Positions 1 to 64,000 of a stretch of DNA of 64,000 nt are shown one piece after another. The notes under the pieces are model-generated. The model did no database searches and was not told where the DNA came from. It saw only the letters and a program-made list of their open reading frames with translations. How positions within the stretch are numbered: position 1 is the stretch's first letter; each line of letters opens with the position of its first letter. The stretch spans positions 14,502 to 78,501 of the forward strand of contig JAJRWI010000077.1 in the NCBI GenBank assembly GCA_024276825.1, in the 5' to 3' direction. Made by a program: the position numbers and the translations under genes. The stretch comes from an archaeon. Its GTDB lineage: Archaea > Asgardarchaeota > Thorarchaeia > Thorarchaeales > Thorarchaeaceae.

Positions 1-1
1 A

Positions 2-2779
2 CACAACTTTACTATTGACGTCATAGTATACGACATATCACGAACAAACGTAACTGTTGACGGTGCTGATTTAACATATCAGTGGTATATGCAATATGTA
101 GTAGATCAAAGTGGTACTCTGACAAACAACGGCAATGGATCATATTCGGTCACTCTCAATGCATATGATGCCCTGCCTTTGAGTCAATTGTATACTGTGA
201 CAATATCTGCAACCATGGCTGGTTCCACATCATCAAGCATTACTATCTTTGTGCGTATCAACTCCGTACCAAATGAGATAGTCCTAGAACAGAGTTTCTT
301 TGAGGTATATTATGCAGATGTGTTTGATGTACGATTCTATTGGAACAACACCTTGGATAACCAACCAATAACTTCTGCAGATTCAACAACTTACTATCTT
401 GCATCACTTGGTACTTATATCACAACAGGTGTAAATGAGGGCGAAGGCTGGTATCACTTTACAGTTGACACCCGGGCTCTGGAAATGAATACTGATGGGG
501 CAGCAGTTTATGTGATTCAAATAACTCATGCAAAAGATGGATACGCGCCACATGATATCACAACAGTCATCATTCTCGTCAGAGAGACCGATGCATCACT
601 TGTAGTGGACCCGATTGACAATGTCAACTGGTCAGACAGCTTCACAATCACCGCAAGTCTATATGATGACAGGCATGGTGACCTAATCTGGATTGGTGCA
701 CAGGTGACCGTTTCATATGGCACATATTCAGCTGTGATGACCAACAATCTGGATGGCACTTTCACAGTGGCAATAGACTCAGATGCTTGGTTTGCAGCAT
801 CAGCCATTCCATATAACCTGACATTCACCTATACTATCCCGAATTATGTTGATAGCACCAACTCATCATCAGTCATCATCGACCCGATTCCTGGTGTCAT
901 AAACAAGGATCCGACAACTGATGATCCAATAGTGGTGATTTGGGGTGATATGGTGACTGTGCGTGTGAGTGTCAATAACATCTATGGTGGTGGAAACACG
1001 CCGATAGATGACACAGCAGTCTACTATCTATGGAGTGGTTATGATACACTCCATCCAATGACCTTCTTGCCAAGCACCCATGACTACTATGTTGAGTTCA
1101 ACTCTAGTGAAGTTCCCTCAGGAAGCTATAACTTGATTGTACGTGTGATCAATGAGAACTTTACGATTCCAGATCTTCTAATCTCCGCAACCGTCAATCC
1201 AGTCAGCACAACTCTGATTGGTGATGTGAACTCCATAGTAGCGATTGTTGGTGTAGACCAGACTGCACGAGTCGTGCTCACATACTCAATGGTTGGTGGT
1301 ACACCGCTATCAGGTGCAACAGTCTACTATGACTGGGCTGGACTAACAAGAAATGGAATTCCAAGTGATGGGAACTATGTATGCGACTTTAATCCAAGTG
1401 AAACCACACTTGATGTTCCCGGAGTCTATGTCTTGACCTTCCATGCCGAGCTTCAGAACTATACAGCACAGACCTATAATGTGTCTCTCCATTTGATTGC
1501 ACAGACAGAGATTCAGGTCGAGAATCAAGTACTTCAGTCTGACCAGATTCTACGCCTGCACTTCAAGTATTATGATTTGACTAATGATCGCGAGGTGCCT
1601 GTATCAGCCATCATCAGTCTTACTTTGATTCTCCCGGATGGCAGCACAATGCCTGTAAACCTTGACAACCATGATACAAATGGATACTTTGTAGACATTG
1701 CAGCCACTGCAATTGGTGAAGAGAGCACAGATGCATATCCACTTTACATAATTGCCTTGGCAACTGGCTATCAGAATCACACTCAGACTGAATATCCCGA
1801 GAGCTTCACTGTTCTCATCATCGAACCTCAGATTGAGATTCCAGTACTTTCCAACTTCATTGGTCCCATTCCAAAGTCTTGGTTGATACTGGCAGGTGGA
1901 ATCAGCTTCATATTTCTCATTGGAATTGCTGGAGCAGTGGCCATACGCCGCATGAGGATTCCATACCAGATAAAGCAGATCAACAAGGCTCTAAAGGCAA
2001 TTGAGAACCAGAAGCGGGCAGAGGTAGAAGGAATCAAGAGCATGGGTCAGGTGATTGCAGAGCTGCTGGCTCCTGGTCTAGCAGAATTGAATCTACCTGC
2101 CCCAGTGATTGAGGTTGGTCCATCTGAAATATACGAGGAAGTCCTTGATGAGGAGACCGAGGGTCTGCTTGATGAACTAGATGCCCTCGAAGACATTGGC
2201 GAGGCAGAAGGAGCTCCTGAAGAGCCTATTGATTATGAGGCCGAACTTCAGGCTGAACTCGAGGCAGTGGAAGTTCCTGAGGAACCAACTGAGATTAAGC
2301 CAGAGGTTGAGGAAGCGGCAGAAGAGCCAGAGGTGGAAGAGCCCACTGAAGAGGTTGAAGCTGAACCTGAACCTGAGCCTGAAGCAGAGGTTGAAGCTGA
2401 GGCTGAAGAGAAACCCGAACCAGAGGCCAAAGCTGAAGCTGAATTGGAAGGTGAAGAAGCCCCTGTCGAACCTGCCATTGAACCAGAAGCTGAAGAGAGT
2501 GAAGACACAACTACTGAGGAACCTGACTCATTGGAAGAGGAACCAGTTTCTGAAGACTCCGAAGCAGACTCTGAAGAGCCAACTGACGAATCGTTTGAAG
2601 AAGATATGGCCGAGTCGACCGAGTCAACTGATATTGGCGAGTCACTCTCAAAGGAGGAGATCATTGAGCGTTTGCCACCAGAAATCAAGGAATCCATGAG
2701 TGTGGAGGAGTTGAAAGCGCTCACAAAGGAGGAACTCCTTGCCCTTCTCAAGTCACCTAAACAGGGAGGTGAGGAGTGA
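2..2779 (+). CDS. Receptor-like surface protein, 5'-truncated by the window edge. It has a beta-sandwich-rich ectodomain with many NxS/T sequons, a single TM (~1881-1950), a conserved juxtamembrane motif and a ~290-aa polyacidic E/P-rich cytoplasmic tail. It is a paralog of the 2822-9379 protein.
   Basis: The frame is open from nt 2, upstream of the annotated ATG at 89, so the N-terminus lies outside the window. A hydrophobic stretch LILAGGISFIFLIGIAGAVAI is followed by RRMRIPYQIKQINKALKAIENQKRAEVEGIKSMG. The tail is low-complexity E/P/A-rich. The ectodomain is collinear with the C-terminal 600 aa of the next protein's ectodomain. Confidence 0.8.
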   Translation, partial: HNFTIDVIVYDISRTNVTVDGADLTYQWYMQYVVDQSGTLTNNGNGSYSVTLNAYDALPLSQLYTVTISATMAGSTSSSITIFVRINSVPNEIVLEQSFFEVYYADVFDVRFYWNNTLDNQPITSADSTTYYLASLGTYITTGVNEGEGWYHFTVDTRALEMNTDGAAVYVIQITHAKDGYAPHDITTVIILVRETDASLVVDPIDNVNWSDSFTITASLYDDRHGDLIWIGAQVTVSYGTYSAVMTNNLDGTFTVAIDSDAWFAASAIPYNLTFTYTIPNYVDSTNSSSVIIDPIPGVINKDPTTDDPIVVIWGDMVTVRVSVNNIYGGGNTPIDDTAVYYLWSGYDTLHPMTFLPSTHDYYVEFNSSEVPSGSYNLIVRVINENFTIPDLLISATVNPVSTTLIGDVNSIVAIVGVDQTARVVLTYSMVGGTPLSGATVYYDWAGLTRNGIPSDGNYVCDFNPSETTLDVPGVYVLTFHAELQNYTAQTYNVSLHLIAQTEIQVENQVLQSDQILRLHFKYYDLTNDREVPVSAIISLTLILPDGSTMPVNLDNHDTNGYFVDIAATAIGEESTDAYPLYIIALATGYQNHTQTEYPESFTVLIIEPQIEIPVLSNFIGPIPKSWLILAGGISFIFLIGIAGAVAIRRMRIPYQIKQINKALKAIENQKRAEVEGIKSMGQVIAELLAPGLAELNLPAPVIEVGPSEIYEEVLDEETEGLLDELDALEDIGEAEGAPEEPIDYEAELQAELEAVEVPEEPTEIKPEVEEAAEEPEVEEPTEEVEAEPEPEPEAEVEAEAEEKPEPEAKAEAELEGEEAPVEPAIEPEAEESEDTTTEEPDSLEEEPVSEDSEADSEEPTDESFEEDMAESTESTDIGESLSKEEIIERLPPEIKESMSVEELKALTKEELLALLKSPKQGGEE

Positions 2780-2821
2780 ACAGGCTCACTCTTATCCCCA
2801 TTTTCTTATGGAGGCAATGAT

Positions 2822-5800
2822 ATGCTAACGATGCGGAGAAAGATACTACTTCTGTCATTTGTTCTCGTTTTCTTGTTGATTCCAGGATCCAACAATGCTA
2901 TCTTTGATACAGTCAGACAAGACCTTGCAGTGACGAATCACTCCACAATATCAGCAGATATTGAGGAGTCGACGCCTTGGTGGAACACAACATTCCATTA
3001 TAGAATGCATGTAAATCTCACCGACACGAACTCTACCACTCGTGTTGATGTTCCTACTCACGTGTGGCTGACCTTTGAGAACAATACCTGTTACAAGTAT
3101 TCCATCCGTGTTGTTGACAGTAACAATGTCGAGGTCCCATCTCAAGTATACAACTACACATATTGGGAAAACCCCAACTATGTGAAGAGTGCCACAGTCT
3201 TCTGGTACGCCAATATCAGCGCTGACAGCACTTCAGTCTACTGGGTCTATTTTTCAGAACTAACAACAATTGAACAGACAAACTATGACTCAGTCGTCTG
3301 GTTTGCTCGAACTACGGGGGCTCTCTCTGGAAAGTTCGATGTAAATTATTGGAGCTTTCGTGGGGAGTGGTACAATGTCACCATGTACAATGCAGCCGGT
3401 GGAAAGATCACTAATGGTGCCCACAAGAAGGCTGATGGAACTTGGGACTGGAACTGGGGCACCAATCGTGGAAGCATGCACTGGAATCCTGATGGTCTTG
3501 GAGGGCAGGCGACCTCTGCAACTCCTCCCATCTCAGGCACAACTTTTGTAAACATCAATGGTCCCCTCTTCATTAATTATACTACCCAGCTTCCATTTGG
3601 ATCTTATGCAAAATTGAATGTGACCTATACATTCTATAAATGGGGCTGGATCACTAGAATATACATCAAATACACTGCTTCTACTGGTGGTTCAGGGCGT
3701 ACTGATGAATGGGTGTTCTACCCTTACTTGACTATTGAGGGAATTGAGGTGGCCCCTGATGGAACCCAGACCTATTACAGTAACTGGGCCCCAAGTTCAA
3801 ACAAGGGTTTACCTGCAGGCTTTGGCTGGTGGAACAACAACGGCATTTCTCATGGCACTGTCAGAATCTTGCATGAGGCCTACAACATGCCAGCAGGTCA
3901 TGAGGATGACTTCAATAACTACTATTACAGATGGTGGGATACAAGCTCATATGAATTCTGGGACACATATCATCCAAGTGTGACTGTTCAGGCAGGTACT
4001 GTTCTTAAGGAAGAATGTGCTTTTGCAGTCTGGAACGGTGCAGAGGGCGAGGATGGCTACATGAGAGTGTTCAACGCCACTTCCCGATATCTGCCCATAT
4101 TTCGAGAAATAAGCAATGTGTCATCCTATTCATTCAGAATCAATGTGAAGGATCTTGGTGGAAACAATATCGAGGGAGCAAATGTCACGCTTCTCAATCC
4201 CATTACTGGTGCAAGACTGTACAAGCCAACTGGTGCACCCTATACCGATCTCACGGACTCAGATGGAAACGTCACCTTCATTGGTCTTCTCAATCAGACA
4301 TACCGAATCGATGTCTGGATTGATACAACAACATGGCTTACTCCTGAAGCTGGTGCTACAGGAATGAACGTGACCTGGAGCGGCACAGCTGTGGCCGATG
4401 GCCCATTTACACCAGTTTCAATCACGTTGGACCTCGCATCAATCACAATTCATCTGGATGATCTCGCTGGTGACCCCTTGGGCACAGTTGGCGCAGAAAC
4501 AGTCAAAGTCTGGATATACAATGCCAGCGATCCTTCAAGGGCGAACTGGAAGTACATGGACTATGAGACCACAGACTCATCTGGCGATCTCACATTCTAT
4601 AGACTGCCTAAATGCGATTGGTTGTTCAACTTCACCTATAGCAACACCGATACTGGTCATATATACACAAAAGCGGACTTTGGTCTTTACGTGTCGCATA
4701 ACATTGATGAGAGTCTGATAACTGATGATCTCACACGAAGCTGGGTGCTACCTCTCACAACCATTGACTTCTATGTGGAGGCTTATGATGGACAACCTGT
4801 AGAGAATACATATGTCAGAATCTCAAAAGCAGGCACAGCAGATCCCATAGCAACAGGAGTTACGGACTCCTATAACATCACCCATATGACAGATGCCAAT
4901 GGAAATGTCACCTTCTACCGAGTACTAAAGGGCAACTGGACAGTCGTTGTCTACAGAACTGATGACTATGGCCAGACTGCTTACAATACAAGTGAATATG
5001 TCTATGACACAACAGGTTATGCTTACAAGAAGATATCTATTCCTCTAACTTGGCTACGAATACGAGTTGTGGACAATAATAACAACCGAGTAACTGGCGC
5101 AAAGATCGATCTCTATGCTAATGGCGTTTTTCTTGTGACTGCCTATTCAGACAGTGCGGGTGAGTACAATTTTCATTGGATCAAAGCCAATGATACTTCA
5201 ATTGGATGGAGTTATACTGTTACTATTAGTAAGAACACAGCCCAAACTAGTGATTCGGTTTATGCTTCATATGACTATCTCCATTGGAACACTATTACAT
5301 TAACACCACCTGCTTATACTCAGAAATATACCGAACTCAACTGCACAGCCTCCGTATATTCATGGTATTATGCAGATAATGGGACATTCCAAATTGGCTG
5401 GTTCAATCGTACCAGCACAAGCCCATCAACGTGGGAAGACCAATCTTTGAATCAATCTGAGTACTTTGCAGGAACCATGAATTTCACAATATCTCATAAT
5501 GGTGTTGTGATTGGGTTCGGTGTGTGGAATTCTACCCACCATCTATATATCTCGCATTATACATCCGATGGGATATATTTCACAATTGCAATTGATACAT
5601 TACTTTTCAAAATGAATGCGAGCAATATACCCTATATTATAACAATAAAGGCTGAAACTCCCAATTATGATGCTCCTGAAGAATATACTGTGACCGTTGT
5701 TATCTCAGTGGCAAGTACTACTAGAAATGGAGCCACTTCATTGGAGGCATATTACCTTGATGGCTTTGCTGCATTATATTCATTGACAACAAATCCCTCT

Positions 5801-8800
5801 GGACGCGACGCTCTCAATCTGACTGATCTCGACTTTACGAACTATACAATTTATGACTCCGATAACAATATTATTTCAACAGGCAATCTCACCCATCTTG
5901 GCTCCGGCATCTATCGGTTCTCGGACTCCAACCTCAATACATCAGATGTTGGAAGCTATGAGATTGTAATCTGGCTTCATAAACTGAACTATATGAACCA
6001 TACTTTCACTTTAACAGTCACAATCAATGCAGTGCTAACTGAACTTGTCTGGACCACCGACCCATCTGATTATACTTGGGGCACAGGAATAAGTTTTGTA
6101 ACCCTTGAGTTTCGAGATACTGTTCATGGGGGAACGATATCTGGTGTGTCAGTGACGTATTCATGGATAGACGTTTCATCAGGGACAACTGTTCTCGTAG
6201 AGTCATCAAGTTCTCTGACATACTTGTATGCAAACAATATTGTTGCAAATGGCACATATCGAATCTATGCCTATGCCACCAAACAAAATTATCTCGCTGC
6301 TGATAGTACATCTGTTTCTTTTCTGGTTTCTCCCGCAAGTACAAGCATCTCGCTGAAATCATCCGACACAATAACTATTGAATGGGGCAGCGAATATGCA
6401 GAGTTTGACTTTGACTATGTTCAGGCACCTTTCACCGTAGCGGGCGCCTCTGTGATTAATATTGATTGGACTGGAGAATACAGTCTTGTTGATTATGACA
6501 ATGGAACTTACACATTGAGAATGCTTGCAGTTCAAGAAGCAGCAAACTATACAGTCACTTTCACGATGTGGATAGAAAATCGTACCAAGGCCTCAGAGAC
6601 CGTATATGTCAATGTGCTGATCCCATTGGATGTTTCATCATCTGAAGGGAAATCACTACAAGACCCAATTCAGGAGTACTGGACACGTTCATTCATGCTA
6701 CAAGTAATCGCTGGAGATCAATCCAATCAATCAGAATATGTTTCTGGAGTAATTGTCACTTACAACTTTCCAGCGGGTGGTATCTCTGGAACTTTCACAG
6801 AGAACGCCACTGGTCAATACTATTGGCTGGAGTTTCCAGCATCACTTGCTCCTGGTCCTGGAGTGTACGAGATTCAAGTGGAAGCAGCAAGAATTGGGTG
6901 CACAGGAACTTCTCTGTCAATTTACATTGAAGTTCTTCCAACTCCAACAAGGATAACCGCTCAGAATCAATTATTGACAGTCTACTATGCAGACTCTTAC
7001 CTACTCAATTTCAGCTGGTCAACAACTATTGATACTCCTGTTGGCATTGAAGGGCCAGATAATGTGCACATTGAACTATGGAAGAGCACGAGTCTTGTCA
7101 ATGGAAGTATTGCTGGTATTGTTGAGCTGGGCAATGGTGACTATCAATTCTTGATGGACACACGAATGCTTGGAATGACCGCAGACTCTCCTCTATTTCC
7201 AACTAGTTATTACTTTGTCATCACAATGAACAAACTTGGATACGAGGAGCCTCTTGCCGTCACAATAATCATTCTTGTCTTGCAGACTCCTACAGAGATG
7301 ACAGCAGATCCAATAGAGCCAGTCATCTGGTCGGAAGATTTCACAGTCAGAGTTCACATTCGCGATATAGTTCACAATGAGTATGTCTGGACTGATGCTT
7401 CAGTATACTTCATTTATGAGGACATTAATGTTACAATGACCTCTCTTGGTAATGGGACATTTGTACTGACTGGCGATTCTGCTGACTATTTCTCATCGTC
7501 AGACTTGCCTCACTCAGTTACTATCATCTATACATTACCAAACTACGTTGATGGACAGATTCAGGTGGAAGTGCAGATCAATCCAAAACCTGCCTATATT
7601 CTTAATCTACCGCTAGATGATACTTATGACTGGACTGACACAATCGATCTTACTCTGGATATTATTATCAATGGCACAACCACAAGACTTGAGGTTGACA
7701 GTTGCTACTTCTATTGGAAAGAGTACCCTGCAATAAATGGAACACTCGCATATGATTCAATATTCAACAGATATCTTGGTACGGTGAACACAAAACTAGT
7801 TCCAGCAGGTAACCTGACACTTGTGCTTGCAGCAGTCAAGGGCAACTACACAATTCCTGAGATTGAAATCTCACTGGAAATTAAGCCATTGCCTGCCAAG
7901 CTTAATTCAGTATCTGGTGATCTGCTAACTGTGATATATGGTCTTGATCAGTCAGCTCAGATTATTATGGCATATACACACGGAGACAATGATACTGTTC
8001 TGGAAGGTGCGAGAATCACCTTCATTTGGAATGGCCTTGAGCGTGAGGCTCTGTGGAGTGATGGTCAATACATCTTCGAGTTTAATCCATCATCTGACAC
8101 TTCACTTGAAGTTCCTGGTACTCTGGAACTTGTGTTTACTGCAGCACTTCAGAACTACACAACTGAAACTACCACAGTTCTAATGAGACTCGCTGCAAGA
8201 ACCGAAATTGTTGGCGGTCCCTATCGAGTCGAGTCTGAACAATATCTCAATCTTATCTTCAAGTATTGGGATGTTGTCAATGACAGACCCGTTGGGTCTG
8301 CAGCCACGGTTCAATACCAGATTGGAAACAACACCCCTGTCACGGTGACTGCAGAGCAGTTTGATGGAACTCAGTACATAATTCGTATACTTGCCGATGA
8401 CATCGGTGAAGTGAGCCCCGATCCCTATCAGATCCGGATATTTGCAAGCGCACCTGGCTATCAGAATTGGACCGTATTGGATGATCCTCAATACATCACA
8501 GTCTATGTAGACCCACCTACTGTCCAAATACCATTAATAGGCCTATCAATTGAGAGGTCTACGCTGTTTTTGGTTGGCGGAGTCAGTCTGCTGTTCATTC
8601 TTGGTATACTAGGTGCAATCGCAGTTCAACGCATGCGTATACCTTACCAGATTAAGCAGATTAACAAAGCACTGAAAGCTATTGAGAATGACAAGAAGGC
8701 CCGTGTTGAGGGCATCAAATCCATGGGCACTATCATCTGGGAGCTTCTTGAGCCTGGTCTAGCCACACTCAATATCACCCCTGATGTTCTTGGCGCAATC

Positions 8801-9379
8801 TTGGAAGCTCCCGTAGAAGAAGAGATTGCACTTGAAACTGAGGAACTCCTTGATGAGCTTGAGGCGCTTGAAGATATTGAGGCCGAACCAACTCGGGAAG
8901 ATGCTGCTTATGAGGAAGAATTGGTCGCCGAACTGGAAGAAGCAGTTGAAACCGCCGCGCAACCCGTAGAAGTCACAGGGCTGGTGGAAGAGCAGCCCGA
9001 AACCGGAAAGGCAGAGTTGATGCCAGAGGCTGAAGAAGAAACAACAGAAGAATCGGGGCCTGAAGAGGAACTCGAAGAAGATGAAGAAACTGACACTGGA
9101 GAACCTATTACCGAACCAGAACCCCCAGCTGATGAAGAGCCTAGCATGCCAGATGAAGAACCCATTGAAGATCTAAAGGACGACACAATCGAGCCTGACA
9201 TGGACGAAACTGAAGAGTCAGCGGGAAACATCGACCGGCCAGAAGAAGATGAATCTGTTGAATCCAATGATGAGGCGCCTGAGCCAGAATCGCAACTAGA
9301 TGAAGCCCCCTCTGATGACTCTGATGAATCATCTGGATCAACTGATCTTGTTGATGGAAATGGTGAAGGTGATGAATGA
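2822..9379 (+). CDS. Giant (2185 aa) secreted, membrane-anchored surface glycoprotein-like protein. It has a signal peptide, a DUF2341-like N-terminal region, multiple carboxypeptidase-regulatory/Ig-like beta-sandwich domains, a C-terminal TM (~8563-8628), a conserved juxtamembrane motif and a polyacidic tail.
   Basis: ATG at 2822 is preceded by GGAGG. The signal peptide is MLTMRRKILLLSFVLVFLLIPGSNNA. There are dozens of N-x-S/T sequons. The TM stretch is LFLVGGVSLLFILGILGAIAV, then QRMRIPYQIKQINKALKAIENDKKARVEGIKSMG, then a D/E/P-rich tail of about 290 aa. Confidence 0.85.
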   Translation: MLTMRRKILLLSFVLVFLLIPGSNNAIFDTVRQDLAVTNHSTISADIEESTPWWNTTFHYRMHVNLTDTNSTTRVDVPTHVWLTFENNTCYKYSIRVVDSNNVEVPSQVYNYTYWENPNYVKSATVFWYANISADSTSVYWVYFSELTTIEQTNYDSVVWFARTTGALSGKFDVNYWSFRGEWYNVTMYNAAGGKITNGAHKKADGTWDWNWGTNRGSMHWNPDGLGGQATSATPPISGTTFVNINGPLFINYTTQLPFGSYAKLNVTYTFYKWGWITRIYIKYTASTGGSGRTDEWVFYPYLTIEGIEVAPDGTQTYYSNWAPSSNKGLPAGFGWWNNNGISHGTVRILHEAYNMPAGHEDDFNNYYYRWWDTSSYEFWDTYHPSVTVQAGTVLKEECAFAVWNGAEGEDGYMRVFNATSRYLPIFREISNVSSYSFRINVKDLGGNNIEGANVTLLNPITGARLYKPTGAPYTDLTDSDGNVTFIGLLNQTYRIDVWIDTTTWLTPEAGATGMNVTWSGTAVADGPFTPVSITLDLASITIHLDDLAGDPLGTVGAETVKVWIYNASDPSRANWKYMDYETTDSSGDLTFYRLPKCDWLFNFTYSNTDTGHIYTKADFGLYVSHNIDESLITDDLTRSWVLPLTTIDFYVEAYDGQPVENTYVRISKAGTADPIATGVTDSYNITHMTDANGNVTFYRVLKGNWTVVVYRTDDYGQTAYNTSEYVYDTTGYAYKKISIPLTWLRIRVVDNNNNRVTGAKIDLYANGVFLVTAYSDSAGEYNFHWIKANDTSIGWSYTVTISKNTAQTSDSVYASYDYLHWNTITLTPPAYTQKYTELNCTASVYSWYYADNGTFQIGWFNRTSTSPSTWEDQSLNQSEYFAGTMNFTISHNGVVIGFGVWNSTHHLYISHYTSDGIYFTIAIDTLLFKMNASNIPYIITIKAETPNYDAPEEYTVTVVISVASTTRNGATSLEAYYLDGFAALYSLTTNPSGRDALNLTDLDFTNYTIYDSDNNIISTGNLTHLGSGIYRFSDSNLNTSDVGSYEIVIWLHKLNYMNHTFTLTVTINAVLTELVWTTDPSDYTWGTGISFVTLEFRDTVHGGTISGVSVTYSWIDVSSGTTVLVESSSSLTYLYANNIVANGTYRIYAYATKQNYLAADSTSVSFLVSPASTSISLKSSDTITIEWGSEYAEFDFDYVQAPFTVAGASVINIDWTGEYSLVDYDNGTYTLRMLAVQEAANYTVTFTMWIENRTKASETVYVNVLIPLDVSSSEGKSLQDPIQEYWTRSFMLQVIAGDQSNQSEYVSGVIVTYNFPAGGISGTFTENATGQYYWLEFPASLAPGPGVYEIQVEAARIGCTGTSLSIYIEVLPTPTRITAQNQLLTVYYADSYLLNFSWSTTIDTPVGIEGPDNVHIELWKSTSLVNGSIAGIVELGNGDYQFLMDTRMLGMTADSPLFPTSYYFVITMNKLGYEEPLAVTIIILVLQTPTEMTADPIEPVIWSEDFTVRVHIRDIVHNEYVWTDASVYFIYEDINVTMTSLGNGTFVLTGDSADYFSSSDLPHSVTIIYTLPNYVDGQIQVEVQINPKPAYILNLPLDDTYDWTDTIDLTLDIIINGTTTRLEVDSCYFYWKEYPAINGTLAYDSIFNRYLGTVNTKLVPAGNLTLVLAAVKGNYTIPEIEISLEIKPLPAKLNSVSGDLLTVIYGLDQSAQIIMAYTHGDNDTVLEGARITFIWNGLEREALWSDGQYIFEFNPSSDTSLEVPGTLELVFTAALQNYTTETTTVLMRLAARTEIVGGPYRVESEQYLNLIFKYWDVVNDRPVGSAATVQYQIGNNTPVTVTAEQFDGTQYIIRILADDIGEVSPDPYQIRIFASAPGYQNWTVLDDPQYITVYVDPPTVQIPLIGLSIERSTLFLVGGVSLLFILGILGAIAVQRMRIPYQIKQINKALKAIENDKKARVEGIKSMGTIIWELLEPGLATLNITPDVLGAILEAPVEEEIALETEELLDELEALEDIEAEPTREDAAYEEELVAELEEAVETAAQPVEVTGLVEEQPETGKAELMPEAEEETTEESGPEEELEEDEETDTGEPITEPEPPADEEPSMPDEEPIEDLKDDTIEPDMDETEESAGNIDRPEEDESVESNDEAPEPESQLDEAPSDDSDESSGSTDLVDGNGEGDE

Positions 9380-9498
9380 TTGAGAAAAGGCGATAGGTCA
9401 ACCATAGACAGGCAATGCTCATATTCATTCTGGCATCTGTATATCATGAAGCCATATCGCCAGTTCCCAACCTGCTGGACATTGGACGGTGATCAAAT

Positions 9499-10380
9499 AT
9501 GATTAGAGAGATTCATGTCTTTAAGGATGGCGAGACTCTGTTCGAGGATGTCATTGTGCCCAACAAAGACCTAGACACAAAAGCAGTAATGATGCTTGTT
9601 TCCTCATCCTGCAAGAAACTGCAAGAGTGGAAAATTGACAGCATGGAGATTGAACGCTTTCGATATGTATACATGAACAGTCATGATACACAATTCATCA
9701 TCACTATGGACCGCCAGGCCTCATTAATGAAGGTTCACGAGGCAATGACATCTGCTGTATCAAAATTCATGACTGCCTTTGAGAGTGTTCTGGAAACTGA
9801 TGAATGGAAATCAACTGACTTTTCACCCTTCAAGGATGGCTTTAGAAGGATTGTCAGTAGGATTCCAGTGAAAGTCTGTCTTGCAGGTCATGGTGGTACC
9901 GGTAAAACAACTCTTCTTGAGCTTGCCACAATGCCATCGCAAGGGCCACCTCAAGAGTATGTGCCAACTTTCTTTGGCGATAAGGCTCTATTAAAGGCAG
10001 ACTTTGATCCATATGTGTTCAGCATGTTTGACCTTGGTGGCCAAGACCGTTTCGTACAAGAATGGGGCAAGATAATTCGGGCTGGTTCTCTTGTTGTGAT
10101 TGTGACAGACTCTACTACTGAGAACTTGGCATGGACCAAGAGAGTCGCTTACCCCGTTCTAAAGAACGAGTTACCTTATGCACGGGCAATAGCAATAGCA
10201 AACAAGCAGGATCTTCCTGGAGCTCTATCGCCTCAAGAGGTGAGCAGGAAGCTGGGAGTACCGGCGTACGGCATGCAGGCAAATAAGATGGACTTTAGAG
10301 ATCGATGGTTGAAACTGCTAAGAGGGTTGGCTTTTGAAACCCTTGATTTTGCAGTAGTAGGAGAAATAGAGGTGGAATAA
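9499..10380 (+). CDS. Roadblock/LC7-like N-terminal domain fused to an Arf-like (Arf/Arl-type) small GTPase.
   Basis: Residues 1-110 predict an alpha-beta-beta-alpha-beta-alpha roadblock-like fold. The GTPase motifs are G1 GHGGTGKTT, a switch I Thr in YVPTFFG, G3 FDLGGQDRF and G4 IANKQDLPGA. The DxGGQ + NKQDLP.A pair is the Arf-family signature. Confidence 0.8.
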   Translation: MIREIHVFKDGETLFEDVIVPNKDLDTKAVMMLVSSSCKKLQEWKIDSMEIERFRYVYMNSHDTQFIITMDRQASLMKVHEAMTSAVSKFMTAFESVLETDEWKSTDFSPFKDGFRRIVSRIPVKVCLAGHGGTGKTTLLELATMPSQGPPQEYVPTFFGDKALLKADFDPYVFSMFDLGGQDRFVQEWGKIIRAGSLVVIVTDSTTENLAWTKRVAYPVLKNELPYARAIAIANKQDLPGALSPQEVSRKLGVPAYGMQANKMDFRDRWLKLLRGLAFETLDFAVVGEIEVE

Positions 10381-10381
10381 G

Positions 10382-10942
10382 ATGTCAGATCCAAGTGAAA
10401 CCACAAAGAGTATACTTAGTGAGGAGGAGCGAAAGAGACTCATCACTGAAATTGGGAATATAAAGAATATTCTTGATAGCTTCAAATATGGCCTGAACTT
10501 CGAGCAATTCGCTGATGCTTTGTTCAAGACCATTGACCGCCAGACACTGGCAATCAACAAGCTAGAGGCGCAGATGAGAGAGATCATTGAGAGAATGAAG
10601 AATCTTGAGAAACGATTCGATGAAGGTATTAGAGTCACAGTTTCTGGAGCTGTGAGTGCCGAAGGTGGTATTGAACCAACAGAAGTGATAATTGGCGACA
10701 AGGCAGAAGAAAAGGCAAAAGAAGAACCAACTACTCCTCCTGATATTGAAGTCATCAAAAAAGAGATAGAAGAGCTGAAAATCAAAATTGCCAAGCTGTT
10801 CGAGAAGGAGAATGAACTCACTGAGATGGCCATGAATGACCCGGCAGCAGCCGATGAGTATGAAGAGAAAGCAAGAGTTGCTCGTGAAATGAGAGTTGAA
10901 CTGGAGGCCAAGAAAAAAGAATTGGAGGACAAACTGCAATAG
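10382..10942 (+). CDS. Coiled-coil protein (186 aa). Its start is 1 nt after the GTPase stop.
   Basis: Charged heptad-rich sequence with a K/E-rich C-terminal half. Translationally coupled to the upstream GTPase gene. Confidence 0.6.
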   Translation: MSDPSETTKSILSEEERKRLITEIGNIKNILDSFKYGLNFEQFADALFKTIDRQTLAINKLEAQMREIIERMKNLEKRFDEGIRVTVSGAVSAEGGIEPTEVIIGDKAEEKAKEEPTTPPDIEVIKKEIEELKIKIAKLFEKENELTEMAMNDPAAADEYEEKARVAREMRVELEAKKKELEDKLQ

Positions 10943-10957
10943 CAATTGAGGTGATCA

Positions 10958-11305
10958 ATGAAAATGGGAATTTTCGATAAATGGAGAAGGAAGAAGCACA
11001 GAGCTGAAATGAGTGGTACTAAAGTGCCTGCACCACGACCAATTTCTGCAAGGGAAATGAGTTCTGAAGTGCAGGCGGAGATAGTCAGTCTTGTTGCTGA
11101 ATATGAGCAATTGTACAAGCGACGATCAGAACTTCAAGCTGAAAGAAGCGAATTGACTGAGCGCCTGGACCGCGGTGAATTGACCGCAATTGAATTCAGG
11201 AAACTTCTGATGGAGAAGATTCAGGAAGCCGCACAAGTGGCAGAGAGCTTAAAAGCAACAGCTGCTCGGTTGACAGAACTCGGCTATCGTGGAGTACTTC
11301 GCTGA
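10958..11305 (+). CDS. Small coiled-coil protein (115 aa).
   Basis: A GAGGTGA Shine-Dalgarno sits 6 nt upstream. Basic N-terminus followed by a predicted long helix. Same operon orientation. Confidence 0.55.
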   Translation: MKMGIFDKWRRKKHRAEMSGTKVPAPRPISAREMSSEVQAEIVSLVAEYEQLYKRRSELQAERSELTERLDRGELTAIEFRKLLMEKIQEAAQVAESLKATAARLTELGYRGVLR

Positions 11306-12695
11306 GGTGGGAACGCTGTCCAGGCGTGAAGATGAAGAACCCGAGACCCCCTCTGATATTGAGGAAAGGACTCGTCAGCTAATGGAGAAAGCATTAGGCA
11401 CCTCTGAATCGACAGATGTGCATGATGAAGGAGCCCCATTAGCACCAAGCACATCTCTCGCGGGACAGATATCTGAAACTTTTTTCAGGATTCAGATTCG
11501 CATGGAAGATCTCATCTCATCGATTGAAGACTCGATTAGGTCTATAGAACCTGAGATCAACGAGTCCCTAAAGAGCACGATTGAATCCATTTCTGAGCGG
11601 TTAAGGCGTGAGGCAGGTCTTGGTGTGTTCACAAGCAAGACAGTGAAAATTGTAAGAGAAGAGCTGGAAAAGGCCCTCTCCGTAGAGGCAGTTCATAAGG
11701 GCCTATTTGCTGCTCTTGCTGAAAGCCGTGAACAGGTGCGTGACATAATTCAAAAAACCAGCCGCGGTTCAATTCGTGAAATTGACAGACGCATTAGCAC
11801 ATTACAATCGAAAATTGTTCATGTTTATGCCAGACTGAACGAGCGAGAGCAAGAGATTGACAAGTTAAGATCAACAATAACCGAGCTTCGCAGCAAGATT
11901 TCCGAGATGAATGACATAATCGCACGTAAGGACAAAGAGATGGCTGAATATGTTAAACGACTTGACTCATTATTAGCAACCAGAGACCAATTGGCTGCAA
12001 AACTTGTCGAACAAGACTCCACCATATCCTCATTAACTGGACAGCTCAAGCAAGCAAGCTCTGAGATATTGCAATTGAAGACAATGATTGAGAAGATGGA
12101 CTCTGCTGAGGAGCTTGTTGTCGAATATGAAAACATGACAAAGACACTATCTGAATTGCAGGGACGCTTGGCTGAACTTCAGGAAACCCTCAAGCAGAAA
12201 GACATGACTATTGACGAGCTAAGCGAAACAATTAAGGAGTTCAATGCCGAGAGATCTGAACTTCAGTCACGTGTGCAAGAATTGGATGAAGAGGTCTCAC
12301 AGCTTCGTGGTGCCAAAGAGGGCTTGCTGTTAGAGATCGAAACCCTCAGGCGAAAGATTGCTGAACTTCAGGCACGTTGGGAACTATTATATCAAGTGGC
12401 TGAGGAAAGCCCTGCTTTCAGAGCATATTTTGTGGTCGCTGATAAGGAACACTGGTTTCCCCTATCTCACCTGTCTTCAGCACTGGGCATTCCTGTTGTG
12501 CGACTGAAACAACAATTAGAACGATTCATAGAAGTTGGTCTCTTAGAGATTGATGGCGACCGCATCCGCCCGAAAAAGCTCACTGAGGTTGTCAAAGAGG
12601 TCTTGGACCAGGATGAAAGGGTCCTTTCAGAGGCGAGGGGGGACTTGGGCATGGGGGATGACACCAATAATGAACAATCAGACAACGATACATGA
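11289..12695 (+). CDS. Long coiled-coil protein (~460 aa) with a C-terminal winged-helix-like domain ending in ...GLLEIDGDRIRPKK. The start is uncertain (GTG at 11289 or GTG at 11307).
   Basis: An acidic N-terminus is followed by roughly 300 aa of heptad-rich sequence (LQSKIVHVYARLNEREQEIDKLRSTITELRSKISEMNDIIARKDKEMAEY...). The C-terminal segment looks like a winged helix. It overlaps the previous gene by 17 nt, or starts 1 nt after its TGA stop if GTG 11307 is used. Confidence 0.6.
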   Translation: MEYFAEVGTLSRREDEEPETPSDIEERTRQLMEKALGTSESTDVHDEGAPLAPSTSLAGQISETFFRIQIRMEDLISSIEDSIRSIEPEINESLKSTIESISERLRREAGLGVFTSKTVKIVREELEKALSVEAVHKGLFAALAESREQVRDIIQKTSRGSIREIDRRISTLQSKIVHVYARLNEREQEIDKLRSTITELRSKISEMNDIIARKDKEMAEYVKRLDSLLATRDQLAAKLVEQDSTISSLTGQLKQASSEILQLKTMIEKMDSAEELVVEYENMTKTLSELQGRLAELQETLKQKDMTIDELSETIKEFNAERSELQSRVQELDEEVSQLRGAKEGLLLEIETLRRKIAELQARWELLYQVAEESPAFRAYFVVADKEHWFPLSHLSSALGIPVVRLKQQLERFIEVGLLEIDGDRIRPKKLTEVVKEVLDQDERVLSEARGDLGMGDDTNNEQSDNDT

Positions 12696-12720
12696 ATAAC
12701 TAACTGGTAGGTGCATTGAA

Positions 12721-13062
12721 TTGGCAAGATCACTTGACGAAGTAATGAGGTTCCTAGAAAACTATACACTGGCTTGGCATCATTGGCTAATGATTCTAGC
12801 TTTGTTGAAATTGGGGGGTGCAGCGACCAAGGCGCAGATCTTCCCGGTGTACAAGAAGGAGGGCTTTTCTCCTCATGCAATTGAGGATGTGTTTCGCAGA
12901 GATTTGATAGAGCTTGGCGAAGCAATAGATATTGATGGCGACATAGACACTCTTCAAGACTCAACAATGATTTATCTTAGTGATAATCCCAAGTTTCAAC
13001 GGTTCATAAAGAAACATCTGAAGTCGGTGGTCCGAACTCTAAAGATGCAGAGACCGAACTGA
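12721..13062 (+). CDS. Small winged-helix-like protein (113 aa), paralogous to the C-terminal module of the 11289-12695 protein.
   Basis: It shares the motif ...LIELGEAIDIDGDIDTL with ...EVGLLEIDGDRIRP in the preceding protein. TTG start at 12721, or ATG at 12745. Confidence 0.45.
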   Translation: MARSLDEVMRFLENYTLAWHHWLMILALLKLGGAATKAQIFPVYKKEGFSPHAIEDVFRRDLIELGEAIDIDGDIDTLQDSTMIYLSDNPKFQRFIKKHLKSVVRTLKMQRPN

Positions 13063-13108
13063 GTCCTGTTCGTAAATCTTTTGAACACATCTATCCTGAT
13101 ACGCATGG

Positions 13109-13447
13109 TTGAGCATATTGAGCGTTAGAGCATCAGTTTGCAGTTCATGTGATCGGGCCATTGTGCCCCCTCGAAAAATATGTCCCTACTGCGGGCCTTC
13201 TGTTGAACCAATGAGAACAATAACCCTGGATGGTAAAGGTAAAGTCCTTAGTCATACTACTCTACATATGCCACCCGCTGGCTTTAAGGCCCCACTCCAT
13301 CTTGCTCTTGTTGTTCTAGAACACAATGCAATTGTCTTATGCCATGCTCTAAACGAGTCTGATGCCATGATTAAGATTGGTGACCGCGTTCAAGTTACAA
13401 CAGGCGAAAAGGAACTTCTCTACTATACGAAGATCAGACCTCTTTGA
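13109..13447 (+). CDS. DUF35-family Zn-ribbon + OB-fold protein, the short form of the thiolase/acyl-CoA-enzyme partner.
   Basis: Contains C-x2-C ... C-x2-C (CSSCD...CPYCG) followed by an OB-fold-like beta region. Paralogs at 39219-39875 and 59489-59887 sit next to thiolases. Confidence 0.6.
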   Translation: MSILSVRASVCSSCDRAIVPPRKICPYCGPSVEPMRTITLDGKGKVLSHTTLHMPPAGFKAPLHLALVVLEHNAIVLCHALNESDAMIKIGDRVQVTTGEKELLYYTKIRPL

Positions 13448-13509
13448 ATCGCAACTATAAGCAACTGTTTCATGAGCTACTAATTTAAGGTAGAATTTCT
13501 GAGGATGAG

Positions 13510-14694
13510 TTGGTGTCAGATCAAATGGACTACTTGTCAACGGTTCTTTGGACGGATGAAGAGTTAGAGTTTAGAAATGAAGTTCGTGCCTTCTGCGAGA
13601 AAGAGATTGCTCCGATTGCTGACGAACTTGATAAAGGCCCCTATCCCCGTGAACTGATCCGCAAGATTGGACAGGCTGGATATATGGGGGTTCATCACTC
13701 AAAAGAGGCAGGTGGCTCTCAGAAAGGCCTCTCCTATGAGATTATTGTGGCTGAAGAGATATCTGCCGTGAATCCCGGACTGGACATGGCCAGAATGGCA
13801 TCCACAACTCTCTATGGTATGCCAATAAGCAAGTTCGGGACCGAGGAGCAGAAAAAGAAATACCTTCTTCCCATCGTGAACGGAGAAAAGATAGGGTGTA
13901 TTGGCATCACCGAGCCAGATGTTGGTTCGGACACCGCTGGAATGAAGACCCGTGCTGAGAAGGATGGCGATGAATGGGTCATCAATGGAGAGAAACGGTT
14001 TATCACAAATGGCAGTCAGGCTGATTACATGTGCTGCTTTGCTATCACTGATCCTACGGTGAAATCGAAGCAGGGGATGACCGCATTCATTGTGGATACA
14101 AAGACTGATGGGTTCAGTGTGGTCAAGGATCATGACCTTATGGGTATGAAGTCCGCAAGGGTTTCATGGCTGAAACTTGAGAATGTCAGGGTGCCACCTG
14201 GAATGGTCTTGGGCGAGCCTGGTCAGGGGTTTCAAATCCTCATGGATGAACTTGATAGTGAGAGGACGGCAATTGCCGCCGAGGCTATTGGATATGGCCG
14301 CACACCATTTGAAGTTGCTGTAAAGTATTCAAATGAACGGGTTCAATTTGGAAGACCCATAAGAGCGTTTGAGGGTGTCAGTTTCAAGATTGCTGATATG
14401 TACATGAAGCTTGAAGCTGCTCGCGCACTGACCCTAACTGCCGCAAGAATGTATGATAAGGGATTGAAGATCACCAAACAGGCTTCTATTGCCAAACTCT
14501 ATGCCACCGAGGCTGCCATTCAGATCACCAATGATGCTCTTCAAGTACTTGGAGGTATGGGCTACACCACAGAATATCCCGTTGAACGCTTTCTAAGGGA
14601 TGCCCGCCTAATGACAATTGGTGGTGGGACCGCTGAGATTTTGCGGTTCTTGATTCAGAGAGAGATCTTCAAGGAATTCTTCCCTAAAAAATAG
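13510..14694 (+). CDS. Acyl-CoA dehydrogenase.
   Basis: Typical ACAD length and motifs (GITEPDVGSD, FITNG, ...GGMGYTTEYPVERFLRDARLMTIGGGTAEI). The likely true start is the ATG at 13525 (MDYLSTV...). Confidence 0.85.
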   Translation: MVSDQMDYLSTVLWTDEELEFRNEVRAFCEKEIAPIADELDKGPYPRELIRKIGQAGYMGVHHSKEAGGSQKGLSYEIIVAEEISAVNPGLDMARMASTTLYGMPISKFGTEEQKKKYLLPIVNGEKIGCIGITEPDVGSDTAGMKTRAEKDGDEWVINGEKRFITNGSQADYMCCFAITDPTVKSKQGMTAFIVDTKTDGFSVVKDHDLMGMKSARVSWLKLENVRVPPGMVLGEPGQGFQILMDELDSERTAIAAEAIGYGRTPFEVAVKYSNERVQFGRPIRAFEGVSFKIADMYMKLEAARALTLTAARMYDKGLKITKQASIAKLYATEAAIQITNDALQVLGGMGYTTEYPVERFLRDARLMTIGGGTAEILRFLIQREIFKEFFPKK

Positions 14695-14725
14695 AGGGTG
14701 ATGAGGAGGAAACTCCCTCCTCATT

Positions 14726-16528
14726 TTAGTCTATTGAGAAAGCTATTATTCTATATACATCTCCTACAATCTGGATTGTAGCTGTAAACGAGTCTCCCAC
14801 GCTAGCATTTAGCAGCTCATACCAGTCATTCACATCCATCCAGGCTTGAGCTCCCTCTATCCATTCATAGGTCGAATTATCTGTGCGGATGACGATGTGA
14901 GTGTTTCCATCTGACACATAGGATGCTTTGTTCAGAATTGTTGCATTCAATTGAATTGTATCTGTTGGTTCTTCCACTTCAATACCAAGCGCATTTCTTA
15001 CTTCTTGGATGTATGCCTCACGTACAGCCTGAACAAGACTTGCACCCACAAGGTTTCCCTGAGCCTGTAGAGCTGCATTAATGGTCACATCCTTTGCATC
15101 TGCAATGCCTAACGAATAGAGTCGAATGTCTGTGATGTACCACTCCTCGGTGTCTGAGTTATATTGTGTGTTCCACCAGTAGATTGGGCAATACCATGCC
15201 ATACGCGTGTATGTCGAATTGATCTGCACTGGATATATCAATGGCATGGCTCCAAAATAGCTGCCCTCAACAGGATCTGGATATTCCTTGATCACCTGAT
15301 TGATAGCAGCCTCTCCACTTGCATAGCCCAGATCGCTGAGGTCGTGGAAATAGACCCCATCTTTCGTTCCTCTTAGCATTCCACTTAGAGTGAGACTCGA
15401 AGCGCCAGGCGGATGCACTGCTATCATCGCCTCCACACGATTTGTGTCAGGGTTGACGATGTATCTTGTGTCCTCTGTCATTATCAATCGATCATTTGAG
15501 GGAGGAATCATCCAGAGGAATCCACCTGCAAACAGGTCAAAACCATCATCGCGGCGGTATCCGCCCCATCGATTGACCTGGCGCTCAAGCCATTCCTCGC
15601 TATATGCCTGAGTGATCCAGTTCGGGGTTTCTTCAATTGTGGCATAGGTCCTTATAGTACCATTTTGGCAGTACACCTTGGGACCAATAGGTCTCTCTAC
15701 AAAGTCCCAGCCAAGAACTGTTCTTGTTTGCACATACACAAGATTGCCTATAGGGTCCCATGTTGGGTATGCATACTCATAGGCGCTTGTCATGTCTTCA
15801 AGATAATTGCCAAACTGGATGTTCTTATCCCACCAGAGCCCTTCACCCACAGGTATCTGAATGTCGGTGATCACTTCAACCTGAGTCGGATCATTGGCAT
15901 CAACCACAATGAGTGCTTTGATGAAGTTCTCTGAGAGTACATTTGTTGAAACCACTACGCAGACCCATACTAATCGCCCATTTCGTGTTGTAATATGTGC
16001 TGCTGCAATATCGATATTGGACCCAATACTGGCAAAATGGCTTCTAGCAACAAACATGGCATACTCGCTGGTCACCAGCCTGACCATGTTGTCTGGAATT
16101 GGCGTGTTGAATAATGGATCGTCAGTTTGAATCACAAATGAATCAAAGGTTTCAGCGTTTGATAGATCGGATGTCCATGTTATAAGGCCCGAGAGTGTCG
16201 GCATAACAAGGATGATTAAGAGTCCAATGCACATGGCTGGTGTGCGAATTCCCTGCCTGATACTATCAAGGTCGTGTGGTCTGATGCCACCCCCGAATAG
16301 TAATAGCAGACCAAAGCTTGTGATAAGTGAGATTATTGCCCATGGCAGCACCTGCATTGTAAAAATACAGATAAACAACCATGTTGCAGTTCCCCAAACA
16401 AGTCTTAATGGCAACCACTTGAACAGTCTTTTGAACTTGAACATCTCTGTATTGAAAGGAATGGGTATTGCGAAAAATACCAGGGTAACTAGTAGGAACA
16501 GTATCACATTCAATCCTATGGTCTCCAC
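14726..16528 (-). CDS. Hypothetical membrane protein with 4-5 N-terminal TM helices and a large (~430 aa) extracytoplasmic domain.
   Basis: The N-terminus is hydrophobic and the remainder is hydrophilic with NxS/T sequons. No recognisable catalytic motif. Confidence 0.5.
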   Translation of the reverse strand: METIGLNVILFLLVTLVFFAIPIPFNTEMFKFKRLFKWLPLRLVWGTATWLFICIFTMQVLPWAIISLITSFGLLLLFGGGIRPHDLDSIRQGIRTPAMCIGLLIILVMPTLSGLITWTSDLSNAETFDSFVIQTDDPLFNTPIPDNMVRLVTSEYAMFVARSHFASIGSNIDIAAAHITTRNGRLVWVCVVVSTNVLSENFIKALIVVDANDPTQVEVITDIQIPVGEGLWWDKNIQFGNYLEDMTSAYEYAYPTWDPIGNLVYVQTRTVLGWDFVERPIGPKVYCQNGTIRTYATIEETPNWITQAYSEEWLERQVNRWGGYRRDDGFDLFAGGFLWMIPPSNDRLIMTEDTRYIVNPDTNRVEAMIAVHPPGASSLTLSGMLRGTKDGVYFHDLSDLGYASGEAAINQVIKEYPDPVEGSYFGAMPLIYPVQINSTYTRMAWYCPIYWWNTQYNSDTEEWYITDIRLYSLGIADAKDVTINAALQAQGNLVGASLVQAVREAYIQEVRNALGIEVEEPTDTIQLNATILNKASYVSDGNTHIVIRTDNSTYEWIEGAQAWMDVNDWYELLNASVGDSFTATIQIVGDVYRIIAFSID

Positions 16529-16590
16529 AAATTATTATTCTAAAATCTCTTCATGTGCTTTTATCATTTTGCCAAACAGTCTGCTTAAGA

Positions 16591-17100
16591 TTAATTGACT
16601 CGATGGTTTTTATAATATTGAATGGCCCCTCCTGCTCTTAGAATGTCCATCATGAACGCTGGAATTGGCATAAACTTGATGAGTTCTCCTGTGTCCGTAA
16701 TTTTGACTTGACCATCTTTTAGGAACACAGTTAACTGTTGACCATCAACTATCCTCTCTGTCGCGTTCTTTATCTCAATGACAGGTAGTCCAACATTGAT
16801 GGCATTCCTGTAGAAAATCCTTGCAAATGACTCAGCAGCAATGCATCCCACTCCCAAAATGGTGAGGATCATTGGTGCCTCCTCTCTTGAAGAGCCTCCT
16901 CCAAAGTTCCTTCCTGCGATAATAATATCATTCTCCTTCACATTCTGGGCAAACTCGGGCCTTGGTATTTCTAGAGCATGCTTGGCCATCTCCTCATAAT
17001 CCAGTAGATTAAGATGTTGACCCTGAATGATTTGATCGGTGTCAATGTTATCGCCCAACACCCAGGCCCGGCCAGTAATTATTTCAGAGAATGCTCGCAT
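16591..17100 (-). CDS. leuD: 3-isopropylmalate/homoaconitate dehydratase small subunit (LeuD family).
   Basis: Motifs GDNIDTDQII and GRNFGGGSSREEAP. Length 169 aa. It lies immediately downstream of leuC. Confidence 0.85.
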   Translation of the reverse strand: MRAFSEIITGRAWVLGDNIDTDQIIQGQHLNLLDYEEMAKHALEIPRPEFAQNVKENDIIIAGRNFGGGSSREEAPMILTILGVGCIAAESFARIFYRNAINVGLPVIEIKNATERIVDGQQLTVFLKDGQVKITDTGELIKFMPIPAFMMDILRAGGAIQYYKNHRVN

Positions 17101-17104
17101 AAGA

Positions 17105-18367
17105 CTAGAACCCCCTCGGATCCGTGATTCTCCCCATTATTGCACTTGCTGCGACAGTTGCTGGTGATGATAGATAAATCCTCGAGTCCGGATGACCCAT
17201 TCGACCCCTGAAGTTCCTGTTGGTACTTGTAATAGCGACCTCATTGGGACCTAGTATTCCCAGGTGCCCACCCACGCAGGCCCCACATGTGGGATTAGTG
17301 ACAATTGCTCCGGCTTGGATAAAAGTCTCAATAAAGCCCATATTAAGAGCAGCTTTGTAGGTTTCCATGCTGGCAGGGGTGATGATAAAGCGTACTCCCT
17401 CCTTGACTTTATGTCCCTTCATTATCATTGCAGCAATCTGGAGGTCCTCAAATCTCCCGTTTGTGCAAGAGCCCAAGAATGCTTGGTCAATCTCAACATC
17501 AACCTCAGTCACTGGTCTTCCATTTGCAGGGCTGTGTGGTGTTGCAATCATGGGTTCTACAGGGTCCGTATCCAGATCATAGGTTATCATCTCTACGTAC
17601 TCGGCAGTTGGATCTGGGTCAACCCGGGTCCAATGAGCCTCCCGTGCTCTGAGGCTTAGCCAGTCTTCCACCTGCTTGTTTACAGTCATGAGACCTGCCT
17701 TGGCACCTGCTTCAACAGACATATTGCACATTGTTGCCCTTGAGGCCACAGTCATCTTATCAACCACTGGCCCATGAAACTCAATGGCTTTGTAGTTCGC
17801 TCCATCCGGGCCAAGGTCTGCAATAATCTTGAGAATTAGATCTTTGCTCATTACCATCTCTGCAAGCTCGCCATCAATGTTGATTCTCATTGACTCAGGC
17901 ACTTTGAACCAATTCTTGCCTGTGGCAAGAACTATTGCACTATCCGTAGCCGCAAGTCCTGTTGAAAATGCATTCATGGCACCATAACTAGTTGTATGGC
18001 TGTCAGAGCCAATTATCAGGTCACCAGGCTTTGCAAGCCCCCATTCGATCAAGACCTGATGAGACACGCCGCAATTCACATCGCAAAAGTACTTGATACC
18101 ATGCCTCTTGACAAACTCTCTGTTTCTTTGATGGATTATTGCACTCTGTATGTTGGGTGCAGGCGCCCAATGATCATTGACGACCATAATTCTATTGGGG
18201 TCCCATACAGAATCTGTTTCCATCTCCTGCAATATATCAATGATTCTTGAGCCAAGCACCTCGTGGACCATAATAAAGTCAACAGATGCTTGAACGATCT
18301 CTCCAGCATCTGCCCTACCATTCTCCGTATGTCTGGCAAGAATTTTCTCAGCCATTGTCTTGCTCAT
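17105..18367 (-). CDS. leuC: 3-isopropylmalate/homoaconitate dehydratase large subunit (aconitase family, LeuC).
   Basis: The N-terminus reads MAEKILARH...DFIMVHEVLG. It contains the aconitase-family Cys ligand region (GSCTNGR, TCGACVG). Length 420 aa. Confidence 0.85.
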   Translation of the reverse strand: MSKTMAEKILARHTENGRADAGEIVQASVDFIMVHEVLGSRIIDILQEMETDSVWDPNRIMVVNDHWAPAPNIQSAIIHQRNREFVKRHGIKYFCDVNCGVSHQVLIEWGLAKPGDLIIGSDSHTTSYGAMNAFSTGLAATDSAIVLATGKNWFKVPESMRINIDGELAEMVMSKDLILKIIADLGPDGANYKAIEFHGPVVDKMTVASRATMCNMSVEAGAKAGLMTVNKQVEDWLSLRAREAHWTRVDPDPTAEYVEMITYDLDTDPVEPMIATPHSPANGRPVTEVDVEIDQAFLGSCTNGRFEDLQIAAMIMKGHKVKEGVRFIITPASMETYKAALNMGFIETFIQAGAIVTNPTCGACVGGHLGILGPNEVAITSTNRNFRGRMGHPDSRIYLSSPATVAASAIMGRITDPRGF

Positions 18368-18370
18368 GTC

Positions 18371-19534
18371 CTAGCTCTCCTGACTTTCTATCACTTTGAT
18401 GATCTCATCAGTGACCTCTACTGTTGTGGACGGCTCAATCCTACTCCACTGCTGTATGCACAAGTCGTATGTTCGCACTCTACTCTCACGTAAGACCTCT
18501 GCAACAGCGTTCTGTATGACATTCGAAATTGCAATTGCCTTTTTATCGTCATGCCTTATTCCTAACCAGTCCATCATCATGCTTCCTGCTAAAATTGCAG
18601 CAATTGGATTTGCCCTGTTCTGACCATAATGCTTTGGTGCCGACCCATGCACTGGTTCGAACACACCATGATGGTCTCCTATGTTTCCCGCAGGGGCCAT
18701 GCCCAATCCTCCCTGAATTGCACCACCAAGGTCCGTTATTATGTCTCCAAACTCATTGGGTGCGACAACAACATCATAGAACTCTGGCTTCTTTAAGGCC
18801 CACTGAGTCCAAGCGTCCACGTATGCATAATCTCTCTCTATTTTCGGATACTCATTGCCAAGTTCATCAAACACGTCACGGAACAACTGACATCCTGCCA
18901 ATAGATTGCTCTTATCAACACAGGTCACTCTTCTCTTACCATCCACAGGTGCTCCATCCCTCTTCAGTGCGGTTTCATAGGCATATCTTATGACTCGAGT
19001 AGCCCCTTTTCTTGTGATAACTCTCAGGTCAACAGCAGTGTCCTTTACACCCTCTCTAATCAGAGTGCCCCGAGCAGGAGTATAGAGCCCCTCCGTATTC
19101 TCTCTGATGATCACCATATCGATATCCTTGTGAGTCTTGTCCGCGAGAGGTGTGGGCACTCCCTCATATAACTTGACAGGTCTCACATTGGCATAGAGCT
19201 CCAGTGATAGCCTTAATCCGATGACCACATTATATCCTGCTAGATTATTGTCTGGAAGCCGAACATCCCTTCCATCAGAATCAACGGCACCAATTGCCCC
19301 CAAGAGCACTGCATCTGCCTCTTCCTTTGCAAATTGCTCGGCCTCTTTTGACCATTCTCTACCAGTCTTGAGATAGTATTCTCCGCCACATTCAAACTCA
19401 ATGATCTCAAACTCAATGCCTCCAACTTGGCTGGCTGCACTCTTTAAGACCCTTATTGCCTCAGGCACAACCTCTCTACCTATTCCATCACCTGGAAGGA
19501 CCGAGATCTTATACTTGCGGGCCATCATCTTCAC
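18371..19534 (-). CDS. leuB: 3-isopropylmalate dehydrogenase / homoisocitrate dehydrogenase family.
   Basis: N-terminal KISVLPGDGIGREV. Typical beta-decarboxylating dehydrogenase length. It is the first enzyme gene of the leuB-leuC-leuD operon. Confidence 0.85.
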   Translation of the reverse strand: MKMMARKYKISVLPGDGIGREVVPEAIRVLKSAASQVGGIEFEIIEFECGGEYYLKTGREWSKEAEQFAKEEADAVLLGAIGAVDSDGRDVRLPDNNLAGYNVVIGLRLSLELYANVRPVKLYEGVPTPLADKTHKDIDMVIIRENTEGLYTPARGTLIREGVKDTAVDLRVITRKGATRVIRYAYETALKRDGAPVDGKRRVTCVDKSNLLAGCQLFRDVFDELGNEYPKIERDYAYVDAWTQWALKKPEFYDVVVAPNEFGDIITDLGGAIQGGLGMAPAGNIGDHHGVFEPVHGSAPKHYGQNRANPIAAILAGSMMMDWLGIRHDDKKAIAISNVIQNAVAEVLRESRVRTYDLCIQQWSRIEPSTTVEVTDEIIKVIESQES

Positions 19535-19873
19535 CTAATAGCTTCCCAGCCAACCCAAGTCATTGCCCTTGTCATCAATAATACTGACCATGGTGTCATA
19601 TCGTTTGCCATCTACATATCTCACTCGTTGACGAATGGTGAATTGTCTATGGCACTTGTTGCACTTGACCAGCCAGTATTCAACAACAACCTCCAGACTC
19701 TTGCCCTTGATTCTCGGAGGTTCCTTCTTCACACTAATCAGAGTCAATTCTTTCCCATCACAAGCATAAGTGCACTCCTTTAGCGGAATTCCCTCCATTC
19801 CCCTCCGTCCGAGAGCCACGAAAACATTATCGGGCAAATCGTCGAGTGTTAGTTCATTATCCATTAACAACAC
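19535..19873 (-). CDS. Small hypothetical protein (112 aa) with a C-x-C...C-x2-C motif. Its 3' end abuts the leuB start.
   Basis: ORF with Cys residues (CTYACDG ... CNKCH). No family recognised. Confidence 0.4.
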   Translation of the reverse strand: MLLMDNELTLDDLPDNVFVALGRRGMEGIPLKECTYACDGKELTLISVKKEPPRIKGKSLEVVVEYWLVKCNKCHRQFTIRQRVRYVDGKRYDTMVSIIDDKGNDLGWLGSY

Positions 19874-19928
19874 CTAATTTGCATTCTACACCACTACGAA
19901 TAAATGAGTTGGTTGGACGAAATTACTC

Positions 19929-20831
19929 ATGCGACTAGTCAGCTATTCCAATGGCAATGGAACATCTTTTGGCGTTGAGATTGGGTCAGGAATACTAGAC
20001 ATCCCTGAGGCCTTAAGTGTATATCATATTTTAAATGACAGACCCGGCCAGCCTCTTCCGAGAACTATGATTGACCTCTTGCGTATGGACTCGGGAATTA
20101 ATGCTATAGAGGAAATGATTAAACAGTACTTGGAGATTACTGATGAGATGCGACCCCCACTGGTCCCTCTTGATGAAGTCCGTATTATGGCACCAATTGA
20201 GCGACCAGGGAAGATTATTGCCTTGGGTTTGAATTATGTTGATCATATCAAAGAAACTGGTCGCGATGTTCCAAAGTTTCCTGTCATATTCGCAAAATTC
20301 CCATCTAGCGTTGTTGGACCCGATGCTGACATTAAGTACCCAAAGCTCACAGAACAGTTGGACTGGGAAGTAGAACTAGGTGTAGTCATTGGAAAGCGCT
20401 GCAAGGATGTATCCGAAGATAAGGCATTAGATTATGTTGCTGGTTATACAGTCATCAATGACCTCACTGCACGAGACCTTCAGAGAGGTGATGGTCAATG
20501 GGTGAGAGGCAAGTCTTTAGATGGTCTATGTCCCATGGGACCCTGCATAGTCACAAGGAATGAACTCGGCGATGGATCTGGTCTTAAGATGCATTCGAAG
20601 GTCAATGGTGAGATTAAGCAGGACTCAACCACATCTAATTTGCTATATAATGTTCCTCAGATTGTTTCATACCTCTCGGAGGCCTTCACTCTCGAGCCTG
20701 GTGATGTCATTGCTACCGGAACTCCCTCTGGCGTCGGCTTTGTAAGAGACCCCCCTGAGTTTCTTAAACCGGGTGACGAGGTTGAGGCCTATATCGAAAA
20801 GATAGGCACAGTACGAAACAGAATAGTCTAG
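19929..20831 (+). CDS. Fumarylacetoacetate hydrolase (FAH) family hydratase/isomerase.
   Basis: FAH-like motifs (IIALGLNYVDH, DWEVELGVVIGK). About 300 aa. Confidence 0.8.
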   Translation: MRLVSYSNGNGTSFGVEIGSGILDIPEALSVYHILNDRPGQPLPRTMIDLLRMDSGINAIEEMIKQYLEITDEMRPPLVPLDEVRIMAPIERPGKIIALGLNYVDHIKETGRDVPKFPVIFAKFPSSVVGPDADIKYPKLTEQLDWEVELGVVIGKRCKDVSEDKALDYVAGYTVINDLTARDLQRGDGQWVRGKSLDGLCPMGPCIVTRNELGDGSGLKMHSKVNGEIKQDSTTSNLLYNVPQIVSYLSEAFTLEPGDVIATGTPSGVGFVRDPPEFLKPGDEVEAYIEKIGTVRNRIV

Positions 20832-23110
20832 ACTGATTGAAAACTGATGATGACGCGATCTCTCTTCCTAAACTGGTGGATCACAGACACGACACCATGT
20901 GCTGGAGTTCTGAACTCCATTGAATTCCCGTTTATCATCACTGATACGGGACTGTAATTCTCGGGATATGAAACATGAATTTCCTCAACATGTCGTAGGT
21001 CCCTTGCAATTGACAATGTCAGCTTATTGGAGGACTCGTCCCAGTTTACATCTTCAATTTCCATAGCTCCTTGTGTGAAGTGTGCTGATGTGCCTAGAAG
21101 ATCAGGTCTTTCCAATACAGGCCTTAGACCTAACAGCCTGCATGAGTGTGATGGTAACTGTAAGACCTTAATCATCTCATGAACCCCCAAGTATTCCTGC
21201 CCCCAAAACTCGAATATGTGGGCTCTATCATCAACAAGCCCTACTCTTGACAGTGGTATTCTGAGGTCAATGGGTTCCGAAGTGAGATTGACCACTGCTA
21301 GAATGACCCATACTCCAAAACCGGTCTTAATCGGCAGGGCAAACAACCTTGGCTCTGGCTCATCCAGATAGTCAAGAGATATTGCACCCTGGTGGTAGAC
21401 TGGTAAAATCCGGTCGATGATATGAAGACGTTCATCAGAAACATCCATCATTCTATCACTCAACATTACAATTCCACCACTCATGGCAACAACGGTCGCC
21501 CAGAGGATGACCTCATCGATTGTCAGTTCATTGTCATCCTGACGAACCAGTATACAATCTGGATCATTTATCCAAAGCCTGTTATGCATTACAGCGCGAG
21601 TCATTGTGTTAATTGAACACTCGTAAACTCCACCGCCCCAGTCATACCTCCATGCTGTAGCGATATCAGTGCCAATCCTCATGGCATTTACGAAACCAAC
21701 GCATGGCACTATTGGAGCGCCGCAGCCAAGAATTATCGAGTCACCCACCGCCCGTCTAATCACATCAAGCCCCTTACGGAACAACGCTGCTCTGGTTGTT
21801 CTATCATCTAGTCTTTGACCTTCAACAACCGCATGATATAGAAAGTCAATCTTAAAGTAATCAAAGCCTACCCTCTTCAATTCTTTGAAGACTGACTCGA
21901 TGTATGCAAGCACTTCCATTTGTGTCAAATCAAATGCATAGTAGTTTCCAAGCCAAAGAGGGTTTTGATCCACGACAAGAGGATTACCATCATCATCCTT
22001 GACAAACCAGTCTGGGTGCCTCTTGAACACATCGGATGGCTCAGTGGCGATGAAAGGCGCCACCCAAATCCCTGCCTTGAAACCCATTGACTCTATTGTT
22101 CTTACTAGTCGTTCAAGCCCATTAGCAAATCGCTCGTTTGTAGTCCAATCGCCAACAGTCTTCTGGTATCCATCGTCCAGCTGGATCCATCTGATATGCT
22201 CTGGCAATCTTCGCTGCAGAAAGCGCGCATTCTCAATAACTTCCCCCTCATCAGGCTGCGTGAGATAGAAGTACCAGCTACACCAACCAACAGGCACCTC
22301 GGAGCAGCTGATTGCCTGCATCTGCATCATCATTCTCTTAACATATTCGTTCAACAACTGATAAGCATCCCTGCCGGCAAGAACGAGTAGTTCCTCTGTA
22401 GTCACAGAACTATCGACATCTAAGACAATGTCATCGAGATGACAGCGGTTCTTTATTCCTGTAAGTCTGCCATTGACATTATCATCTCCAATAATTCTGA
22501 TTGTGGTCATCTGATTTGTTGCAGTAGTATACCCAAACACAAGGGCATCACGGCTTCTAATGTTGTGCAACACCGTGTAGAAGTGACTAATGTTCTCACC
22601 CGCGTCGATATCCTGAATCTGACTCAATATCCATGAATGCAGCCCATTCTTGAAGTATTTTACATCACTACCTTTAATGCCCGTGATGATGCTATACTCG
22701 TCTAAATCAATCACAAGCTGATCAATGTGCTGCAATCTGATGGGCTCGCGCGACTGATTTCTTAGCTGTGTGATGCATGTGAATCCCCTCAATCCCTCAA
22801 CAATACTGATTCTCACTCCTAGCTCGATTTCACCACTCCTCGCCCGCAACTTGATTGCAATGACTTTTCCCCTTGGATCATCAATGTCAATCGTTGCAAA
22901 TGACTGATACTCCATCTGACGTGAGTCTATAATACCAACATTTGTCTCAATCTGGATGTGAGCCCCCTCAAAGTATGTCATAGAATCATTTTTGGAATAG
23001 AACGATAGGGTCCCCCCATTGATGCTATATGACACTCTCACAAATCTATTCGAGAGAACCAGTTCATCATCTGAAACATCCAGACTGCAGGCATTTTTTT
23101 CATCACTCAC
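20828..23110 (-). CDS. Glycoside hydrolase, GH36-like alpha-galactosidase.
   Basis: Motifs GWCSWYFY, IQLDDGYQ...GDW and the nucleophile-context FKIDFLY. 760 aa. Confidence 0.7.
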   Translation of the reverse strand: MSDEKNACSLDVSDDELVLSNRFVRVSYSINGGTLSFYSKNDSMTYFEGAHIQIETNVGIIDSRQMEYQSFATIDIDDPRGKVIAIKLRARSGEIELGVRISIVEGLRGFTCITQLRNQSREPIRLQHIDQLVIDLDEYSIITGIKGSDVKYFKNGLHSWILSQIQDIDAGENISHFYTVLHNIRSRDALVFGYTTATNQMTTIRIIGDDNVNGRLTGIKNRCHLDDIVLDVDSSVTTEELLVLAGRDAYQLLNEYVKRMMMQMQAISCSEVPVGWCSWYFYLTQPDEGEVIENARFLQRRLPEHIRWIQLDDGYQKTVGDWTTNERFANGLERLVRTIESMGFKAGIWVAPFIATEPSDVFKRHPDWFVKDDDGNPLVVDQNPLWLGNYYAFDLTQMEVLAYIESVFKELKRVGFDYFKIDFLYHAVVEGQRLDDRTTRAALFRKGLDVIRRAVGDSIILGCGAPIVPCVGFVNAMRIGTDIATAWRYDWGGGVYECSINTMTRAVMHNRLWINDPDCILVRQDDNELTIDEVILWATVVAMSGGIVMLSDRMMDVSDERLHIIDRILPVYHQGAISLDYLDEPEPRLFALPIKTGFGVWVILAVVNLTSEPIDLRIPLSRVGLVDDRAHIFEFWGQEYLGVHEMIKVLQLPSHSCRLLGLRPVLERPDLLGTSAHFTQGAMEIEDVNWDESSNKLTLSIARDLRHVEEIHVSYPENYSPVSVMINGNSMEFRTPAHGVVSVIHQFRKRDRVIISFQSV

Positions 23111-23170
23111 GAAAATACCTCGCCATATTAGGAATATAGTCTTGTATAAATCTAATCTGCTGACCTATTT

Positions 23171-23755
23171 CTACTTTAATTCTGATGCTTTTTGCATGGC
23201 ATGTTCTGCCTCTTCATACTCAAACAGGTGCTTATGTGCCCTTGCTAGCATCTCCCAGACCTCTTTGTCTTTGGGAACGAGGTCCAGATATCTGAGACAG
23301 AACCGTTTCATGTCTTCCCAGCGTCCAAGTTCCTCATAGCATCTTGCACCATAATACAGTGCCCTCCTATGGTCAATATCGGGGTCTAAAAGTCTGTTAA
23401 AGAGTTCCAAAGCATCCTCCCATTCTTCCAGATCATAAAGCTCCTTGCCTTCTCTAAACAGTCTTTCCTCAGCCTCATAGGTGCCCAGTTTGCTGGATAA
23501 TGTTCCAACTGAGGATGATGCCACGCAGCAGATGATCAATGTGTCCAATAGGATTGTGAATCCGATTGTGGCGCTCACGGGTCCCAAAAAAGTGATTATT
23601 TCAGCTATCTGAAGTATTGCAATAGTCATGCCCACTATAAAGATCACTATGACTATTTTTGCAGCTTTCAAATACCCTGAATCCTGCTTCTTTTGTTTAC
23701 TCATGAGAACTCGTGGTGTGTGTGTGAACGGTGGCTTTTTAGTTTGTGGAATCAA
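23171..23755 (-). CDS. Membrane-anchored TPR-repeat protein.
   Basis: Two N-terminal hydrophobic helices are followed by TPR-like repeats (ALELFNRLL...ALYYGARCYEELGRWEDM). Confidence 0.6.
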   Translation of the reverse strand: MIPQTKKPPFTHTPRVLMSKQKKQDSGYLKAAKIVIVIFIVGMTIAILQIAEIITFLGPVSATIGFTILLDTLIICCVASSSVGTLSSKLGTYEAEERLFREGKELYDLEEWEDALELFNRLLDPDIDHRRALYYGARCYEELGRWEDMKRFCLRYLDLVPKDKEVWEMLARAHKHLFEYEEAEHAMQKASELK

Positions 23756-23758
23756 GAA

Positions 23759-24403
23759 TCAATCAATGCCAGGCTCATCACCAACTTCTAGTTCCTTAGG
23801 TACCCCCTTCTTTTCTCGATATTCTCGATCAATCTCTTTGGATGCAAGTCTTGCCTTAGCAATGTGAATCCATTGTTCAACTCTCTCAGCTAAGGAGGGG
23901 TCTAGTTGGATTGCGAGTTCAGCATAAGCCACAGCTCGCTCATCATCTTCTTCAATGAAGTGCGCATTCGCCTTGTTGTAGAATGCTGCTGCATAATCGG
24001 GTTTCAGAGCAACGGCCCTTGTATATGCTTCAATTGCCTTCTGCCCCTCTCCCATGCGCGAATAGCAGTTTCCCATATTGTTCCAGAGTTCTGCATCGTC
24101 GGGCATTAGTTCTGCCGCTGCCTTATAGCATTTCAAGGATCCTTGAAAGTCTGCCATCTCATAGAGCAGGTTGCCCTTGTTGAACCAAATCTCAAATATC
24201 TGATTGTCAATGGCCAGAGCCTCATCATATGCTCTGATTGCCTCCTCTTCATGACCACTCTCTGCGAGGGCAATAGCAAGGTTGTACCAGCCCTCCACTG
24301 AATCTGGATTCTCTCTGACGAATTGCCTGAGGTCTACTACTGCCTGTTCATAAAGCCCCGCCTCTATTTTTCTAATAGCTCGGGCCATTAACTCTTCGCT
24401 CAT
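23759..24403 (-). CDS. TPR-repeat protein.
   Basis: Five or more TPR-like 34-aa repeats (WYNLAIALAESGHEEEAIRAYDEALAID..., WFNKGNLLYEMADFQGSLKCYKAAAEL...). Confidence 0.75.
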   Translation of the reverse strand: MSEELMARAIRKIEAGLYEQAVVDLRQFVRENPDSVEGWYNLAIALAESGHEEEAIRAYDEALAIDNQIFEIWFNKGNLLYEMADFQGSLKCYKAAAELMPDDAELWNNMGNCYSRMGEGQKAIEAYTRAVALKPDYAAAFYNKANAHFIEEDDERAVAYAELAIQLDPSLAERVEQWIHIAKARLASKEIDREYREKKGVPKELEVGDEPGID

Positions 24404-24454
24404 TTCATTGTTGAAACGACTACTCTATAGATAAAATTTCTGAAAGGTCGATGC

Positions 24455-24766
24455 TCATTTAGCCTTTCTTCGTGCAAAGATTGACAGAACTATCGCAATC
24501 CATCCTGCAAATGAGGCCTCAAAGAGGAACATGTCATAGACTCCTGTAATGCCTCCAAGCCACACTGCCGTGATCAAGTTGATTATGATACCAATTAATG
24601 ACACTCCTGCAGCAAGCCCAATCACGAACTTACCTGTGCCAACCTTGTCCCTTGTAAGCATTAGCCCACTTATAATGACACCAATTCCACCAAGGGCCTC
24701 TATGAACGCAAGGATATGCAGCGTAATGTTAATCGCTCCCTCAAATGGTGCTAGTTCGGGAAACAA
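24455..24766 (-). CDS. Small membrane protein (3 TM).
   Basis: Hydrophobic throughout. Confidence 0.45.
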   Translation of the reverse strand: MFPELAPFEGAINITLHILAFIEALGGIGVIISGLMLTRDKVGTGKFVIGLAAGVSLIGIIINLITAVWLGGITGVYDMFLFEASFAGWIAIVLSIFARRKAK

Positions 24767-24947
24767 TGTGGTAATGTTTCCCAGATATTGAAATATTCCA
24801 ATACTGCCAGTTCAAGATATATGAATGAATATTAAGCCTGCTAGCAATGCCAGAATAAATGATATGCGATTCTCTATCATATCACTAAAATATGCAACTC
24901 ATCGTCCTCTTAATTCTTGTTGATCGTTTAATACATTTAACATAGTT

Positions 24948-25760
24948 CTAAAACCGAGCTGGCTCATTAATGCCATATTCTTTCAGTATATTATAGGCAT
25001 CAGTCAATCGATATCCAACATCTCTGGGACAGTGAGCATCAGAGCCAATTGTGATGGTTTTTATGCCTCTGTCAATAAGCGCCTTGATTATCTTTTTACT
25101 TGGCATTGGTTCATTCTGTCCTTTTCTCCAAGATGATGTGTTGATCTCAAAACCCACATTATTTTTTATCATCTTCCTTCCAAGCTCATCAATATATTCT
25201 CTCCACAAGTCATTGACCTCACCACCATATATGTCCTCACCAAATCTTCTGTAGATATCAATGTGTCCCAATACATTCACAAACGACATAGAAGTGGCAT
25301 CAATTAACTTTGAATAATATAATTCGCCCATCTCTTCCAGAGTGTGTTTCTTAAATATGACATCCGCATGTTCTCTGATTGATATTGCAAGATGATCAAT
25401 CAAATGAACCGATCCAATAACAAGGTCAAAATCTGTGTTAAAGAACTGTTCTGGCAAGTTCTCTAATACTTCTGGATAGATGTCGACTTCTACTCCAAGT
25501 AGAACTCGCAGCCCCTTTTCATTATACTTGTCGCCAATTACTCTAATTGAATGCTCATAATGTTCTAGCCATTCGCCCTGACGAATGTCCTTTTTTATTC
25601 CATCAATTATTACATAAAAGTCGTCACCCTTGGGATCAGTATCGAGGTGTGTTGTGAATGCAATCGCTTGAAGTCTTCTATTCAATGCGGCTTCACAAAA
25701 CTCATCAAGAGTTCCTTTGGCATCAATGGAATACGATGGGTGAATGTGATAATCTATCAT
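24948..25760 (-). CDS. PHP-family phosphoesterase (histidinol-phosphatase-like).
   Basis: N-terminal DYHIHPSYS (H-x-H). PHP-domain length. Overlaps the upstream MFS gene by 4 nt. Confidence 0.7.
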   Translation of the reverse strand: MIDYHIHPSYSIDAKGTLDEFCEAALNRRLQAIAFTTHLDTDPKGDDFYVIIDGIKKDIRQGEWLEHYEHSIRVIGDKYNEKGLRVLLGVEVDIYPEVLENLPEQFFNTDFDLVIGSVHLIDHLAISIREHADVIFKKHTLEEMGELYYSKLIDATSMSFVNVLGHIDIYRRFGEDIYGGEVNDLWREYIDELGRKMIKNNVGFEINTSSWRKGQNEPMPSKKIIKALIDRGIKTITIGSDAHCPRDVGYRLTDAYNILKEYGINEPARF

Positions 25761-26968
25761 GGTGACTCTTCCAAATCTAACACTATTGCATTCTTGTCCT
25801 TCTCATCAATAAATAGTGCGGCGATTGTTGCAAGTAGAGAGGTGCCAACCAAGAAGAGTATTGATGCACCAAGTCCAAAAGCGTCTCCTATTGCTCCGAA
25901 GATAATAGGGGCTACTGCGCCCGGAACTGCACCAATTGAGAACAATATACCGAATGCGAGACCTCGCGCATGCTTTGGACTGATCTCGGTTTCAAAGGCC
26001 TGGTTTGGAGGAACACCGAAGAAGTAAAAGAATCCAATTGCCATCAGCACCATTATCAAGGCAAAATTATCAAGCGAGTAATTCAACATTAATAGAAATG
26101 GTGCCATAAGGCCAGTTGATATTATTATGAATGGTTTTCTTTTTCCAACCCTGTCAGATAATGGTGCAGATACGAACTGCCCAAAGAGACCTGTGACTAA
26201 CATTAATGTTGTGAGTGATCCTGCCCATATTGGCTCATAGCCGTAGCTCATAACTAGATACAATGGCATTAGTAGTGTGGTACATCTGAAAGGCATTCCC
26301 CGAAGTCCTGATACGACTAGAGCGACAACGAAGTTCTTTGTCCAACCATCAGGGCCATCCTGCTCGATCTCTTCCTCCTTAACTCTCTCGGTCTTAAGGT
26401 TCGCATAAATCATTAGCAATGCTATCGGAGCAAAAACAAGAAATCCGACACCTGCTAGAATTGTCAATGAGACTCGCCATAGCCCATATCGTAGCAGTAG
26501 GCCAACGCCAAGGATTGGGATCAGTGCCATGCCAATCAGGCCACCAGCCGCCTGGATCCCTGTTGCTTTTGCTCTATAATTCGTGGGAAATCTCTCAGTC
26601 AATGCAGGAAACGCACTAGGGTGATAGGGTGCAGCACCAAAACCCAACAGTGCCATGCTTACAGCAAGAAACAGAAATGATGTGGCAAGACTTGAGATGA
26701 GAATAATCAATGCGGTGATCAAGACACTTAATGGAATGAAGATGTCTTTCCAACCCTTATCAACTAGATGCCCGACAAACAGATGTGATATAGTCATAGT
26801 GACAATTGCGGCACTCGTCACAGCTCCTGCTTCAGTCAGAGTGAGATTCAACTCATTCTTTATCGCTGGCAAAAATGGTGCAAGTGCCCCTGTGTACATG
26901 TGATTCATAAAATGTGCGAGAACGCATGCAAGAAGTACTGCATAAGATGCTCTTGTCACTTTACTCAA
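25757..26968 (-). CDS. MFS transporter (12 TM).
   Basis: Two sets of six hydrophobic helices. TTG start at 26968. Confidence 0.75.
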   Translation of the reverse strand: MSKVTRASYAVLLACVLAHFMNHMYTGALAPFLPAIKNELNLTLTEAGAVTSAAIVTMTISHLFVGHLVDKGWKDIFIPLSVLITALIILISSLATSFLFLAVSMALLGFGAAPYHPSAFPALTERFPTNYRAKATGIQAAGGLIGMALIPILGVGLLLRYGLWRVSLTILAGVGFLVFAPIALLMIYANLKTERVKEEEIEQDGPDGWTKNFVVALVVSGLRGMPFRCTTLLMPLYLVMSYGYEPIWAGSLTTLMLVTGLFGQFVSAPLSDRVGKRKPFIIISTGLMAPFLLMLNYSLDNFALIMVLMAIGFFYFFGVPPNQAFETEISPKHARGLAFGILFSIGAVPGAVAPIIFGAIGDAFGLGASILFLVGTSLLATIAALFIDEKDKNAIVLDLEESP

Positions 26969-27066
26969 TGCCTAGTTCACTCCGCCATGGAGTGGCAGGC
27001 CATCCTTTAGTTAAAGATGATGATTTACGTCATTTTTTTTTTAAAAAAGCAGTGTGGTTGGATTTT

Positions 27067-27100
27067 GACTGATGATCCGAGAAGTCCCAGATCATCAGTC
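27067..27100. other. Perfect 11-bp inverted repeat GACTGATGATC-N12-GATCATCAGTC inside a 248-bp ORF-free spacer that also carries a T10A7 tract (27036-27052). Probably a bidirectional terminator or a regulatory element.
   Basis: Read directly. It lies between the protease 3' end and the MFS 5' end. Confidence 0.4.
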
Positions 27101-27216
27101 GGCATCCGTTCGACTCGGTTTTTTATTGCAATAGACATATGAAAATCCTCCTTTTAAAGCTCCGAAACAGCGCAAGTTAGGTGTATCTAAATACACTTAG
27201 ACAACCATTTCATCTT

Positions 27217-29184
27217 TCATAGCATGCCTGCAATCCATTGGACGATCTGATATGCTAGAATGTCATCTTCAATACTGATGTATCGGCCATTGAGTCCCCA
27301 ATTGTCAATAAAATAATTTGTTCCAGTGACTACAATACGTCCATTATTGGCACCCTCTAAGATTCCAAGAACTGGCAATCCCATATATGAAGCAACAACA
27401 ATTCCTTCTGAGGGGACCACGATAGGGGCTCCAAGGTAATCGAAGGATGTGACACCATCTGTTATTGAGTGAGCTGCTATATCCTCAATGCCTACAGGAT
27501 TATCATTCATATCAATGCGTGAATAATCCAAAGAAAAGTTACTCCATGCAAGGAACTCGTTCAATGAATTAACATCAAGAGTGTCATTCGATAATCCGAC
27601 CACAAAAATTCCTCCCCCAGCATCATAATATTCATGATATGCCTGTATCTCAGAATCATTGTATGTTAATGAAAACAAAACTGGATTCAAAGGGTCGGTT
27701 TCATTCACATCCCAAACACATGGATCCAGAACAACCACTGCATCAAACTGCTGAAGCAGGTCAAGGGTGATGTTTGTCCTGTAACGTATCTCGGTCACTG
27801 AAATATTATTATGAGTGAGTAATAAATAGAACTCCCTAAATTGACCGTATATCGAATCAATCGCCCATAGTGTATGTGAAATATCAAATGCAATCTTGGC
27901 TCTTGGTTCGGCTAACATGAACTCAAAAGTTGTTTTGACTTCTCCATATTCATCTGATGTGAAATGTACTGAACCCAGATGGCTTAAGATAAGAGGATCA
28001 ACCTCGTCTGGTAGATGCAGAGTGATCTGTACAAGTCCAGTCTGATTAATCGTGATTGTTTCAGGAAAGTCATAGATGTCCATGTCCGAAATATCACTGA
28101 TTTCAAAAGTTGTGTATCCCGATGAGAAGAGATGAATATTGAATGTATAATTAGTTCCATAGAACAATCTATCAGTGATGACGGGGAGTGTTTCCGGCAA
28201 GACATATGACATTTTGACCCTGCTATCTTCACCAATACTCGATTGCAGAAGGCTTAACGCACTATTCACATTTAATTTACCTGCACCAACAAAGTATGAT
28301 GGGGCTGATAACGGAGTGGCACTCTTCAAAAGCAATGTCATGATTGTGCCGGCGTTGTAGATTACATCATTATCCTTACAATAGGCAATCAACTGGGCTG
28401 CAGCTGCAGATACTCTTGGTGCAGCAAAACTTGTGCCATAGTAGATATGAGTCAGGTCCCGTGCCTCTCCAGTGGTTGAGATGTCAGGCTTTATGACTCC
28501 ATCATATGTTGGTCCAATGCTTGTATAGTATGCTGGTGAATCAGTAGAATCTAAGGCCCCCACACTAAGTGCATACACCGAGATTCCTGGTGTGTTTATG
28601 CTACTTCCTCCAAATCCGCTATCCCCCTCATTTCCTGCAGCTGCTACAACAATCACTCCTTTTGAGAAGGCATATTTCACAGCCTTTTCTAATGGGTCGC
28701 CCACTGACGGAGTTCCACCAAGACTGAGATTGATCACATCACTGTTCTCTTCAACAGCCCAGTAGATTGCGGCGCTGATTCCTGCAGTTGTTGCCATTCC
28801 ATCATTGCCCAGAACTCTGGCATTAATAATCAATGCGTTGGCATAGTTCTCAGCAATAGTCTTTGCCACCAATGATCCATGAGGAGTCCCATCTGGTTTG
28901 CTATCATTTGGACTGGAATCATCTACATCATAACCATATTGCTTGAGGACAAAGCTCTTTTCTGATACAATGTTGATACGACTGGAAAAAGTTGCATCAA
29001 CCCCCGAGTCAATGACTGCGATTCGAATACCCTGACCCGAACTGAAGGTGTTTGGCGTGATTAGTATTGATCCAGTCCCGATGACGATCATTATAACAAA
29101 AATTGCTGCGATGATCTTAATACTACCTGAAGAACCCTTTTTCCTAGGCGCGGTTTCCCATACTAAAGCCATAACTTGCACCAA
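27217..29184 (-). CDS. Secreted subtilisin-like serine protease (S8) with a C-terminal beta-rich extension.
   Basis: A signal/TM segment near the N-terminus. Catalytic triad contexts are AVIDSGVD (Asp), GTPHGSLVA (His) and GTSFAAPRVSAAAA (Ser). Confidence 0.85.
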   Translation of the reverse strand: MVQVMALVWETAPRKKGSSGSIKIIAAIFVIMIVIGTGSILITPNTFSSGQGIRIAVIDSGVDATFSSRINIVSEKSFVLKQYGYDVDDSSPNDSKPDGTPHGSLVAKTIAENYANALIINARVLGNDGMATTAGISAAIYWAVEENSDVINLSLGGTPSVGDPLEKAVKYAFSKGVIVVAAAGNEGDSGFGGSSINTPGISVYALSVGALDSTDSPAYYTSIGPTYDGVIKPDISTTGEARDLTHIYYGTSFAAPRVSAAAAQLIAYCKDNDVIYNAGTIMTLLLKSATPLSAPSYFVGAGKLNVNSALSLLQSSIGEDSRVKMSYVLPETLPVITDRLFYGTNYTFNIHLFSSGYTTFEISDISDMDIYDFPETITINQTGLVQITLHLPDEVDPLILSHLGSVHFTSDEYGEVKTTFEFMLAEPRAKIAFDISHTLWAIDSIYGQFREFYLLLTHNNISVTEIRYRTNITLDLLQQFDAVVVLDPCVWDVNETDPLNPVLFSLTYNDSEIQAYHEYYDAGGGIFVVGLSNDTLDVNSLNEFLAWSNFSLDYSRIDMNDNPVGIEDIAAHSITDGVTSFDYLGAPIVVPSEGIVVASYMGLPVLGILEGANNGRIVVTGTNYFIDNWGLNGRYISIEDDILAYQIVQWIAGML

Positions 29185-29395
29185 TCTGACTCTGGTCTGA
29201 TGTTCTCAACGTAAGAGCAAGTATACATGAACTTACCGCTTACATCATAATTGGCATGTTGAATCTTACTATACTGGAAACTTTGAAAAGGCATTCTTCA
29301 TTATGTCAAAATACTTGGGCTTATCGATGACAACTTAATTTATCTATGAGAAATACAAACAACAATAAGCCGATAGAGAGGGACAAACAGTGTCT

Positions 29396-32332
29396 ATGAG
29401 CGAAGCCATCCAACCAACTGAATCGTCCGAACCTTCTTTTCACGCCATCCCCCTAGAAGAAATCTATAGGATTCTTGAAGTCGACCCTTCTACAGGACTG
29501 TCTAAAACTGAGGCAGTCAAGCGCATCGAGAAATATGGACCAAACACAATTCGAAAGGTCAAGGGCTCAATCTGGCAAGTGTACATTGCACCAATATTGA
29601 ACTGGTTGATCACAATTTATCTCATCAGCTCCTTTGCGCTTGTTGCATTAGCCTATTTTTTCCCTGAGGCTTACAGCAATGAGAATCCTCTTGCTCAAGC
29701 AACCCTGTGGCTTGGTGTTGTCTTCATCAACTGTATTGTTGCAATATTTCAACAGATTCGTGCACAGAAAAAACTGGAGGCACTTGAAAAGCTGTCTGCT
29801 GGTGAGGCGCGAGTAATAAGGAATGGCGTTGAAGTCAAGGTAAGCCCTGATGAGATAGTCCCTGGTGATATAATAAAGCTGGAACAGGGTGATAAAATTC
29901 CTGCGGATGGCAGAATTATCAACTGCAGCAATTTTGCCACAAATGAGGCCTCACTTACTGGTGAGAGTGTTCCTGTCACCAAATTTGCTGATGCTAAGGT
30001 GAACGAAGATGCCCCCCTCACTGATATGGCCAACACAGTGTTTCTTGGAACATATGTTGCAACTGGCAATGCACTAGTCATTGTCACTAAGACTGGAAGC
30101 GATACTGAGATTGGCAAGATTCAGGGTGAACTTGAACAATTGAACACTGGGGACATCCCCCTTCGGAAAAAAGTCAATATGTTGGCAAAGTATCTAGCAA
30201 TCACAGCAGTAGCTCTTATGACCCTTTCAATTTTCTGGCCCATGTATGGGCTACCACTCTTTGGATATGCTTTCGATATGACGATACCTGAGGCACTGAG
30301 TGTTGCTATCATTAAAGCAATGACAATCATGCCAATAAACATCCCCCTCCTGACGACCATTGTGCTTCTTACAGGAGTTCTTGCTATGGCCAAGAAGGGT
30401 GTTATCATAAGGGATCTCTCCGCTGTTGAGAGCCTTGGCCGTGTCAGCATTATCTGTTCCGACAAGACTGGAACAATGACAAAGAATGAGATGACAGTCA
30501 AGTACATCTGGGATCTAGAAAACCTCTATTATGTGACTGGAGATGGCTACTCACCTAGAGGTGACATCTTCAGATTACAGGACGAGCAGCAGGTGGACCC
30601 ACTAAATCTTGATAATGCAGTCAAGGTGACTGATGTTCTTGGATGGCGTGGGCTTTACAGGATTATAGTCAATGGCGGTATAAATAATGACTCTGCAATC
30701 GAGAAGCGAGAGCTTCCCGATCAGGGTACGGTCTGGCTACCAATGGGTGATCCCACTGACGCAGCACTCCTGACTCTATTTAGAAAGAGCGGTCTGAATG
30801 AAGATGCTCTGCATGAGAAATATCGGGTTGTGAAAGAATTCCCATTTGACTCTGAGCTCAAGAGGATGTCAAAGATATGTGTTGATGAAGATAAGTTCAT
30901 TGTGTTCACAAAGGGTGCAACCGAGATAATTCTTCCTCGCTGCACTATGATTAACGGAAGCAAAGAGCCCTCTTACATGACTGAGAATGATGTGAAGAGA
31001 ATTCGCGAGCTAGCGGACAGCTTTGCATCAAGGGGTTATCGTGTAATTTCACTCGCCTATCGCCGAATGGAAACACTCCCTCTATCTGAAGATGCAAGAG
31101 AACAAGCTGAAACCAACCTCATATACTTGGGATTTGTCTGCATTGTTGATCCACCAAGAGAGGGTGTAAAAGAGGCTGTTGAAGCGTGCCATAATGCAGG
31201 CATAAATGTAGTAATGATCACTGGTGACTCAGCACCTACTGCAAAGACCATCGCTGAAGAACTTGGCATCTATCAGGCCAACTCCCTTGTTGTTGAGGGT
31301 AGTGATATTGAACTACTGTCTGATGATAACTTTGTGCGAGTGAATGTCTTTGCGAGAGTCAATCCTGCTCACAAGCAAGTCATTGTCGAACGCTATCAGA
31401 ATGAGAAGAAAGTAGTAGGTATGACTGGTGATGGTGTCAATGACGCTCTTGCACTTGCGATGAGTGATGTGGGCATTGCTATGGGGATAACTGGTACAGA
31501 TGTAGCAAAAGAGGCCGCAGATCTTGTCATCACAGATGACAGCTTTGCATCCATTGTCAAAGGTGTAGAACAAGGCCGTGGTCTTATCTCGAAGATTCGA
31601 ATGATGATTTACTTCTACATCGCTATTAATCTGTTTGAGAGCATCATCTTCTTCGGCGCAATGTTCGTTCTTCCCGAAGTTATGAGTCTGCTGACCAATT
31701 GGCAGGCCCTCTATCTTGTTGTCACTACACACTCATTTCCTGGACTTGCTCTCGTCTTTGATAAAACGTCGCCTGGTGTTATGAAAGAGAAGCCCCGTGA
31801 CAGCGAAGAAATCATTACTCGCTCACTGGCGAAATTCATGGCATTGCATGTTGCACTCATGGCACTAGGTGCAGCACTAATCTATGCGATAACCTATACA
31901 CAATGGTTGGGCCTAATCCCAATTAATCCTACAAATCTAAGTGGGTATTACCCAATGTTTGCACCATTTGAGGATGGTAGCCCGACTGTTCAACCAATAC
32001 ACAAGGCTGCAATGATGATGCTTACAGTGTTTCTGATCGTTGAGAGCACTGTGGTGTTGATAGTCCGAAGGATAAACATGCCAATTACAAAAGGCATCAG
32101 AGAACCCGGAATACTACGTTTTGCTGTACTTCTTGGACTGATTTATCTTGCTCATCTATTGTTGATGTACAATGTTGCTGTGCAGGAGATTCTTGCGATC
32201 TACAACCTCAATTTTTACTTCATTCCGCTCTCACTGTGGGATTGGGTGATCTGCATCTTGTTCTCATTGCCGGCCATAATTGGAATGGAACTGTACAAGT
32301 CACATTTGAGATCTAGGGGAGTAACTCTATGA
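29396..32332 (+). CDS. P-type cation-transporting ATPase (type II, Ca2+/cation-like).
   Basis: Motifs CSDKTGTMT, TGDGVNDALALA and ~10 TM segments. The ORF tracker begins at GTG 29390. The first ATG is at 29396. Confidence 0.85.
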   Translation: MSEAIQPTESSEPSFHAIPLEEIYRILEVDPSTGLSKTEAVKRIEKYGPNTIRKVKGSIWQVYIAPILNWLITIYLISSFALVALAYFFPEAYSNENPLAQATLWLGVVFINCIVAIFQQIRAQKKLEALEKLSAGEARVIRNGVEVKVSPDEIVPGDIIKLEQGDKIPADGRIINCSNFATNEASLTGESVPVTKFADAKVNEDAPLTDMANTVFLGTYVATGNALVIVTKTGSDTEIGKIQGELEQLNTGDIPLRKKVNMLAKYLAITAVALMTLSIFWPMYGLPLFGYAFDMTIPEALSVAIIKAMTIMPINIPLLTTIVLLTGVLAMAKKGVIIRDLSAVESLGRVSIICSDKTGTMTKNEMTVKYIWDLENLYYVTGDGYSPRGDIFRLQDEQQVDPLNLDNAVKVTDVLGWRGLYRIIVNGGINNDSAIEKRELPDQGTVWLPMGDPTDAALLTLFRKSGLNEDALHEKYRVVKEFPFDSELKRMSKICVDEDKFIVFTKGATEIILPRCTMINGSKEPSYMTENDVKRIRELADSFASRGYRVISLAYRRMETLPLSEDAREQAETNLIYLGFVCIVDPPREGVKEAVEACHNAGINVVMITGDSAPTAKTIAEELGIYQANSLVVEGSDIELLSDDNFVRVNVFARVNPAHKQVIVERYQNEKKVVGMTGDGVNDALALAMSDVGIAMGITGTDVAKEAADLVITDDSFASIVKGVEQGRGLISKIRMMIYFYIAINLFESIIFFGAMFVLPEVMSLLTNWQALYLVVTTHSFPGLALVFDKTSPGVMKEKPRDSEEIITRSLAKFMALHVALMALGAALIYAITYTQWLGLIPINPTNLSGYYPMFAPFEDGSPTVQPIHKAAMMMLTVFLIVESTVVLIVRRINMPITKGIREPGILRFAVLLGLIYLAHLLLMYNVAVQEILAIYNLNFYFIPLSLWDWVICILFSLPAIIGMELYKSHLRSRGVTL

Positions 32333-32463
32333 TTAAGTATCCCAGAATCACATCTTGCATATGAAGAGCAATTCATGCAAAGTATATACATTATATAAAA
32401 CGCAAGAAAATATGTGGAACTCTATAAATAGCGCTTTCTATCCATTTATCATGGGCAATTTCA

Positions 32464-33303
32464 ATGGCACGTGTTACAACACACAAGATCAAACAGATGA
32501 AAGCAAAGGGCAAAAAGATTGTCATGCTCACCGCCTATGATACTCCCACAGCCAAGATTCTCAGTGATTGTGGTATTGACATCATCCTTGTGGGCGACTC
32601 TGTGGGCAACTCTCTGCTAGGCTACGAGAGCACAATTCCTGTGACCCTCAATGACATCATCCATCACTGTGCCGCGGTTTCAAGAGCGCATCCCAAAAGC
32701 CTTATCGTTGGAGACATGCCCTTTATGACCTACAAGGTCAGCATTGAACAGGCTTTAGAAAACTGTGGGAGGATGCTTCAAGAGGGTGGTGCAGAAGCAG
32801 TCAAGATTGAAGGTGGCGGTAAGGTAATAGAAAAGATCGAGGCTGTTGTCGATGCTGGGATACCGGTAATGGGACATATAGGCCTTACACCACAGTCTAT
32901 CTATGAACTTGGCGGCTATAGGGTGCAGGGCAGGACCGCAGAAACTGCGAAGGCGCTTGTAGAAACCGCAAAAAAGATTGAAGCCGCAGGGGCATTCTCT
33001 CTTGTGATAGAGCTTGTGCCCTCAGATACTGCCAAGTTAATCACAGAATCAATCAATATTCCGACAATAGGTATTGGGGCAGGTCCTTACTGCGATGGGC
33101 AGGTCCTTGTTCTATGGGACATGCTGGGGCTCTTTGATGAGTTTAACCCAAAGTTCTTGAAGAAATATGCCAATATTCGCAGTGTGATAACTGAGGCTGT
33201 AAATCAGTATTCTGATGAGGTCAGGGAGGGTATATTTCCCGACAAAGAACATAGCTTTGAACTCTCAGAAGAGGAGTCTGGTCGGCTCTACGGTCGCACC
33301 TAG
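32464..33303 (+). CDS. panB: 3-methyl-2-oxobutanoate hydroxymethyltransferase (ketopantoate hydroxymethyltransferase).
   Basis: Motifs KIVMLTAYD...ILVGDSVGN...VGDMPF...GIGAGPYCDGQVLV. Confidence 0.85.
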   Translation: MARVTTHKIKQMKAKGKKIVMLTAYDTPTAKILSDCGIDIILVGDSVGNSLLGYESTIPVTLNDIIHHCAAVSRAHPKSLIVGDMPFMTYKVSIEQALENCGRMLQEGGAEAVKIEGGGKVIEKIEAVVDAGIPVMGHIGLTPQSIYELGGYRVQGRTAETAKALVETAKKIEAAGAFSLVIELVPSDTAKLITESINIPTIGIGAGPYCDGQVLVLWDMLGLFDEFNPKFLKKYANIRSVITEAVNQYSDEVREGIFPDKEHSFELSEEESGRLYGRT

Positions 33304-33321
33304 CCGACCTTCAACATTCTT

Positions 33322-33543
33322 CTACTCTTTCTTTATCGTTTCATTAAGTGCTTTAACTAAGGCATCTGGATCAATTCCATGAGCTATGGCACCCTGTTCG
33401 ATGTTCTCAAACCTCGCTACAGCACAGCCATAGCAATGCAATCCCCACTCTAGAAAAGTTCCCGCAGTTTCAGGCCATCGGACAACTACTTCTCCAATTG
33501 TCATCTCTTTTGTAATCTCTTCATCAGTCATCTTTTTCTTCAC
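33322..33543 (-). CDS. DUF1858-type small redox/disulfide domain protein.
   Basis: 73 aa with IGEVV..P......G..C.GC, characteristic of DUF1858. Confidence 0.6.
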   Translation of the reverse strand: MKKKMTDEEITKEMTIGEVVVRWPETAGTFLEWGLHCYGCAVARFENIEQGAIAHGIDPDALVKALNETIKKE

Positions 33544-33644
33544 CGATTCAATTAACTATGATTAATTTTTATTAATTACTTAAATATATGTTGTCGGCGG
33601 CATGACTCTGTTCGAAACTAATATTGGCTTATCAAGGTGGCATT

Positions 33645-33929
33645 CTACTCAGTACTAACAATCTCATTCACAAGTTTGATTAATCGTGGGATCTTTTTGT
33701 TTGCAATCTTATAGAGACGCTTTTGTCCCTCTTTGCGGGAAACCAGAATCCCCGATTTTACTAGCTGTGTGAGATATGATGACACTGTTGATTGTGACAC
33801 ACGAATGCTGGGATGAATCTCACACTGACAGAGCTCGCCATCCAGCAACATCTGGATGATCTGCAACCTGACAGGATTGGCAAGTGCTCTGTAGAACTCT
33901 GCAGTTCTTTCAAATGTGTTCTCTGTCAT
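33645..33929 (-). CDS. ArsR/SmtB-family transcriptional regulator.
   Basis: LANPVRLQIIQML..GELCQCEI...STVSSYLTQLVKSGIL is a helix-turn-helix with a metal-binding CxC. Confidence 0.85.
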   Translation of the reverse strand: MTENTFERTAEFYRALANPVRLQIIQMLLDGELCQCEIHPSIRVSQSTVSSYLTQLVKSGILVSRKEGQKRLYKIANKKIPRLIKLVNEIVSTE

Positions 33930-33958
33930 ATAAACACCTCATTCATACTATAAATCTT

Positions 33959-33972
33959 GAATATTCGAATAT
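33959..33972. promoter_or_regulatory. Perfect 14-bp palindrome AATATTCGAATATT in the divergent arsR / membrane-protein promoter region, a candidate ArsR operator. A related half-site TCGAATATTGAG lies at ~34022-34033.
   Basis: Read directly from the sequence. It lies between the arsR start at 33929 (minus strand) and the plus-strand gene starting at 34168. Confidence 0.45.
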
Positions 33973-34167
33973 TGAGATATTATTTCATCACTTCTATAAG
34001 AATCCCTTGGTTTGAAAACTCACTCGAATATTGAGGACTTATTGAAGACAACGATAATCTTCAGATATGGAAATGCTCAAGTGAATTTTTGCTGCTTTCA
34101 AAGATAATATTTAATATCTCGGAACGAGTTTCAATTTGAGTCTCATGAAACTAATGGAGGAATTCAC

Positions 34168-35010
34168 GTGGGGATAATAGAATTCGACGATTCGGATTTT
34201 GGCGAATTGAAAAAAGATCAGCTGACTTGGTTTCTGCCCACAAGCATATTATTTGGAATTGGATATCTGGGGTTGATCTTTGTCTACTTGCTCATGATAC
34301 CAATTTCATATGAAATGGCAATGTCTGCTCCATTCATTGCATTAACGACAGCTATGCATGTTCTTGTGCTCGCTCGCTTTTTTGGACTTCTGGGGCTCTA
34401 TGGCAAATACAAGAATAGTCTATGCCTTCTTGCATCAATTCTTATTTATCTTGATATACTCCTTTTAGCTCCAATTCAAGTAGGCCTTGCCACTCTTGCC
34501 AATTTGATTGGTGATCCCTCATTGTTTTTTTCCATGAATACAATCTTCAATTTTGCAATGTCGTTTGTGATATTCATTGTTATTGCACAATCTCTGATAC
34601 AACTTCGCCCACGATTGAAATCTCCTCAATTAGTCAATCTATTCATAATTGTTGGACTCATTTTCATGGCATATACTATATTGGACATTTCGGCTTTCAC
34701 TCTCAATCTATTCTTTGAATATCGACTATTATCCAGCTTGATTGGAGTGGTATTATTTGGCTCGTTCTTTCTCACTCTTCTTGGAATCTTTTACACTGAA
34801 TATGATGAGAGTGTTGTCCCACTATCAGAACCCTTAACTTCATCTATCGAGATTCTGATGGGATCCATTCTTCCTGTTATCGGTATGTCTTTCATTGGCT
34901 ATTCGCCAATTGTGGCTTTGGTGTTGATTGTGGTCGGAATAATTCTATTGCACCTCATCTATTCTGAGAGAAAACATAGTTTAGAATCATTTACAAGTAT
35001 CGAAGATTGA
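34168..35010 (+). CDS. Hypothetical polytopic membrane protein (~8 TM).
   Basis: GTG start with GGAGG 8 nt upstream. Hydrophobic throughout. Divergent from arsR. Confidence 0.5.
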   Translation: MGIIEFDDSDFGELKKDQLTWFLPTSILFGIGYLGLIFVYLLMIPISYEMAMSAPFIALTTAMHVLVLARFFGLLGLYGKYKNSLCLLASILIYLDILLLAPIQVGLATLANLIGDPSLFFSMNTIFNFAMSFVIFIVIAQSLIQLRPRLKSPQLVNLFIIVGLIFMAYTILDISAFTLNLFFEYRLLSSLIGVVLFGSFFLTLLGIFYTEYDESVVPLSEPLTSSIEILMGSILPVIGMSFIGYSPIVALVLIVVGIILLHLIYSERKHSLESFTSIED

Positions 35011-35157
35011 ATGTGAATGATATTAATTCATCGGACCAGTTGACCACTTTGAGAAGATTTGAAACAGGATTACTTTGCATTATAGTTGCTTATATAGCAT
35101 TATAAAAATATTCCAATATAGCGATATTCCTATTTGACGAATAATTGAATTTGTAGT

Positions 35158-36129
35158 CTAACCGTTATAGATAAACCTGTATAGATTTCCCACTCCATTA
35201 CTGATGAATGAATTGCCAAACTCTCTGGCCATTGAGCATTGTGCTCTCCAGCCTGTGCAATGACATGGTACAATCAAATTCGGATTATACTTCTTGAGGT
35301 CTCGAATTGTCCGCTTGATTCTCAGTTCATTACTTCTTCCGGCCAGATGAAGCCCCCCTATGATTGCAGTGATTTTTGAAACCCCAGAAATCCTTGTTGC
35401 TTCTTTGATAATATTGATGATTCCTGAGTGACTACAGCCTGTCAGAATTACAATTCCCTTGCCCTTCACATGAACCACCGCAAATCTATCATCCACAACC
35501 TTTTGATCATCATACCACTTTTCGCCCTCTTGAATCTCATGACCAATGAATCCTCCCTCATATTCAGTAATTCTGGGAACCTCTCCACTCAGAAGCATTG
35601 TGTTGTTTGCAATGAATGTGGGACTATTAGTGAGAACAAGTTCTCCACCACGCCTCGTAATCTCATCAAATGTGAATAGTGGTTTCATCTCTCTATATCT
35701 GGTGCCTGCATCAGTTTCATATCTAACACGACGCTTGTTTGCAGACTTAGGGTGCATGAAAACCCTCACTGATTCCTCCATGTTCTCAAGCAATGATAAA
35801 AGGCCACCTGCGTGATCCCCATGTCCGTGTGAGATTGCAATGGCTTCGATCTCTTTTGGGCTGACATTCAGTATCTCTGCATTATTCAGCAGCACTTGGC
35901 CTGAGCTTCCTGTGTCATATATTATGGTCTGAACATCCCTATCAACATAGATTCTGACCAGTAGCGACAGTCCATGAGTGGCCATCAACTTATGAGGATC
36001 AAAACTGGGACCAGAAACCCAATGCCTTGCTCGTATAACCTCCTTTCTTTCAACACTGGTCATCTGGTCTATGATGTTGTCTACAAGAGATATGATCTCT
36101 ACTCTATCTACAGGCCGAATTTTGGGCAA
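35158..36129 (-). CDS. MBL-fold metallo-hydrolase.
   Basis: HGHGDHAGG motif (H-x-H-x-D-H). Confidence 0.75.
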   Translation of the reverse strand: MPKIRPVDRVEIISLVDNIIDQMTSVERKEVIRARHWVSGPSFDPHKLMATHGLSLLVRIYVDRDVQTIIYDTGSSGQVLLNNAEILNVSPKEIEAIAISHGHGDHAGGLLSLLENMEESVRVFMHPKSANKRRVRYETDAGTRYREMKPLFTFDEITRRGGELVLTNSPTFIANNTMLLSGEVPRITEYEGGFIGHEIQEGEKWYDDQKVVDDRFAVVHVKGKGIVILTGCSHSGIINIIKEATRISGVSKITAIIGGLHLAGRSNELRIKRTIRDLKKYNPNLIVPCHCTGWRAQCSMAREFGNSFISNGVGNLYRFIYNG

Positions 36130-36141
36130 AATGGCGGCCTC

Positions 36142-36564
36142 TTATAGAATCATGTGTTCTAGACCTTTCTCTCTTAGGACTTCAGGATAGATCTTGTAGA
36201 GTGGTTTGATCTTTGACAGAAGACCCAAAGCCTTGGCTACTGACCCCTGAAGTTTGACCTGCCCTCTGGCCATTGCAATTGTTGTGTTCAGCTTGCCCTG
36301 CCAGAACTTGTTAGTGGTTTCAGATGTACTCCATACTGCAATCTCTGGCTCGACATCTGAATCAAAAGTAAGTGTTCCAATCTCTCCACCCGGACCAGGG
36401 TCCCTAAAGTTTATCGTCATGTGAATCTCTGGCTGCTCGATGTCGAACCTGACTACGATTTTTGATTTTTTGAGTTTCTCCATGACTTCGGTCTGCTGGG
36501 TGGCCAGTTCCCAGAATCTATTGAATACTTCCTTAAATTGCTCAGCGCTCTCAAAGAATGGCAT
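36142..36564 (-). CDS. SCP2 sterol-carrier-like domain protein.
   Basis: 140 aa. The C-terminal ...ARGQVKLQGSVAKALGL... is typical of SCP2. Confidence 0.6.
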   Translation of the reverse strand: MPFFESAEQFKEVFNRFWELATQQTEVMEKLKKSKIVVRFDIEQPEIHMTINFRDPGPGGEIGTLTFDSDVEPEIAVWSTSETTNKFWQGKLNTTIAMARGQVKLQGSVAKALGLLSKIKPLYKIYPEVLREKGLEHMIL

Positions 36565-36699
36565 TATATCTCACCTGTAATTATGTCCTGCGTTCCAACT
36601 GAAAACTTTTGGGATTCTTGTTATCTGGCATAAATTAGCGAAATTTGAAATATTCAACTACCTTCTAATACATTGACTGATTGAGAATTTTGAACTCAA

Positions 36700-38370
36700 T
36701 TAACCGCGATAGCCATTAACAATGGGCATTTTCCATCCTATTCCAAAGGCCTTTTTAGTTATCTTGATGCACGGGGGTGCCTGCCATCGCTTATACTCAG
36801 CCCTCCTGATACGTGAATATACATCCTCGACCACATCCGGGGGATAGCCCATTTCAATCAGTTCTTTCTTACTACGTCGGTTCTCCACTATCTCATCAAC
36901 CATTGGACTAACAATATCAAAGTCAAAAGGGTCATATTGGTCTGGCCTTAATTCGGCCGAAGGGCGCTTCTCAATACTCCCACGCGGAATGATATGACAT
37001 CCTGCCCTTCTGTTCACATACTCGGCAAGTCTGTATACTTCAAGCTTGCTGACATCACCGATGACTCCGACCCCTCCTGTCATGTCACCATAAAGTGTGC
37101 AATAGCCAAGAGCGAGCTCTGTCTTGTTTCCTGTGTTGAGGACGAGTATTCGAAGGTCTCTCAAGCGGTTTGAGATGTCCATCAAGATGTTGCCTCTGAC
37201 ACGAGGCTGAATGTTTTCATCAGCGACTGGGTCATCATGTTCCTTACTGACACCAAATAATAATCTCAAGTCTTCTAATGGGGCATCAAGCGTACAATGA
37301 TATTGATCAACAATCTCTTGTATGGGTATTGTAAGATACTTTATCCCCAAATTCTCTGCGAGAAGTTCTGCATCGGACTTGCTGTGATCGCTTGAGAACC
37401 TTGATGGCATAGAGATACCAATCACATTCTCGGGACCAAGTGCTTCAACAGCAATAGCAGCTGTCACGGATGAATCGATACCCCCACTTAGCCCAAGAAC
37501 GGCCCTCTTAAAGCCAGTCTTTCTAAAATAGTCACGAATGCCCAGCGCCAGAGCCTTGAATATCTCAGCATCTTGATCATACGGGGGAAAGTCCACTTTA
37601 TTTGCAGTACCCTTGATCACATCCAAATCAACAACAATTAGCTCCTCTTCAAATGCAGTCCCATAGGCTATTAGATCACCATCACAATCACAACCCAAAC
37701 TCTGACCATCAAATACAAGTTCGTCCTGACCTCCGATTAGATTGGCAAGAAACATGGGTACTCCATTTTCTCTGGCCTTGTTTTGAATGAGTTCGAATCT
37801 CTCTTTACACTTGCCCACATGAAATGGGGATGCTGAGATAATGATGATGAGTTGGGCCCCCCTTTCACACAGAATCTTTGAAACCTTAATGTCATATGAG
37901 TCATCCCAAAGGTCTTCACAGATCTCAATGCCAACTTTAAGTGGTTCTCCTAGCAGATTAATGTCTACTGGCTGTATCTCATCAATTGTAGCAGGTTTGA
38001 AATATCTGACCTCATCAAAGACATCGTAGGTGGGCAAAAGTGTCTTGTGAATGATTCCCTCAATTCTCTTATTGCTGATGACAGCAGCTGCATTTCTAAT
38101 AACCCATGAGTCGTCAAAGTCAGCAAACCCAACAATGATTGTGATACCCTCTGAATGATCAATGATTCTGTTCAAAGCAGCCTTGTTCAAACGCAAGAAC
38201 TCATGATCAAAGAGCAGGTCAAGTGGTGGATAGCCTGTGATTGAAAGCTCTGGAAACGCAATCAGGTCAACCTCTTGCTCCTTGGCCTTCTTCACCCAAT
38301 CAATAATCAACTCCGTGTTGCCATCAATGTCACCGACTGTTGTGTTGATCTGAGCAAGCCCGATTCGCAA
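36700..38370 (-). CDS. nadE: Glutamine-dependent NAD+ synthetase (N-terminal CN-hydrolase domain + NAD synthase domain).
   Basis: The N-terminal nitrilase-like region (LAQINTTVGD...FPELSITGY) is followed by a PP-loop SGGIDSS. 556 aa. Confidence 0.8.
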   Translation of the reverse strand: MRIGLAQINTTVGDIDGNTELIIDWVKKAKEQEVDLIAFPELSITGYPPLDLLFDHEFLRLNKAALNRIIDHSEGITIIVGFADFDDSWVIRNAAAVISNKRIEGIIHKTLLPTYDVFDEVRYFKPATIDEIQPVDINLLGEPLKVGIEICEDLWDDSYDIKVSKILCERGAQLIIIISASPFHVGKCKERFELIQNKARENGVPMFLANLIGGQDELVFDGQSLGCDCDGDLIAYGTAFEEELIVVDLDVIKGTANKVDFPPYDQDAEIFKALALGIRDYFRKTGFKRAVLGLSGGIDSSVTAAIAVEALGPENVIGISMPSRFSSDHSKSDAELLAENLGIKYLTIPIQEIVDQYHCTLDAPLEDLRLLFGVSKEHDDPVADENIQPRVRGNILMDISNRLRDLRILVLNTGNKTELALGYCTLYGDMTGGVGVIGDVSKLEVYRLAEYVNRRAGCHIIPRGSIEKRPSAELRPDQYDPFDFDIVSPMVDEIVENRRSKKELIEMGYPPDVVEDVYSRIRRAEYKRWQAPPCIKITKKAFGIGWKMPIVNGYRG

Positions 38371-38448
38371 CTAATCTCACCATCAATCATTGGATGGTTC
38401 TATGATGCTGTTCTATGTTTTGAGTCTTGTCAATTGGTCGGTGTTTAC

Positions 38449-39102
38449 TTAGAAATCAAATGTGAGGGCCCTGACCTTCCCCTTGGATTCGACCAGTTCC
38501 TTCAACATCTTTGATGCAGTTTCATAGTGTTCAATTGCCAAATTGATTGATGCTTCAGACTCGGGGTCATATTCAATCCCAATATGGGCGAAGATATCCT
38601 CGAATTGATCGATTGAGTCTTCTATACCATAGATATGAAGAATGGAGTCACATACATGATATCGCACAAGATACTCAGGATCAATCACTGCTCTGAATAA
38701 CGCGTCAATTACTTCTGGAATGGGGAAATGTTTCAAACTCAATGCGGCCTCTAGCCTGAAATACTCGCTATCATTTTCTAGAACCTCTATTATATTGCCC
38801 ACATATTCAGTTGACTCTTCTATGACACAGAGTGCGATCGCAACATGTATCTTCAGCATTTCTGTGGCTTGTGGCAACATCTCTTTCAGGTGTGGAACTG
38901 CCTTTTCTGATCGTAATTCACGGAGTCCAATTGCCCCCCAATAACTCCCTGATTTCATCGCTCCTATAAGCATGCCCTCTGCCTTCGTACGTTCTTCTCC
39001 TTTCAAGCGAATGACCGATTTTGTATCAATCCCATCATGCCACATCATATACGGATCGCCAAAGTAGTTCTCCATGAAATACTCCCAATCTTTGCTTGAC
39101 AT
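38449..39102 (-). CDS. HEAT/PBS-lyase-like repeat protein.
   Basis: Repeated helical hairpins (AVPHLKEMLPQATEMLKIHVAIAL...; EVIDALFRAVIDPEYLVRYHVCDSI). Confidence 0.45.
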   Translation of the reverse strand: MSSKDWEYFMENYFGDPYMMWHDGIDTKSVIRLKGEERTKAEGMLIGAMKSGSYWGAIGLRELRSEKAVPHLKEMLPQATEMLKIHVAIALCVIEESTEYVGNIIEVLENDSEYFRLEAALSLKHFPIPEVIDALFRAVIDPEYLVRYHVCDSILHIYGIEDSIDQFEDIFAHIGIEYDPESEASINLAIEHYETASKMLKELVESKGKVRALTFDF

Positions 39103-39185
39103 TCTGCATCACTCTTGAGTTGCACATCATTTCAAGTTTTAATTTCTGTATTGTCATATGATAAACAATGGACCAAAAAGAGAGA

Positions 39186-39209
39186 GATTGCTGAGGTCTG
39201 AACCTCAGC
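39186..39209 (-). terminator. Hairpin (10-bp stem TTGCTGAGGT / ACCTCAGCAA, 4-nt loop). On the minus strand it is followed by a T5 run (~39166-39170), downstream of the thiolase-DUF35 operon.
   Basis: Read directly. It sits 10 nt past the DUF35 stop at 39219. Confidence 0.5.
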
Positions 39210-39218
39210 AAGGATATT

Positions 39219-39875
39219 CTATTTCAGGGTGGCAACCCACTCATAGACTGGCTTGCAGAGTTCTTTCATTCGCTCTTTCTCGGGTGTCATCGGACCGGGT
39301 TTCCAACCGTCAGCGGGCTCAAACCAGAAGTCGGTGATTGTTCCACGACGGTCCCCATCAGGTGCCCAGACAACTTTCACTGGCATACCAAACTCTGCAT
39401 CCCATGGGTCGATGCCACGCAACTCATTTGCCACTGCAGTCTTGCAACCGTCAACGACAACATATGCAAGAACAAATGGAAGTCGCTTGAGGGATGACTT
39501 ACCGCTCCAGCCTGCAATCGTGAAGGTATGAACATAGCCCTCTGGCTTGAGTTTGATCCACTCTGCCTTCTCGAGGTTGCAGTCTAAGTTCCAGCAGTTC
39601 ACTCTGGGTGGGAAGAACTTATCGCCGCATTTCGGACATTGTGTGCCCCAGAGTTCCTTATCGAGGAGACCCTTACCCATCTTAGACAATTCAGCATATT
39701 TCCAGTAATAGAGCTGATCATAGTGAAGATAGACTTTGAATTGCTCCTCCTTCTCATCCCAATCATAGCCACAGAAATGGAAGCCATGTTCTCGCACATC
39801 GCCACGGAAGTCGTTTGAATGCTTGTCGTTAAACTCTACTTTATCGGGAATGCGGTGTAGTCTTTTATCAGTCAT
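39219..39875 (-). CDS. DUF35-family Zn-ribbon + OB-fold protein with an N-terminal Cys-rich extension, partner of the upstream thiolase.
   Basis: CPKCGDKFFPPRVNCWNLDC is followed by an OB-fold region. The real start is ATG at 39875, 2 nt after the thiolase TAA, with AGGAGG inside the thiolase 3' end. The longest-ORF call (to 40019) is an artefact. Confidence 0.7.
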   Translation of the reverse strand: MTDKRLHRIPDKVEFNDKHSNDFRGDVREHGFHFCGYDWDEKEEQFKVYLHYDQLYYWKYAELSKMGKGLLDKELWGTQCPKCGDKFFPPRVNCWNLDCNLEKAEWIKLKPEGYVHTFTIAGWSGKSSLKRLPFVLAYVVVDGCKTAVANELRGIDPWDAEFGMPVKVVWAPDGDRRGTITDFWFEPADGWKPGPMTPEKERMKELCKPVYEWVATLK

Positions 39876-39877
39876 TT

Positions 39878-41140
39878 TTACGGCCTCCTTAAAATGAAGT
39901 TTGAGATACTTGTTCCTGTACCAGCATGACTGTTCACAAGACCCGTCTGCGCATCTTTCACATATGTCTTTGAACTCAGATGTTTCTTTGGAATCTGGTC
40001 GGTCAGCTGATAGTAGCACTCAATTGCAGACATGATACCTGTGGCTCCAACGGGATGACCAAAGCCCATGAGACCTCCACCAGGATTAGTGGGAACATCA
40101 CCCTCCATGAAGGTGCGTTTCTCACGGACAAACTCCTTGATATTGTCCTTATCACACCAGTAGAGAGCCTTATAGATCTGGGTCTCAGAAGAACTGAATG
40201 CATCATGAATCTCTGCGACATCAATTTCCTTTGCCGCTCGCTTGTACTCAATTCCAGCCATGTCGTAGGCCATCTCTCCAGAACGTCTGCATGCTGCAAA
40301 CTCTGTCATGTCTGGATAGCCTTCACCATAGAGCTTTGTCCAGCCTGGGAAGTGAAGACGATCTCCCGCTCGGATTGTGCAGCTACTTAGGCCTGCACCG
40401 TCAATAACAACATACTTGTCATCAGCATATTTCTTGGCCCACTCCTCTGTTGTAATGAGGGCGAATGCTCCTCCTCGACTCATCAGACAACAGTCGTATC
40501 GCTTCAATGGATAACTGATCAATCTGCTGTGCAAAATATCATCGACAGTGAGGTCTCGTTTGTACTTTTGATATTCACCACGATACCACTGAGTCTTGGG
40601 GTTGTCAGCAGCATAGTTCCTGTTCTTTAGAGCAGCCAAGGCAAAGTCTTCTTCTGTAAGATCATGTTCTTTCATGAACTTGTATGCCATTGCTGCATAG
40701 TAGATTGGATAGATTCCCCCAGCCAGTGCCTCATATCGGGTGTCTGAGGCAAGAGCAATGAATTCAGAGCCTTGGGACTGCGTAACATTGTCCATTGTTT
40801 CCCAGCCAGCAACCCCCACAACGTCAAACATGCCTGATTTCACAGCCATGAATGCGGCGTAAAGGGCCGAACCTCCAGTATTTCCTCCGTTCTCAACTCT
40901 AAAATGCGGTAGACCCACCAACCCCAGATGATCATGCACAATCCACTCGGGGCAGAGTTGTTTGCCAAAGTGTACTGAGAAATGCGAGTAGACCATGAAT
41001 TGCAGGTCTTTCAGATGAAAGTCTGGAATGTCTTGTTGCGTTTCTACAATACAGTTGGCAATCATAGCCTCTGGTGTGATATGCATTGGATAATCAAAAG
41101 GAGTCGTGGCACCACCTACTAAACAGACCTTACGACTCAT
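39878..41140 (-). CDS. Thiolase-like protein (SCP-x/archaeal acetyl-CoA acetyltransferase type).
   Basis: Thiolase N- and C-terminal domain features (VCLVGGATTPF..., GNTGGSALYAAFMAVKSG, ...GHPVGATG). It pairs with a DUF35 protein. Confidence 0.8.
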   Translation of the reverse strand: MSRKVCLVGGATTPFDYPMHITPEAMIANCIVETQQDIPDFHLKDLQFMVYSHFSVHFGKQLCPEWIVHDHLGLVGLPHFRVENGGNTGGSALYAAFMAVKSGMFDVVGVAGWETMDNVTQSQGSEFIALASDTRYEALAGGIYPIYYAAMAYKFMKEHDLTEEDFALAALKNRNYAADNPKTQWYRGEYQKYKRDLTVDDILHSRLISYPLKRYDCCLMSRGGAFALITTEEWAKKYADDKYVVIDGAGLSSCTIRAGDRLHFPGWTKLYGEGYPDMTEFAACRRSGEMAYDMAGIEYKRAAKEIDVAEIHDAFSSSETQIYKALYWCDKDNIKEFVREKRTFMEGDVPTNPGGGLMGFGHPVGATGIMSAIECYYQLTDQIPKKHLSSKTYVKDAQTGLVNSHAGTGTSISNFILRRP

Positions 41141-41141
41141 T

Positions 41142-41230
41142 TTTATTCACTTGTAAATTTTTTCGCCAAAAATGGCATTGATCGCTGTGCCAAAACCATG
41201 CGACATCCTACTTAATAGCTTCGGCAGGCT
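41142..41230. repeat. Left copy of a ~75-90 bp direct repeat (core TGGCATTGATCGCTGTGCCAAAACCATGCGACATCCTACTT). The right copy is at 42693-42768.
   Basis: Aligned by eye. About 80% identity over the ~58-nt core, plus similar flanks (TTTATTCACTTGTAAATT vs TTTATTACTCATAATT). Confidence 0.6.
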
Positions 41231-41400
41231 AACTCACATTAAACGTAATGACTGAAGATTGCAGAACCATACTGTTTGAATCTTGCTAAACTCCAAGGCT
41301 GTCTGCAGACATGTGGAAGTTATTGTATTTAGCGAACAAATCAAGATGTTCGCTAAAATAATAAACATTAATCAATATTCATTAAATCAGTAAACTTATA

Positions 41401-41913
41401 TTGAAATTTGATAGATGTAAATTGATAAGGATGAATGCACGAAACAGAGAGTTCAGTTTGGTGGGAATTATTATCAGCCTTGTGTTCCTAATACTCAGTT
41501 CCTCTCTTCTTCAGAATATGCAACTGGGCAGCCTGATAGTCATAATTTTTGGCCTGATTCTAAATATAGCATTGCCCGGCCTAATTATTGATTTCCTCTC
41601 AGATCGGCTTGATGTTGCAAAGTGTGGAGGTCTTCCAAATGGTGGGTTCCTTATCGGTTGTACAGAAAGAACTATGATTTTTCTTGCTTTCCTAATTAGT
41701 TATTATGATGGTAATTTCTCCTATGCATCAATTCTAAGCTTTCTCTCAATAATAATAGCAGGAAAAGCAATTTTCCGATATTCTGGTCATGAAACAAACA
41801 GTCGCAACTGTGCTGATTGGCATATTCTTGGTACATTTCTTAGCATAACTATGGCTCTAGCATTGACATGGCTAATATTCAAGTTTCTTCTAGTTGGATG
41901 GACACCCCCATGA
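41401..41913 (+). CDS. Small polytopic membrane protein, a possible DUF3307-like partner of the downstream gene.
   Basis: Five hydrophobic helices. It overlaps the next ORF by 46 nt. Confidence 0.4.
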   Translation: MKFDRCKLIRMNARNREFSLVGIIISLVFLILSSSLLQNMQLGSLIVIIFGLILNIALPGLIIDFLSDRLDVAKCGGLPNGGFLIGCTERTMIFLAFLISYYDGNFSYASILSFLSIIIAGKAIFRYSGHETNSRNCADWHILGTFLSITMALALTWLIFKFLLVGWTPP

Positions 41914-42518
41914 TTGCGGTCATTATAGATCTTATAGAATCAAGAAAAATGTCACAATCAAGAAGGCGAACAACCGACAAATTGATTCGCAAGTTATTGA
42001 ATAATACCTATGTACGGTTCGAAAAATATTGTCAGGCCATACCCTCTCTGACTCAAGGTGATAGTATAGAGCTGCTCGTAAACCATTGGACTCCAATTAT
42101 TTTTATTTTTCATAGTCTTCTTAAAAATGGCTTGAAGTTTAATGTCGGTTTTGGAACAGGAAAAATCATCATCAAGAAGAAAAATGCAGATGACTGTGAT
42201 GGTCCTGCTTTTTGGAATGCACGTGAAGCAATTAATATTGTGAAGAATAGGAAACAACTTCGTAGAGGAGCAGAAGTAGTACTTGACAAGAACACTCCCC
42301 CCGAAGAAAAATGCACAATCTCAAACTCAATACTTTTCTTGACAAGCCTTCTGAACCTCTCCCCCAAGCAACTTCAATATAGCTACTACTACATCTGGGA
42401 AGAAAAACAAATCACGAAAATAGCTAAGATTGTTAAAAGCACAAAGGGCAATGTCAGTATGGTCCTAAATAGATCTTCATGTTTTCTCCTTGATAGAATG
42501 GTTTCATTTTATGAATGA
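41868..42518 (+). CDS. Hypothetical protein, possibly SatD-family-like. Call is low confidence.
   Basis: N-terminal MIAVIIDLIESRK and the pairing with a small membrane protein are reminiscent of SatD/DUF3307 gene pairs. This rests on recollection of the family, not on an alignment. Confidence 0.25.
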   Translation: MANIQVSSSWMDTPMIAVIIDLIESRKMSQSRRRTTDKLIRKLLNNTYVRFEKYCQAIPSLTQGDSIELLVNHWTPIIFIFHSLLKNGLKFNVGFGTGKIIIKKKNADDCDGPAFWNAREAINIVKNRKQLRRGAEVVLDKNTPPEEKCTISNSILFLTSLLNLSPKQLQYSYYYIWEEKQITKIAKIVKSTKGNVSMVLNRSSCFLLDRMVSFYE

Positions 42519-42692
42519 GTATTACCTAATTTGGGTTGCGCGTAGATGCATAGAGCTAGGACAAACTTGAGGGTGGTCTAAATAGTCTCATCAGAGATCA
42601 AAGTCTGAAATGTGCCCAGTGCCGTTCCTGGGCGGACGGGACTAAGATGTCCAAGAATGTCCAATTTACAATGAACGGTAAATTTGTACTCG

Positions 42693-42768
42693 AACTTTAT
42701 TACTCATAATTGGCATTGATTGCTGTGCCAAAACCATGCGATGTCCTACTTGATAACTTAGCCAAGTT
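42693..42768. repeat. Right copy of the direct repeat (core TGGCATTGATTGCTGTGCCAAAACCATGCGATGTCCTACTT).
   Basis: See the left copy. The two copies are 1.54 kb apart and bracket the 41401-42518 two-gene cassette. Confidence 0.6.
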
Positions 42769-42831
42769 GTTGGAGAACACACCACTTGCTTTATCAGGAT
42801 ACTAGGCAAGGTAAGAATCAGGGAGGCCAAA

Positions 42832-45800
42832 TTGTGTTCAAGAAAGCTGTTAATATTCGGACTGATAATGCTGATTACGCTCTTTCCGACATACTCAACA
42901 AATCCTAATTCAATATCAGTTAAACCTCTTATAGAGATTCAACTCACGCAAGAGCACTCGCAAGAGTTTACAGAATCAGACCCCATATACATTTGGAGTG
43001 ATGATGATTTTTTAACCAATGGCTTCTCTGGATCGGGTACTATTGACGACCCATATACTCTTGAAAGCAAAGAGATATTCTCAGATTACAGTGCAATACT
43101 AATTCAAGATACCTATGCACACTTTGTCATCCGAAATTGCATTCTAGGAGCAAATGGACCATATTCAGTTCCTGTTAGAATTATAGATGCAGCAAATGGG
43201 CGTATTGAGAATTGTACAATAATCTCTGGTGATTGCGGAGCCGTTCTAAGCTATTCAAAGTCGATTGAGTTTATCAATAACAAAGTTCATGCAAAATCAT
43301 ATGGACTTATGATTCGAAACTCAAAAGACAGTCTGGTCAGCAAGAATAGTTTCTATAATTGTGGAATTGATATTTACGGTGAAAAGATAGAGTATTGGAC
43401 AAATGAGATATATGACAACGATATTAATGGTCGGCCGATTAGAATAATAAAAGACAAAGTCAATGTGACAGTTGGTTCAGAAGACTTTGGTCAATTAATT
43501 CTAATTAACTGCACAAATGTCATTTCTGAAGATATCAGTATTGTCAATAATTCTACTGGACTCGTTATGGGATTCTGTAGTAATATAACAATAAACAGGA
43601 CTACTTTTACTAATAATTATAGAGATCTCTCCTTTATTGCCTGTCAGGACATTGCAATTACAAATTCAATAATGACTAACATCACAGATGGAATTAACGC
43701 GGACTATTGTACGAACCTCGTATTGGACAATGTTACAGCTATTTATTCATCAAGTGATCATAGAGTCTATCTATATTTGTATGATTGTCAAAACATCACC
43801 ATGACAAACTGCATCTTGAATTTCACTGGAAATGGGGTTATAATCAGCTCAAGTGATAACATGCTGATTTCAAACTGCATTTTCATCGGCATTAATAATG
43901 CAATCACACTTCAACAGGGTGAAACTATAATTGCTAGCAATAATACCTTTGTTGACGCATATTATGTATGTGCATTATATTCTTCTTCCAATTTTAGGTT
44001 CTCTAACAATACCGTTGAGAATTGCCGATACGCTTTTGCTCAGATCTTTGATTGCACGGATATATATGTTAGCGATAACACAATCGCTACATATGGCCTC
44101 TTTTATTGGGGATTTTCAAGGAATTCCAGTTTTAGAAGAAATCATATAACAATAACAGGAAGCGGTGAGTCAGATCTTTCTATGCTGAGTGATTCATTTA
44201 TCGAGAATAATACAATTATAGCTATTAATCCATCATCTGTTGTAATACAGAATTGTGATAATCTCAAAGTTTCTAATAACAAGTTCATCAATGCAGGGAT
44301 TGTAATATCAGGGGAATATCAGATTGGCTCTATCACCTTCTCTGGGAATACTGTGAACAGCCTTCCGATGATTGTTGTCATAAATCAAAATGGACTGACA
44401 TTTCAAGACTCGCAGATTGGCCAACTGATCATTATCAACTCAAATAATATTGATGTGAAAAATTGCACCTTTACTAATAGTGCGGTTGGAGTTCAGTTTC
44501 TGAATTCAACGGATATCCTTGTATCAGATTCTACATTCTTAAATCTGCGAAAAGCTGGAGTCTTAGTACAAGGCTTTGATATTAATGTTGAAAACTGCTA
44601 TTTTGAAAATGCGACTGTTTCAGGCAGATTGTCTACCAATTTAAGAATAAGCAATTGTTACTTTGTCAATGCGGCGGCTGAGTTTGATAGTTGTCAGCTG
44701 GTCCAAATTAGTTTATCCACATTCATCAATCATCGTATGGAGTGGCAGAAATCGAATAATATTACGTTTGCAAAGTGGAAGATGATTGGAGAACAAACTA
44801 GTTTACGGTTTGTTTGGTGTAATGACATATATCTTAGTTACGTTCAAATCGTTCAAGGAGAAGGAATTGAATTTTCATCTTGCAGCCTAGTGGCTTTGGT
44901 AGACTGTGATCTCGAAATATCTTACCTCCATTTTTGGGATAATTTGAATGAAGGATTGCCTCTTACAGTGTCTAATGTAACCATTAATGGAAAGGAACTG
45001 GGATACTTTGTAGAAATCAATAATGGAAGACTATTTTGTGATAATTATGGTCTAATTATTCTAATAAGATGTTCGAATATCTCAATTTCAGCATCATCTG
45101 GTGAACCTATCCTAGGAATCATGTTATATCGCTCACTGAATTGTACAATTAATGAAGTCACTCTAGAGAGTGAGAAAGTATCAACAGTTCAAATAATAGA
45201 AAGTGAGGATTGCATTGTACAGAATATCCGTCTTATAGGTGGGGGAATTGAGATTTTGGCATCATCAGGAACACTCATTAAAAATGGCACATTTGACTCT
45301 GTTGAAAAGTCATTTAAGATAGTTGACTCATCAGCAGTCACAATTCAAAACATCAGTGTTAATAATTCTGGAGGGATTTTAGAGAGCCATGAATCAAATA
45401 ATCTAGTTGTCAATGGGTCTCGTTGGTACAATACCACCTATTCTCTGTTTATTCATGGTGGAAAAAATTCAAGCTTTAATGGATGTAATTTTACCTATGT
45501 AAACAACTCACTATTATTTATTGAACTGCATGAACTGACTCTCAGTTTTATTGATGTAATTAATAATTCCGATGATGGAATTGTACTAACTAGTGTGAGC
45601 AACTTCACCCTATCCAATTCAAGGGTCATCTCAGCTAATGGGTACGGAATAGTTTTGATGAATTGCAATATTGGTAATATCACTAAAAATCGCGTATATT
45701 TCTGTGAGAATTATGGCATATACATGGGTTTTGCAAATAACATCACAGTCAAAAACAATGCAATCGGATGGAACAATTTAGGAAATGCAAAGACAGATAA

Positions 45801-46311
45801 AACAAGCGCTATTTGGGATAGTAATTGTTGGTCTGATTATGATGGTGGAGGGGTGTATATCATTGATGAAAAAGATGATCAAATAGACTATTCGCCCAGA
45901 ATTCTAGCGCAGCCTGATTACGAACCCCCTAAAATCGATCATCCCCAAGATGTTATCATTTCTGCGGGTGATGCCAGTAACATAGTCTGGCATCCAAGAG
46001 ATGAAAATCCATTCAGATATGAGATATTTCTTGATGGACAGATCATAGAGAATTCGGAGTGGGATGGACAAAACATAGAGTTTACCATCTCCATAACATC
46101 GCTTGGTGAACACATTCTTGTGATAAGAGTGTATGATGTCCTAGATGATTTTACAGAAGATATAGTGTTAGTAATAGTCAATAACAACAATGAACAGCTA
46201 TATTTGATGTTTTGGAGCGGAATAATCGTTGTTGAAGTTGTCATCTGGATCTATCTATTTCACCAACGGGGTCGTATATTGGAAAGACGGCAGCCTCCTG
46301 ATAGCGTCTAA
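42832..46311 (+). CDS. Large secreted parallel beta-helix (pectate-lyase-fold repeat) surface protein with a C-terminal TM anchor. Adhesin-like.
   Basis: TTG start with GGGAGG 5 nt upstream. Signal peptide MCSRKLLIFGLIMLITLF. There are ~40 imperfect ~22-25 aa repeats with N-x-x-I/V-x-N patterns (e.g. ITNSIMTNITDGINADYCTNLVLDNVTAIY). C-terminal LYLMFWSGIIVVEVVIWIYLF, then a short basic tail. Confidence 0.75.
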   Translation: MCSRKLLIFGLIMLITLFPTYSTNPNSISVKPLIEIQLTQEHSQEFTESDPIYIWSDDDFLTNGFSGSGTIDDPYTLESKEIFSDYSAILIQDTYAHFVIRNCILGANGPYSVPVRIIDAANGRIENCTIISGDCGAVLSYSKSIEFINNKVHAKSYGLMIRNSKDSLVSKNSFYNCGIDIYGEKIEYWTNEIYDNDINGRPIRIIKDKVNVTVGSEDFGQLILINCTNVISEDISIVNNSTGLVMGFCSNITINRTTFTNNYRDLSFIACQDIAITNSIMTNITDGINADYCTNLVLDNVTAIYSSSDHRVYLYLYDCQNITMTNCILNFTGNGVIISSSDNMLISNCIFIGINNAITLQQGETIIASNNTFVDAYYVCALYSSSNFRFSNNTVENCRYAFAQIFDCTDIYVSDNTIATYGLFYWGFSRNSSFRRNHITITGSGESDLSMLSDSFIENNTIIAINPSSVVIQNCDNLKVSNNKFINAGIVISGEYQIGSITFSGNTVNSLPMIVVINQNGLTFQDSQIGQLIIINSNNIDVKNCTFTNSAVGVQFLNSTDILVSDSTFLNLRKAGVLVQGFDINVENCYFENATVSGRLSTNLRISNCYFVNAAAEFDSCQLVQISLSTFINHRMEWQKSNNITFAKWKMIGEQTSLRFVWCNDIYLSYVQIVQGEGIEFSSCSLVALVDCDLEISYLHFWDNLNEGLPLTVSNVTINGKELGYFVEINNGRLFCDNYGLIILIRCSNISISASSGEPILGIMLYRSLNCTINEVTLESEKVSTVQIIESEDCIVQNIRLIGGGIEILASSGTLIKNGTFDSVEKSFKIVDSSAVTIQNISVNNSGGILESHESNNLVVNGSRWYNTTYSLFIHGGKNSSFNGCNFTYVNNSLLFIELHELTLSFIDVINNSDDGIVLTSVSNFTLSNSRVISANGYGIVLMNCNIGNITKNRVYFCENYGIYMGFANNITVKNNAIGWNNLGNAKTDKTSAIWDSNCWSDYDGGGVYIIDEKDDQIDYSPRILAQPDYEPPKIDHPQDVIISAGDASNIVWHPRDENPFRYEIFLDGQIIENSEWDGQNIEFTISITSLGEHILVIRVYDVLDDFTEDIVLVIVNNNNEQLYLMFWSGIIVVEVVIWIYLFHQRGRILERRQPPDSV

Positions 46312-47593
46312 CTGTTAATTCTTCATATGTCTGTGATGTCATATTCCAATGAAACCAGGCATTAACAGCATAATGGTCTGATGCAGTCTGAGCAGGAGGT
46401 GCAGTATAAACGCTGGAATTAATCAACATGCTATCGAAAAACGAGTTTACAATTATATAGTCAATTCGAAATGCATCAGTGGTTGTCTGATGCCCGTATG
46501 TAAAGCCTGGATCATCAGGATTAAGGGTCCTGTATACATCAGTGAAATTATGCACTTTTGAAGAGTAATGGCCATAGGTCTCATCAGAAGGGTCAAGAAG
46601 CATGGTCATTGGGCCATAGCCAAGATCCATATCACTCTGGGGGGCAAGCGTGCCATTGTCATAGGGCGAATACGAGTTCTGATCACTCAAGTAGATTATC
46701 GGAACATTCCCAAGATCGTCCATGTAATTGATTAGGCCCTCCATCTCACGTTCTCTACGATATTGATTCTGCTGCCCATCGGACGCTTTTAGATGGCCGC
46801 CAAAGACGTGAACATCGGTGCCATTAAAGTCGACAATGGCCTCAAGGAAGTCATGTGTGACTTTGTATGTGGAATTATCATCAAGCCGCACATTGGCAAT
46901 TTGATTGAACTGCTTGATTGGAAGACGACTCACAATCGCCTCGCCCGACGTGGAGTAATCAACATATTTTGTACAATAGCCGACATATAATGCCTCATTA
47001 GCGAAATATGAGTTAAACTCACTGACATAACGATTGAGCTTTTCATTTGCATTATCGTCCCAGGTGCCGGTTTCAACAAACACCACAAGATCTGGGTTCA
47101 CAGCCTTTACAACATCTTTCCATCCACTGTTGACTCCGGACTCCTTGATGTTATAGACCATTATGTTGATGTCGCCATCGAACTGATAACTGCGGTTCAT
47201 ACCATTATCAATATTGACCTCAATTGCTTGACGGTCTCTCTTGCCCTCACTGTCAATCGCATCTGCCCTGATTGTGTGTTTTCCATCAGGGAGTAGCGTG
47301 GTATTCCATTCGTATGTATTCGCAGTGGCTATCAGTGATCCATCGATGTAGACATTTGCCACAAGGTCTTCCTCATCGACAATCGAGATATTGATGGTCA
47401 CTGTCCCTGACAACTTCGAGCCTGGCGATGGGCTGAGAATTGTGAGTTCAGGGGTCAAGTTAATGTGGTTGTCTTGAGGTTCCTCTTGAGGTTGCGATAG
47501 GAATAAGAACAGGAATCCTGATGATACTATCACTATCAGGACTATGACAATTACAAGAAGACGGCTACTCATTTTATCATTCACATCTTGCAA
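46241..47593 (-). CDS. Secreted endonuclease/exonuclease/phosphatase (EEP) family protein with an N-terminal Ig-like domain.
   Basis: N-terminal TM/signal (LLVIVIVLIVIVSSGFLFLFL). Ig-like region (GTVTINISIVDEED...). EEP-like DINIMVYNI...VVFVETG... Confidence 0.55.
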   Translation of the reverse strand: MQDVNDKMSSRLLVIVIVLIVIVSSGFLFLFLSQPQEEPQDNHINLTPELTILSPSPGSKLSGTVTINISIVDEEDLVANVYIDGSLIATANTYEWNTTLLPDGKHTIRADAIDSEGKRDRQAIEVNIDNGMNRSYQFDGDINIMVYNIKESGVNSGWKDVVKAVNPDLVVFVETGTWDDNANEKLNRYVSEFNSYFANEALYVGYCTKYVDYSTSGEAIVSRLPIKQFNQIANVRLDDNSTYKVTHDFLEAIVDFNGTDVHVFGGHLKASDGQQNQYRREREMEGLINYMDDLGNVPIIYLSDQNSYSPYDNGTLAPQSDMDLGYGPMTMLLDPSDETYGHYSSKVHNFTDVYRTLNPDDPGFTYGHQTTTDAFRIDYIIVNSFFDSMLINSSVYTAPPAQTASDHYAVNAWFHWNMTSQTYEELTVRRYQEAAVFPIYDPVGEIDRSR

Positions 47594-47651
47594 GGACTGT
47601 ACATTTATTGCTTCAACCAGAATTAACCTCTTTCGGTGAAGCAGTTTTCAA

Positions 47652-48197
47652 TCAATCTCGTGGATTGTATCTTATGTTCAGATCATTGTTGTTCATAGTC
47701 TTGCTAAGGGCTCGCAGTTCCAATGTGTCCAGATAAGTGTCCATTGCGAACATGGTCAATGTTCTTTCAACGGCAGGGATGTTTCTGAGAAAATCAACTA
47801 TGAATCGGTTCAACTCATCGATGTCCCTTGTCCTTGTCTTGAGTAGCACATCATACTCTCCACTTAGCACATGAACCTCCTGAACTAGTGGGTGTTGAGC
47901 AATCTCCTGACAGAACTCTCGCTGAGACAGTACCGTCTTTCGCCCCGGAATCCGGTACCTAATTGTAATTAGAATGAATGCCACAGTGGTTCGTCCCAAC
48001 TTTGATGGGTCCAATACCGCCGTATATTTCTGAATGATACCCAACTCCTTCAGATTCTGAATGCGCGAATGAACAGTGGAGATTCCTTTTCCCACCTTCT
48101 TTGCAATCTGCGCAACAGTGAGTTTCGCATTCTCCTGCAATAACTCAAGAATCATGATATCGGTCTTATCCAAATCCACCGAATTTTTTCCTGTCAT
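47652..48197 (-). CDS. Lrp/AsnC-family transcriptional regulator.
   Basis: The HTH ILELLQENAKLTVAQIAKKVGKGISTVHSRIQNLKELGII is followed by a RAM-like C-terminal domain. Confidence 0.8.
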   Translation of the reverse strand: MTGKNSVDLDKTDIMILELLQENAKLTVAQIAKKVGKGISTVHSRIQNLKELGIIQKYTAVLDPSKLGRTTVAFILITIRYRIPGRKTVLSQREFCQEIAQHPLVQEVHVLSGEYDVLLKTRTRDIDELNRFIVDFLRNIPAVERTLTMFAMDTYLDTLELRALSKTMNNNDLNIRYNPRD

Positions 48198-48277
48198 GAG
48201 ATAATTATATCGAATAAAACAGAAATACTTTCGGTTTTTTGCGGGATAATCTTATAGTTAATTGTTTAGTGATATGA

Positions 48278-48310
48278 CAAGACAGAGGTCTGCAATGATA
48301 AGTTGTCTTG
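48278..48310. promoter_or_regulatory. Inverted repeat CAAGACA-N19-TGTCTTG in the lrp/glnA divergent intergenic region. Candidate regulator binding site.
   Basis: Read directly. It lies between the lrp start (48197, minus strand) and the glnA start. Confidence 0.3.
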
Positions 48311-48396
48311 TTGTCCAATAAGACTAACAATCCTAGCCCTGCATATTTCCCCCCAATTATCATTGCACCTCTGTCATTCTCACGGTGGAATTAGCA

Positions 48397-49692
48397 ATGT
48401 CAGACATAGAAAGCCCAGAATTCATTCGATTGATCTTTAGTACGCTCAAAGGTAGGATCAAATGTGTGGAAGTGGACTCTGCTGAGATTGAATCAATTGC
48501 CAGAATTGGCTACTCGTTTGATGGATCATCAGTTCCCGGGTATGCCAAGGTCAATGACAGTGATCTAATCTTGCGTCCTGTTCCATCAGCACCCATTATT
48601 CAAGGATGGGACACGAGCACAGCAATACTACTGTGTTCTGTCTATGAAATTAATGGCAAGCCACACGATAATGATCCAAGAAACATCTTGACAAGAATGA
48701 CCAAGCAAGCTGAGGAAAAGGGCATTCGTTTGAAAGTGGGCGCAGAGTTGGAGTTTTTCATGTTGAAAGCAAATGGTGATAATACCTTCTCTCCCGCTGA
48801 CATGGGCGGCTATTATGATATGATGCCATTGGACAGGGGTGCCAAGGTCAGAAGAGAAATAATTCATCATCTGAAGAATCTTGGAATTGGTGTAGTTGCC
48901 CATCATCATGAAGTTGCTAATGGTCAACATGAGATATGCATCCGATATGATGACGCCCAAACGGTAGCTGACTCCATAATGCTGGCACGGATTGTGATAA
49001 CAGAGGTCGTCAGTCAATATGGAATGCAAGCAACATTCATGCCAAAGCCCTTTGCATATTGCAATGGGAGTGGACTGCATTTGCATCAGAGTCTCTGGTC
49101 AGTTGATTCTGGAACAAATCTGTTTGCAAGTGATGCAAGTGGTGAGGTTTCGCAGCTGGCTCGACACTATATCGCTGGGGTTCTTGAACATGCAAGAGCC
49201 CTCACTGCTGTCGTCGCATCAACAGTCAATTCGTACAAGCGGTTGACACCGGGCTTTGAGGCTCCCACAAAGATTGCATGGGGACGACGGAATAGAAGTG
49301 TGATGGTCAGAGTTCCTCACTTTTCCACAAACTCTTCAGCAAGAATTGAGATCAGATGTCCTGATCCTCTATGCAGTCCTCACTTGGCAATGGCTGCAAT
49401 TCTTGCTGCGGGTCTCGATGGAATTGATAGGGCCCTTGAACCACCTGATGAACTGAGCGAGAACTTGTTTGAATCAGGGTTAGAAATAGCCTCACTTCCT
49501 GAAAACCTTGCAGTAGCAATTAGCGAGCTGAGCAGTGATAATGTCTTGAAAGAAGCGATTGGAGAAGCCACGGTGAAAAAAATAGTGGCACTTAGCCAAA
49601 AAGATTGGAACGATTACTTGGAAAGCGTTGGCGAACATGTGATATCAGAGATATCCCAATGGGAGATTGCCAAATATTGCAGTCAACCCTAA
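48397..49692 (+). CDS. glnA: Glutamine synthetase family protein.
   Basis: Motifs GAELEFF, HHHEVANGQHEI, CNGSGLHLHQS and NSYKRL. The ORF tracker starts at GTG 48385. The first ATG is at 48397. Confidence 0.8.
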   Translation: MSDIESPEFIRLIFSTLKGRIKCVEVDSAEIESIARIGYSFDGSSVPGYAKVNDSDLILRPVPSAPIIQGWDTSTAILLCSVYEINGKPHDNDPRNILTRMTKQAEEKGIRLKVGAELEFFMLKANGDNTFSPADMGGYYDMMPLDRGAKVRREIIHHLKNLGIGVVAHHHEVANGQHEICIRYDDAQTVADSIMLARIVITEVVSQYGMQATFMPKPFAYCNGSGLHLHQSLWSVDSGTNLFASDASGEVSQLARHYIAGVLEHARALTAVVASTVNSYKRLTPGFEAPTKIAWGRRNRSVMVRVPHFSTNSSARIEIRCPDPLCSPHLAMAAILAAGLDGIDRALEPPDELSENLFESGLEIASLPENLAVAISELSSDNVLKEAIGEATVKKIVALSQKDWNDYLESVGEHVISEISQWEIAKYCSQP

Positions 49693-49756
49693 CTATTTCA
49701 TAAGCCTCAATAAGCATCGACCTATAGAGTGCGGCACGATAGAATGAGGTTTCACA

Positions 49757-50206
49757 ATGGCCGATGAACATGAATATACTCTAAAATGCTGCTATTTGCA
49801 GGATCGAGTGGTTGAAATCAAGGTTGAAGGTGTAAAATCACTCAAGATTGCAACTCCTGAGGATTTTTGGCCTGAGAGCCCAAGTGGTGTTTTGTCGCCT
49901 GAAGACTTACTGGTAGCATCCGTTGCTTCCTGCTATGGTGTGTCGCTCACAGGAGCGGCATTGCGATTCCATGCCAAGATCACCGATTTTGAACTTGATG
50001 CGAAAGGTAGACTAATGCAGGGTAAATTTGGTTGGGAGTTCGAACGAATCGACATTGAGGCAAAGATTATCGTTCCTACTGAGAAGGACAAGAAGAAGGT
50101 CTCTAAAGCTGCTGAGAGGGCCCATACCTATTGTGTAATTTCAAACTCTCTCAAGTGTCCAGTGGGTCTCAATTATGAGATTGAAGTACAAAAAGACCCA
50201 CAATGA
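49757..50206 (+). CDS. OsmC/Ohr-family protein.
   Basis: 149 aa. The paired Cys context LLVASVASCYG...AHTYCVISNS is typical of OsmC. Confidence 0.7.
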   Translation: MADEHEYTLKCCYLQDRVVEIKVEGVKSLKIATPEDFWPESPSGVLSPEDLLVASVASCYGVSLTGAALRFHAKITDFELDAKGRLMQGKFGWEFERIDIEAKIIVPTEKDKKKVSKAAERAHTYCVISNSLKCPVGLNYEIEVQKDPQ

Positions 50207-50208
50207 CC

Positions 50209-50625
50209 TCAGTCAGACACGAGTTGTGGTAGGGGGACCTCAATATTGAAAGTGGTACCGCAATCGCAGGTGAGTTTTGCAGACCAGCGCTTTGGCATTG
50301 TCACATTGAACTCTGCTATATAATCATTAATGCATGACCTAATGCCCTTGATGAGATTCACATAGACTTCAGCAAGGGTCTTAACCTCTGCTACGAAATC
50401 CAAGTCGGTATGAAAGTATTGATTGACCTGCTGACAATCGGGACACTTGGCAAGAATGAGATGCGTGGCATTTCCGCAATTTGGACATGTGACCATTTCT
50501 TGAACAATATCCGGTGCTGTGGGAGGGTCAAACTCAAGACTCATTGAATGTCCACATGCACAACAATAATGTTGAATGGTCACCTTATTCATATGTTTCA
50601 CCAATGAACCTGTGATGCTTTCCAT
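50209..50625 (-). CDS. Zn-ribbon protein with four C-x2-C pairs.
   Basis: CCACGH, CPNCG, CPDCQ, CDCG. Confidence 0.45.
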   Translation of the reverse strand: MESITGSLVKHMNKVTIQHYCCACGHSMSLEFDPPTAPDIVQEMVTCPNCGNATHLILAKCPDCQQVNQYFHTDLDFVAEVKTLAEVYVNLIKGIRSCINDYIAEFNVTMPKRWSAKLTCDCGTTFNIEVPLPQLVSD

Positions 50626-50786
50626 TCAAAAATCTTTGTTAATCTAAATCTCTCAACTCAGAATGACTTATTCTTAATAATTTGTAGCATCATTCATTCT
50701 TGTTCATACAATGCATCATTCTCAATCAGTAATTCTTATTGGATAATTTAAAAATCAATAATCAGAATATGTAAACGGCGAGGAAC

Positions 50787-51665
50787 TTGACCGAAAGACT
50801 TGGACATCTTGATATTGTATTTGTGATTGATAATACAGGTAGTATGGGACCCTACATCGAGCAAGTAAAGCTCAGAGTTCTGGAAATAATTCGAACAATC
50901 CAAAAGGAAGAACTTGTGCATAACCTTCGAGTAGGTCTTGTTTCATATAGGGACCATCCCCCTGAAGAAACCACCTTTGTAACAAAGAAATACGAACTGT
51001 CAAGCGACATAGGCAGGATTGAAGAGAATGTTCGACAGATGAATGCTTCTGGCGGTGGCGATGGTCCCGAAGCAGTTGCAGATGGACTGCATGTTGCCAA
51101 TCGAATGGAGTTTCTTAATGAGTCTGCAAAGATAATCATCCTAATCGGTGATGCTCCGCCTCACGGTGTTGAACCATCAAGTGATAATTTCCCTGATGGA
51201 TGCCCTGATGGACATGATTGGAAGACAGAAGCAGAGCATGCATATGATAAGGGAATAGTCATTCATACTGTTGGTTGCCTTCCAGAGATTGAGAGTTACG
51301 AAAATGCTGTGACTACATTCAAGACAATCGCAGATATAACCAAAGGTCGTTATTTCGCGTTGGCTGATGCGGGGCAGCTCATTAGTCTAATAACTGGGAT
51401 TGCGATTGAAGAAGTTGATAAGGTTGCCATCCAACAACAGATCCTTAAAGAACTCGGTGTTACAGTTGAAGAGCTGGACTTTGGCAGTATTACTCCAGAA
51501 CAGATGATGAGTATAACCTCACGACTTCGAAGCAAAGGTGTTAAACGACGAGCGGTTGATGCAGCGCCTTCAATAGACAAACCTGTTGAAATGGAAGAAA
51601 CTGACATTGAGATTGAGGATGTCAAGGAGGCAATTCGTCAACTGAAGACGAAGTCTAGAGACTGA
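50787..51665 (+). CDS. von Willebrand factor type A (vWA) domain protein.
   Basis: LDIVFVIDNTGSMG has a MIDAS DxTGS motif. TTG start. Confidence 0.75.
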   Translation: MTERLGHLDIVFVIDNTGSMGPYIEQVKLRVLEIIRTIQKEELVHNLRVGLVSYRDHPPEETTFVTKKYELSSDIGRIEENVRQMNASGGGDGPEAVADGLHVANRMEFLNESAKIIILIGDAPPHGVEPSSDNFPDGCPDGHDWKTEAEHAYDKGIVIHTVGCLPEIESYENAVTTFKTIADITKGRYFALADAGQLISLITGIAIEEVDKVAIQQQILKELGVTVEELDFGSITPEQMMSITSRLRSKGVKRRAVDAAPSIDKPVEMEETDIEIEDVKEAIRQLKTKSRD

Positions 51666-51666
51666 T

Positions 51667-52197
51667 TCACTCAATCACTCGGAGTTCATTTGGATAGCGC
51701 CAAGTGATCTCGATGTACCAATCAAGGTATTTACTGATTGCAACTCTGGCAGGATCATCTTTTGCAAAATCACGCATCAGCTTTGCAGGAACTCCAGCAT
51801 AGATTTTATACGGCTCAGTCTTGGTGCTCGGATGGAGAAGCGCTGCATTAGCAATCAGCGCTCCCTCCGCAACCACAGAGCCCACCATCAGGACTGCTCC
51901 CATTCCAATCCCAACATTGTCCTCAATAAGCCTTGAATGAATTGAGGCATTGTGACCGATATTCACACGGTTCCCAATCCTTGTGACAAATTTGTCATCG
52001 GAATGAATCACCGCTCCATCCTGCACATTGGTTTCATCACCAATCTCAATCCTCCCTCTGTCTCCACGGATTGATGCCATTGGGGCCACAAACACCCTGG
52101 CCCCTATCTTGACATCACCAATCACACTAGCCTGCGGGTGGATGTACGCAGTCTTGTCAATCTCCGGTACTAGATCTCCCAATGCATATACAGTCAT
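51667..52197 (-). CDS. Gamma-carbonic-anhydrase-like / left-handed beta-helix hexapeptide protein.
   Basis: Hexapeptide repeats and the gamma-CA-like N-terminus (...IHPQASVIGDVKIGARVFVAPMASIRGD). Confidence 0.75.
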   Translation of the reverse strand: MTVYALGDLVPEIDKTAYIHPQASVIGDVKIGARVFVAPMASIRGDRGRIEIGDETNVQDGAVIHSDDKFVTRIGNRVNIGHNASIHSRLIEDNVGIGMGAVLMVGSVVAEGALIANAALLHPSTKTEPYKIYAGVPAKLMRDFAKDDPARVAISKYLDWYIEITWRYPNELRVIE

Positions 52198-52201
52198 CAG
52201 A

Positions 52202-53014
52202 TCACCTCTTTCTCAGTACTCCAATGAATATACTATCGTTCTTAATCACTTCTATGAGCTTCCAATCAGCTCTCTCAGCTATCTCCCTCATCTCTTCAGG
52301 AGTGCTCATCAGCAGTTCGAACCAGTCACCCACCATGTCGTGATATCGCAGTCGTATCTTGACCAAGCCTGGCGGAAGCCCCCTATCGCGGTTCATCTGA
52401 TGATAGTCCAAATGGGCCTTCTCATCCGTCTGCAGTGGGTTTCTGGTTTCTGCGAGTATGACTGCATCACTGGTTGTGACTTCATAAAGTCGTTGAAGCA
52501 TCTTGACAACATGGTCCGGATGGCCTAGGATCCCAAAATTATTACCAAACAGGATTACTGTTTGAAAGCTGGCCTTAGGAAAATTAATTGCATCTGCAGA
52601 CATCAGTCTTACATCACTGACTCCGCTTCTTCGGCAGGTTTCAATGGCAGTTGGAGAGATGTCAATCCCAGTCACCTCGAAGCCGTGCTCTTGCAGATAT
52701 AAGCAGACTCTGCCAGCTCCGCATCCGATGTCTAGTACTCTCCCCCTTACATATTTCATGGCATGTTGCTCTATTTCAAGCCAGTCTTCAAATCTGGCTA
52801 CATATTGTTTACCATCAGTTTCATTGATGTAGCCATCATCACGCTCTATTACATGATTTGCAGCTAGTCCTTCTGTGGCATCCTTGATTATCTCACCAAA
52901 TATGTCGGGCATAGATGAGCACTGTATGACCCCAACAAAAACCATTCGATTTATTAGAAACTGATTATACTGAATGAATGAGGGTTTATTGTGAACGAAA
53001 ATGCCGCACCACAA
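52202..53014 (-). CDS. Class I SAM-dependent methyltransferase.
   Basis: Motif [11 protein letters not shown]. An acidic residue follows at GIDIS. Confidence 0.75.
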
Positions 53015-53704
53015 TATGACTTTCGTATGATTGCCTATGGGGGCAATAAGCAGACGGTCCGTGAAAAGTTTGAACTTTACTTGGGAATCTCTAATGATAC
53101 AGAGTTCTATCAGACTTGGATAAGTGTTGCTATGATGAGAAGACTCGGGTTCCTCTTTGAGGGCGGCGTTGAGAGTGCAATGGGTGTCTTTGAGATTGTC
53201 TGCATGTTTGCAATTCTTGTTCTATTTATTGCAATATTTGTGTTCTGGCAGATAGTCATCTTTTTCATCGTGCTCGTTGTTCTCGCCATCTTTAGCGGGG
53301 GTGCTTCTCTAAAATATACTAAAGCAACATTCTATGGAGCATATGTGAACAACATAGATTCTACAAATCTCGAAGCACTTGTCAAAGACTTGATTCAAAC
53401 TGGTTGTTTTGTGTTTATAGACTCGAAGTCGTTTAAGACCAAGTTTAGCCCAATTACAAAGAAAGCCACGCGAAATGCATCGCTGTTTAGAACAGGAATC
53501 TCACTTGCATTGTTTACTGCTACAGCGTTTTTGATAGTCGAAGTTGCATATAGACTGGTCTATGGGTCTTGGTCATACAATGTTCTACCACTCCTAGTGT
53601 TTGGTATTCTGTTTCTAATAAGTATTGTAATACTTGATACTGGAGTGGCATTGAACTACAGGCTCCAAAAGTCCTTCGACGAGTCAACAAATGAAGCCAG
53701 TTAG
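52991..53704 (+). CDS. Hypothetical membrane protein (4-5 TM).
   Basis: Hydrophobic helices. GTG start. Confidence 0.4.
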
Positions 53705-54966
53705 ATCACATCGAACACAATCGCCCAGAACTCCCGCTCGGAAACCCCAGTGCGGAGTTCTTTCAACTTTTTCTTTATCTCATCGAATGAGTCAAGTGAC
53801 TGTTGTTTCTTCAGCTCCTCATGAGTTTTTTTCACACGTTCAGTGATTTCCCTCACCTGCTCAGGTGTTGCCCTGATTCCTCCCATCTTAAGTAGGTACT
53901 CTACAAAGTGCCTTCCCACGAATTTGCCTAAGTGAAATGATCTCTTTCTCCCAACCCTCAGAGGACTAATGGGCTCATATGTCATGGAGTGAGTCAGTTG
54001 GCCATGAGAGTGAATGCCACTCGAATGAGTGAATGCATTGTCGCCTGTGATTGCCTTATGCAGGGGAATAGGAACCACAAAGTGCCTTTCAACTAGAGTT
54101 GCCAGCTTGTATATCATTTCGGTTTCAATTCCGGTGTCAATATGATAGAGCTCTTCAAGTGCCATCACCACTTCTTCAAAAGCAGCATTTCCTGCTCTCT
54201 CACCGTAAGCATTCACACAGACATGAGGATAAGTAACACCCTCTTCGACTGCAGCAAGCGTGTTTGCTGTGGCAAGGCCAAAGTCATCATGGCAATGAAC
54301 AGCCATTGGGATCTTGTATTTACTCTCTGTCCATAATCTATTCTTGATCTCACGAATGATGTACCTCATCACTTCTGGTCTGGCAAACCCAACTGTGTCT
54401 GCAATACAAATTTTATCTGCCCCCGCATCAATTGCAGTCCTATATGCCTGACATAGAAAGTCCATGTCACTACGAGTTGAGTCTTCAGCAATGTAGTCAA
54501 TGATTAACCCATGGTCTTTTCCAAACTCAATGCACTCTTGCAAGCGGTCTAGCACTTGTTCGCGGCTCATCTGCAACTGATACTTAAGCCTGAAGTCTGA
54601 AGTTGCAATGAATATGGGCACCTCTTCAACATCTGCTTGGATACATGCCTCAATATCCGATATCACTGCTCTTGCAGGGGCTGCGACCTTGGCATTTGAG
54701 AGCCCCTCTCGTGCAATTGTTGCGACCGCTCTCCTCTCCTCCTGACTGACAGCAGGGAAGCCCACTGCGATGATTGCAGTGCCAATCTCGTCCAGCATCT
54801 TGGCTATCTCAATCTTCTCGTCAACAGTTAAAGCAACACCTGGCGTCTGTTCTCCATCCCTGAGGGTTTCATCCCAGATGAACACCTTCCCGGGAAGATC
54901 TTTCGAGAGTGTAGCCTTCCTCTTGTTATAGTTCACTGCAAGTCCAGCGCGTTCTAGGGCTTCCAT
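53701..54966 (-). CDS. 2-isopropylmalate / homocitrate / citramalate synthase family enzyme, the short form lacking the LeuA C-terminal regulatory domain.
   Basis: Motifs LRDGEQ and HCHDDFGLATANTLAAVEEG. 421 aa. Confidence 0.8.
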   Translation of the reverse strand: MEALERAGLAVNYNKRKATLSKDLPGKVFIWDETLRDGEQTPGVALTVDEKIEIAKMLDEIGTAIIAVGFPAVSQEERRAVATIAREGLSNAKVAAPARAVISDIEACIQADVEEVPIFIATSDFRLKYQLQMSREQVLDRLQECIEFGKDHGLIIDYIAEDSTRSDMDFLCQAYRTAIDAGADKICIADTVGFARPEVMRYIIREIKNRLWTESKYKIPMAVHCHDDFGLATANTLAAVEEGVTYPHVCVNAYGERAGNAAFEEVVMALEELYHIDTGIETEMIYKLATLVERHFVVPIPLHKAITGDNAFTHSSGIHSHGQLTHSMTYEPISPLRVGRKRSFHLGKFVGRHFVEYLLKMGGIRATPEQVREITERVKKTHEELKKQQSLDSFDEIKKKLKELRTGVSEREFWAIVFDVI

Positions 54967-54999
54967 TGCTATCAGCCTTTATTGGCATTGTCTTTGTTA

Positions 55000-55548
55000 T
55001 CACTCGAAACGATATAACCCATACTCTTTGACACTTTTTAGCTGTTCATCAAGATAGGCAACCTGTGCATCAAATTCTTCTTTGGACATCCTTCCCTGAT
55101 CAAGTGCACGCTTCGCCTTGGTCTTTTTGTACTCAAGACCTGCTCTTTTGACATAACCCAGGCGAAGCGAGTTTTCCACGATTGCCTTTGTACGGGTCCT
55201 TTCTGCAATCCCCTCAAGCATGGGCCCCCAACAGATCTTCTCAATGTGGAATGAATACTCGAGTCCACGTTCGAGAATTCTGTCCCAGAGTGGGCAAGAC
55301 TTGATCAATATCTCCTTGCCACTCTGCTCTGCCTTGAGTCCTAGTGCATTGAATATCTGCACTGCAATCTCCGCTGCCTTTTCGGGACCGGAGCCTCCTA
55401 ATCGTTCAGCGGTTTCTGCACCAAGCTGCCTGAAACCTCCCGCGTACCCCTCATACATTGAGAGGGCGCCAACGCTGTCCCTTAATCCCCACCACAGTCC
55501 ATCGATGAATGCAACAAAGCCCTTTCTTAGAATCTCCAGTTCACTCAT
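55000..55548 (-). CDS. Hypothetical protein, possibly V4R-like. Translationally coupled to the nitroreductase gene.
   Basis: ATGA overlap with the upstream gene's stop. The true start is ATG at 55548, not the longest-ORF start at 55584. Confidence 0.4.
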   Translation of the reverse strand: MSELEILRKGFVAFIDGLWWGLRDSVGALSMYEGYAGGFRQLGAETAERLGGSGPEKAAEIAVQIFNALGLKAEQSGKEILIKSCPLWDRILERGLEYSFHIEKICWGPMLEGIAERTRTKAIVENSLRLGYVKRAGLEYKKTKAKRALDQGRMSKEEFDAQVAYLDEQLKSVKEYGLYRFE

Positions 55549-56297
55549 TTCCTGACCCCCTTTGGCTTGTATGGGTTTCCCCATTTATTGACAAATGCGA
55601 TCTCCTCTGGCGGTTGTCTTGGTGGTCCCAAGGTTCGTTCGTATTTTGGATACCCAATCGTAAGACACAAGATTGGCACCCAATGGGGATATGGGATTCC
55701 AAGCCTTTCTGAGATGGCTCCCACATCATCAAAATGATCCAGTTGCACCGAAGACACACAGCTACCCAGACCGAGAGAAGCAGCAGCTAAGGCCATGTTT
55801 TGCATCATCATGGAACCAGCTATTACGGCGTGTCTTGGACTTGACCAGCCATAGACTCCTCCCGTTCCTCTCAATGTGGCTTGTGAATTGCCCACATGAG
55901 TCTGATCAACTGCAAGTACCAACAGAACCGGCGCACCAAAGGTTTCCTTCTTGCCCTTGATGTATTCGAATCGCCTGCCAGTGATCAATATCTCGATTGT
56001 CCTTTCAAGACTGACCTTTGACTTGATGTAACTCAGTCTTCGCTCCAGCTCCTGCCTTGGAGTGGCCCTGCCGAATAACTGTATGGTCCGATCGACTGCA
56101 ATCTGACCTATGAACTCCTGAAGTTCCTTGTCGCGGACAATGATTATTCTCCATGGCTGTTGGTTCTCAGCACTGGGTGCGTAGGTCCCAGCCTCAATGA
56201 TTTTGTACAAAACCTCATCAGGGACATTTTTCTCTGTGTCATAGTCCCTAATGGCCCTTCGTGCTTTAATCGTCTTGATGGTTTCATTATCTTCCAA
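55545..56297 (-). CDS. Nitroreductase-family protein.
   Basis: ARRAIRDY...LYKIIEAGTYAPSAENQQPWRIIIV. Confidence 0.8.
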   Translation of the reverse strand: MEDNETIKTIKARRAIRDYDTEKNVPDEVLYKIIEAGTYAPSAENQQPWRIIIVRDKELQEFIGQIAVDRTIQLFGRATPRQELERRLSYIKSKVSLERTIEILITGRRFEYIKGKKETFGAPVLLVLAVDQTHVGNSQATLRGTGGVYGWSSPRHAVIAGSMMMQNMALAAASLGLGSCVSSVQLDHFDDVGAISERLGIPYPHWVPILCLTIGYPKYERTLGPPRQPPEEIAFVNKWGNPYKPKGVRK

Positions 56298-56434
56298 AGT
56301 GAAGTCTCTCCATCTTTGATGATGACTTGACTGAATAATTCCTACTTAAGTAGATAACCGCTGCATGTCCAAGTGATTTTCTGGGCCGAATGAATTTCAC
56401 TGGCCAACAAAATCTAAAAAATAGAATGGAGTGC

Positions 56435-56451
56435 ATCGGGACTTGCCCGAT
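56435..56451 (-). terminator. Hairpin ATCGGG-acttg-CCCGAT. On the minus strand it is followed by T6 (~56416-56421), just downstream of the acyl-CoA dehydrogenase stop.
   Basis: Read directly. Confidence 0.4.
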
Positions 56452-56465
56452 ACACAACATCTAAT

Positions 56466-57677
56466 CTATATCATTGGGCCATCGCGGCCTTCATACTTGA
56501 CATGAAAACCAGTGTTTAGATTCACACTCTCTCGCAGAATGCTCTTACTCGCCACCAGGCGCTGAATCTGGTTGGTGCCCTCGTAGATCTGTGTGAGTTT
56601 TGCATCACGCATGAGCTTTTCAACAGGGTACTCTGTAAGATACCCATAGCCGCCCATGATCTGGACAGCATCAACTGCATTCTGCATAGCAGCGTCAGAT
56701 GCAAAGAACTTGGCAAATGCGGAGTCTTTCGAAACGGGCATTCCATGGTCAGCGCGCCATGCAGCATATCGAGTCAGGAGTCTTGCAGCGGATGCCCTTG
56801 CAGCCATATCTGCCAGCATGAAACCAATTCCCTGAAAGTTGCCAATCGGCTGTCCAAACTGATGACGGATATTGGCAAACTTGGCAGCCTCATCAACCGC
56901 ACGCTGTGCAACTCCAGTTGCAATAGCAGCAATGCCTGCACGAGTCTTGTCAAGTGTCATCATAGCAATCTTAAACCCTTCTCCTTCCTTGCCAACAAGA
57001 CATTCTTTTGGCACTCTGACATCCTCGAAGATCACTTCACTCTGGACCGAGTTGTTCTGCCCCATCTTGTTCTCAATGTGCCCAATCTTGACATTTTTGC
57101 TCTTAGGCACCATGAAGCAAGAGAGGCCCTTATGTTTCAACTCGGGTTGAGTAGAGGCAAATACAGTGAATAGCGATGCCTGGGGTCCATTTGTGATGAA
57201 ACACTTGACTCCATTGATGATATACTCATCACCATCGCGAACTGCGCGTGTTGCCATGCCTGCAACGTCAGAACCTGCCTTACGCTCCGTCAGACAGAAT
57301 GCCCCGAACTTGGGCTCCTTGCCTGTGATTAACGGTTCCACGTATGTCTTCAATTGTTCAATAGTGGCTCCAATCACTAGGGGCGCAAAAGCAAGGTTGT
57401 TGCACATAATCGATGTTGCAATTCCTGCACACCCATAGCCTGTGGCTTCGGACACAAGGGTTTCAGAGAGTAATGACATGCCGGGTCCTCCAGCCTCAGG
57501 CGGGATGTGCAGGTTCATTAAGCCTGCCTCATAGGCCTTTTGAACAACTTCTTTGGGGAATTCATTACGTTTCTCAAGTTCAATGGCACGAGGCGTTATG
57601 TGCTCGCGAGTGAACTCGACAGCCTTCTCCCAGAGTTTCTGTTCCTGTTCTGATAATGCAAAATCCATATTGTCCAC
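56466..57677 (-). CDS. Acyl-CoA dehydrogenase.
   Basis: ACAD motifs (CLTERKAGSD, FITNG, GGYGYLTEYPVEKLMRDAKLTQIYEGTNQIQR). Confidence 0.85.
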   Translation of the reverse strand: MDNMDFALSEQEQKLWEKAVEFTREHITPRAIELEKRNEFPKEVVQKAYEAGLMNLHIPPEAGGPGMSLLSETLVSEATGYGCAGIATSIMCNNLAFAPLVIGATIEQLKTYVEPLITGKEPKFGAFCLTERKAGSDVAGMATRAVRDGDEYIINGVKCFITNGPQASLFTVFASTQPELKHKGLSCFMVPKSKNVKIGHIENKMGQNNSVQSEVIFEDVRVPKECLVGKEGEGFKIAMMTLDKTRAGIAAIATGVAQRAVDEAAKFANIRHQFGQPIGNFQGIGFMLADMAARASAARLLTRYAAWRADHGMPVSKDSAFAKFFASDAAMQNAVDAVQIMGGYGYLTEYPVEKLMRDAKLTQIYEGTNQIQRLVASKSILRESVNLNTGFHVKYEGRDGPMI

Positions 57678-57772
57678 AGGGTCTTGAAAACTCTATTCCT
57701 CTTTAAATGCCTTTCATATTGTCAGAATTTGTTGAAACTCTTAGATTTCAATCGAAGATAAAATCGCCACGA

Positions 57773-58135
57773 TCATGTGTTCTTAAACTCCTTAACTCTT
57801 GTTCCAACCAACACCCCAATCAGACCACTGACAGCACCTATAAATGTGAGAACCGATATTAGAAAGACAGGTAGGGGCCATCCTGATGGACCAAGCCACA
57901 CGCCTTCAATAAGCACCCTTATGCTTGGTGTTAAGAAAAAAAGGCTATATACCTTGGTTTCTGGAATAAGCACCTCTTCAAACTCCATAATAAAGAATGG
58001 ATACATAAGACCAATCTGAAACACACCTGCAAGAATGCCCAGCACTGCACCAATTGCAAGAGATAAAGTCACTTCTATTCTTGAGTTTCTTATCTTGCCA
58101 GCTATTACATACCCTATTAAGAGTGGTAGTATCAT
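57773..58135 (-). CDS. Small membrane protein (3-4 TM).
   Basis: Hydrophobic. Confidence 0.4.
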   Translation of the reverse strand: MILPLLIGYVIAGKIRNSRIEVTLSLAIGAVLGILAGVFQIGLMYPFFIMEFEEVLIPETKVYSLFFLTPSIRVLIEGVWLGPSGWPLPVFLISVLTFIGAVSGLIGVLVGTRVKEFKNT

Positions 58136-58298
58136 CTTCTCGCCGTTATTTAATTACAAAGGCAGATTAATAACCTATTTACTTCTGCATTGCAAAAATG
58201 CTTATTAATTCAACCATATCTCAATATAAATCTTAATGCACTATTCACGCAGTAGATTTTTAACGTGTATCTTTTCTTCCCGGACCATCATAAACAGC

Positions 58299-59492
58299 AT
58301 GAACAAGAGGGTACTGAATTTGCCGCTGAACAACACCAATATCGTAAGCGCAGCCCAGACAAAATTTGGGAAGCTCGAAGGGATCACAATTAGAGAAATG
58401 TTTGCTGAAGCCGTTGACAAAGCAACTGTTGAAGCTGGGATTCCCAAAAAGGACATTCAAGCTGCTTTCATTGGAACTTTCATCCCAGAGATGCTGATTC
58501 ATCAGGGACATACTGCACCGTTGCTAATAGATTATGCAGGACTAAGAGGTCTTCCAGCGACACGTCATGAGGCAGCGTGTGCTTCAGGAGCCACCGCATT
58601 AAGAGCAGGAATAATGGCCATCGAATCAGGTCTCTATGATACCGTGCTTGTCGCTGGTGCTGAGAAGATGACTTCGGTATCAACAAATAAAGTCACTGAA
58701 GCATTAGCCGCAGCAGCTGATGATGAGTTTGAATCATCAATTGGCTTGACGTTCCCTGGCGTGTTTGCAATTGCAGCAGTTGCACATATGCAAAAGTATG
58801 GGACCACTGAGGAAGACATGGCACGTGTAGCAGTTAAGGCCCATTACAATGCATCTACCAATCCACTGGCACAGTTTCAAAAAGAGATCACACTTGAGAA
58901 AGCACTCACTCCAAGATATATTGCATGGCCATTGAAACTGTTTGATTGCTCTCCCATATCAGACGGTGCAGCAGCAATTGTTCTGACCTCTAATGAAAAG
59001 GCAAAGGAATACACAGATCTGCCAGTGAAAATAATTGGGACTGGTCAGGCTTCTGCATCAATGGACCTGTGCAACAGGATTGAATTAACCTCTTTTGAAT
59101 CCTCAGTGAAAGCAAGTAAGATTGCCTATGAGATGGCAAAACTGGGTCCTGAAGACATGGACTTTGCAGTTGTACATGACTGCTTTACAATTGCTGAGAT
59201 TATTGCCAGTGAAGACATTGGGTTCTTCAAACCTGGTGAGGGTGCTAAGGCTGTCCGTGAAGGCATTACCGCCAGAGATGGTGATAAGCCGATCAATCCG
59301 ATGGGTGGTCTCAAGGCGGTAGGACATCCTGTTGGTGCTACTGGTGTCAAGCAGGCAGTTGTAATCTACAAGGAACTAATAGGTGAAGCAGGCAAGAATC
59401 AGGTGCCCAAATATGACACTGCATTGATGCACAATTTCGGAGGCACGGGCGCAACCTGTGTTGTCAATATAATGAGGAGGGCTGACGCATGA
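58299..59492 (+). CDS. Thiolase (acetyl-CoA C-acyltransferase family).
   Basis: AACASGATALRAG (active-site Cys context) and C-terminal GHPVGATG. The likely start is ATG 58299 (MNKRVLNL...), not 58236. Confidence 0.8.
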   Translation: MNKRVLNLPLNNTNIVSAAQTKFGKLEGITIREMFAEAVDKATVEAGIPKKDIQAAFIGTFIPEMLIHQGHTAPLLIDYAGLRGLPATRHEAACASGATALRAGIMAIESGLYDTVLVAGAEKMTSVSTNKVTEALAAAADDEFESSIGLTFPGVFAIAAVAHMQKYGTTEEDMARVAVKAHYNASTNPLAQFQKEITLEKALTPRYIAWPLKLFDCSPISDGAAAIVLTSNEKAKEYTDLPVKIIGTGQASASMDLCNRIELTSFESSVKASKIAYEMAKLGPEDMDFAVVHDCFTIAEIIASEDIGFFKPGEGAKAVREGITARDGDKPINPMGGLKAVGHPVGATGVKQAVVIYKELIGEAGKNQVPKYDTALMHNFGGTGATCVVNIMRRADA

Positions 59493-59887
59493 ATGACAAG
59501 TCCAACAAACCAACTATTGAGAAATACAAGCAATTCATCCAAGAAGGCAAGTTCCGCGCGTTCAAATGTTCAGACTGTGGTGCAGTGATTGCTCCACCTC
59601 TTGGCTCTTGCTATAGTTGTGGAAGCAGCAAGATGGAGTGGACTGAAATCAGTGGCAAGGGCAGGCTGGTTTCTTTCACAGTCATCCATGTTGCACCCGA
59701 GGAGTTTCAGGATGAGGCCCCTTACTACATTGCTATTATTGAGCTTGATGAAGGAACCCGTGTGACTGCAAGACTATCAGGATTTGACCCTCTCAAGCCT
59801 GAAGATGTCAAACTTGGGACTTCAATGGAACTCACTTTCATTGAGAGTCCAAAGGGGAGGAAGTATCTGGCCTTCAAAGCGGCCTGA
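59489..59887 (+). CDS. DUF35-family Zn-ribbon + OB-fold protein, thiolase partner.
   Basis: CSDCG...CYSCG followed by an OB-fold. ATGA overlap with the thiolase stop. AGGAGG 10 nt upstream. Confidence 0.75.
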   Translation: MNDKSNKPTIEKYKQFIQEGKFRAFKCSDCGAVIAPPLGSCYSCGSSKMEWTEISGKGRLVSFTVIHVAPEEFQDEAPYYIAIIELDEGTRVTARLSGFDPLKPEDVKLGTSMELTFIESPKGRKYLAFKAA

Positions 59888-59942
59888 AAATGTAGAGCAT
59901 TCAAGCTCTGCTTCCTCTTTTTTCCATGTTTCGATATAATGA

Positions 59943-60638
59943 TCAATTCTCTCTGGTCATCAATTTGGCCCAATCTATCTTTACGAGAAGATAAATTGCG
60001 ATTATTATTAGCAGTACTGTAGCCACCTCTATGCTCCTCGACATCGGGCTGTCAGGGTTACCACCTGCAAATATCTGGGCTACAAACTCCATTCCTAAGA
60101 ATCCTGCCCATGCAATTCCAATTAGCATCATGGCCTTACCGATGAAACTAGGAATCACGATCTTCCACCATGGATATTTTGCGGCACCTAACGGGACAAT
60201 CAAAAAGTCATCTGGCAACGGTGTAATGGCAAGAATCCAGATGATGAGTGGAATCGCTCTTGGGTGATTCTCGGCATATCTCCTAAAGCCATCTGTATGA
60301 CTCTCATCAAGAAGATGGCCCCCACCATAGCCCACAACATATCCAGTCATCTCACCTGCAAGAGCCCCAACAGCTTAAATTATTCCAACAAGTGTGGGGT
60401 CTAGAAGACCTCCAAGAACAAAAGGAATGATCACGTATGGAAATGGAAAGACTATTGTTGCATTGCCAATGAATGATCCAATTAGGACACCAAAGTATCC
60501 TCCATGAATTGCAAATGTTGTTAGTCCCTGATACATGGCAGTAAATGGGCTAGCAATCTCTGGATAAACAAGTGCTATAATCCAATACGCAATAACAAGG
60601 ATGACCGCAATGCCAAATACTTTGTCAGCTTTATCCAT
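59943..60638 (-). pseudogene. DedA/VTT-domain membrane protein interrupted by a single in-frame TAA (minus-strand codon at 60375-60377).
   Basis: The two ORF-track pieces (60375-60638 and 59943-60350) are in the same frame. Their joined translation ...PFVLGGLLDPTLVGII*AVGALAGEMTGYVVGYGGG...PLGAAKYPWWK... reads as one continuous DedA protein. Confidence 0.6.
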
Positions 60639-60742
60639 GGTTAGTCCCCATATTACTTGGTGTTAATTACTGATAATTGCTGAGTCTATGCCATGGTATA
60701 CTTAAGTAATCTTGGCTTCACTAATACTTGGAGTTCTTGATA

Positions 60743-61936
60743 ATGACTGTAATCCCCTATGGAGATGAAGAATTAACATTGAATCTTCCAACTGGTTGTG
60801 ATCAAACAGAACTCAATATAATTGATCCTCCCCCATTGTACGACTTTAAGATGGAACTATTGCGCTTACTTGAGTCTTCACCATTCAGTCTTAATTCCAA
60901 TAATATAATTGCCCTAATATGTGATACTAATCCTGCTTCTGTTCAGGTATTAAATACTCTTCTCAATTCTCTATCCTATATTACTGAGCTGGAACGTGTG
61001 AGAGTATTCATTATTGCCCAGAACGGAATTCCTTCTGATATGCCCAAGCTAGACTCCAAATATCCAATTATTTATCATGACCCACGAGAATCAGCAAAAC
61101 AGATGATTGGTTACACTTCGTATGGCACACCTGTTGAGATCAATGCAGATTTTCTTGAATCTACAATTAGAATCACACTCGGTTCATTTCTGCCAGACCC
61201 ATTTTGGTCAATGACCGGCAGCCTGACTCATATATTGCCTGGCTTGACTTCTCACAGGACCAACATCACAAACACAAGACTTGCATTAAGTCAGAAACCC
61301 ATGCCAATGAATTTCAAGGCAAAGCGGTTCATAGATGCAAGTGACGCAGTTGAACTTGCCAATATTGACATGTTTCTGACTGTTCAAACCAAGACTCGAA
61401 ATCAGATCGTAGGACTATCTGCTGCTTACTCCATAAATGATCTCCTAATGCTCTTCAAAAATGCATCCAGAATCTTTTTTCAAAGAGTTAATCGATATCA
61501 CGACCTTATTATTGTTGGAGCAGGAGGCTCGCCACTAGACTCTACACTGTTTGATGCAATACCAGCACTTTACTCTGCTCTCTCAATAACTAGAAGAAAT
61601 GGAACAATTGTGTTAGTTTCAAAATGTGCATCGGGTCTGGGCCCTATCAGCTTTGCTACACTAGTGAATAAACTTGACCAATTGGAACAATCACAAATAC
61701 CTTGCCAAATTGGCTCTGAAAAGATACATTTCCTTCTGGAAGTTTTGAAATATAACCGTCTTCTAATATATTCAGATTGTCTTGATGCCAGACTGAATGA
61801 TATACACCCTAATATTGAGGTTCTCTCAAACCTTGAATCATGTATCGATGCTGCATATTCATCCATGACAAGTGCATCTAGAATCCTAGTAATTCAGGAT
61901 GGACATCGAATCATTCCAATGACTGCAACTATCTAG
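60743..61936 (+). CDS. LarA-like (DUF2088, nickel-pincer lactate racemase family) protein. Call is tentative.
   Basis: About 400 aa. The N-terminus MTVIPYGDEELTLNLP resembles the LarA N-terminal 'l.lpyG...l...lp' signature. The ORF tracker start is TTG at 60728. Confidence 0.35.
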   Translation: MTVIPYGDEELTLNLPTGCDQTELNIIDPPPLYDFKMELLRLLESSPFSLNSNNIIALICDTNPASVQVLNTLLNSLSYITELERVRVFIIAQNGIPSDMPKLDSKYPIIYHDPRESAKQMIGYTSYGTPVEINADFLESTIRITLGSFLPDPFWSMTGSLTHILPGLTSHRTNITNTRLALSQKPMPMNFKAKRFIDASDAVELANIDMFLTVQTKTRNQIVGLSAAYSINDLLMLFKNASRIFFQRVNRYHDLIIVGAGGSPLDSTLFDAIPALYSALSITRRNGTIVLVSKCASGLGPISFATLVNKLDQLEQSQIPCQIGSEKIHFLLEVLKYNRLLIYSDCLDARLNDIHPNIEVLSNLESCIDAAYSSMTSASRILVIQDGHRIIPMTATI

Positions 61937-62250
61937 GAACGATTATCACTGTCAAAAATCGCATCCACAGCAGTGAGGGCCCCATCAATCTCAGAAGGAG
62001 TAAATTCCTTCAACTCGCCAGTCTTTGCAATCTTGATAATGACAAGGGCATCCTCATTTTGCGGTGTCATTGTCCAAGAGATATCAAATCCCGGAATCTC
62101 TTTCATAATAGACTTCAAAACGCTGAGCCATGCATCTTTCACATCATCCAGAGTGATATAGAGAAACTCAATAAGGGGGATTGTTATCTCTACCGTTAGT
62201 ACCTTTCCCTCTATAATGTAATAGTTTTCAACAGTCCATTGACCAGTCAA
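61933..62250 (-). CDS. Small hypothetical protein (105 aa).
   Basis: ORF only. Confidence 0.3.
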   Translation of the reverse strand: MTGQWTVENYYIIEGKVLTVEITIPLIEFLYITLDDVKDAWLSVLKSIMKEIPGFDISWTMTPQNEDALVIIKIAKTGELKEFTPSEIDGALTAVDAIFDSDNRS

Positions 62251-62307
62251 AGGATGTGCACCATTAACTTCGAATTATTTGCATCAGATAAGTATTATTC
62301 ATTGGTA

Positions 62308-64000
62308 TTAGTCGGTGTTCTCATCGTCTTCCTCTTTTTGAGACTTTAATAGAATTTCTACATCTTCAATGAATGCTTCTCGTGGGTCTTTCTCCTTTGG
62401 TTCCTCTCCCAAGGGTTGATCTTTCAAACTCTCATCCTCATTAGTTTCAGCGGGTCCCTCTCTATCTCGCTTCTCCTCACCGGGCTCAACCTCCTCCCCT
62501 TCCAATTGACCCTCCTCTATGGACTCTACGCTGTCTTGGCTTGTTTCTTCCAGCGAACTTTCAACGTCGGTGAAATTAACATCATCACTACCACATACAA
62601 AGCTACTGCCTATCCGTCTTGCACTTTCTGTCACATCAACAGGCATAATGAAGCCTCGCTTTGCCATACTTAGCAATATGTCCAATGTTTCAGGCTCTGT
62701 TTTGCCCAGTGTGTTTGCCACTTTTTCTAAAACATCTGCAATTCTTACAAGGCCTGCGTCATTAACTAAGGGCGATATTATTTTAATAACAGTCTTCTCC
62801 AAGCCTTTTGGCTTCTTTTTGGCATTAATTCTATGCGGAACCATCCACTCATAATGTAGGCATTCATATAGTGTTCCTATTATCCACTTTTCATCAAAGC
62901 CATTGAGAATTCCTACCCAATTCTCCAACACATCATGATATTGCCTCTCAAACTTTGAAACAAATGCCTCCAGATTCTTTCTCATTTCAGAATTGACCTC
63001 GCCCTCTGAAATCAGAATCCCTACAACATAATCACCACTATAGCTATTCAGCCTGAGTCCCTGATAATGGATTTCCTCCAGTGTTCCCTGTCCTCCCTCA
63101 CCTGTAATTTCCCCATAGACACTAGTGATAGCAGAAATGAATCCACTGATTAAATCGGGTTGAATGCGTGCTTCCGTAAATGGATGATAAATGACACAAA
63201 CCCCTCGATTGATGTAGATGGCCATGAAGTGTCTTAGTGATTTTAGCATATTGAAATACTGCATTTGCTCTGCCAAGTTCATCAGTTTTGCTCTTTTCTT
63301 GGGCTTGTGCAATTTCGAATATGCTGCAACTACAGAACCAACCACTACCACTAATATGATCAGAATCAAACCTATTGGGCTAGTTAGAAATGCAGTCAAG
63401 CTCTCTATTAGACCTGGTGCGGGTCTGACTGCCAGCTCGACTTCCTGAGTTGATACGGCCCACTCAGATACTGATCCTCTAAACTCTGCCCATACAATAA
63501 CACTCTCGACTCCCTCAGGTATTTCAAAGGCAACTTCTGCAATTCCCTCTGCATTTGTGATGGCGCTCTTGTTGAGAATATTTCCATTGATCTTCATATG
63601 CACGATTATCTCTTTACCACTTACAGCTCCATGATCACTTGTGAGCTGTACGCTCACTCCAAGAGTTGCTCCTTCAATGGCCTGACTTGTTTCAATATCC
63701 AGATAGTACAGCGTCTTTGCATCAACAATTAAAGAAACTGTTGTCGTTGAGATTTCGCAGTAATCTCCGAAACCTGTGAGTGTCATCACATAGTTCCCAG
63801 GTTCCAAGTCCACTAGAAAGTCTTTTGCAAAGTATCCATTTTCGTCATCATATGTGAGATTGAATAACAAATCGCCAACATCAACTATGACCCACCCCCA
63901 CCTGACTGGGATGTTTCTATCAGTGTCCATGAACTCTGCAATAATGTGAATTGTTTCTTGCTCATATTGCGAGTAGCTCGACTCCACATTCAAGGATGTG
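62308..64000 (-). CDS. Receptor-like membrane protein. The frame is still open at the window edge, so the N-terminus is outside. It has a beta-sandwich ectodomain, a single TM, a cytoplasmic roadblock/LC7-like domain and an acidic E/D-rich tail.
   Basis: No signal peptide at the called TTG start, and the frame stays open to nt 64000. TM segment IGLILIILVVVVGSVVAAY, then KLHKPKKRAK. The cytoplasmic region has a roadblock-like pattern (GVCVIYHPF...LISGFISAITSV...YVVGILISEGEVNSEMRKNLEAFVSKFERQY). The tail is ...EEGQLEGEEVEPGEEKRDREGPAETNEDES... Confidence 0.65.
   Translation of the reverse strand, partial: TSLNVESSYSQYEQETIHIIAEFMDTDRNIPVRWGWVIVDVGDLLFNLTYDDENGYFAKDFLVDLEPGNYVMTLTGFGDYCEISTTTVSLIVDAKTLYYLDIETSQAIEGATLGVSVQLTSDHGAVSGKEIIVHMKINGNILNKSAITNAEGIAEVAFEIPEGVESVIVWAEFRGSVSEWAVSTQEVELAVRPAPGLIESLTAFLTSPIGLILIILVVVVGSVVAAYSKLHKPKKRAKLMNLAEQMQYFNMLKSLRHFMAIYINRGVCVIYHPFTEARIQPDLISGFISAITSVYGEITGEGGQGTLEEIHYQGLRLNSYSGDYVVGILISEGEVNSEMRKNLEAFVSKFERQYHDVLENWVGILNGFDEKWIIGTLYECLHYEWMVPHRINAKKKPKGLEKTVIKIISPLVNDAGLVRIADVLEKVANTLGKTEPETLDILLSMAKRGFIMPVDVTESARRIGSSFVCGSDDVNFTDVESSLEETSQDSVESIEEGQLEGEEVEPGEEKRDREGPAETNEDESLKDQPLGEEPKEKDPREAFIEDVEILLKSQKEEDDENTD

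Follow-up and report, generated by a model that had tools for sequence, protein, structure and literature searches.

At one end of the window, by which we mean the whole 64,000-nucleotide stretch of DNA analysed here, an open reading frame that runs off the sequence raises three linked questions: what kind of membrane protein it encodes, whether the domain behind its membrane helix has a roadblock-type fold, and whether that domain serves a small GTPase. The superfamily to which such a domain would belong, roadblock/LC7-longin, is greatly expanded in Asgard archaea (PMC10933270; bioRxiv 10.1101/2020.10.19.343400).

The gene and its membrane topology

The frame is read from the minus strand; it terminates at the stop codon 62308-62310 and remains open where the window ends, at base 64000. 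From the N- to the C-terminus, the visible part carries two putative Ig-like beta-sandwich units ahead of one membrane-spanning helix, with the cytoplasmic portion behind it. The features up to the membrane are as follows:

62308-64000, minus strand: 3' part of the gene, comprising the last 563 codons and the stop codon
63691-63942, minus strand: putative extracellular Ig-like beta-sandwich unit, residues 20-103
63472-63687, minus strand: putative membrane-proximal Ig-like beta-sandwich unit, residues 105-176
63319-63375, minus strand: single transmembrane helix IGLILIILVVVVGSVVAAY, residues 209-227, mean Kyte-Doolittle value 2.9

That the frame is a real coding sequence was confirmed by a protein search, which returned 45 homologues with E values from 1e-108 to 1e-56, and by 52 syntenic orthologues. 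Complete orthologues are 1,480-2,172 amino acids long and, judged from these, about 900-1,600 codons of the 5' part lie beyond the window, so that the target frame is predicted to cover only the last quarter to third of a giant protein. An earlier note on this DNA had described a receptor-like protein of a different type from the two giant proteins encoded at 89-9379. The difference holds, since those two possess a transmembrane helix and an acidic tail and lack the roadblock/longin module described below, but the note overlooked that the target is itself a giant. The gene is interrupted by a contig end in 27 of the 52 loci, a number not clearly above expectation given the short contigs, and one assembly labelled a chromosome has an N-gap inside the giant gene.

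The extracellular beta-sandwich proposed from the sequence is the less secure part of the description; the target itself has no Pfam match, the ectodomain included. Residues 20-103 align to CarboxypepD_reg matches of orthologues P0021 and P0010, and residues 105-176 to a Big_1/MG4/MG2 match of orthologue P0016 (E 1.4e-6); all of the orthologue matches mapped onto these two regions are below the Pfam cut-offs. Across the orthologues, CarboxypepD_reg was matched in seven, Big_1 in four and MG4 in three, and one Ig-like match, that of orthologue P0027, was above its cut-off (34.6 bits against 32.3). The region of residues 105-176 also shows 25-30% identity with the equivalent region of the giant paralogue that is encoded upstream in other genomes.

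Behind the transmembrane helix stands the basic stretch SKLHKPKKRAK, in keeping with the positive-inside rule. Complete orthologues have a signal or anchor at the N-terminus, and their NxS/T sequons are confined largely to one side of the membrane (3-6 per 100 amino acids before the helix and 0-0.6 after it). Because the basic flank, the N-terminal signal or anchor and the distribution of sequons all agree, the C-terminal part is assigned to the cytoplasm, as the single-pass model in the earlier note had it, and the contrast in sequon density across the helix excludes the inverted topology. The giant protein is predicted to be a heavily N-glycosylated type-I surface protein of about 1,500-2,100 amino acids, from a Thorarchaeota-like Asgard archaeon. 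Its ectodomain is long, variable in length, repetitive and fast-evolving across orthologues, whereas the cytoplasmic module is conserved.

Fold of the cytoplasmic module and its tail

Behind the membrane, the following features were distinguished:

62941-63303, minus strand: juxtamembrane helix and predicted roadblock/longin-fold domain, residues 233-353
62815-62940, minus strand: conserved helical connector, residues 354-395 (AF2 and alignment)
62611-62802, minus strand: predicted winged-helix domain, residues 400-463 (AF2, NirdL-like_HTH matches and charge analysis)
62311-62592, minus strand: acidic tail predicted to be disordered, residues 470-563 (pLDDT and composition)
62347-62388, minus strand: conserved tail motif DPREAFIEDVEILL (coordinates checked by translation)

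In the AF2 model of the cytoplasmic part (pLDDT 78, pTM 0.74), the transmembrane helix runs on as one continuous juxtamembrane helix (H5-26, model numbering) that leads into the module. Residues 233-353 are predicted to form the order alpha-beta-beta-alpha-beta-beta-beta-alpha, with core elements E27-34, E39-45, H53-70, E87-93, E97-103 and H109-125 (model numbering), and to carry the family signature DLISGF(I/L)SA. The core of the model is a three-layer alpha/beta arrangement, beta-beta-alpha-beta-beta-beta, as the roadblock/LC7-longin superfamily requires. The individual elements, namely the strand VCVIYHP, the helix PDLISGFISAITSVYGEI, the hairpin LRLNSYS/YVVGILI and the helix SEMRKNLEAFVSKFERQ, agree with the strand, helix, hairpin and helix that had been called from the sequence alone.

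A Foldseek search of this model against the PDB led to longin and roadblock structures. Eight matches had E values of 1e-3 or lower, and nearly all of the best 50 listed are longin/roadblock structures; many members of the superfamily were matched with a probability of 1.0 and target-normalised TM-scores of up to 0.69. Among the leading matches were Sec22b (TM 0.67-0.69, rmsd 3.5 A) and AP-1 sigma3 (TM 0.65), and AP-2 sigma, zeta-COP, VAMP7, Mon1-Ccz1, Fuzzy and LAMTOR2/3 were found as well. Thus, according to the structure prediction, residues 233-353 have the longin/roadblock superfamily fold, and the roadblock-like alpha/beta domain proposed behind the membrane is supported. TM-scores were 0.6-0.69 for longin structures against 0.46-0.56 for LAMTOR structures; the domain is best assigned to the superfamily as a whole, because the prediction combines a helix at the N-terminus, typical of the roadblock branch and missing from longins, with the additional helices at the C-terminus that mark longins (H109-125, H127-131 and H142-153, model numbering).

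The domain shares its helix-flanked alpha/beta core with the known members of the superfamily (MglB, LAMTOR2/3, Sec22b/VAMP7, AP sigma/COPI zeta, Mon1-Ccz1, TRAPP Bet5/Trs23). Unlike them, it has no match to a sequence model, and it is joined to the transmembrane helix of a giant glycoprotein and followed by a winged helix. The curated models (Pfam Robl_LC7, Longin, Sedlin, Clat_adaptor_s and others) gave no match in the target at E values up to 10, nor in 46 orthologues (E <= 0.01) or in distant members, and sequence searches of Pfam, NCBIfam and the PDB with the module returned nothing.

The module is far more conserved than the protein that carries it. Whole orthologues are only 31-43% identical to the target, whereas the module of ten divergent orthologues shows a mean column identity of 68% with 66 invariant positions. 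Among 46 aligned sequences 43 positions are invariant; most of them fall in residues 233-353, and the connector holds the invariant residues W361, G363, F368, D369, W372, L377 and Y383.

The winged helix was modelled as H172-183, H192-203, H207-220 and E223-225 (model numbering). It is matched by NirdL-like_HTH in 16 of 46 homologues, with an E value of 0.071 for the target alone, and by HTH_24 in two of the 46. An HTH_24 match was likewise found in the tail of the upstream giant paralogue of other Thorarchaeota genomes (above the Pfam cut-off in one of four orthologues tested), and several homologues are labelled 'Lrp/AsnC family transcriptional regulator' by their sources. These observations would fit a membrane-tethered transcription factor whose winged helix is an Lrp/AsnC-type DNA-binding domain, acting at the membrane or after regulated proteolysis upon engagement of the ectodomain. 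The HTH matches of the family, however, reach 13-16 bits, far under the cut-off of 27, and the winged helix has a negative net charge, -1.7 on average, its third helix carrying a net charge of -1 to -4 in ten of ten orthologues. No RAM/AsnC_trans_reg domain follows it, a predicted disordered tail standing there instead (Pfam, AF2), and it is C-terminal to other domains, whereas in Lrp/AsnC proteins it is N-terminal and has a basic recognition helix. The tail, usually acidic, would in addition repel DNA. Regulators of the ToxR/CadC type resemble the target in having a membrane-tethered winged helix and a sensor domain outside; in the target the order is reversed, with the sensor N-terminal and the winged helix C-terminal, the third helix is acidic, and a roadblock/longin domain stands ahead. 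The charge distribution suggests that the winged helix is probably protein-binding rather than DNA-binding.

The earlier note had an E/D-rich tail follow the fold. Such a tail exists, with 37 D/E against 9 K/R in 94 residues and pLDDT below 50 from model residue 237 (protein residue 465), but it does not follow directly: about 110 residues (354-463), comprising the helical connector and the winged helix, lie between. Within the tail is a motif with the consensus D-[PE]-x-[ED]-x-F-[VIL]-x-[DE]-V-E-x-L-[LM] (core F[VIL]x[DE]VExL[LM]), which 48 of 53 orthologues carry once or twice, at a distance of 16-62 residues from the C-terminus, and which is kept even in orthologues with a basic tail. The motif is amphipathic, with hydrophobic residues at i, i+1, i+4, i+7 and i+8, and agrees with the acidic dileucine pattern [DE]xxxL[LI] (DVEILL in the target, DVESLL in the consensus) as a pattern match only. 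Both the motif and the winged helix had escaped the earlier note.

Family, neighbourhood and GTPases

A profile of the module matched 926 cluster representatives at E <= 1e-3 and 356 at E <= 1e-10, and most of the best 150 matches cover both the fold and the winged helix. Named members come from Thorarchaeota, Lokiarchaeia (Lokiarchaeum ossiferum, Harpocratesius), Sigynarchaeota and other Promethearchaeota, the homologues of the cultured L. ossiferum being WP_371805894.1 and UYP45289.1. A transmembrane segment lies less than 70 amino acids upstream of the module in 164 of 210 members. In Lokiarchaeia members the tail motif is absent, and the tails are long and of coiled-coil or TPR-like type. 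In 52 Thorarchaeota genomes one syntenic copy apiece was found with search patterns specific to the orthologue group of the target. The module defines a large family that lacks Pfam annotation and adds a variant to an already known fold family; because no Pfam model matches, it merits a family definition of its own. A giant surface protein combining a roadblock/longin domain with a winged helix was not found described in the literature searched.

In Thorarchaeota, the conserved gene upstream encodes another giant paralogue, whose tail contains a winged helix-turn-helix; downstream, an ORF of about 100 amino acids is followed by LarA-like, VTT, DUF35 and thiolase genes. Six Lokiarchaeia loci have a shared synteny of their own (cation ATPase, ATP-grasp_5, giant gene). 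The suggestion that the protein belongs to the same system as the giant receptors is not borne out by the conserved neighbours, which are the other giant paralogue and the downstream genes named. The small ORF in the window is:

61933-62250, minus strand: 105-amino-acid ORF, conserved neighbour, 57 nt downstream of the target gene, present in 50 of the 52 orthologous loci

Its AF2 model, built with 14 sequences from a protein search, has the order beta-beta-alpha-beta-beta-alpha, and a fold search with it gave no significant structural match, the best being ACT-like domains at E 8.5e-3. We rejected this ORF as an obligate partner, for a close relative (76% identical) carries it where the giant gene is missing (L057/L058).

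The module had also been taken for a GTPase-regulatory one, linked to an Arf-like fusion encoded in the window at 9499-10380. That fusion lies 52 kb from the target gene, and BLASTP of the module against its N-terminal domain gave a non-significant E value of 0.32. Within 10 kb of the orthologue neither this fusion nor any other small GTPase was found in the 52 Thorarchaeota loci (438 kb of flanks, the upstream flank being taken up in most loci by another giant gene), and the link to the Arf-like fusion is not supported. The GTPase reading of the module is only weakly supported. In its favour, 11 of 19 loci of the Lokiarchaeia type, representing three of eight lineages, have at most about 2 kb upstream a gene for a roadblock domain fused to a Ras-family GTPase (Pfam Ras, 3e-41; its N-terminal extension was read as roadblock-like). 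Three further Lokiarchaeia genomes, that of the cultured L. ossiferum included, have no adjoining GTPase, which brings the total to three of 11 lineages, and against the reading stand the Thorarchaeota loci and the absence of any GTPase fusion among 210 family members.

Precedents for roadblock/longin folds that work with GTPases are MglB-MglA, Ragulator-Rag, Mon1-Ccz1 and TRAPP, and roadblock-GTPase fusions are common in Asgard archaea. The target resembles Ragulator-Rag in that a roadblock-type fold is held at the membrane and that Asgard GTPases occur with N- or C-terminal extensions, as in the window's Arf-like fusion. It differs in being anchored by its own transmembrane helix, whereas LAMTOR1 is lipidated, and in having no linked GTPase in any of the Thorarchaeota loci; no relation to TOR-type signalling is implied.

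A likeness was also noted to NPRL2/NPRL3-like proteins, in which a longin-type domain is followed by a small helical/winged-helix-like C-terminal domain. Liu et al. (bioRxiv 10.1101/2020.10.19.343400) report such proteins from most Thorarchaeota genomes, and they occur in some Lokiarchaeia; the main text of that paper does not mention membrane-anchored giant forms. Membership in the NPRL2-like group was rejected: the hhalign probability against human NPRL2 (approximate query sequence) was 0.1%, no GATOR1 chain was among the PDB sequence matches, and no Pfam NPR2/NPR3 match was found in the target and 46 orthologues.

What the module may do

From these results, a general hypothesis regarding the module may be inferred, which we place slightly on the probable side: it would provide a conserved surface glycoprotein with a docking platform close to the membrane. 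Roadblock/longin domains generally pair, and the domain described here would do so too, forming a homodimer, or a heterodimer if it pairs with a different roadblock/longin protein. The domain, the winged helix and the tail motif would jointly tether a conserved cytosolic partner at the sites that the surface protein occupies. By fold precedent, the most specific candidate for this partner is a small GTPase or one of the roadblock-GTPase fusions, which we rate as less likely than not. The fuller version, in which the giant glycosylated receptor recruits and regulates such a GTPase and the dileucine-like tail motif is read by the longin-fold domain, seems to us unlikely.

The strongest alternative, possible though we would not bet on it, is a structural role. 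The protein would then be an adhesin or one of the chief constituents of the surface coat, and the module, instead of signalling, would help in the biogenesis, sorting or spacing of the protein that carries it, or would anchor that protein to the cytoskeleton, ESCRT or a landmark hub, an arrangement resembling FimV/HubP-type landmark proteins. The very high sequon density outside the membrane, the single syntenic copy in each Thorarchaeota genome, the separately conserved synteny of the six Lokiarchaeia loci, the neighbours, which are housekeeping or metabolic and include no signalling genes, and the coiled-coil or TPR-like tails in Lokiarchaeia are all in its favour, as is the pairing of a variable, repetitive outside with a conserved inside. 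A single-copy, syntenic gene with a fast-evolving ectodomain suits a structural protein as well as a receptor. FimV offers a parallel, as the account in PMC12918733 describes it: one transmembrane helix connects its outer domain with a long, acidic cytoplasmic region, and there is an interaction module at the C-terminus. The analogy to FimV/HubP is one of architecture only, these proteins being bacterial, unrelated in sequence and fold, and devoid of a roadblock/longin domain. On the other hand, the 68% column identity is spread over a folded module of 230 amino acids and exceeds what simple anchoring would need. The structural reading overlaps with the docking platform, because a docking platform would be needed there too, and the main difference is the direction of information flow.

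The tail motif could also act on the module itself, folding back on the longin-fold domain or being bound by it in trans, and so control the clustering or sorting of the surface protein. A SNARE motif folds onto the longin domain in Ykt6, Sec22b and VAMP7, and dileucine signals bind the AP sigma subunit. The wide conservation of the motif, often in two copies and with regular hydrophobic spacing, and the AP-2/AP-1 sigma subunits and longin SNAREs at the top of the Foldseek list agree with such self-regulation. A six-residue pattern easily arises by chance, however, and the Lokiarchaeia branch has other tails in place of the motif, so that we regard self-regulation as improbable. The membrane-tethered transcription factor outlined above is the least probable of all, the charge and position of its winged helix being at odds with binding to DNA.

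Under the docking-platform reading, the family gains its interest from where it places the fold. In Asgard archaea, small GTPases and proteins of the roadblock/longin type are greatly expanded in number. The family described here puts a roadblock/longin fold right under the membrane, on one polypeptide chain with a giant surface domain that is glycosylated and evolves fast, and since cultured L. ossiferum has homologues, pull-downs, localisation and cryo-ET are feasible. Should the partner be cytoskeletal or ESCRT-related, the module would account for the coupling between the Asgard surface coat and the inside of the cell. With a GTPase as partner, the protein would connect a transmembrane receptor to a GTPase in the archaea most closely related to eukaryotes, and the module would be an archaeal transmembrane counterpart of the membrane-bound longin/roadblock platforms of eukaryotes. 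If, further, the receptor recruits the GTPase and the motif is read by the longin domain, both receptor-to-GTPase coupling and the recognition of sorting signals by longin domains would be older than eukaryotes.

A giant gene with a cytoplasmic C-terminal module

The open reading frame under study lies on the minus strand. It remains open at base 64000 and terminates at the stop codon 62308-62310; the window contains its last 563 codons. It is evidently a real gene, because 45 homologous proteins (E 1e-108 to 1e-56, the closest pointing to Thorarchaeota-kind Asgard archaea) and 52 orthologue loci were found, the latter one per genome and all in Thorarchaeota or 'Promethearchaeota' MAGs (the scan covered one genome per species). 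The close profile matches are full-length orthologues that measure about 1,460-2,170 aa and carry the module C-terminally, and complete genes at the genome loci comprise 1,480-2,126 codons; by this comparison the target protein is a giant in its own right. A contig end falls inside the orthologue gene at 27 of the 52 loci, and in the 3.16-Mb 'chromosome' CP070761.1 (loci L001/L005, about 9900-10000) the ectodomain-coding part contains a run of N. The giant gene seems hard to assemble, and the target gene may be truncated by the end of its contig in addition to the window edge. The coordinates of all its parts were verified by translation:

residues 1-205, minus strand: visible part of the ectodomain, extracellular
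residues 209-227, minus strand: transmembrane helix, IGLILIILVVVVGSVVAAY, the sole hydrophobic helix
residues 354-395: conserved helical connector with invariant W, G, FD, W, L and Y
residues 400-463: winged helix, after the connector

The extracellular beta-sandwich described in the earlier note is plausible and is not put more strongly here, because the target ectodomain has no Pfam match of its own and the supporting orthologue matches are weak and all sub-threshold: residues 20-103 align with the CarboxypepD_reg matches of two orthologues and residues 105-176 with the Big_1/MG4 match of the orthologue P0016. The ectodomain is repetitive (the orthologue P0059 has five tandem repeats, each about 95 aa) and variable in length among orthologues. 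The stretch SKLHKPKKRAK directly follows the transmembrane helix. As an N-terminal signal or anchor is present in complete orthologues and distant relatives, in which N-glycosylation sequons number 3.1-6.1 per 100 residues before the helix vs 0-0.6 after it, the predicted topology is type I with the C-terminal part cytoplasmic. The arrangement proposed earlier, a single transmembrane helix with a cytoplasmic C-terminal part, is thus borne out, and the topology, which was checked for inversion, was found not to be inverted.

Fold of the membrane-adjacent domain and the conserved tail motif

An AF2 model of residues 229-480, obtained with 46 sequences (pLDDT 78, pTM 0.74), contains the same strand, helix, hairpin and helix elements that had been read from the sequence. 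In model numbering the domain consists of:

5-26: long helix directly after the membrane
27-34 and 39-45: strands
53-70: helix bearing the invariant DLISGFISA
between 53-70 and 87-93: flexible Gly-rich loop
87-93 and 97-103: strands
109-125: helix

Foldseek searches against the PDB gave 8 matches at E <= 1e-3, and nearly all of the best 50 matches listed were longin or roadblock structures.

Foldseek matches of the model in the PDB (TM-scores are target-normalised)
Sec22b: TM 0.67-0.69, rmsd 3.5 A
AP-1 sigma3: TM 0.65, rmsd 4.1 A
VAMP7 and SYBL1 longin domains: TM 0.51-0.62, rmsd 3.8-5.0 A (4b93: 14 A)
TRAPP Bet5/Trs23: TM 0.57-0.60, rmsd 4.8-5.5 A
LAMTOR2/3: TM 0.46-0.56, rmsd 6.5-9.6 A
AP-2 sigma and zeta-COP (several entries): TM 0.47-0.51, rmsd 6-12 A
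Mon1-Ccz1, Fuzzy/Inturned: TM 0.20-0.24 (long targets), rmsd 8-12 A

Model and search agree in supporting a predicted roadblock/longin fold at superfamily level, and at that level the roadblock-like cytoplasmic alpha/beta domain of the earlier note stands. The predicted domain combines an N-terminal helix, a roadblock trait, with C-terminal helices, a longin trait (PMC10933270), and is assigned here to neither branch. Mean column identity over the module is 68% in ten divergent orthologues, and neither close nor distant members gave a Pfam match on it.

In strand 5, the column of target residue about 327 in the wide-family alignment A6 holds the Arg of 'GEY[IV]R' in most members and V/I-G in Thorarchaeota orthologues. 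This stretch was set by hhalign, without statistical support, against NPRL2 'KYSRNALLF', which we take to be the region of the Arg-78 finger; a test for a specific relationship to NPRL2 gave no support.

The acidic E/D-rich tail reported earlier was recovered (37 D/E vs 9 K/R in the target) and is shared by most orthologues. The connector, the winged helix, the giant size and a tail motif had been absent from that description. The motif, D-[PE]-x-[ED]-x-F-[VIL]-x-[DE]-V-E-x-L-[LM], is present in 1-2 copies, 16-62 residues before the C-terminus, in 48 of 53 orthologues and is kept even in the four lineages with basic tails. What is conserved in the tail is the motif, not the charge, and the spacing of the motif's hydrophobic residues is compatible with one face of a short helix. 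The eukaryotic pattern [DE]xxxL[LI] is matched as well, which alone proves nothing.

Wider family and genomic neighbourhoods

Against 1.84 billion representatives, a module profile built from alignment A3 (235 positions) matched 926 proteins at E <= 1e-3, 48 of them at E <= 1e-30. Matches between 1e-30 and 1e-18 mostly span the fold and the winged helix; in proteins of 900-3,025 aa the module is C-terminal or nearly so, and others are short proteins, membrane-anchored or soluble. Besides various other Promethearchaeota, named members are:

Candidatus Lokiarchaeum ossiferum: WP_371805894.1, WP_457919335.1 and UYP45289.1
Ca. Harpocratesius repetitus: MCF2139683.1, 3,025 aa
Sigynarchaeota: MDO8114005.1

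The profile matches show the module in at least three Asgard groups. A transmembrane segment lies less than 70 residues upstream of it in 164 of 210 family proteins, 35 begin at the module (fragments or soluble forms), and a GTPase domain is fused to it in none of the 210. In Lokiarchaeia, long coiled-coil or TPR-like tails replace the acidic tail and motif.

One syntenic target copy was found in each of the 52 Thorarchaeota genomes. An ORF of roughly 100 aa follows on the same strand at 50 of the 52 loci, the other two stopping at a contig edge. Where the contig extends further, LarA-like (most loci), VTT, DUF35 and thiolase genes come next, and then acyl-CoA dehydrogenase, nitroreductase and HMGL-like genes (five loci with listed gene calls); the window likewise contains thiolase and DUF35, LarA-like, VTT/DedA and acyl-CoA dehydrogenase genes, a gene content that indicates a Thorarchaeota-kind Asgard archaeon.

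61933-62250, minus strand: small ORF of 105 aa, 57 nt downstream of the target
58236-61936: thiolase and DUF35 (OB/zinc-ribbon), split VTT/DedA-like membrane ORFs and a LarA-like gene, in an order conserved across Thorarchaeota beside the giant gene
42832-46311, plus strand: protein of 1,159 aa with right-handed beta-helix/NosD repeats (Pfam Beta_helix 1.3e-45), probably another large surface protein

The 105-aa ORF has 32 invariant positions (the target's copy and 13 homologues), Lys-rich tails in some orthologues and, save for one sequence labelled Hodarchaeota, homologues in Thorarchaeota. AF2 predicts a beta-beta-alpha-beta-beta-alpha sandwich for it (pLDDT 69), for which no significant structural match was found. 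We do not take it as a proven partner, because its closest relative found (76% identical; loci L057/L058) lacks the giant gene upstream.

Upstream, 15 of the 21 loci whose sequence reaches far enough have a further giant gene in the same orientation, coding for at least 2,000 aa (including L011, L020, L022, L031 and L034; e.g. L020:2-6280, plus strand). In its product, the membrane-proximal ectodomain and transmembrane helix share 25-30% identity with target residues 1-240, and Pfam winged helix-turn-helix models match the short cytoplasmic tail (HTH_24 or HTH_IclR; HTH_24 exceeds its cut-off in one of four orthologues tested, 23.6 bits against 21.9). It looks like a surface protein with a membrane-tethered winged helix-turn-helix.

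Possible roles: docking platform or structural protein

The earlier note had suggested that the target may belong to one system with the giants and the Arf-like fusion, whose cluster lies at the other end of the window:

89-2779 and 2822-9379, plus strand: giant single-pass proteins with acidic tails
9499-10380, plus strand: Arf-like GTPase (Pfam Arf 1.6e-12) with a 120-aa N-terminal extension
10382-10942 and 11289-12695, plus strand: two coiled-coil ORFs

This was not upheld: the fusion sits 52 kb from the target, and no protein of the cluster 89-12695 contains the longin-winged-helix module. With the Arf-like domain of the window, ARF1, RAB1A, HRAS and MglA as seeds, a jackhmmer search recovered the fusion itself and no small GTPase from the 438 kb of flanks covered in Thorarchaeota.

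Scanning metagenomes with an alignment of the Lokiarchaeia type yielded 67 loci. Among the 19 with enough upstream sequence, 11 have within about 2 kb upstream a gene for a GTPase of ~345-370 aa, with a Ras-family domain (Pfam Ras 3e-41) and an N-terminal extension that reads as roadblock-like. These 19 loci represent 8 lineages at 80% module identity, three with the GTPase; no GTPase gene stands beside the module gene in three further genomes, including that of cultured L. ossiferum, giving 3 of 11 Lokiarchaeia lineages overall. Where present, the GTPase gene is divergent from the giant gene in two lineages and co-directional in one (L059, L070, L113 and relatives). The constant neighbours are a cation P-type ATPase and an ATP-grasp_5 gene, in the conserved order ATPase, ATP-grasp_5, giant gene, and they look functionally unrelated. 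The link is recurrent, not general, possibly reflecting one ancestral arrangement, and lends the GTPase connection weak support.

The observation as a whole was confirmed, and the analysis shows a giant type-I glycoprotein with a membrane-adjacent roadblock/longin-fold domain, a non-basic winged helix and a conserved tail motif. The interpretation as a GTPase-regulatory module was supported in part, the membrane-anchored fold and, weakly, the sparse Lokiarchaeia association speaking for it and the GTPase-free Thorarchaeota flanks against. The module would act as a docking platform through which the surface protein holds on to a conserved cytosolic partner. Koonin and Aravind reportedly proposed NTPase regulation for roadblock/LC7 proteins, and MglB, Ragulator, Mon1-Ccz1 and TRAPP are precedents of the fold that point to small GTPases as the partner. 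Ragulator-like recruitment of roadblock-GTPase fusions is attractive by analogy, and we hold it only tentatively because the genomic evidence is thin. Nearly as likely is a structural envelope protein whose module would serve anchoring, sorting or a landmark role, by analogy with FimV/HubP. A membrane-tethered transcription factor, some sources naming the homologues 'Lrp/AsnC family regulator' and NirdL-like_HTH matching 16 of 46 of them weakly, is unlikely because the winged helix is acidic (mean net charge -1.7; third helix -1 to -4 in 10 of 10 orthologues examined); no Lrp effector domain follows it, and it reads as protein-binding.

Asgard expansions of roadblock, longin and GTPase families are well described, including longin fusions and NPRL2-like families in Thorarchaeota (PMC10933270; bioRxiv 10.1101/2020.10.19.343400). 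Full-text searches of the set of papers covered found no description of the membrane-anchored architecture. The docking-platform candidate is a large, unannotated new domain architecture within a known fold family, and a cultured Asgard archaeon allows it to be tested directly.
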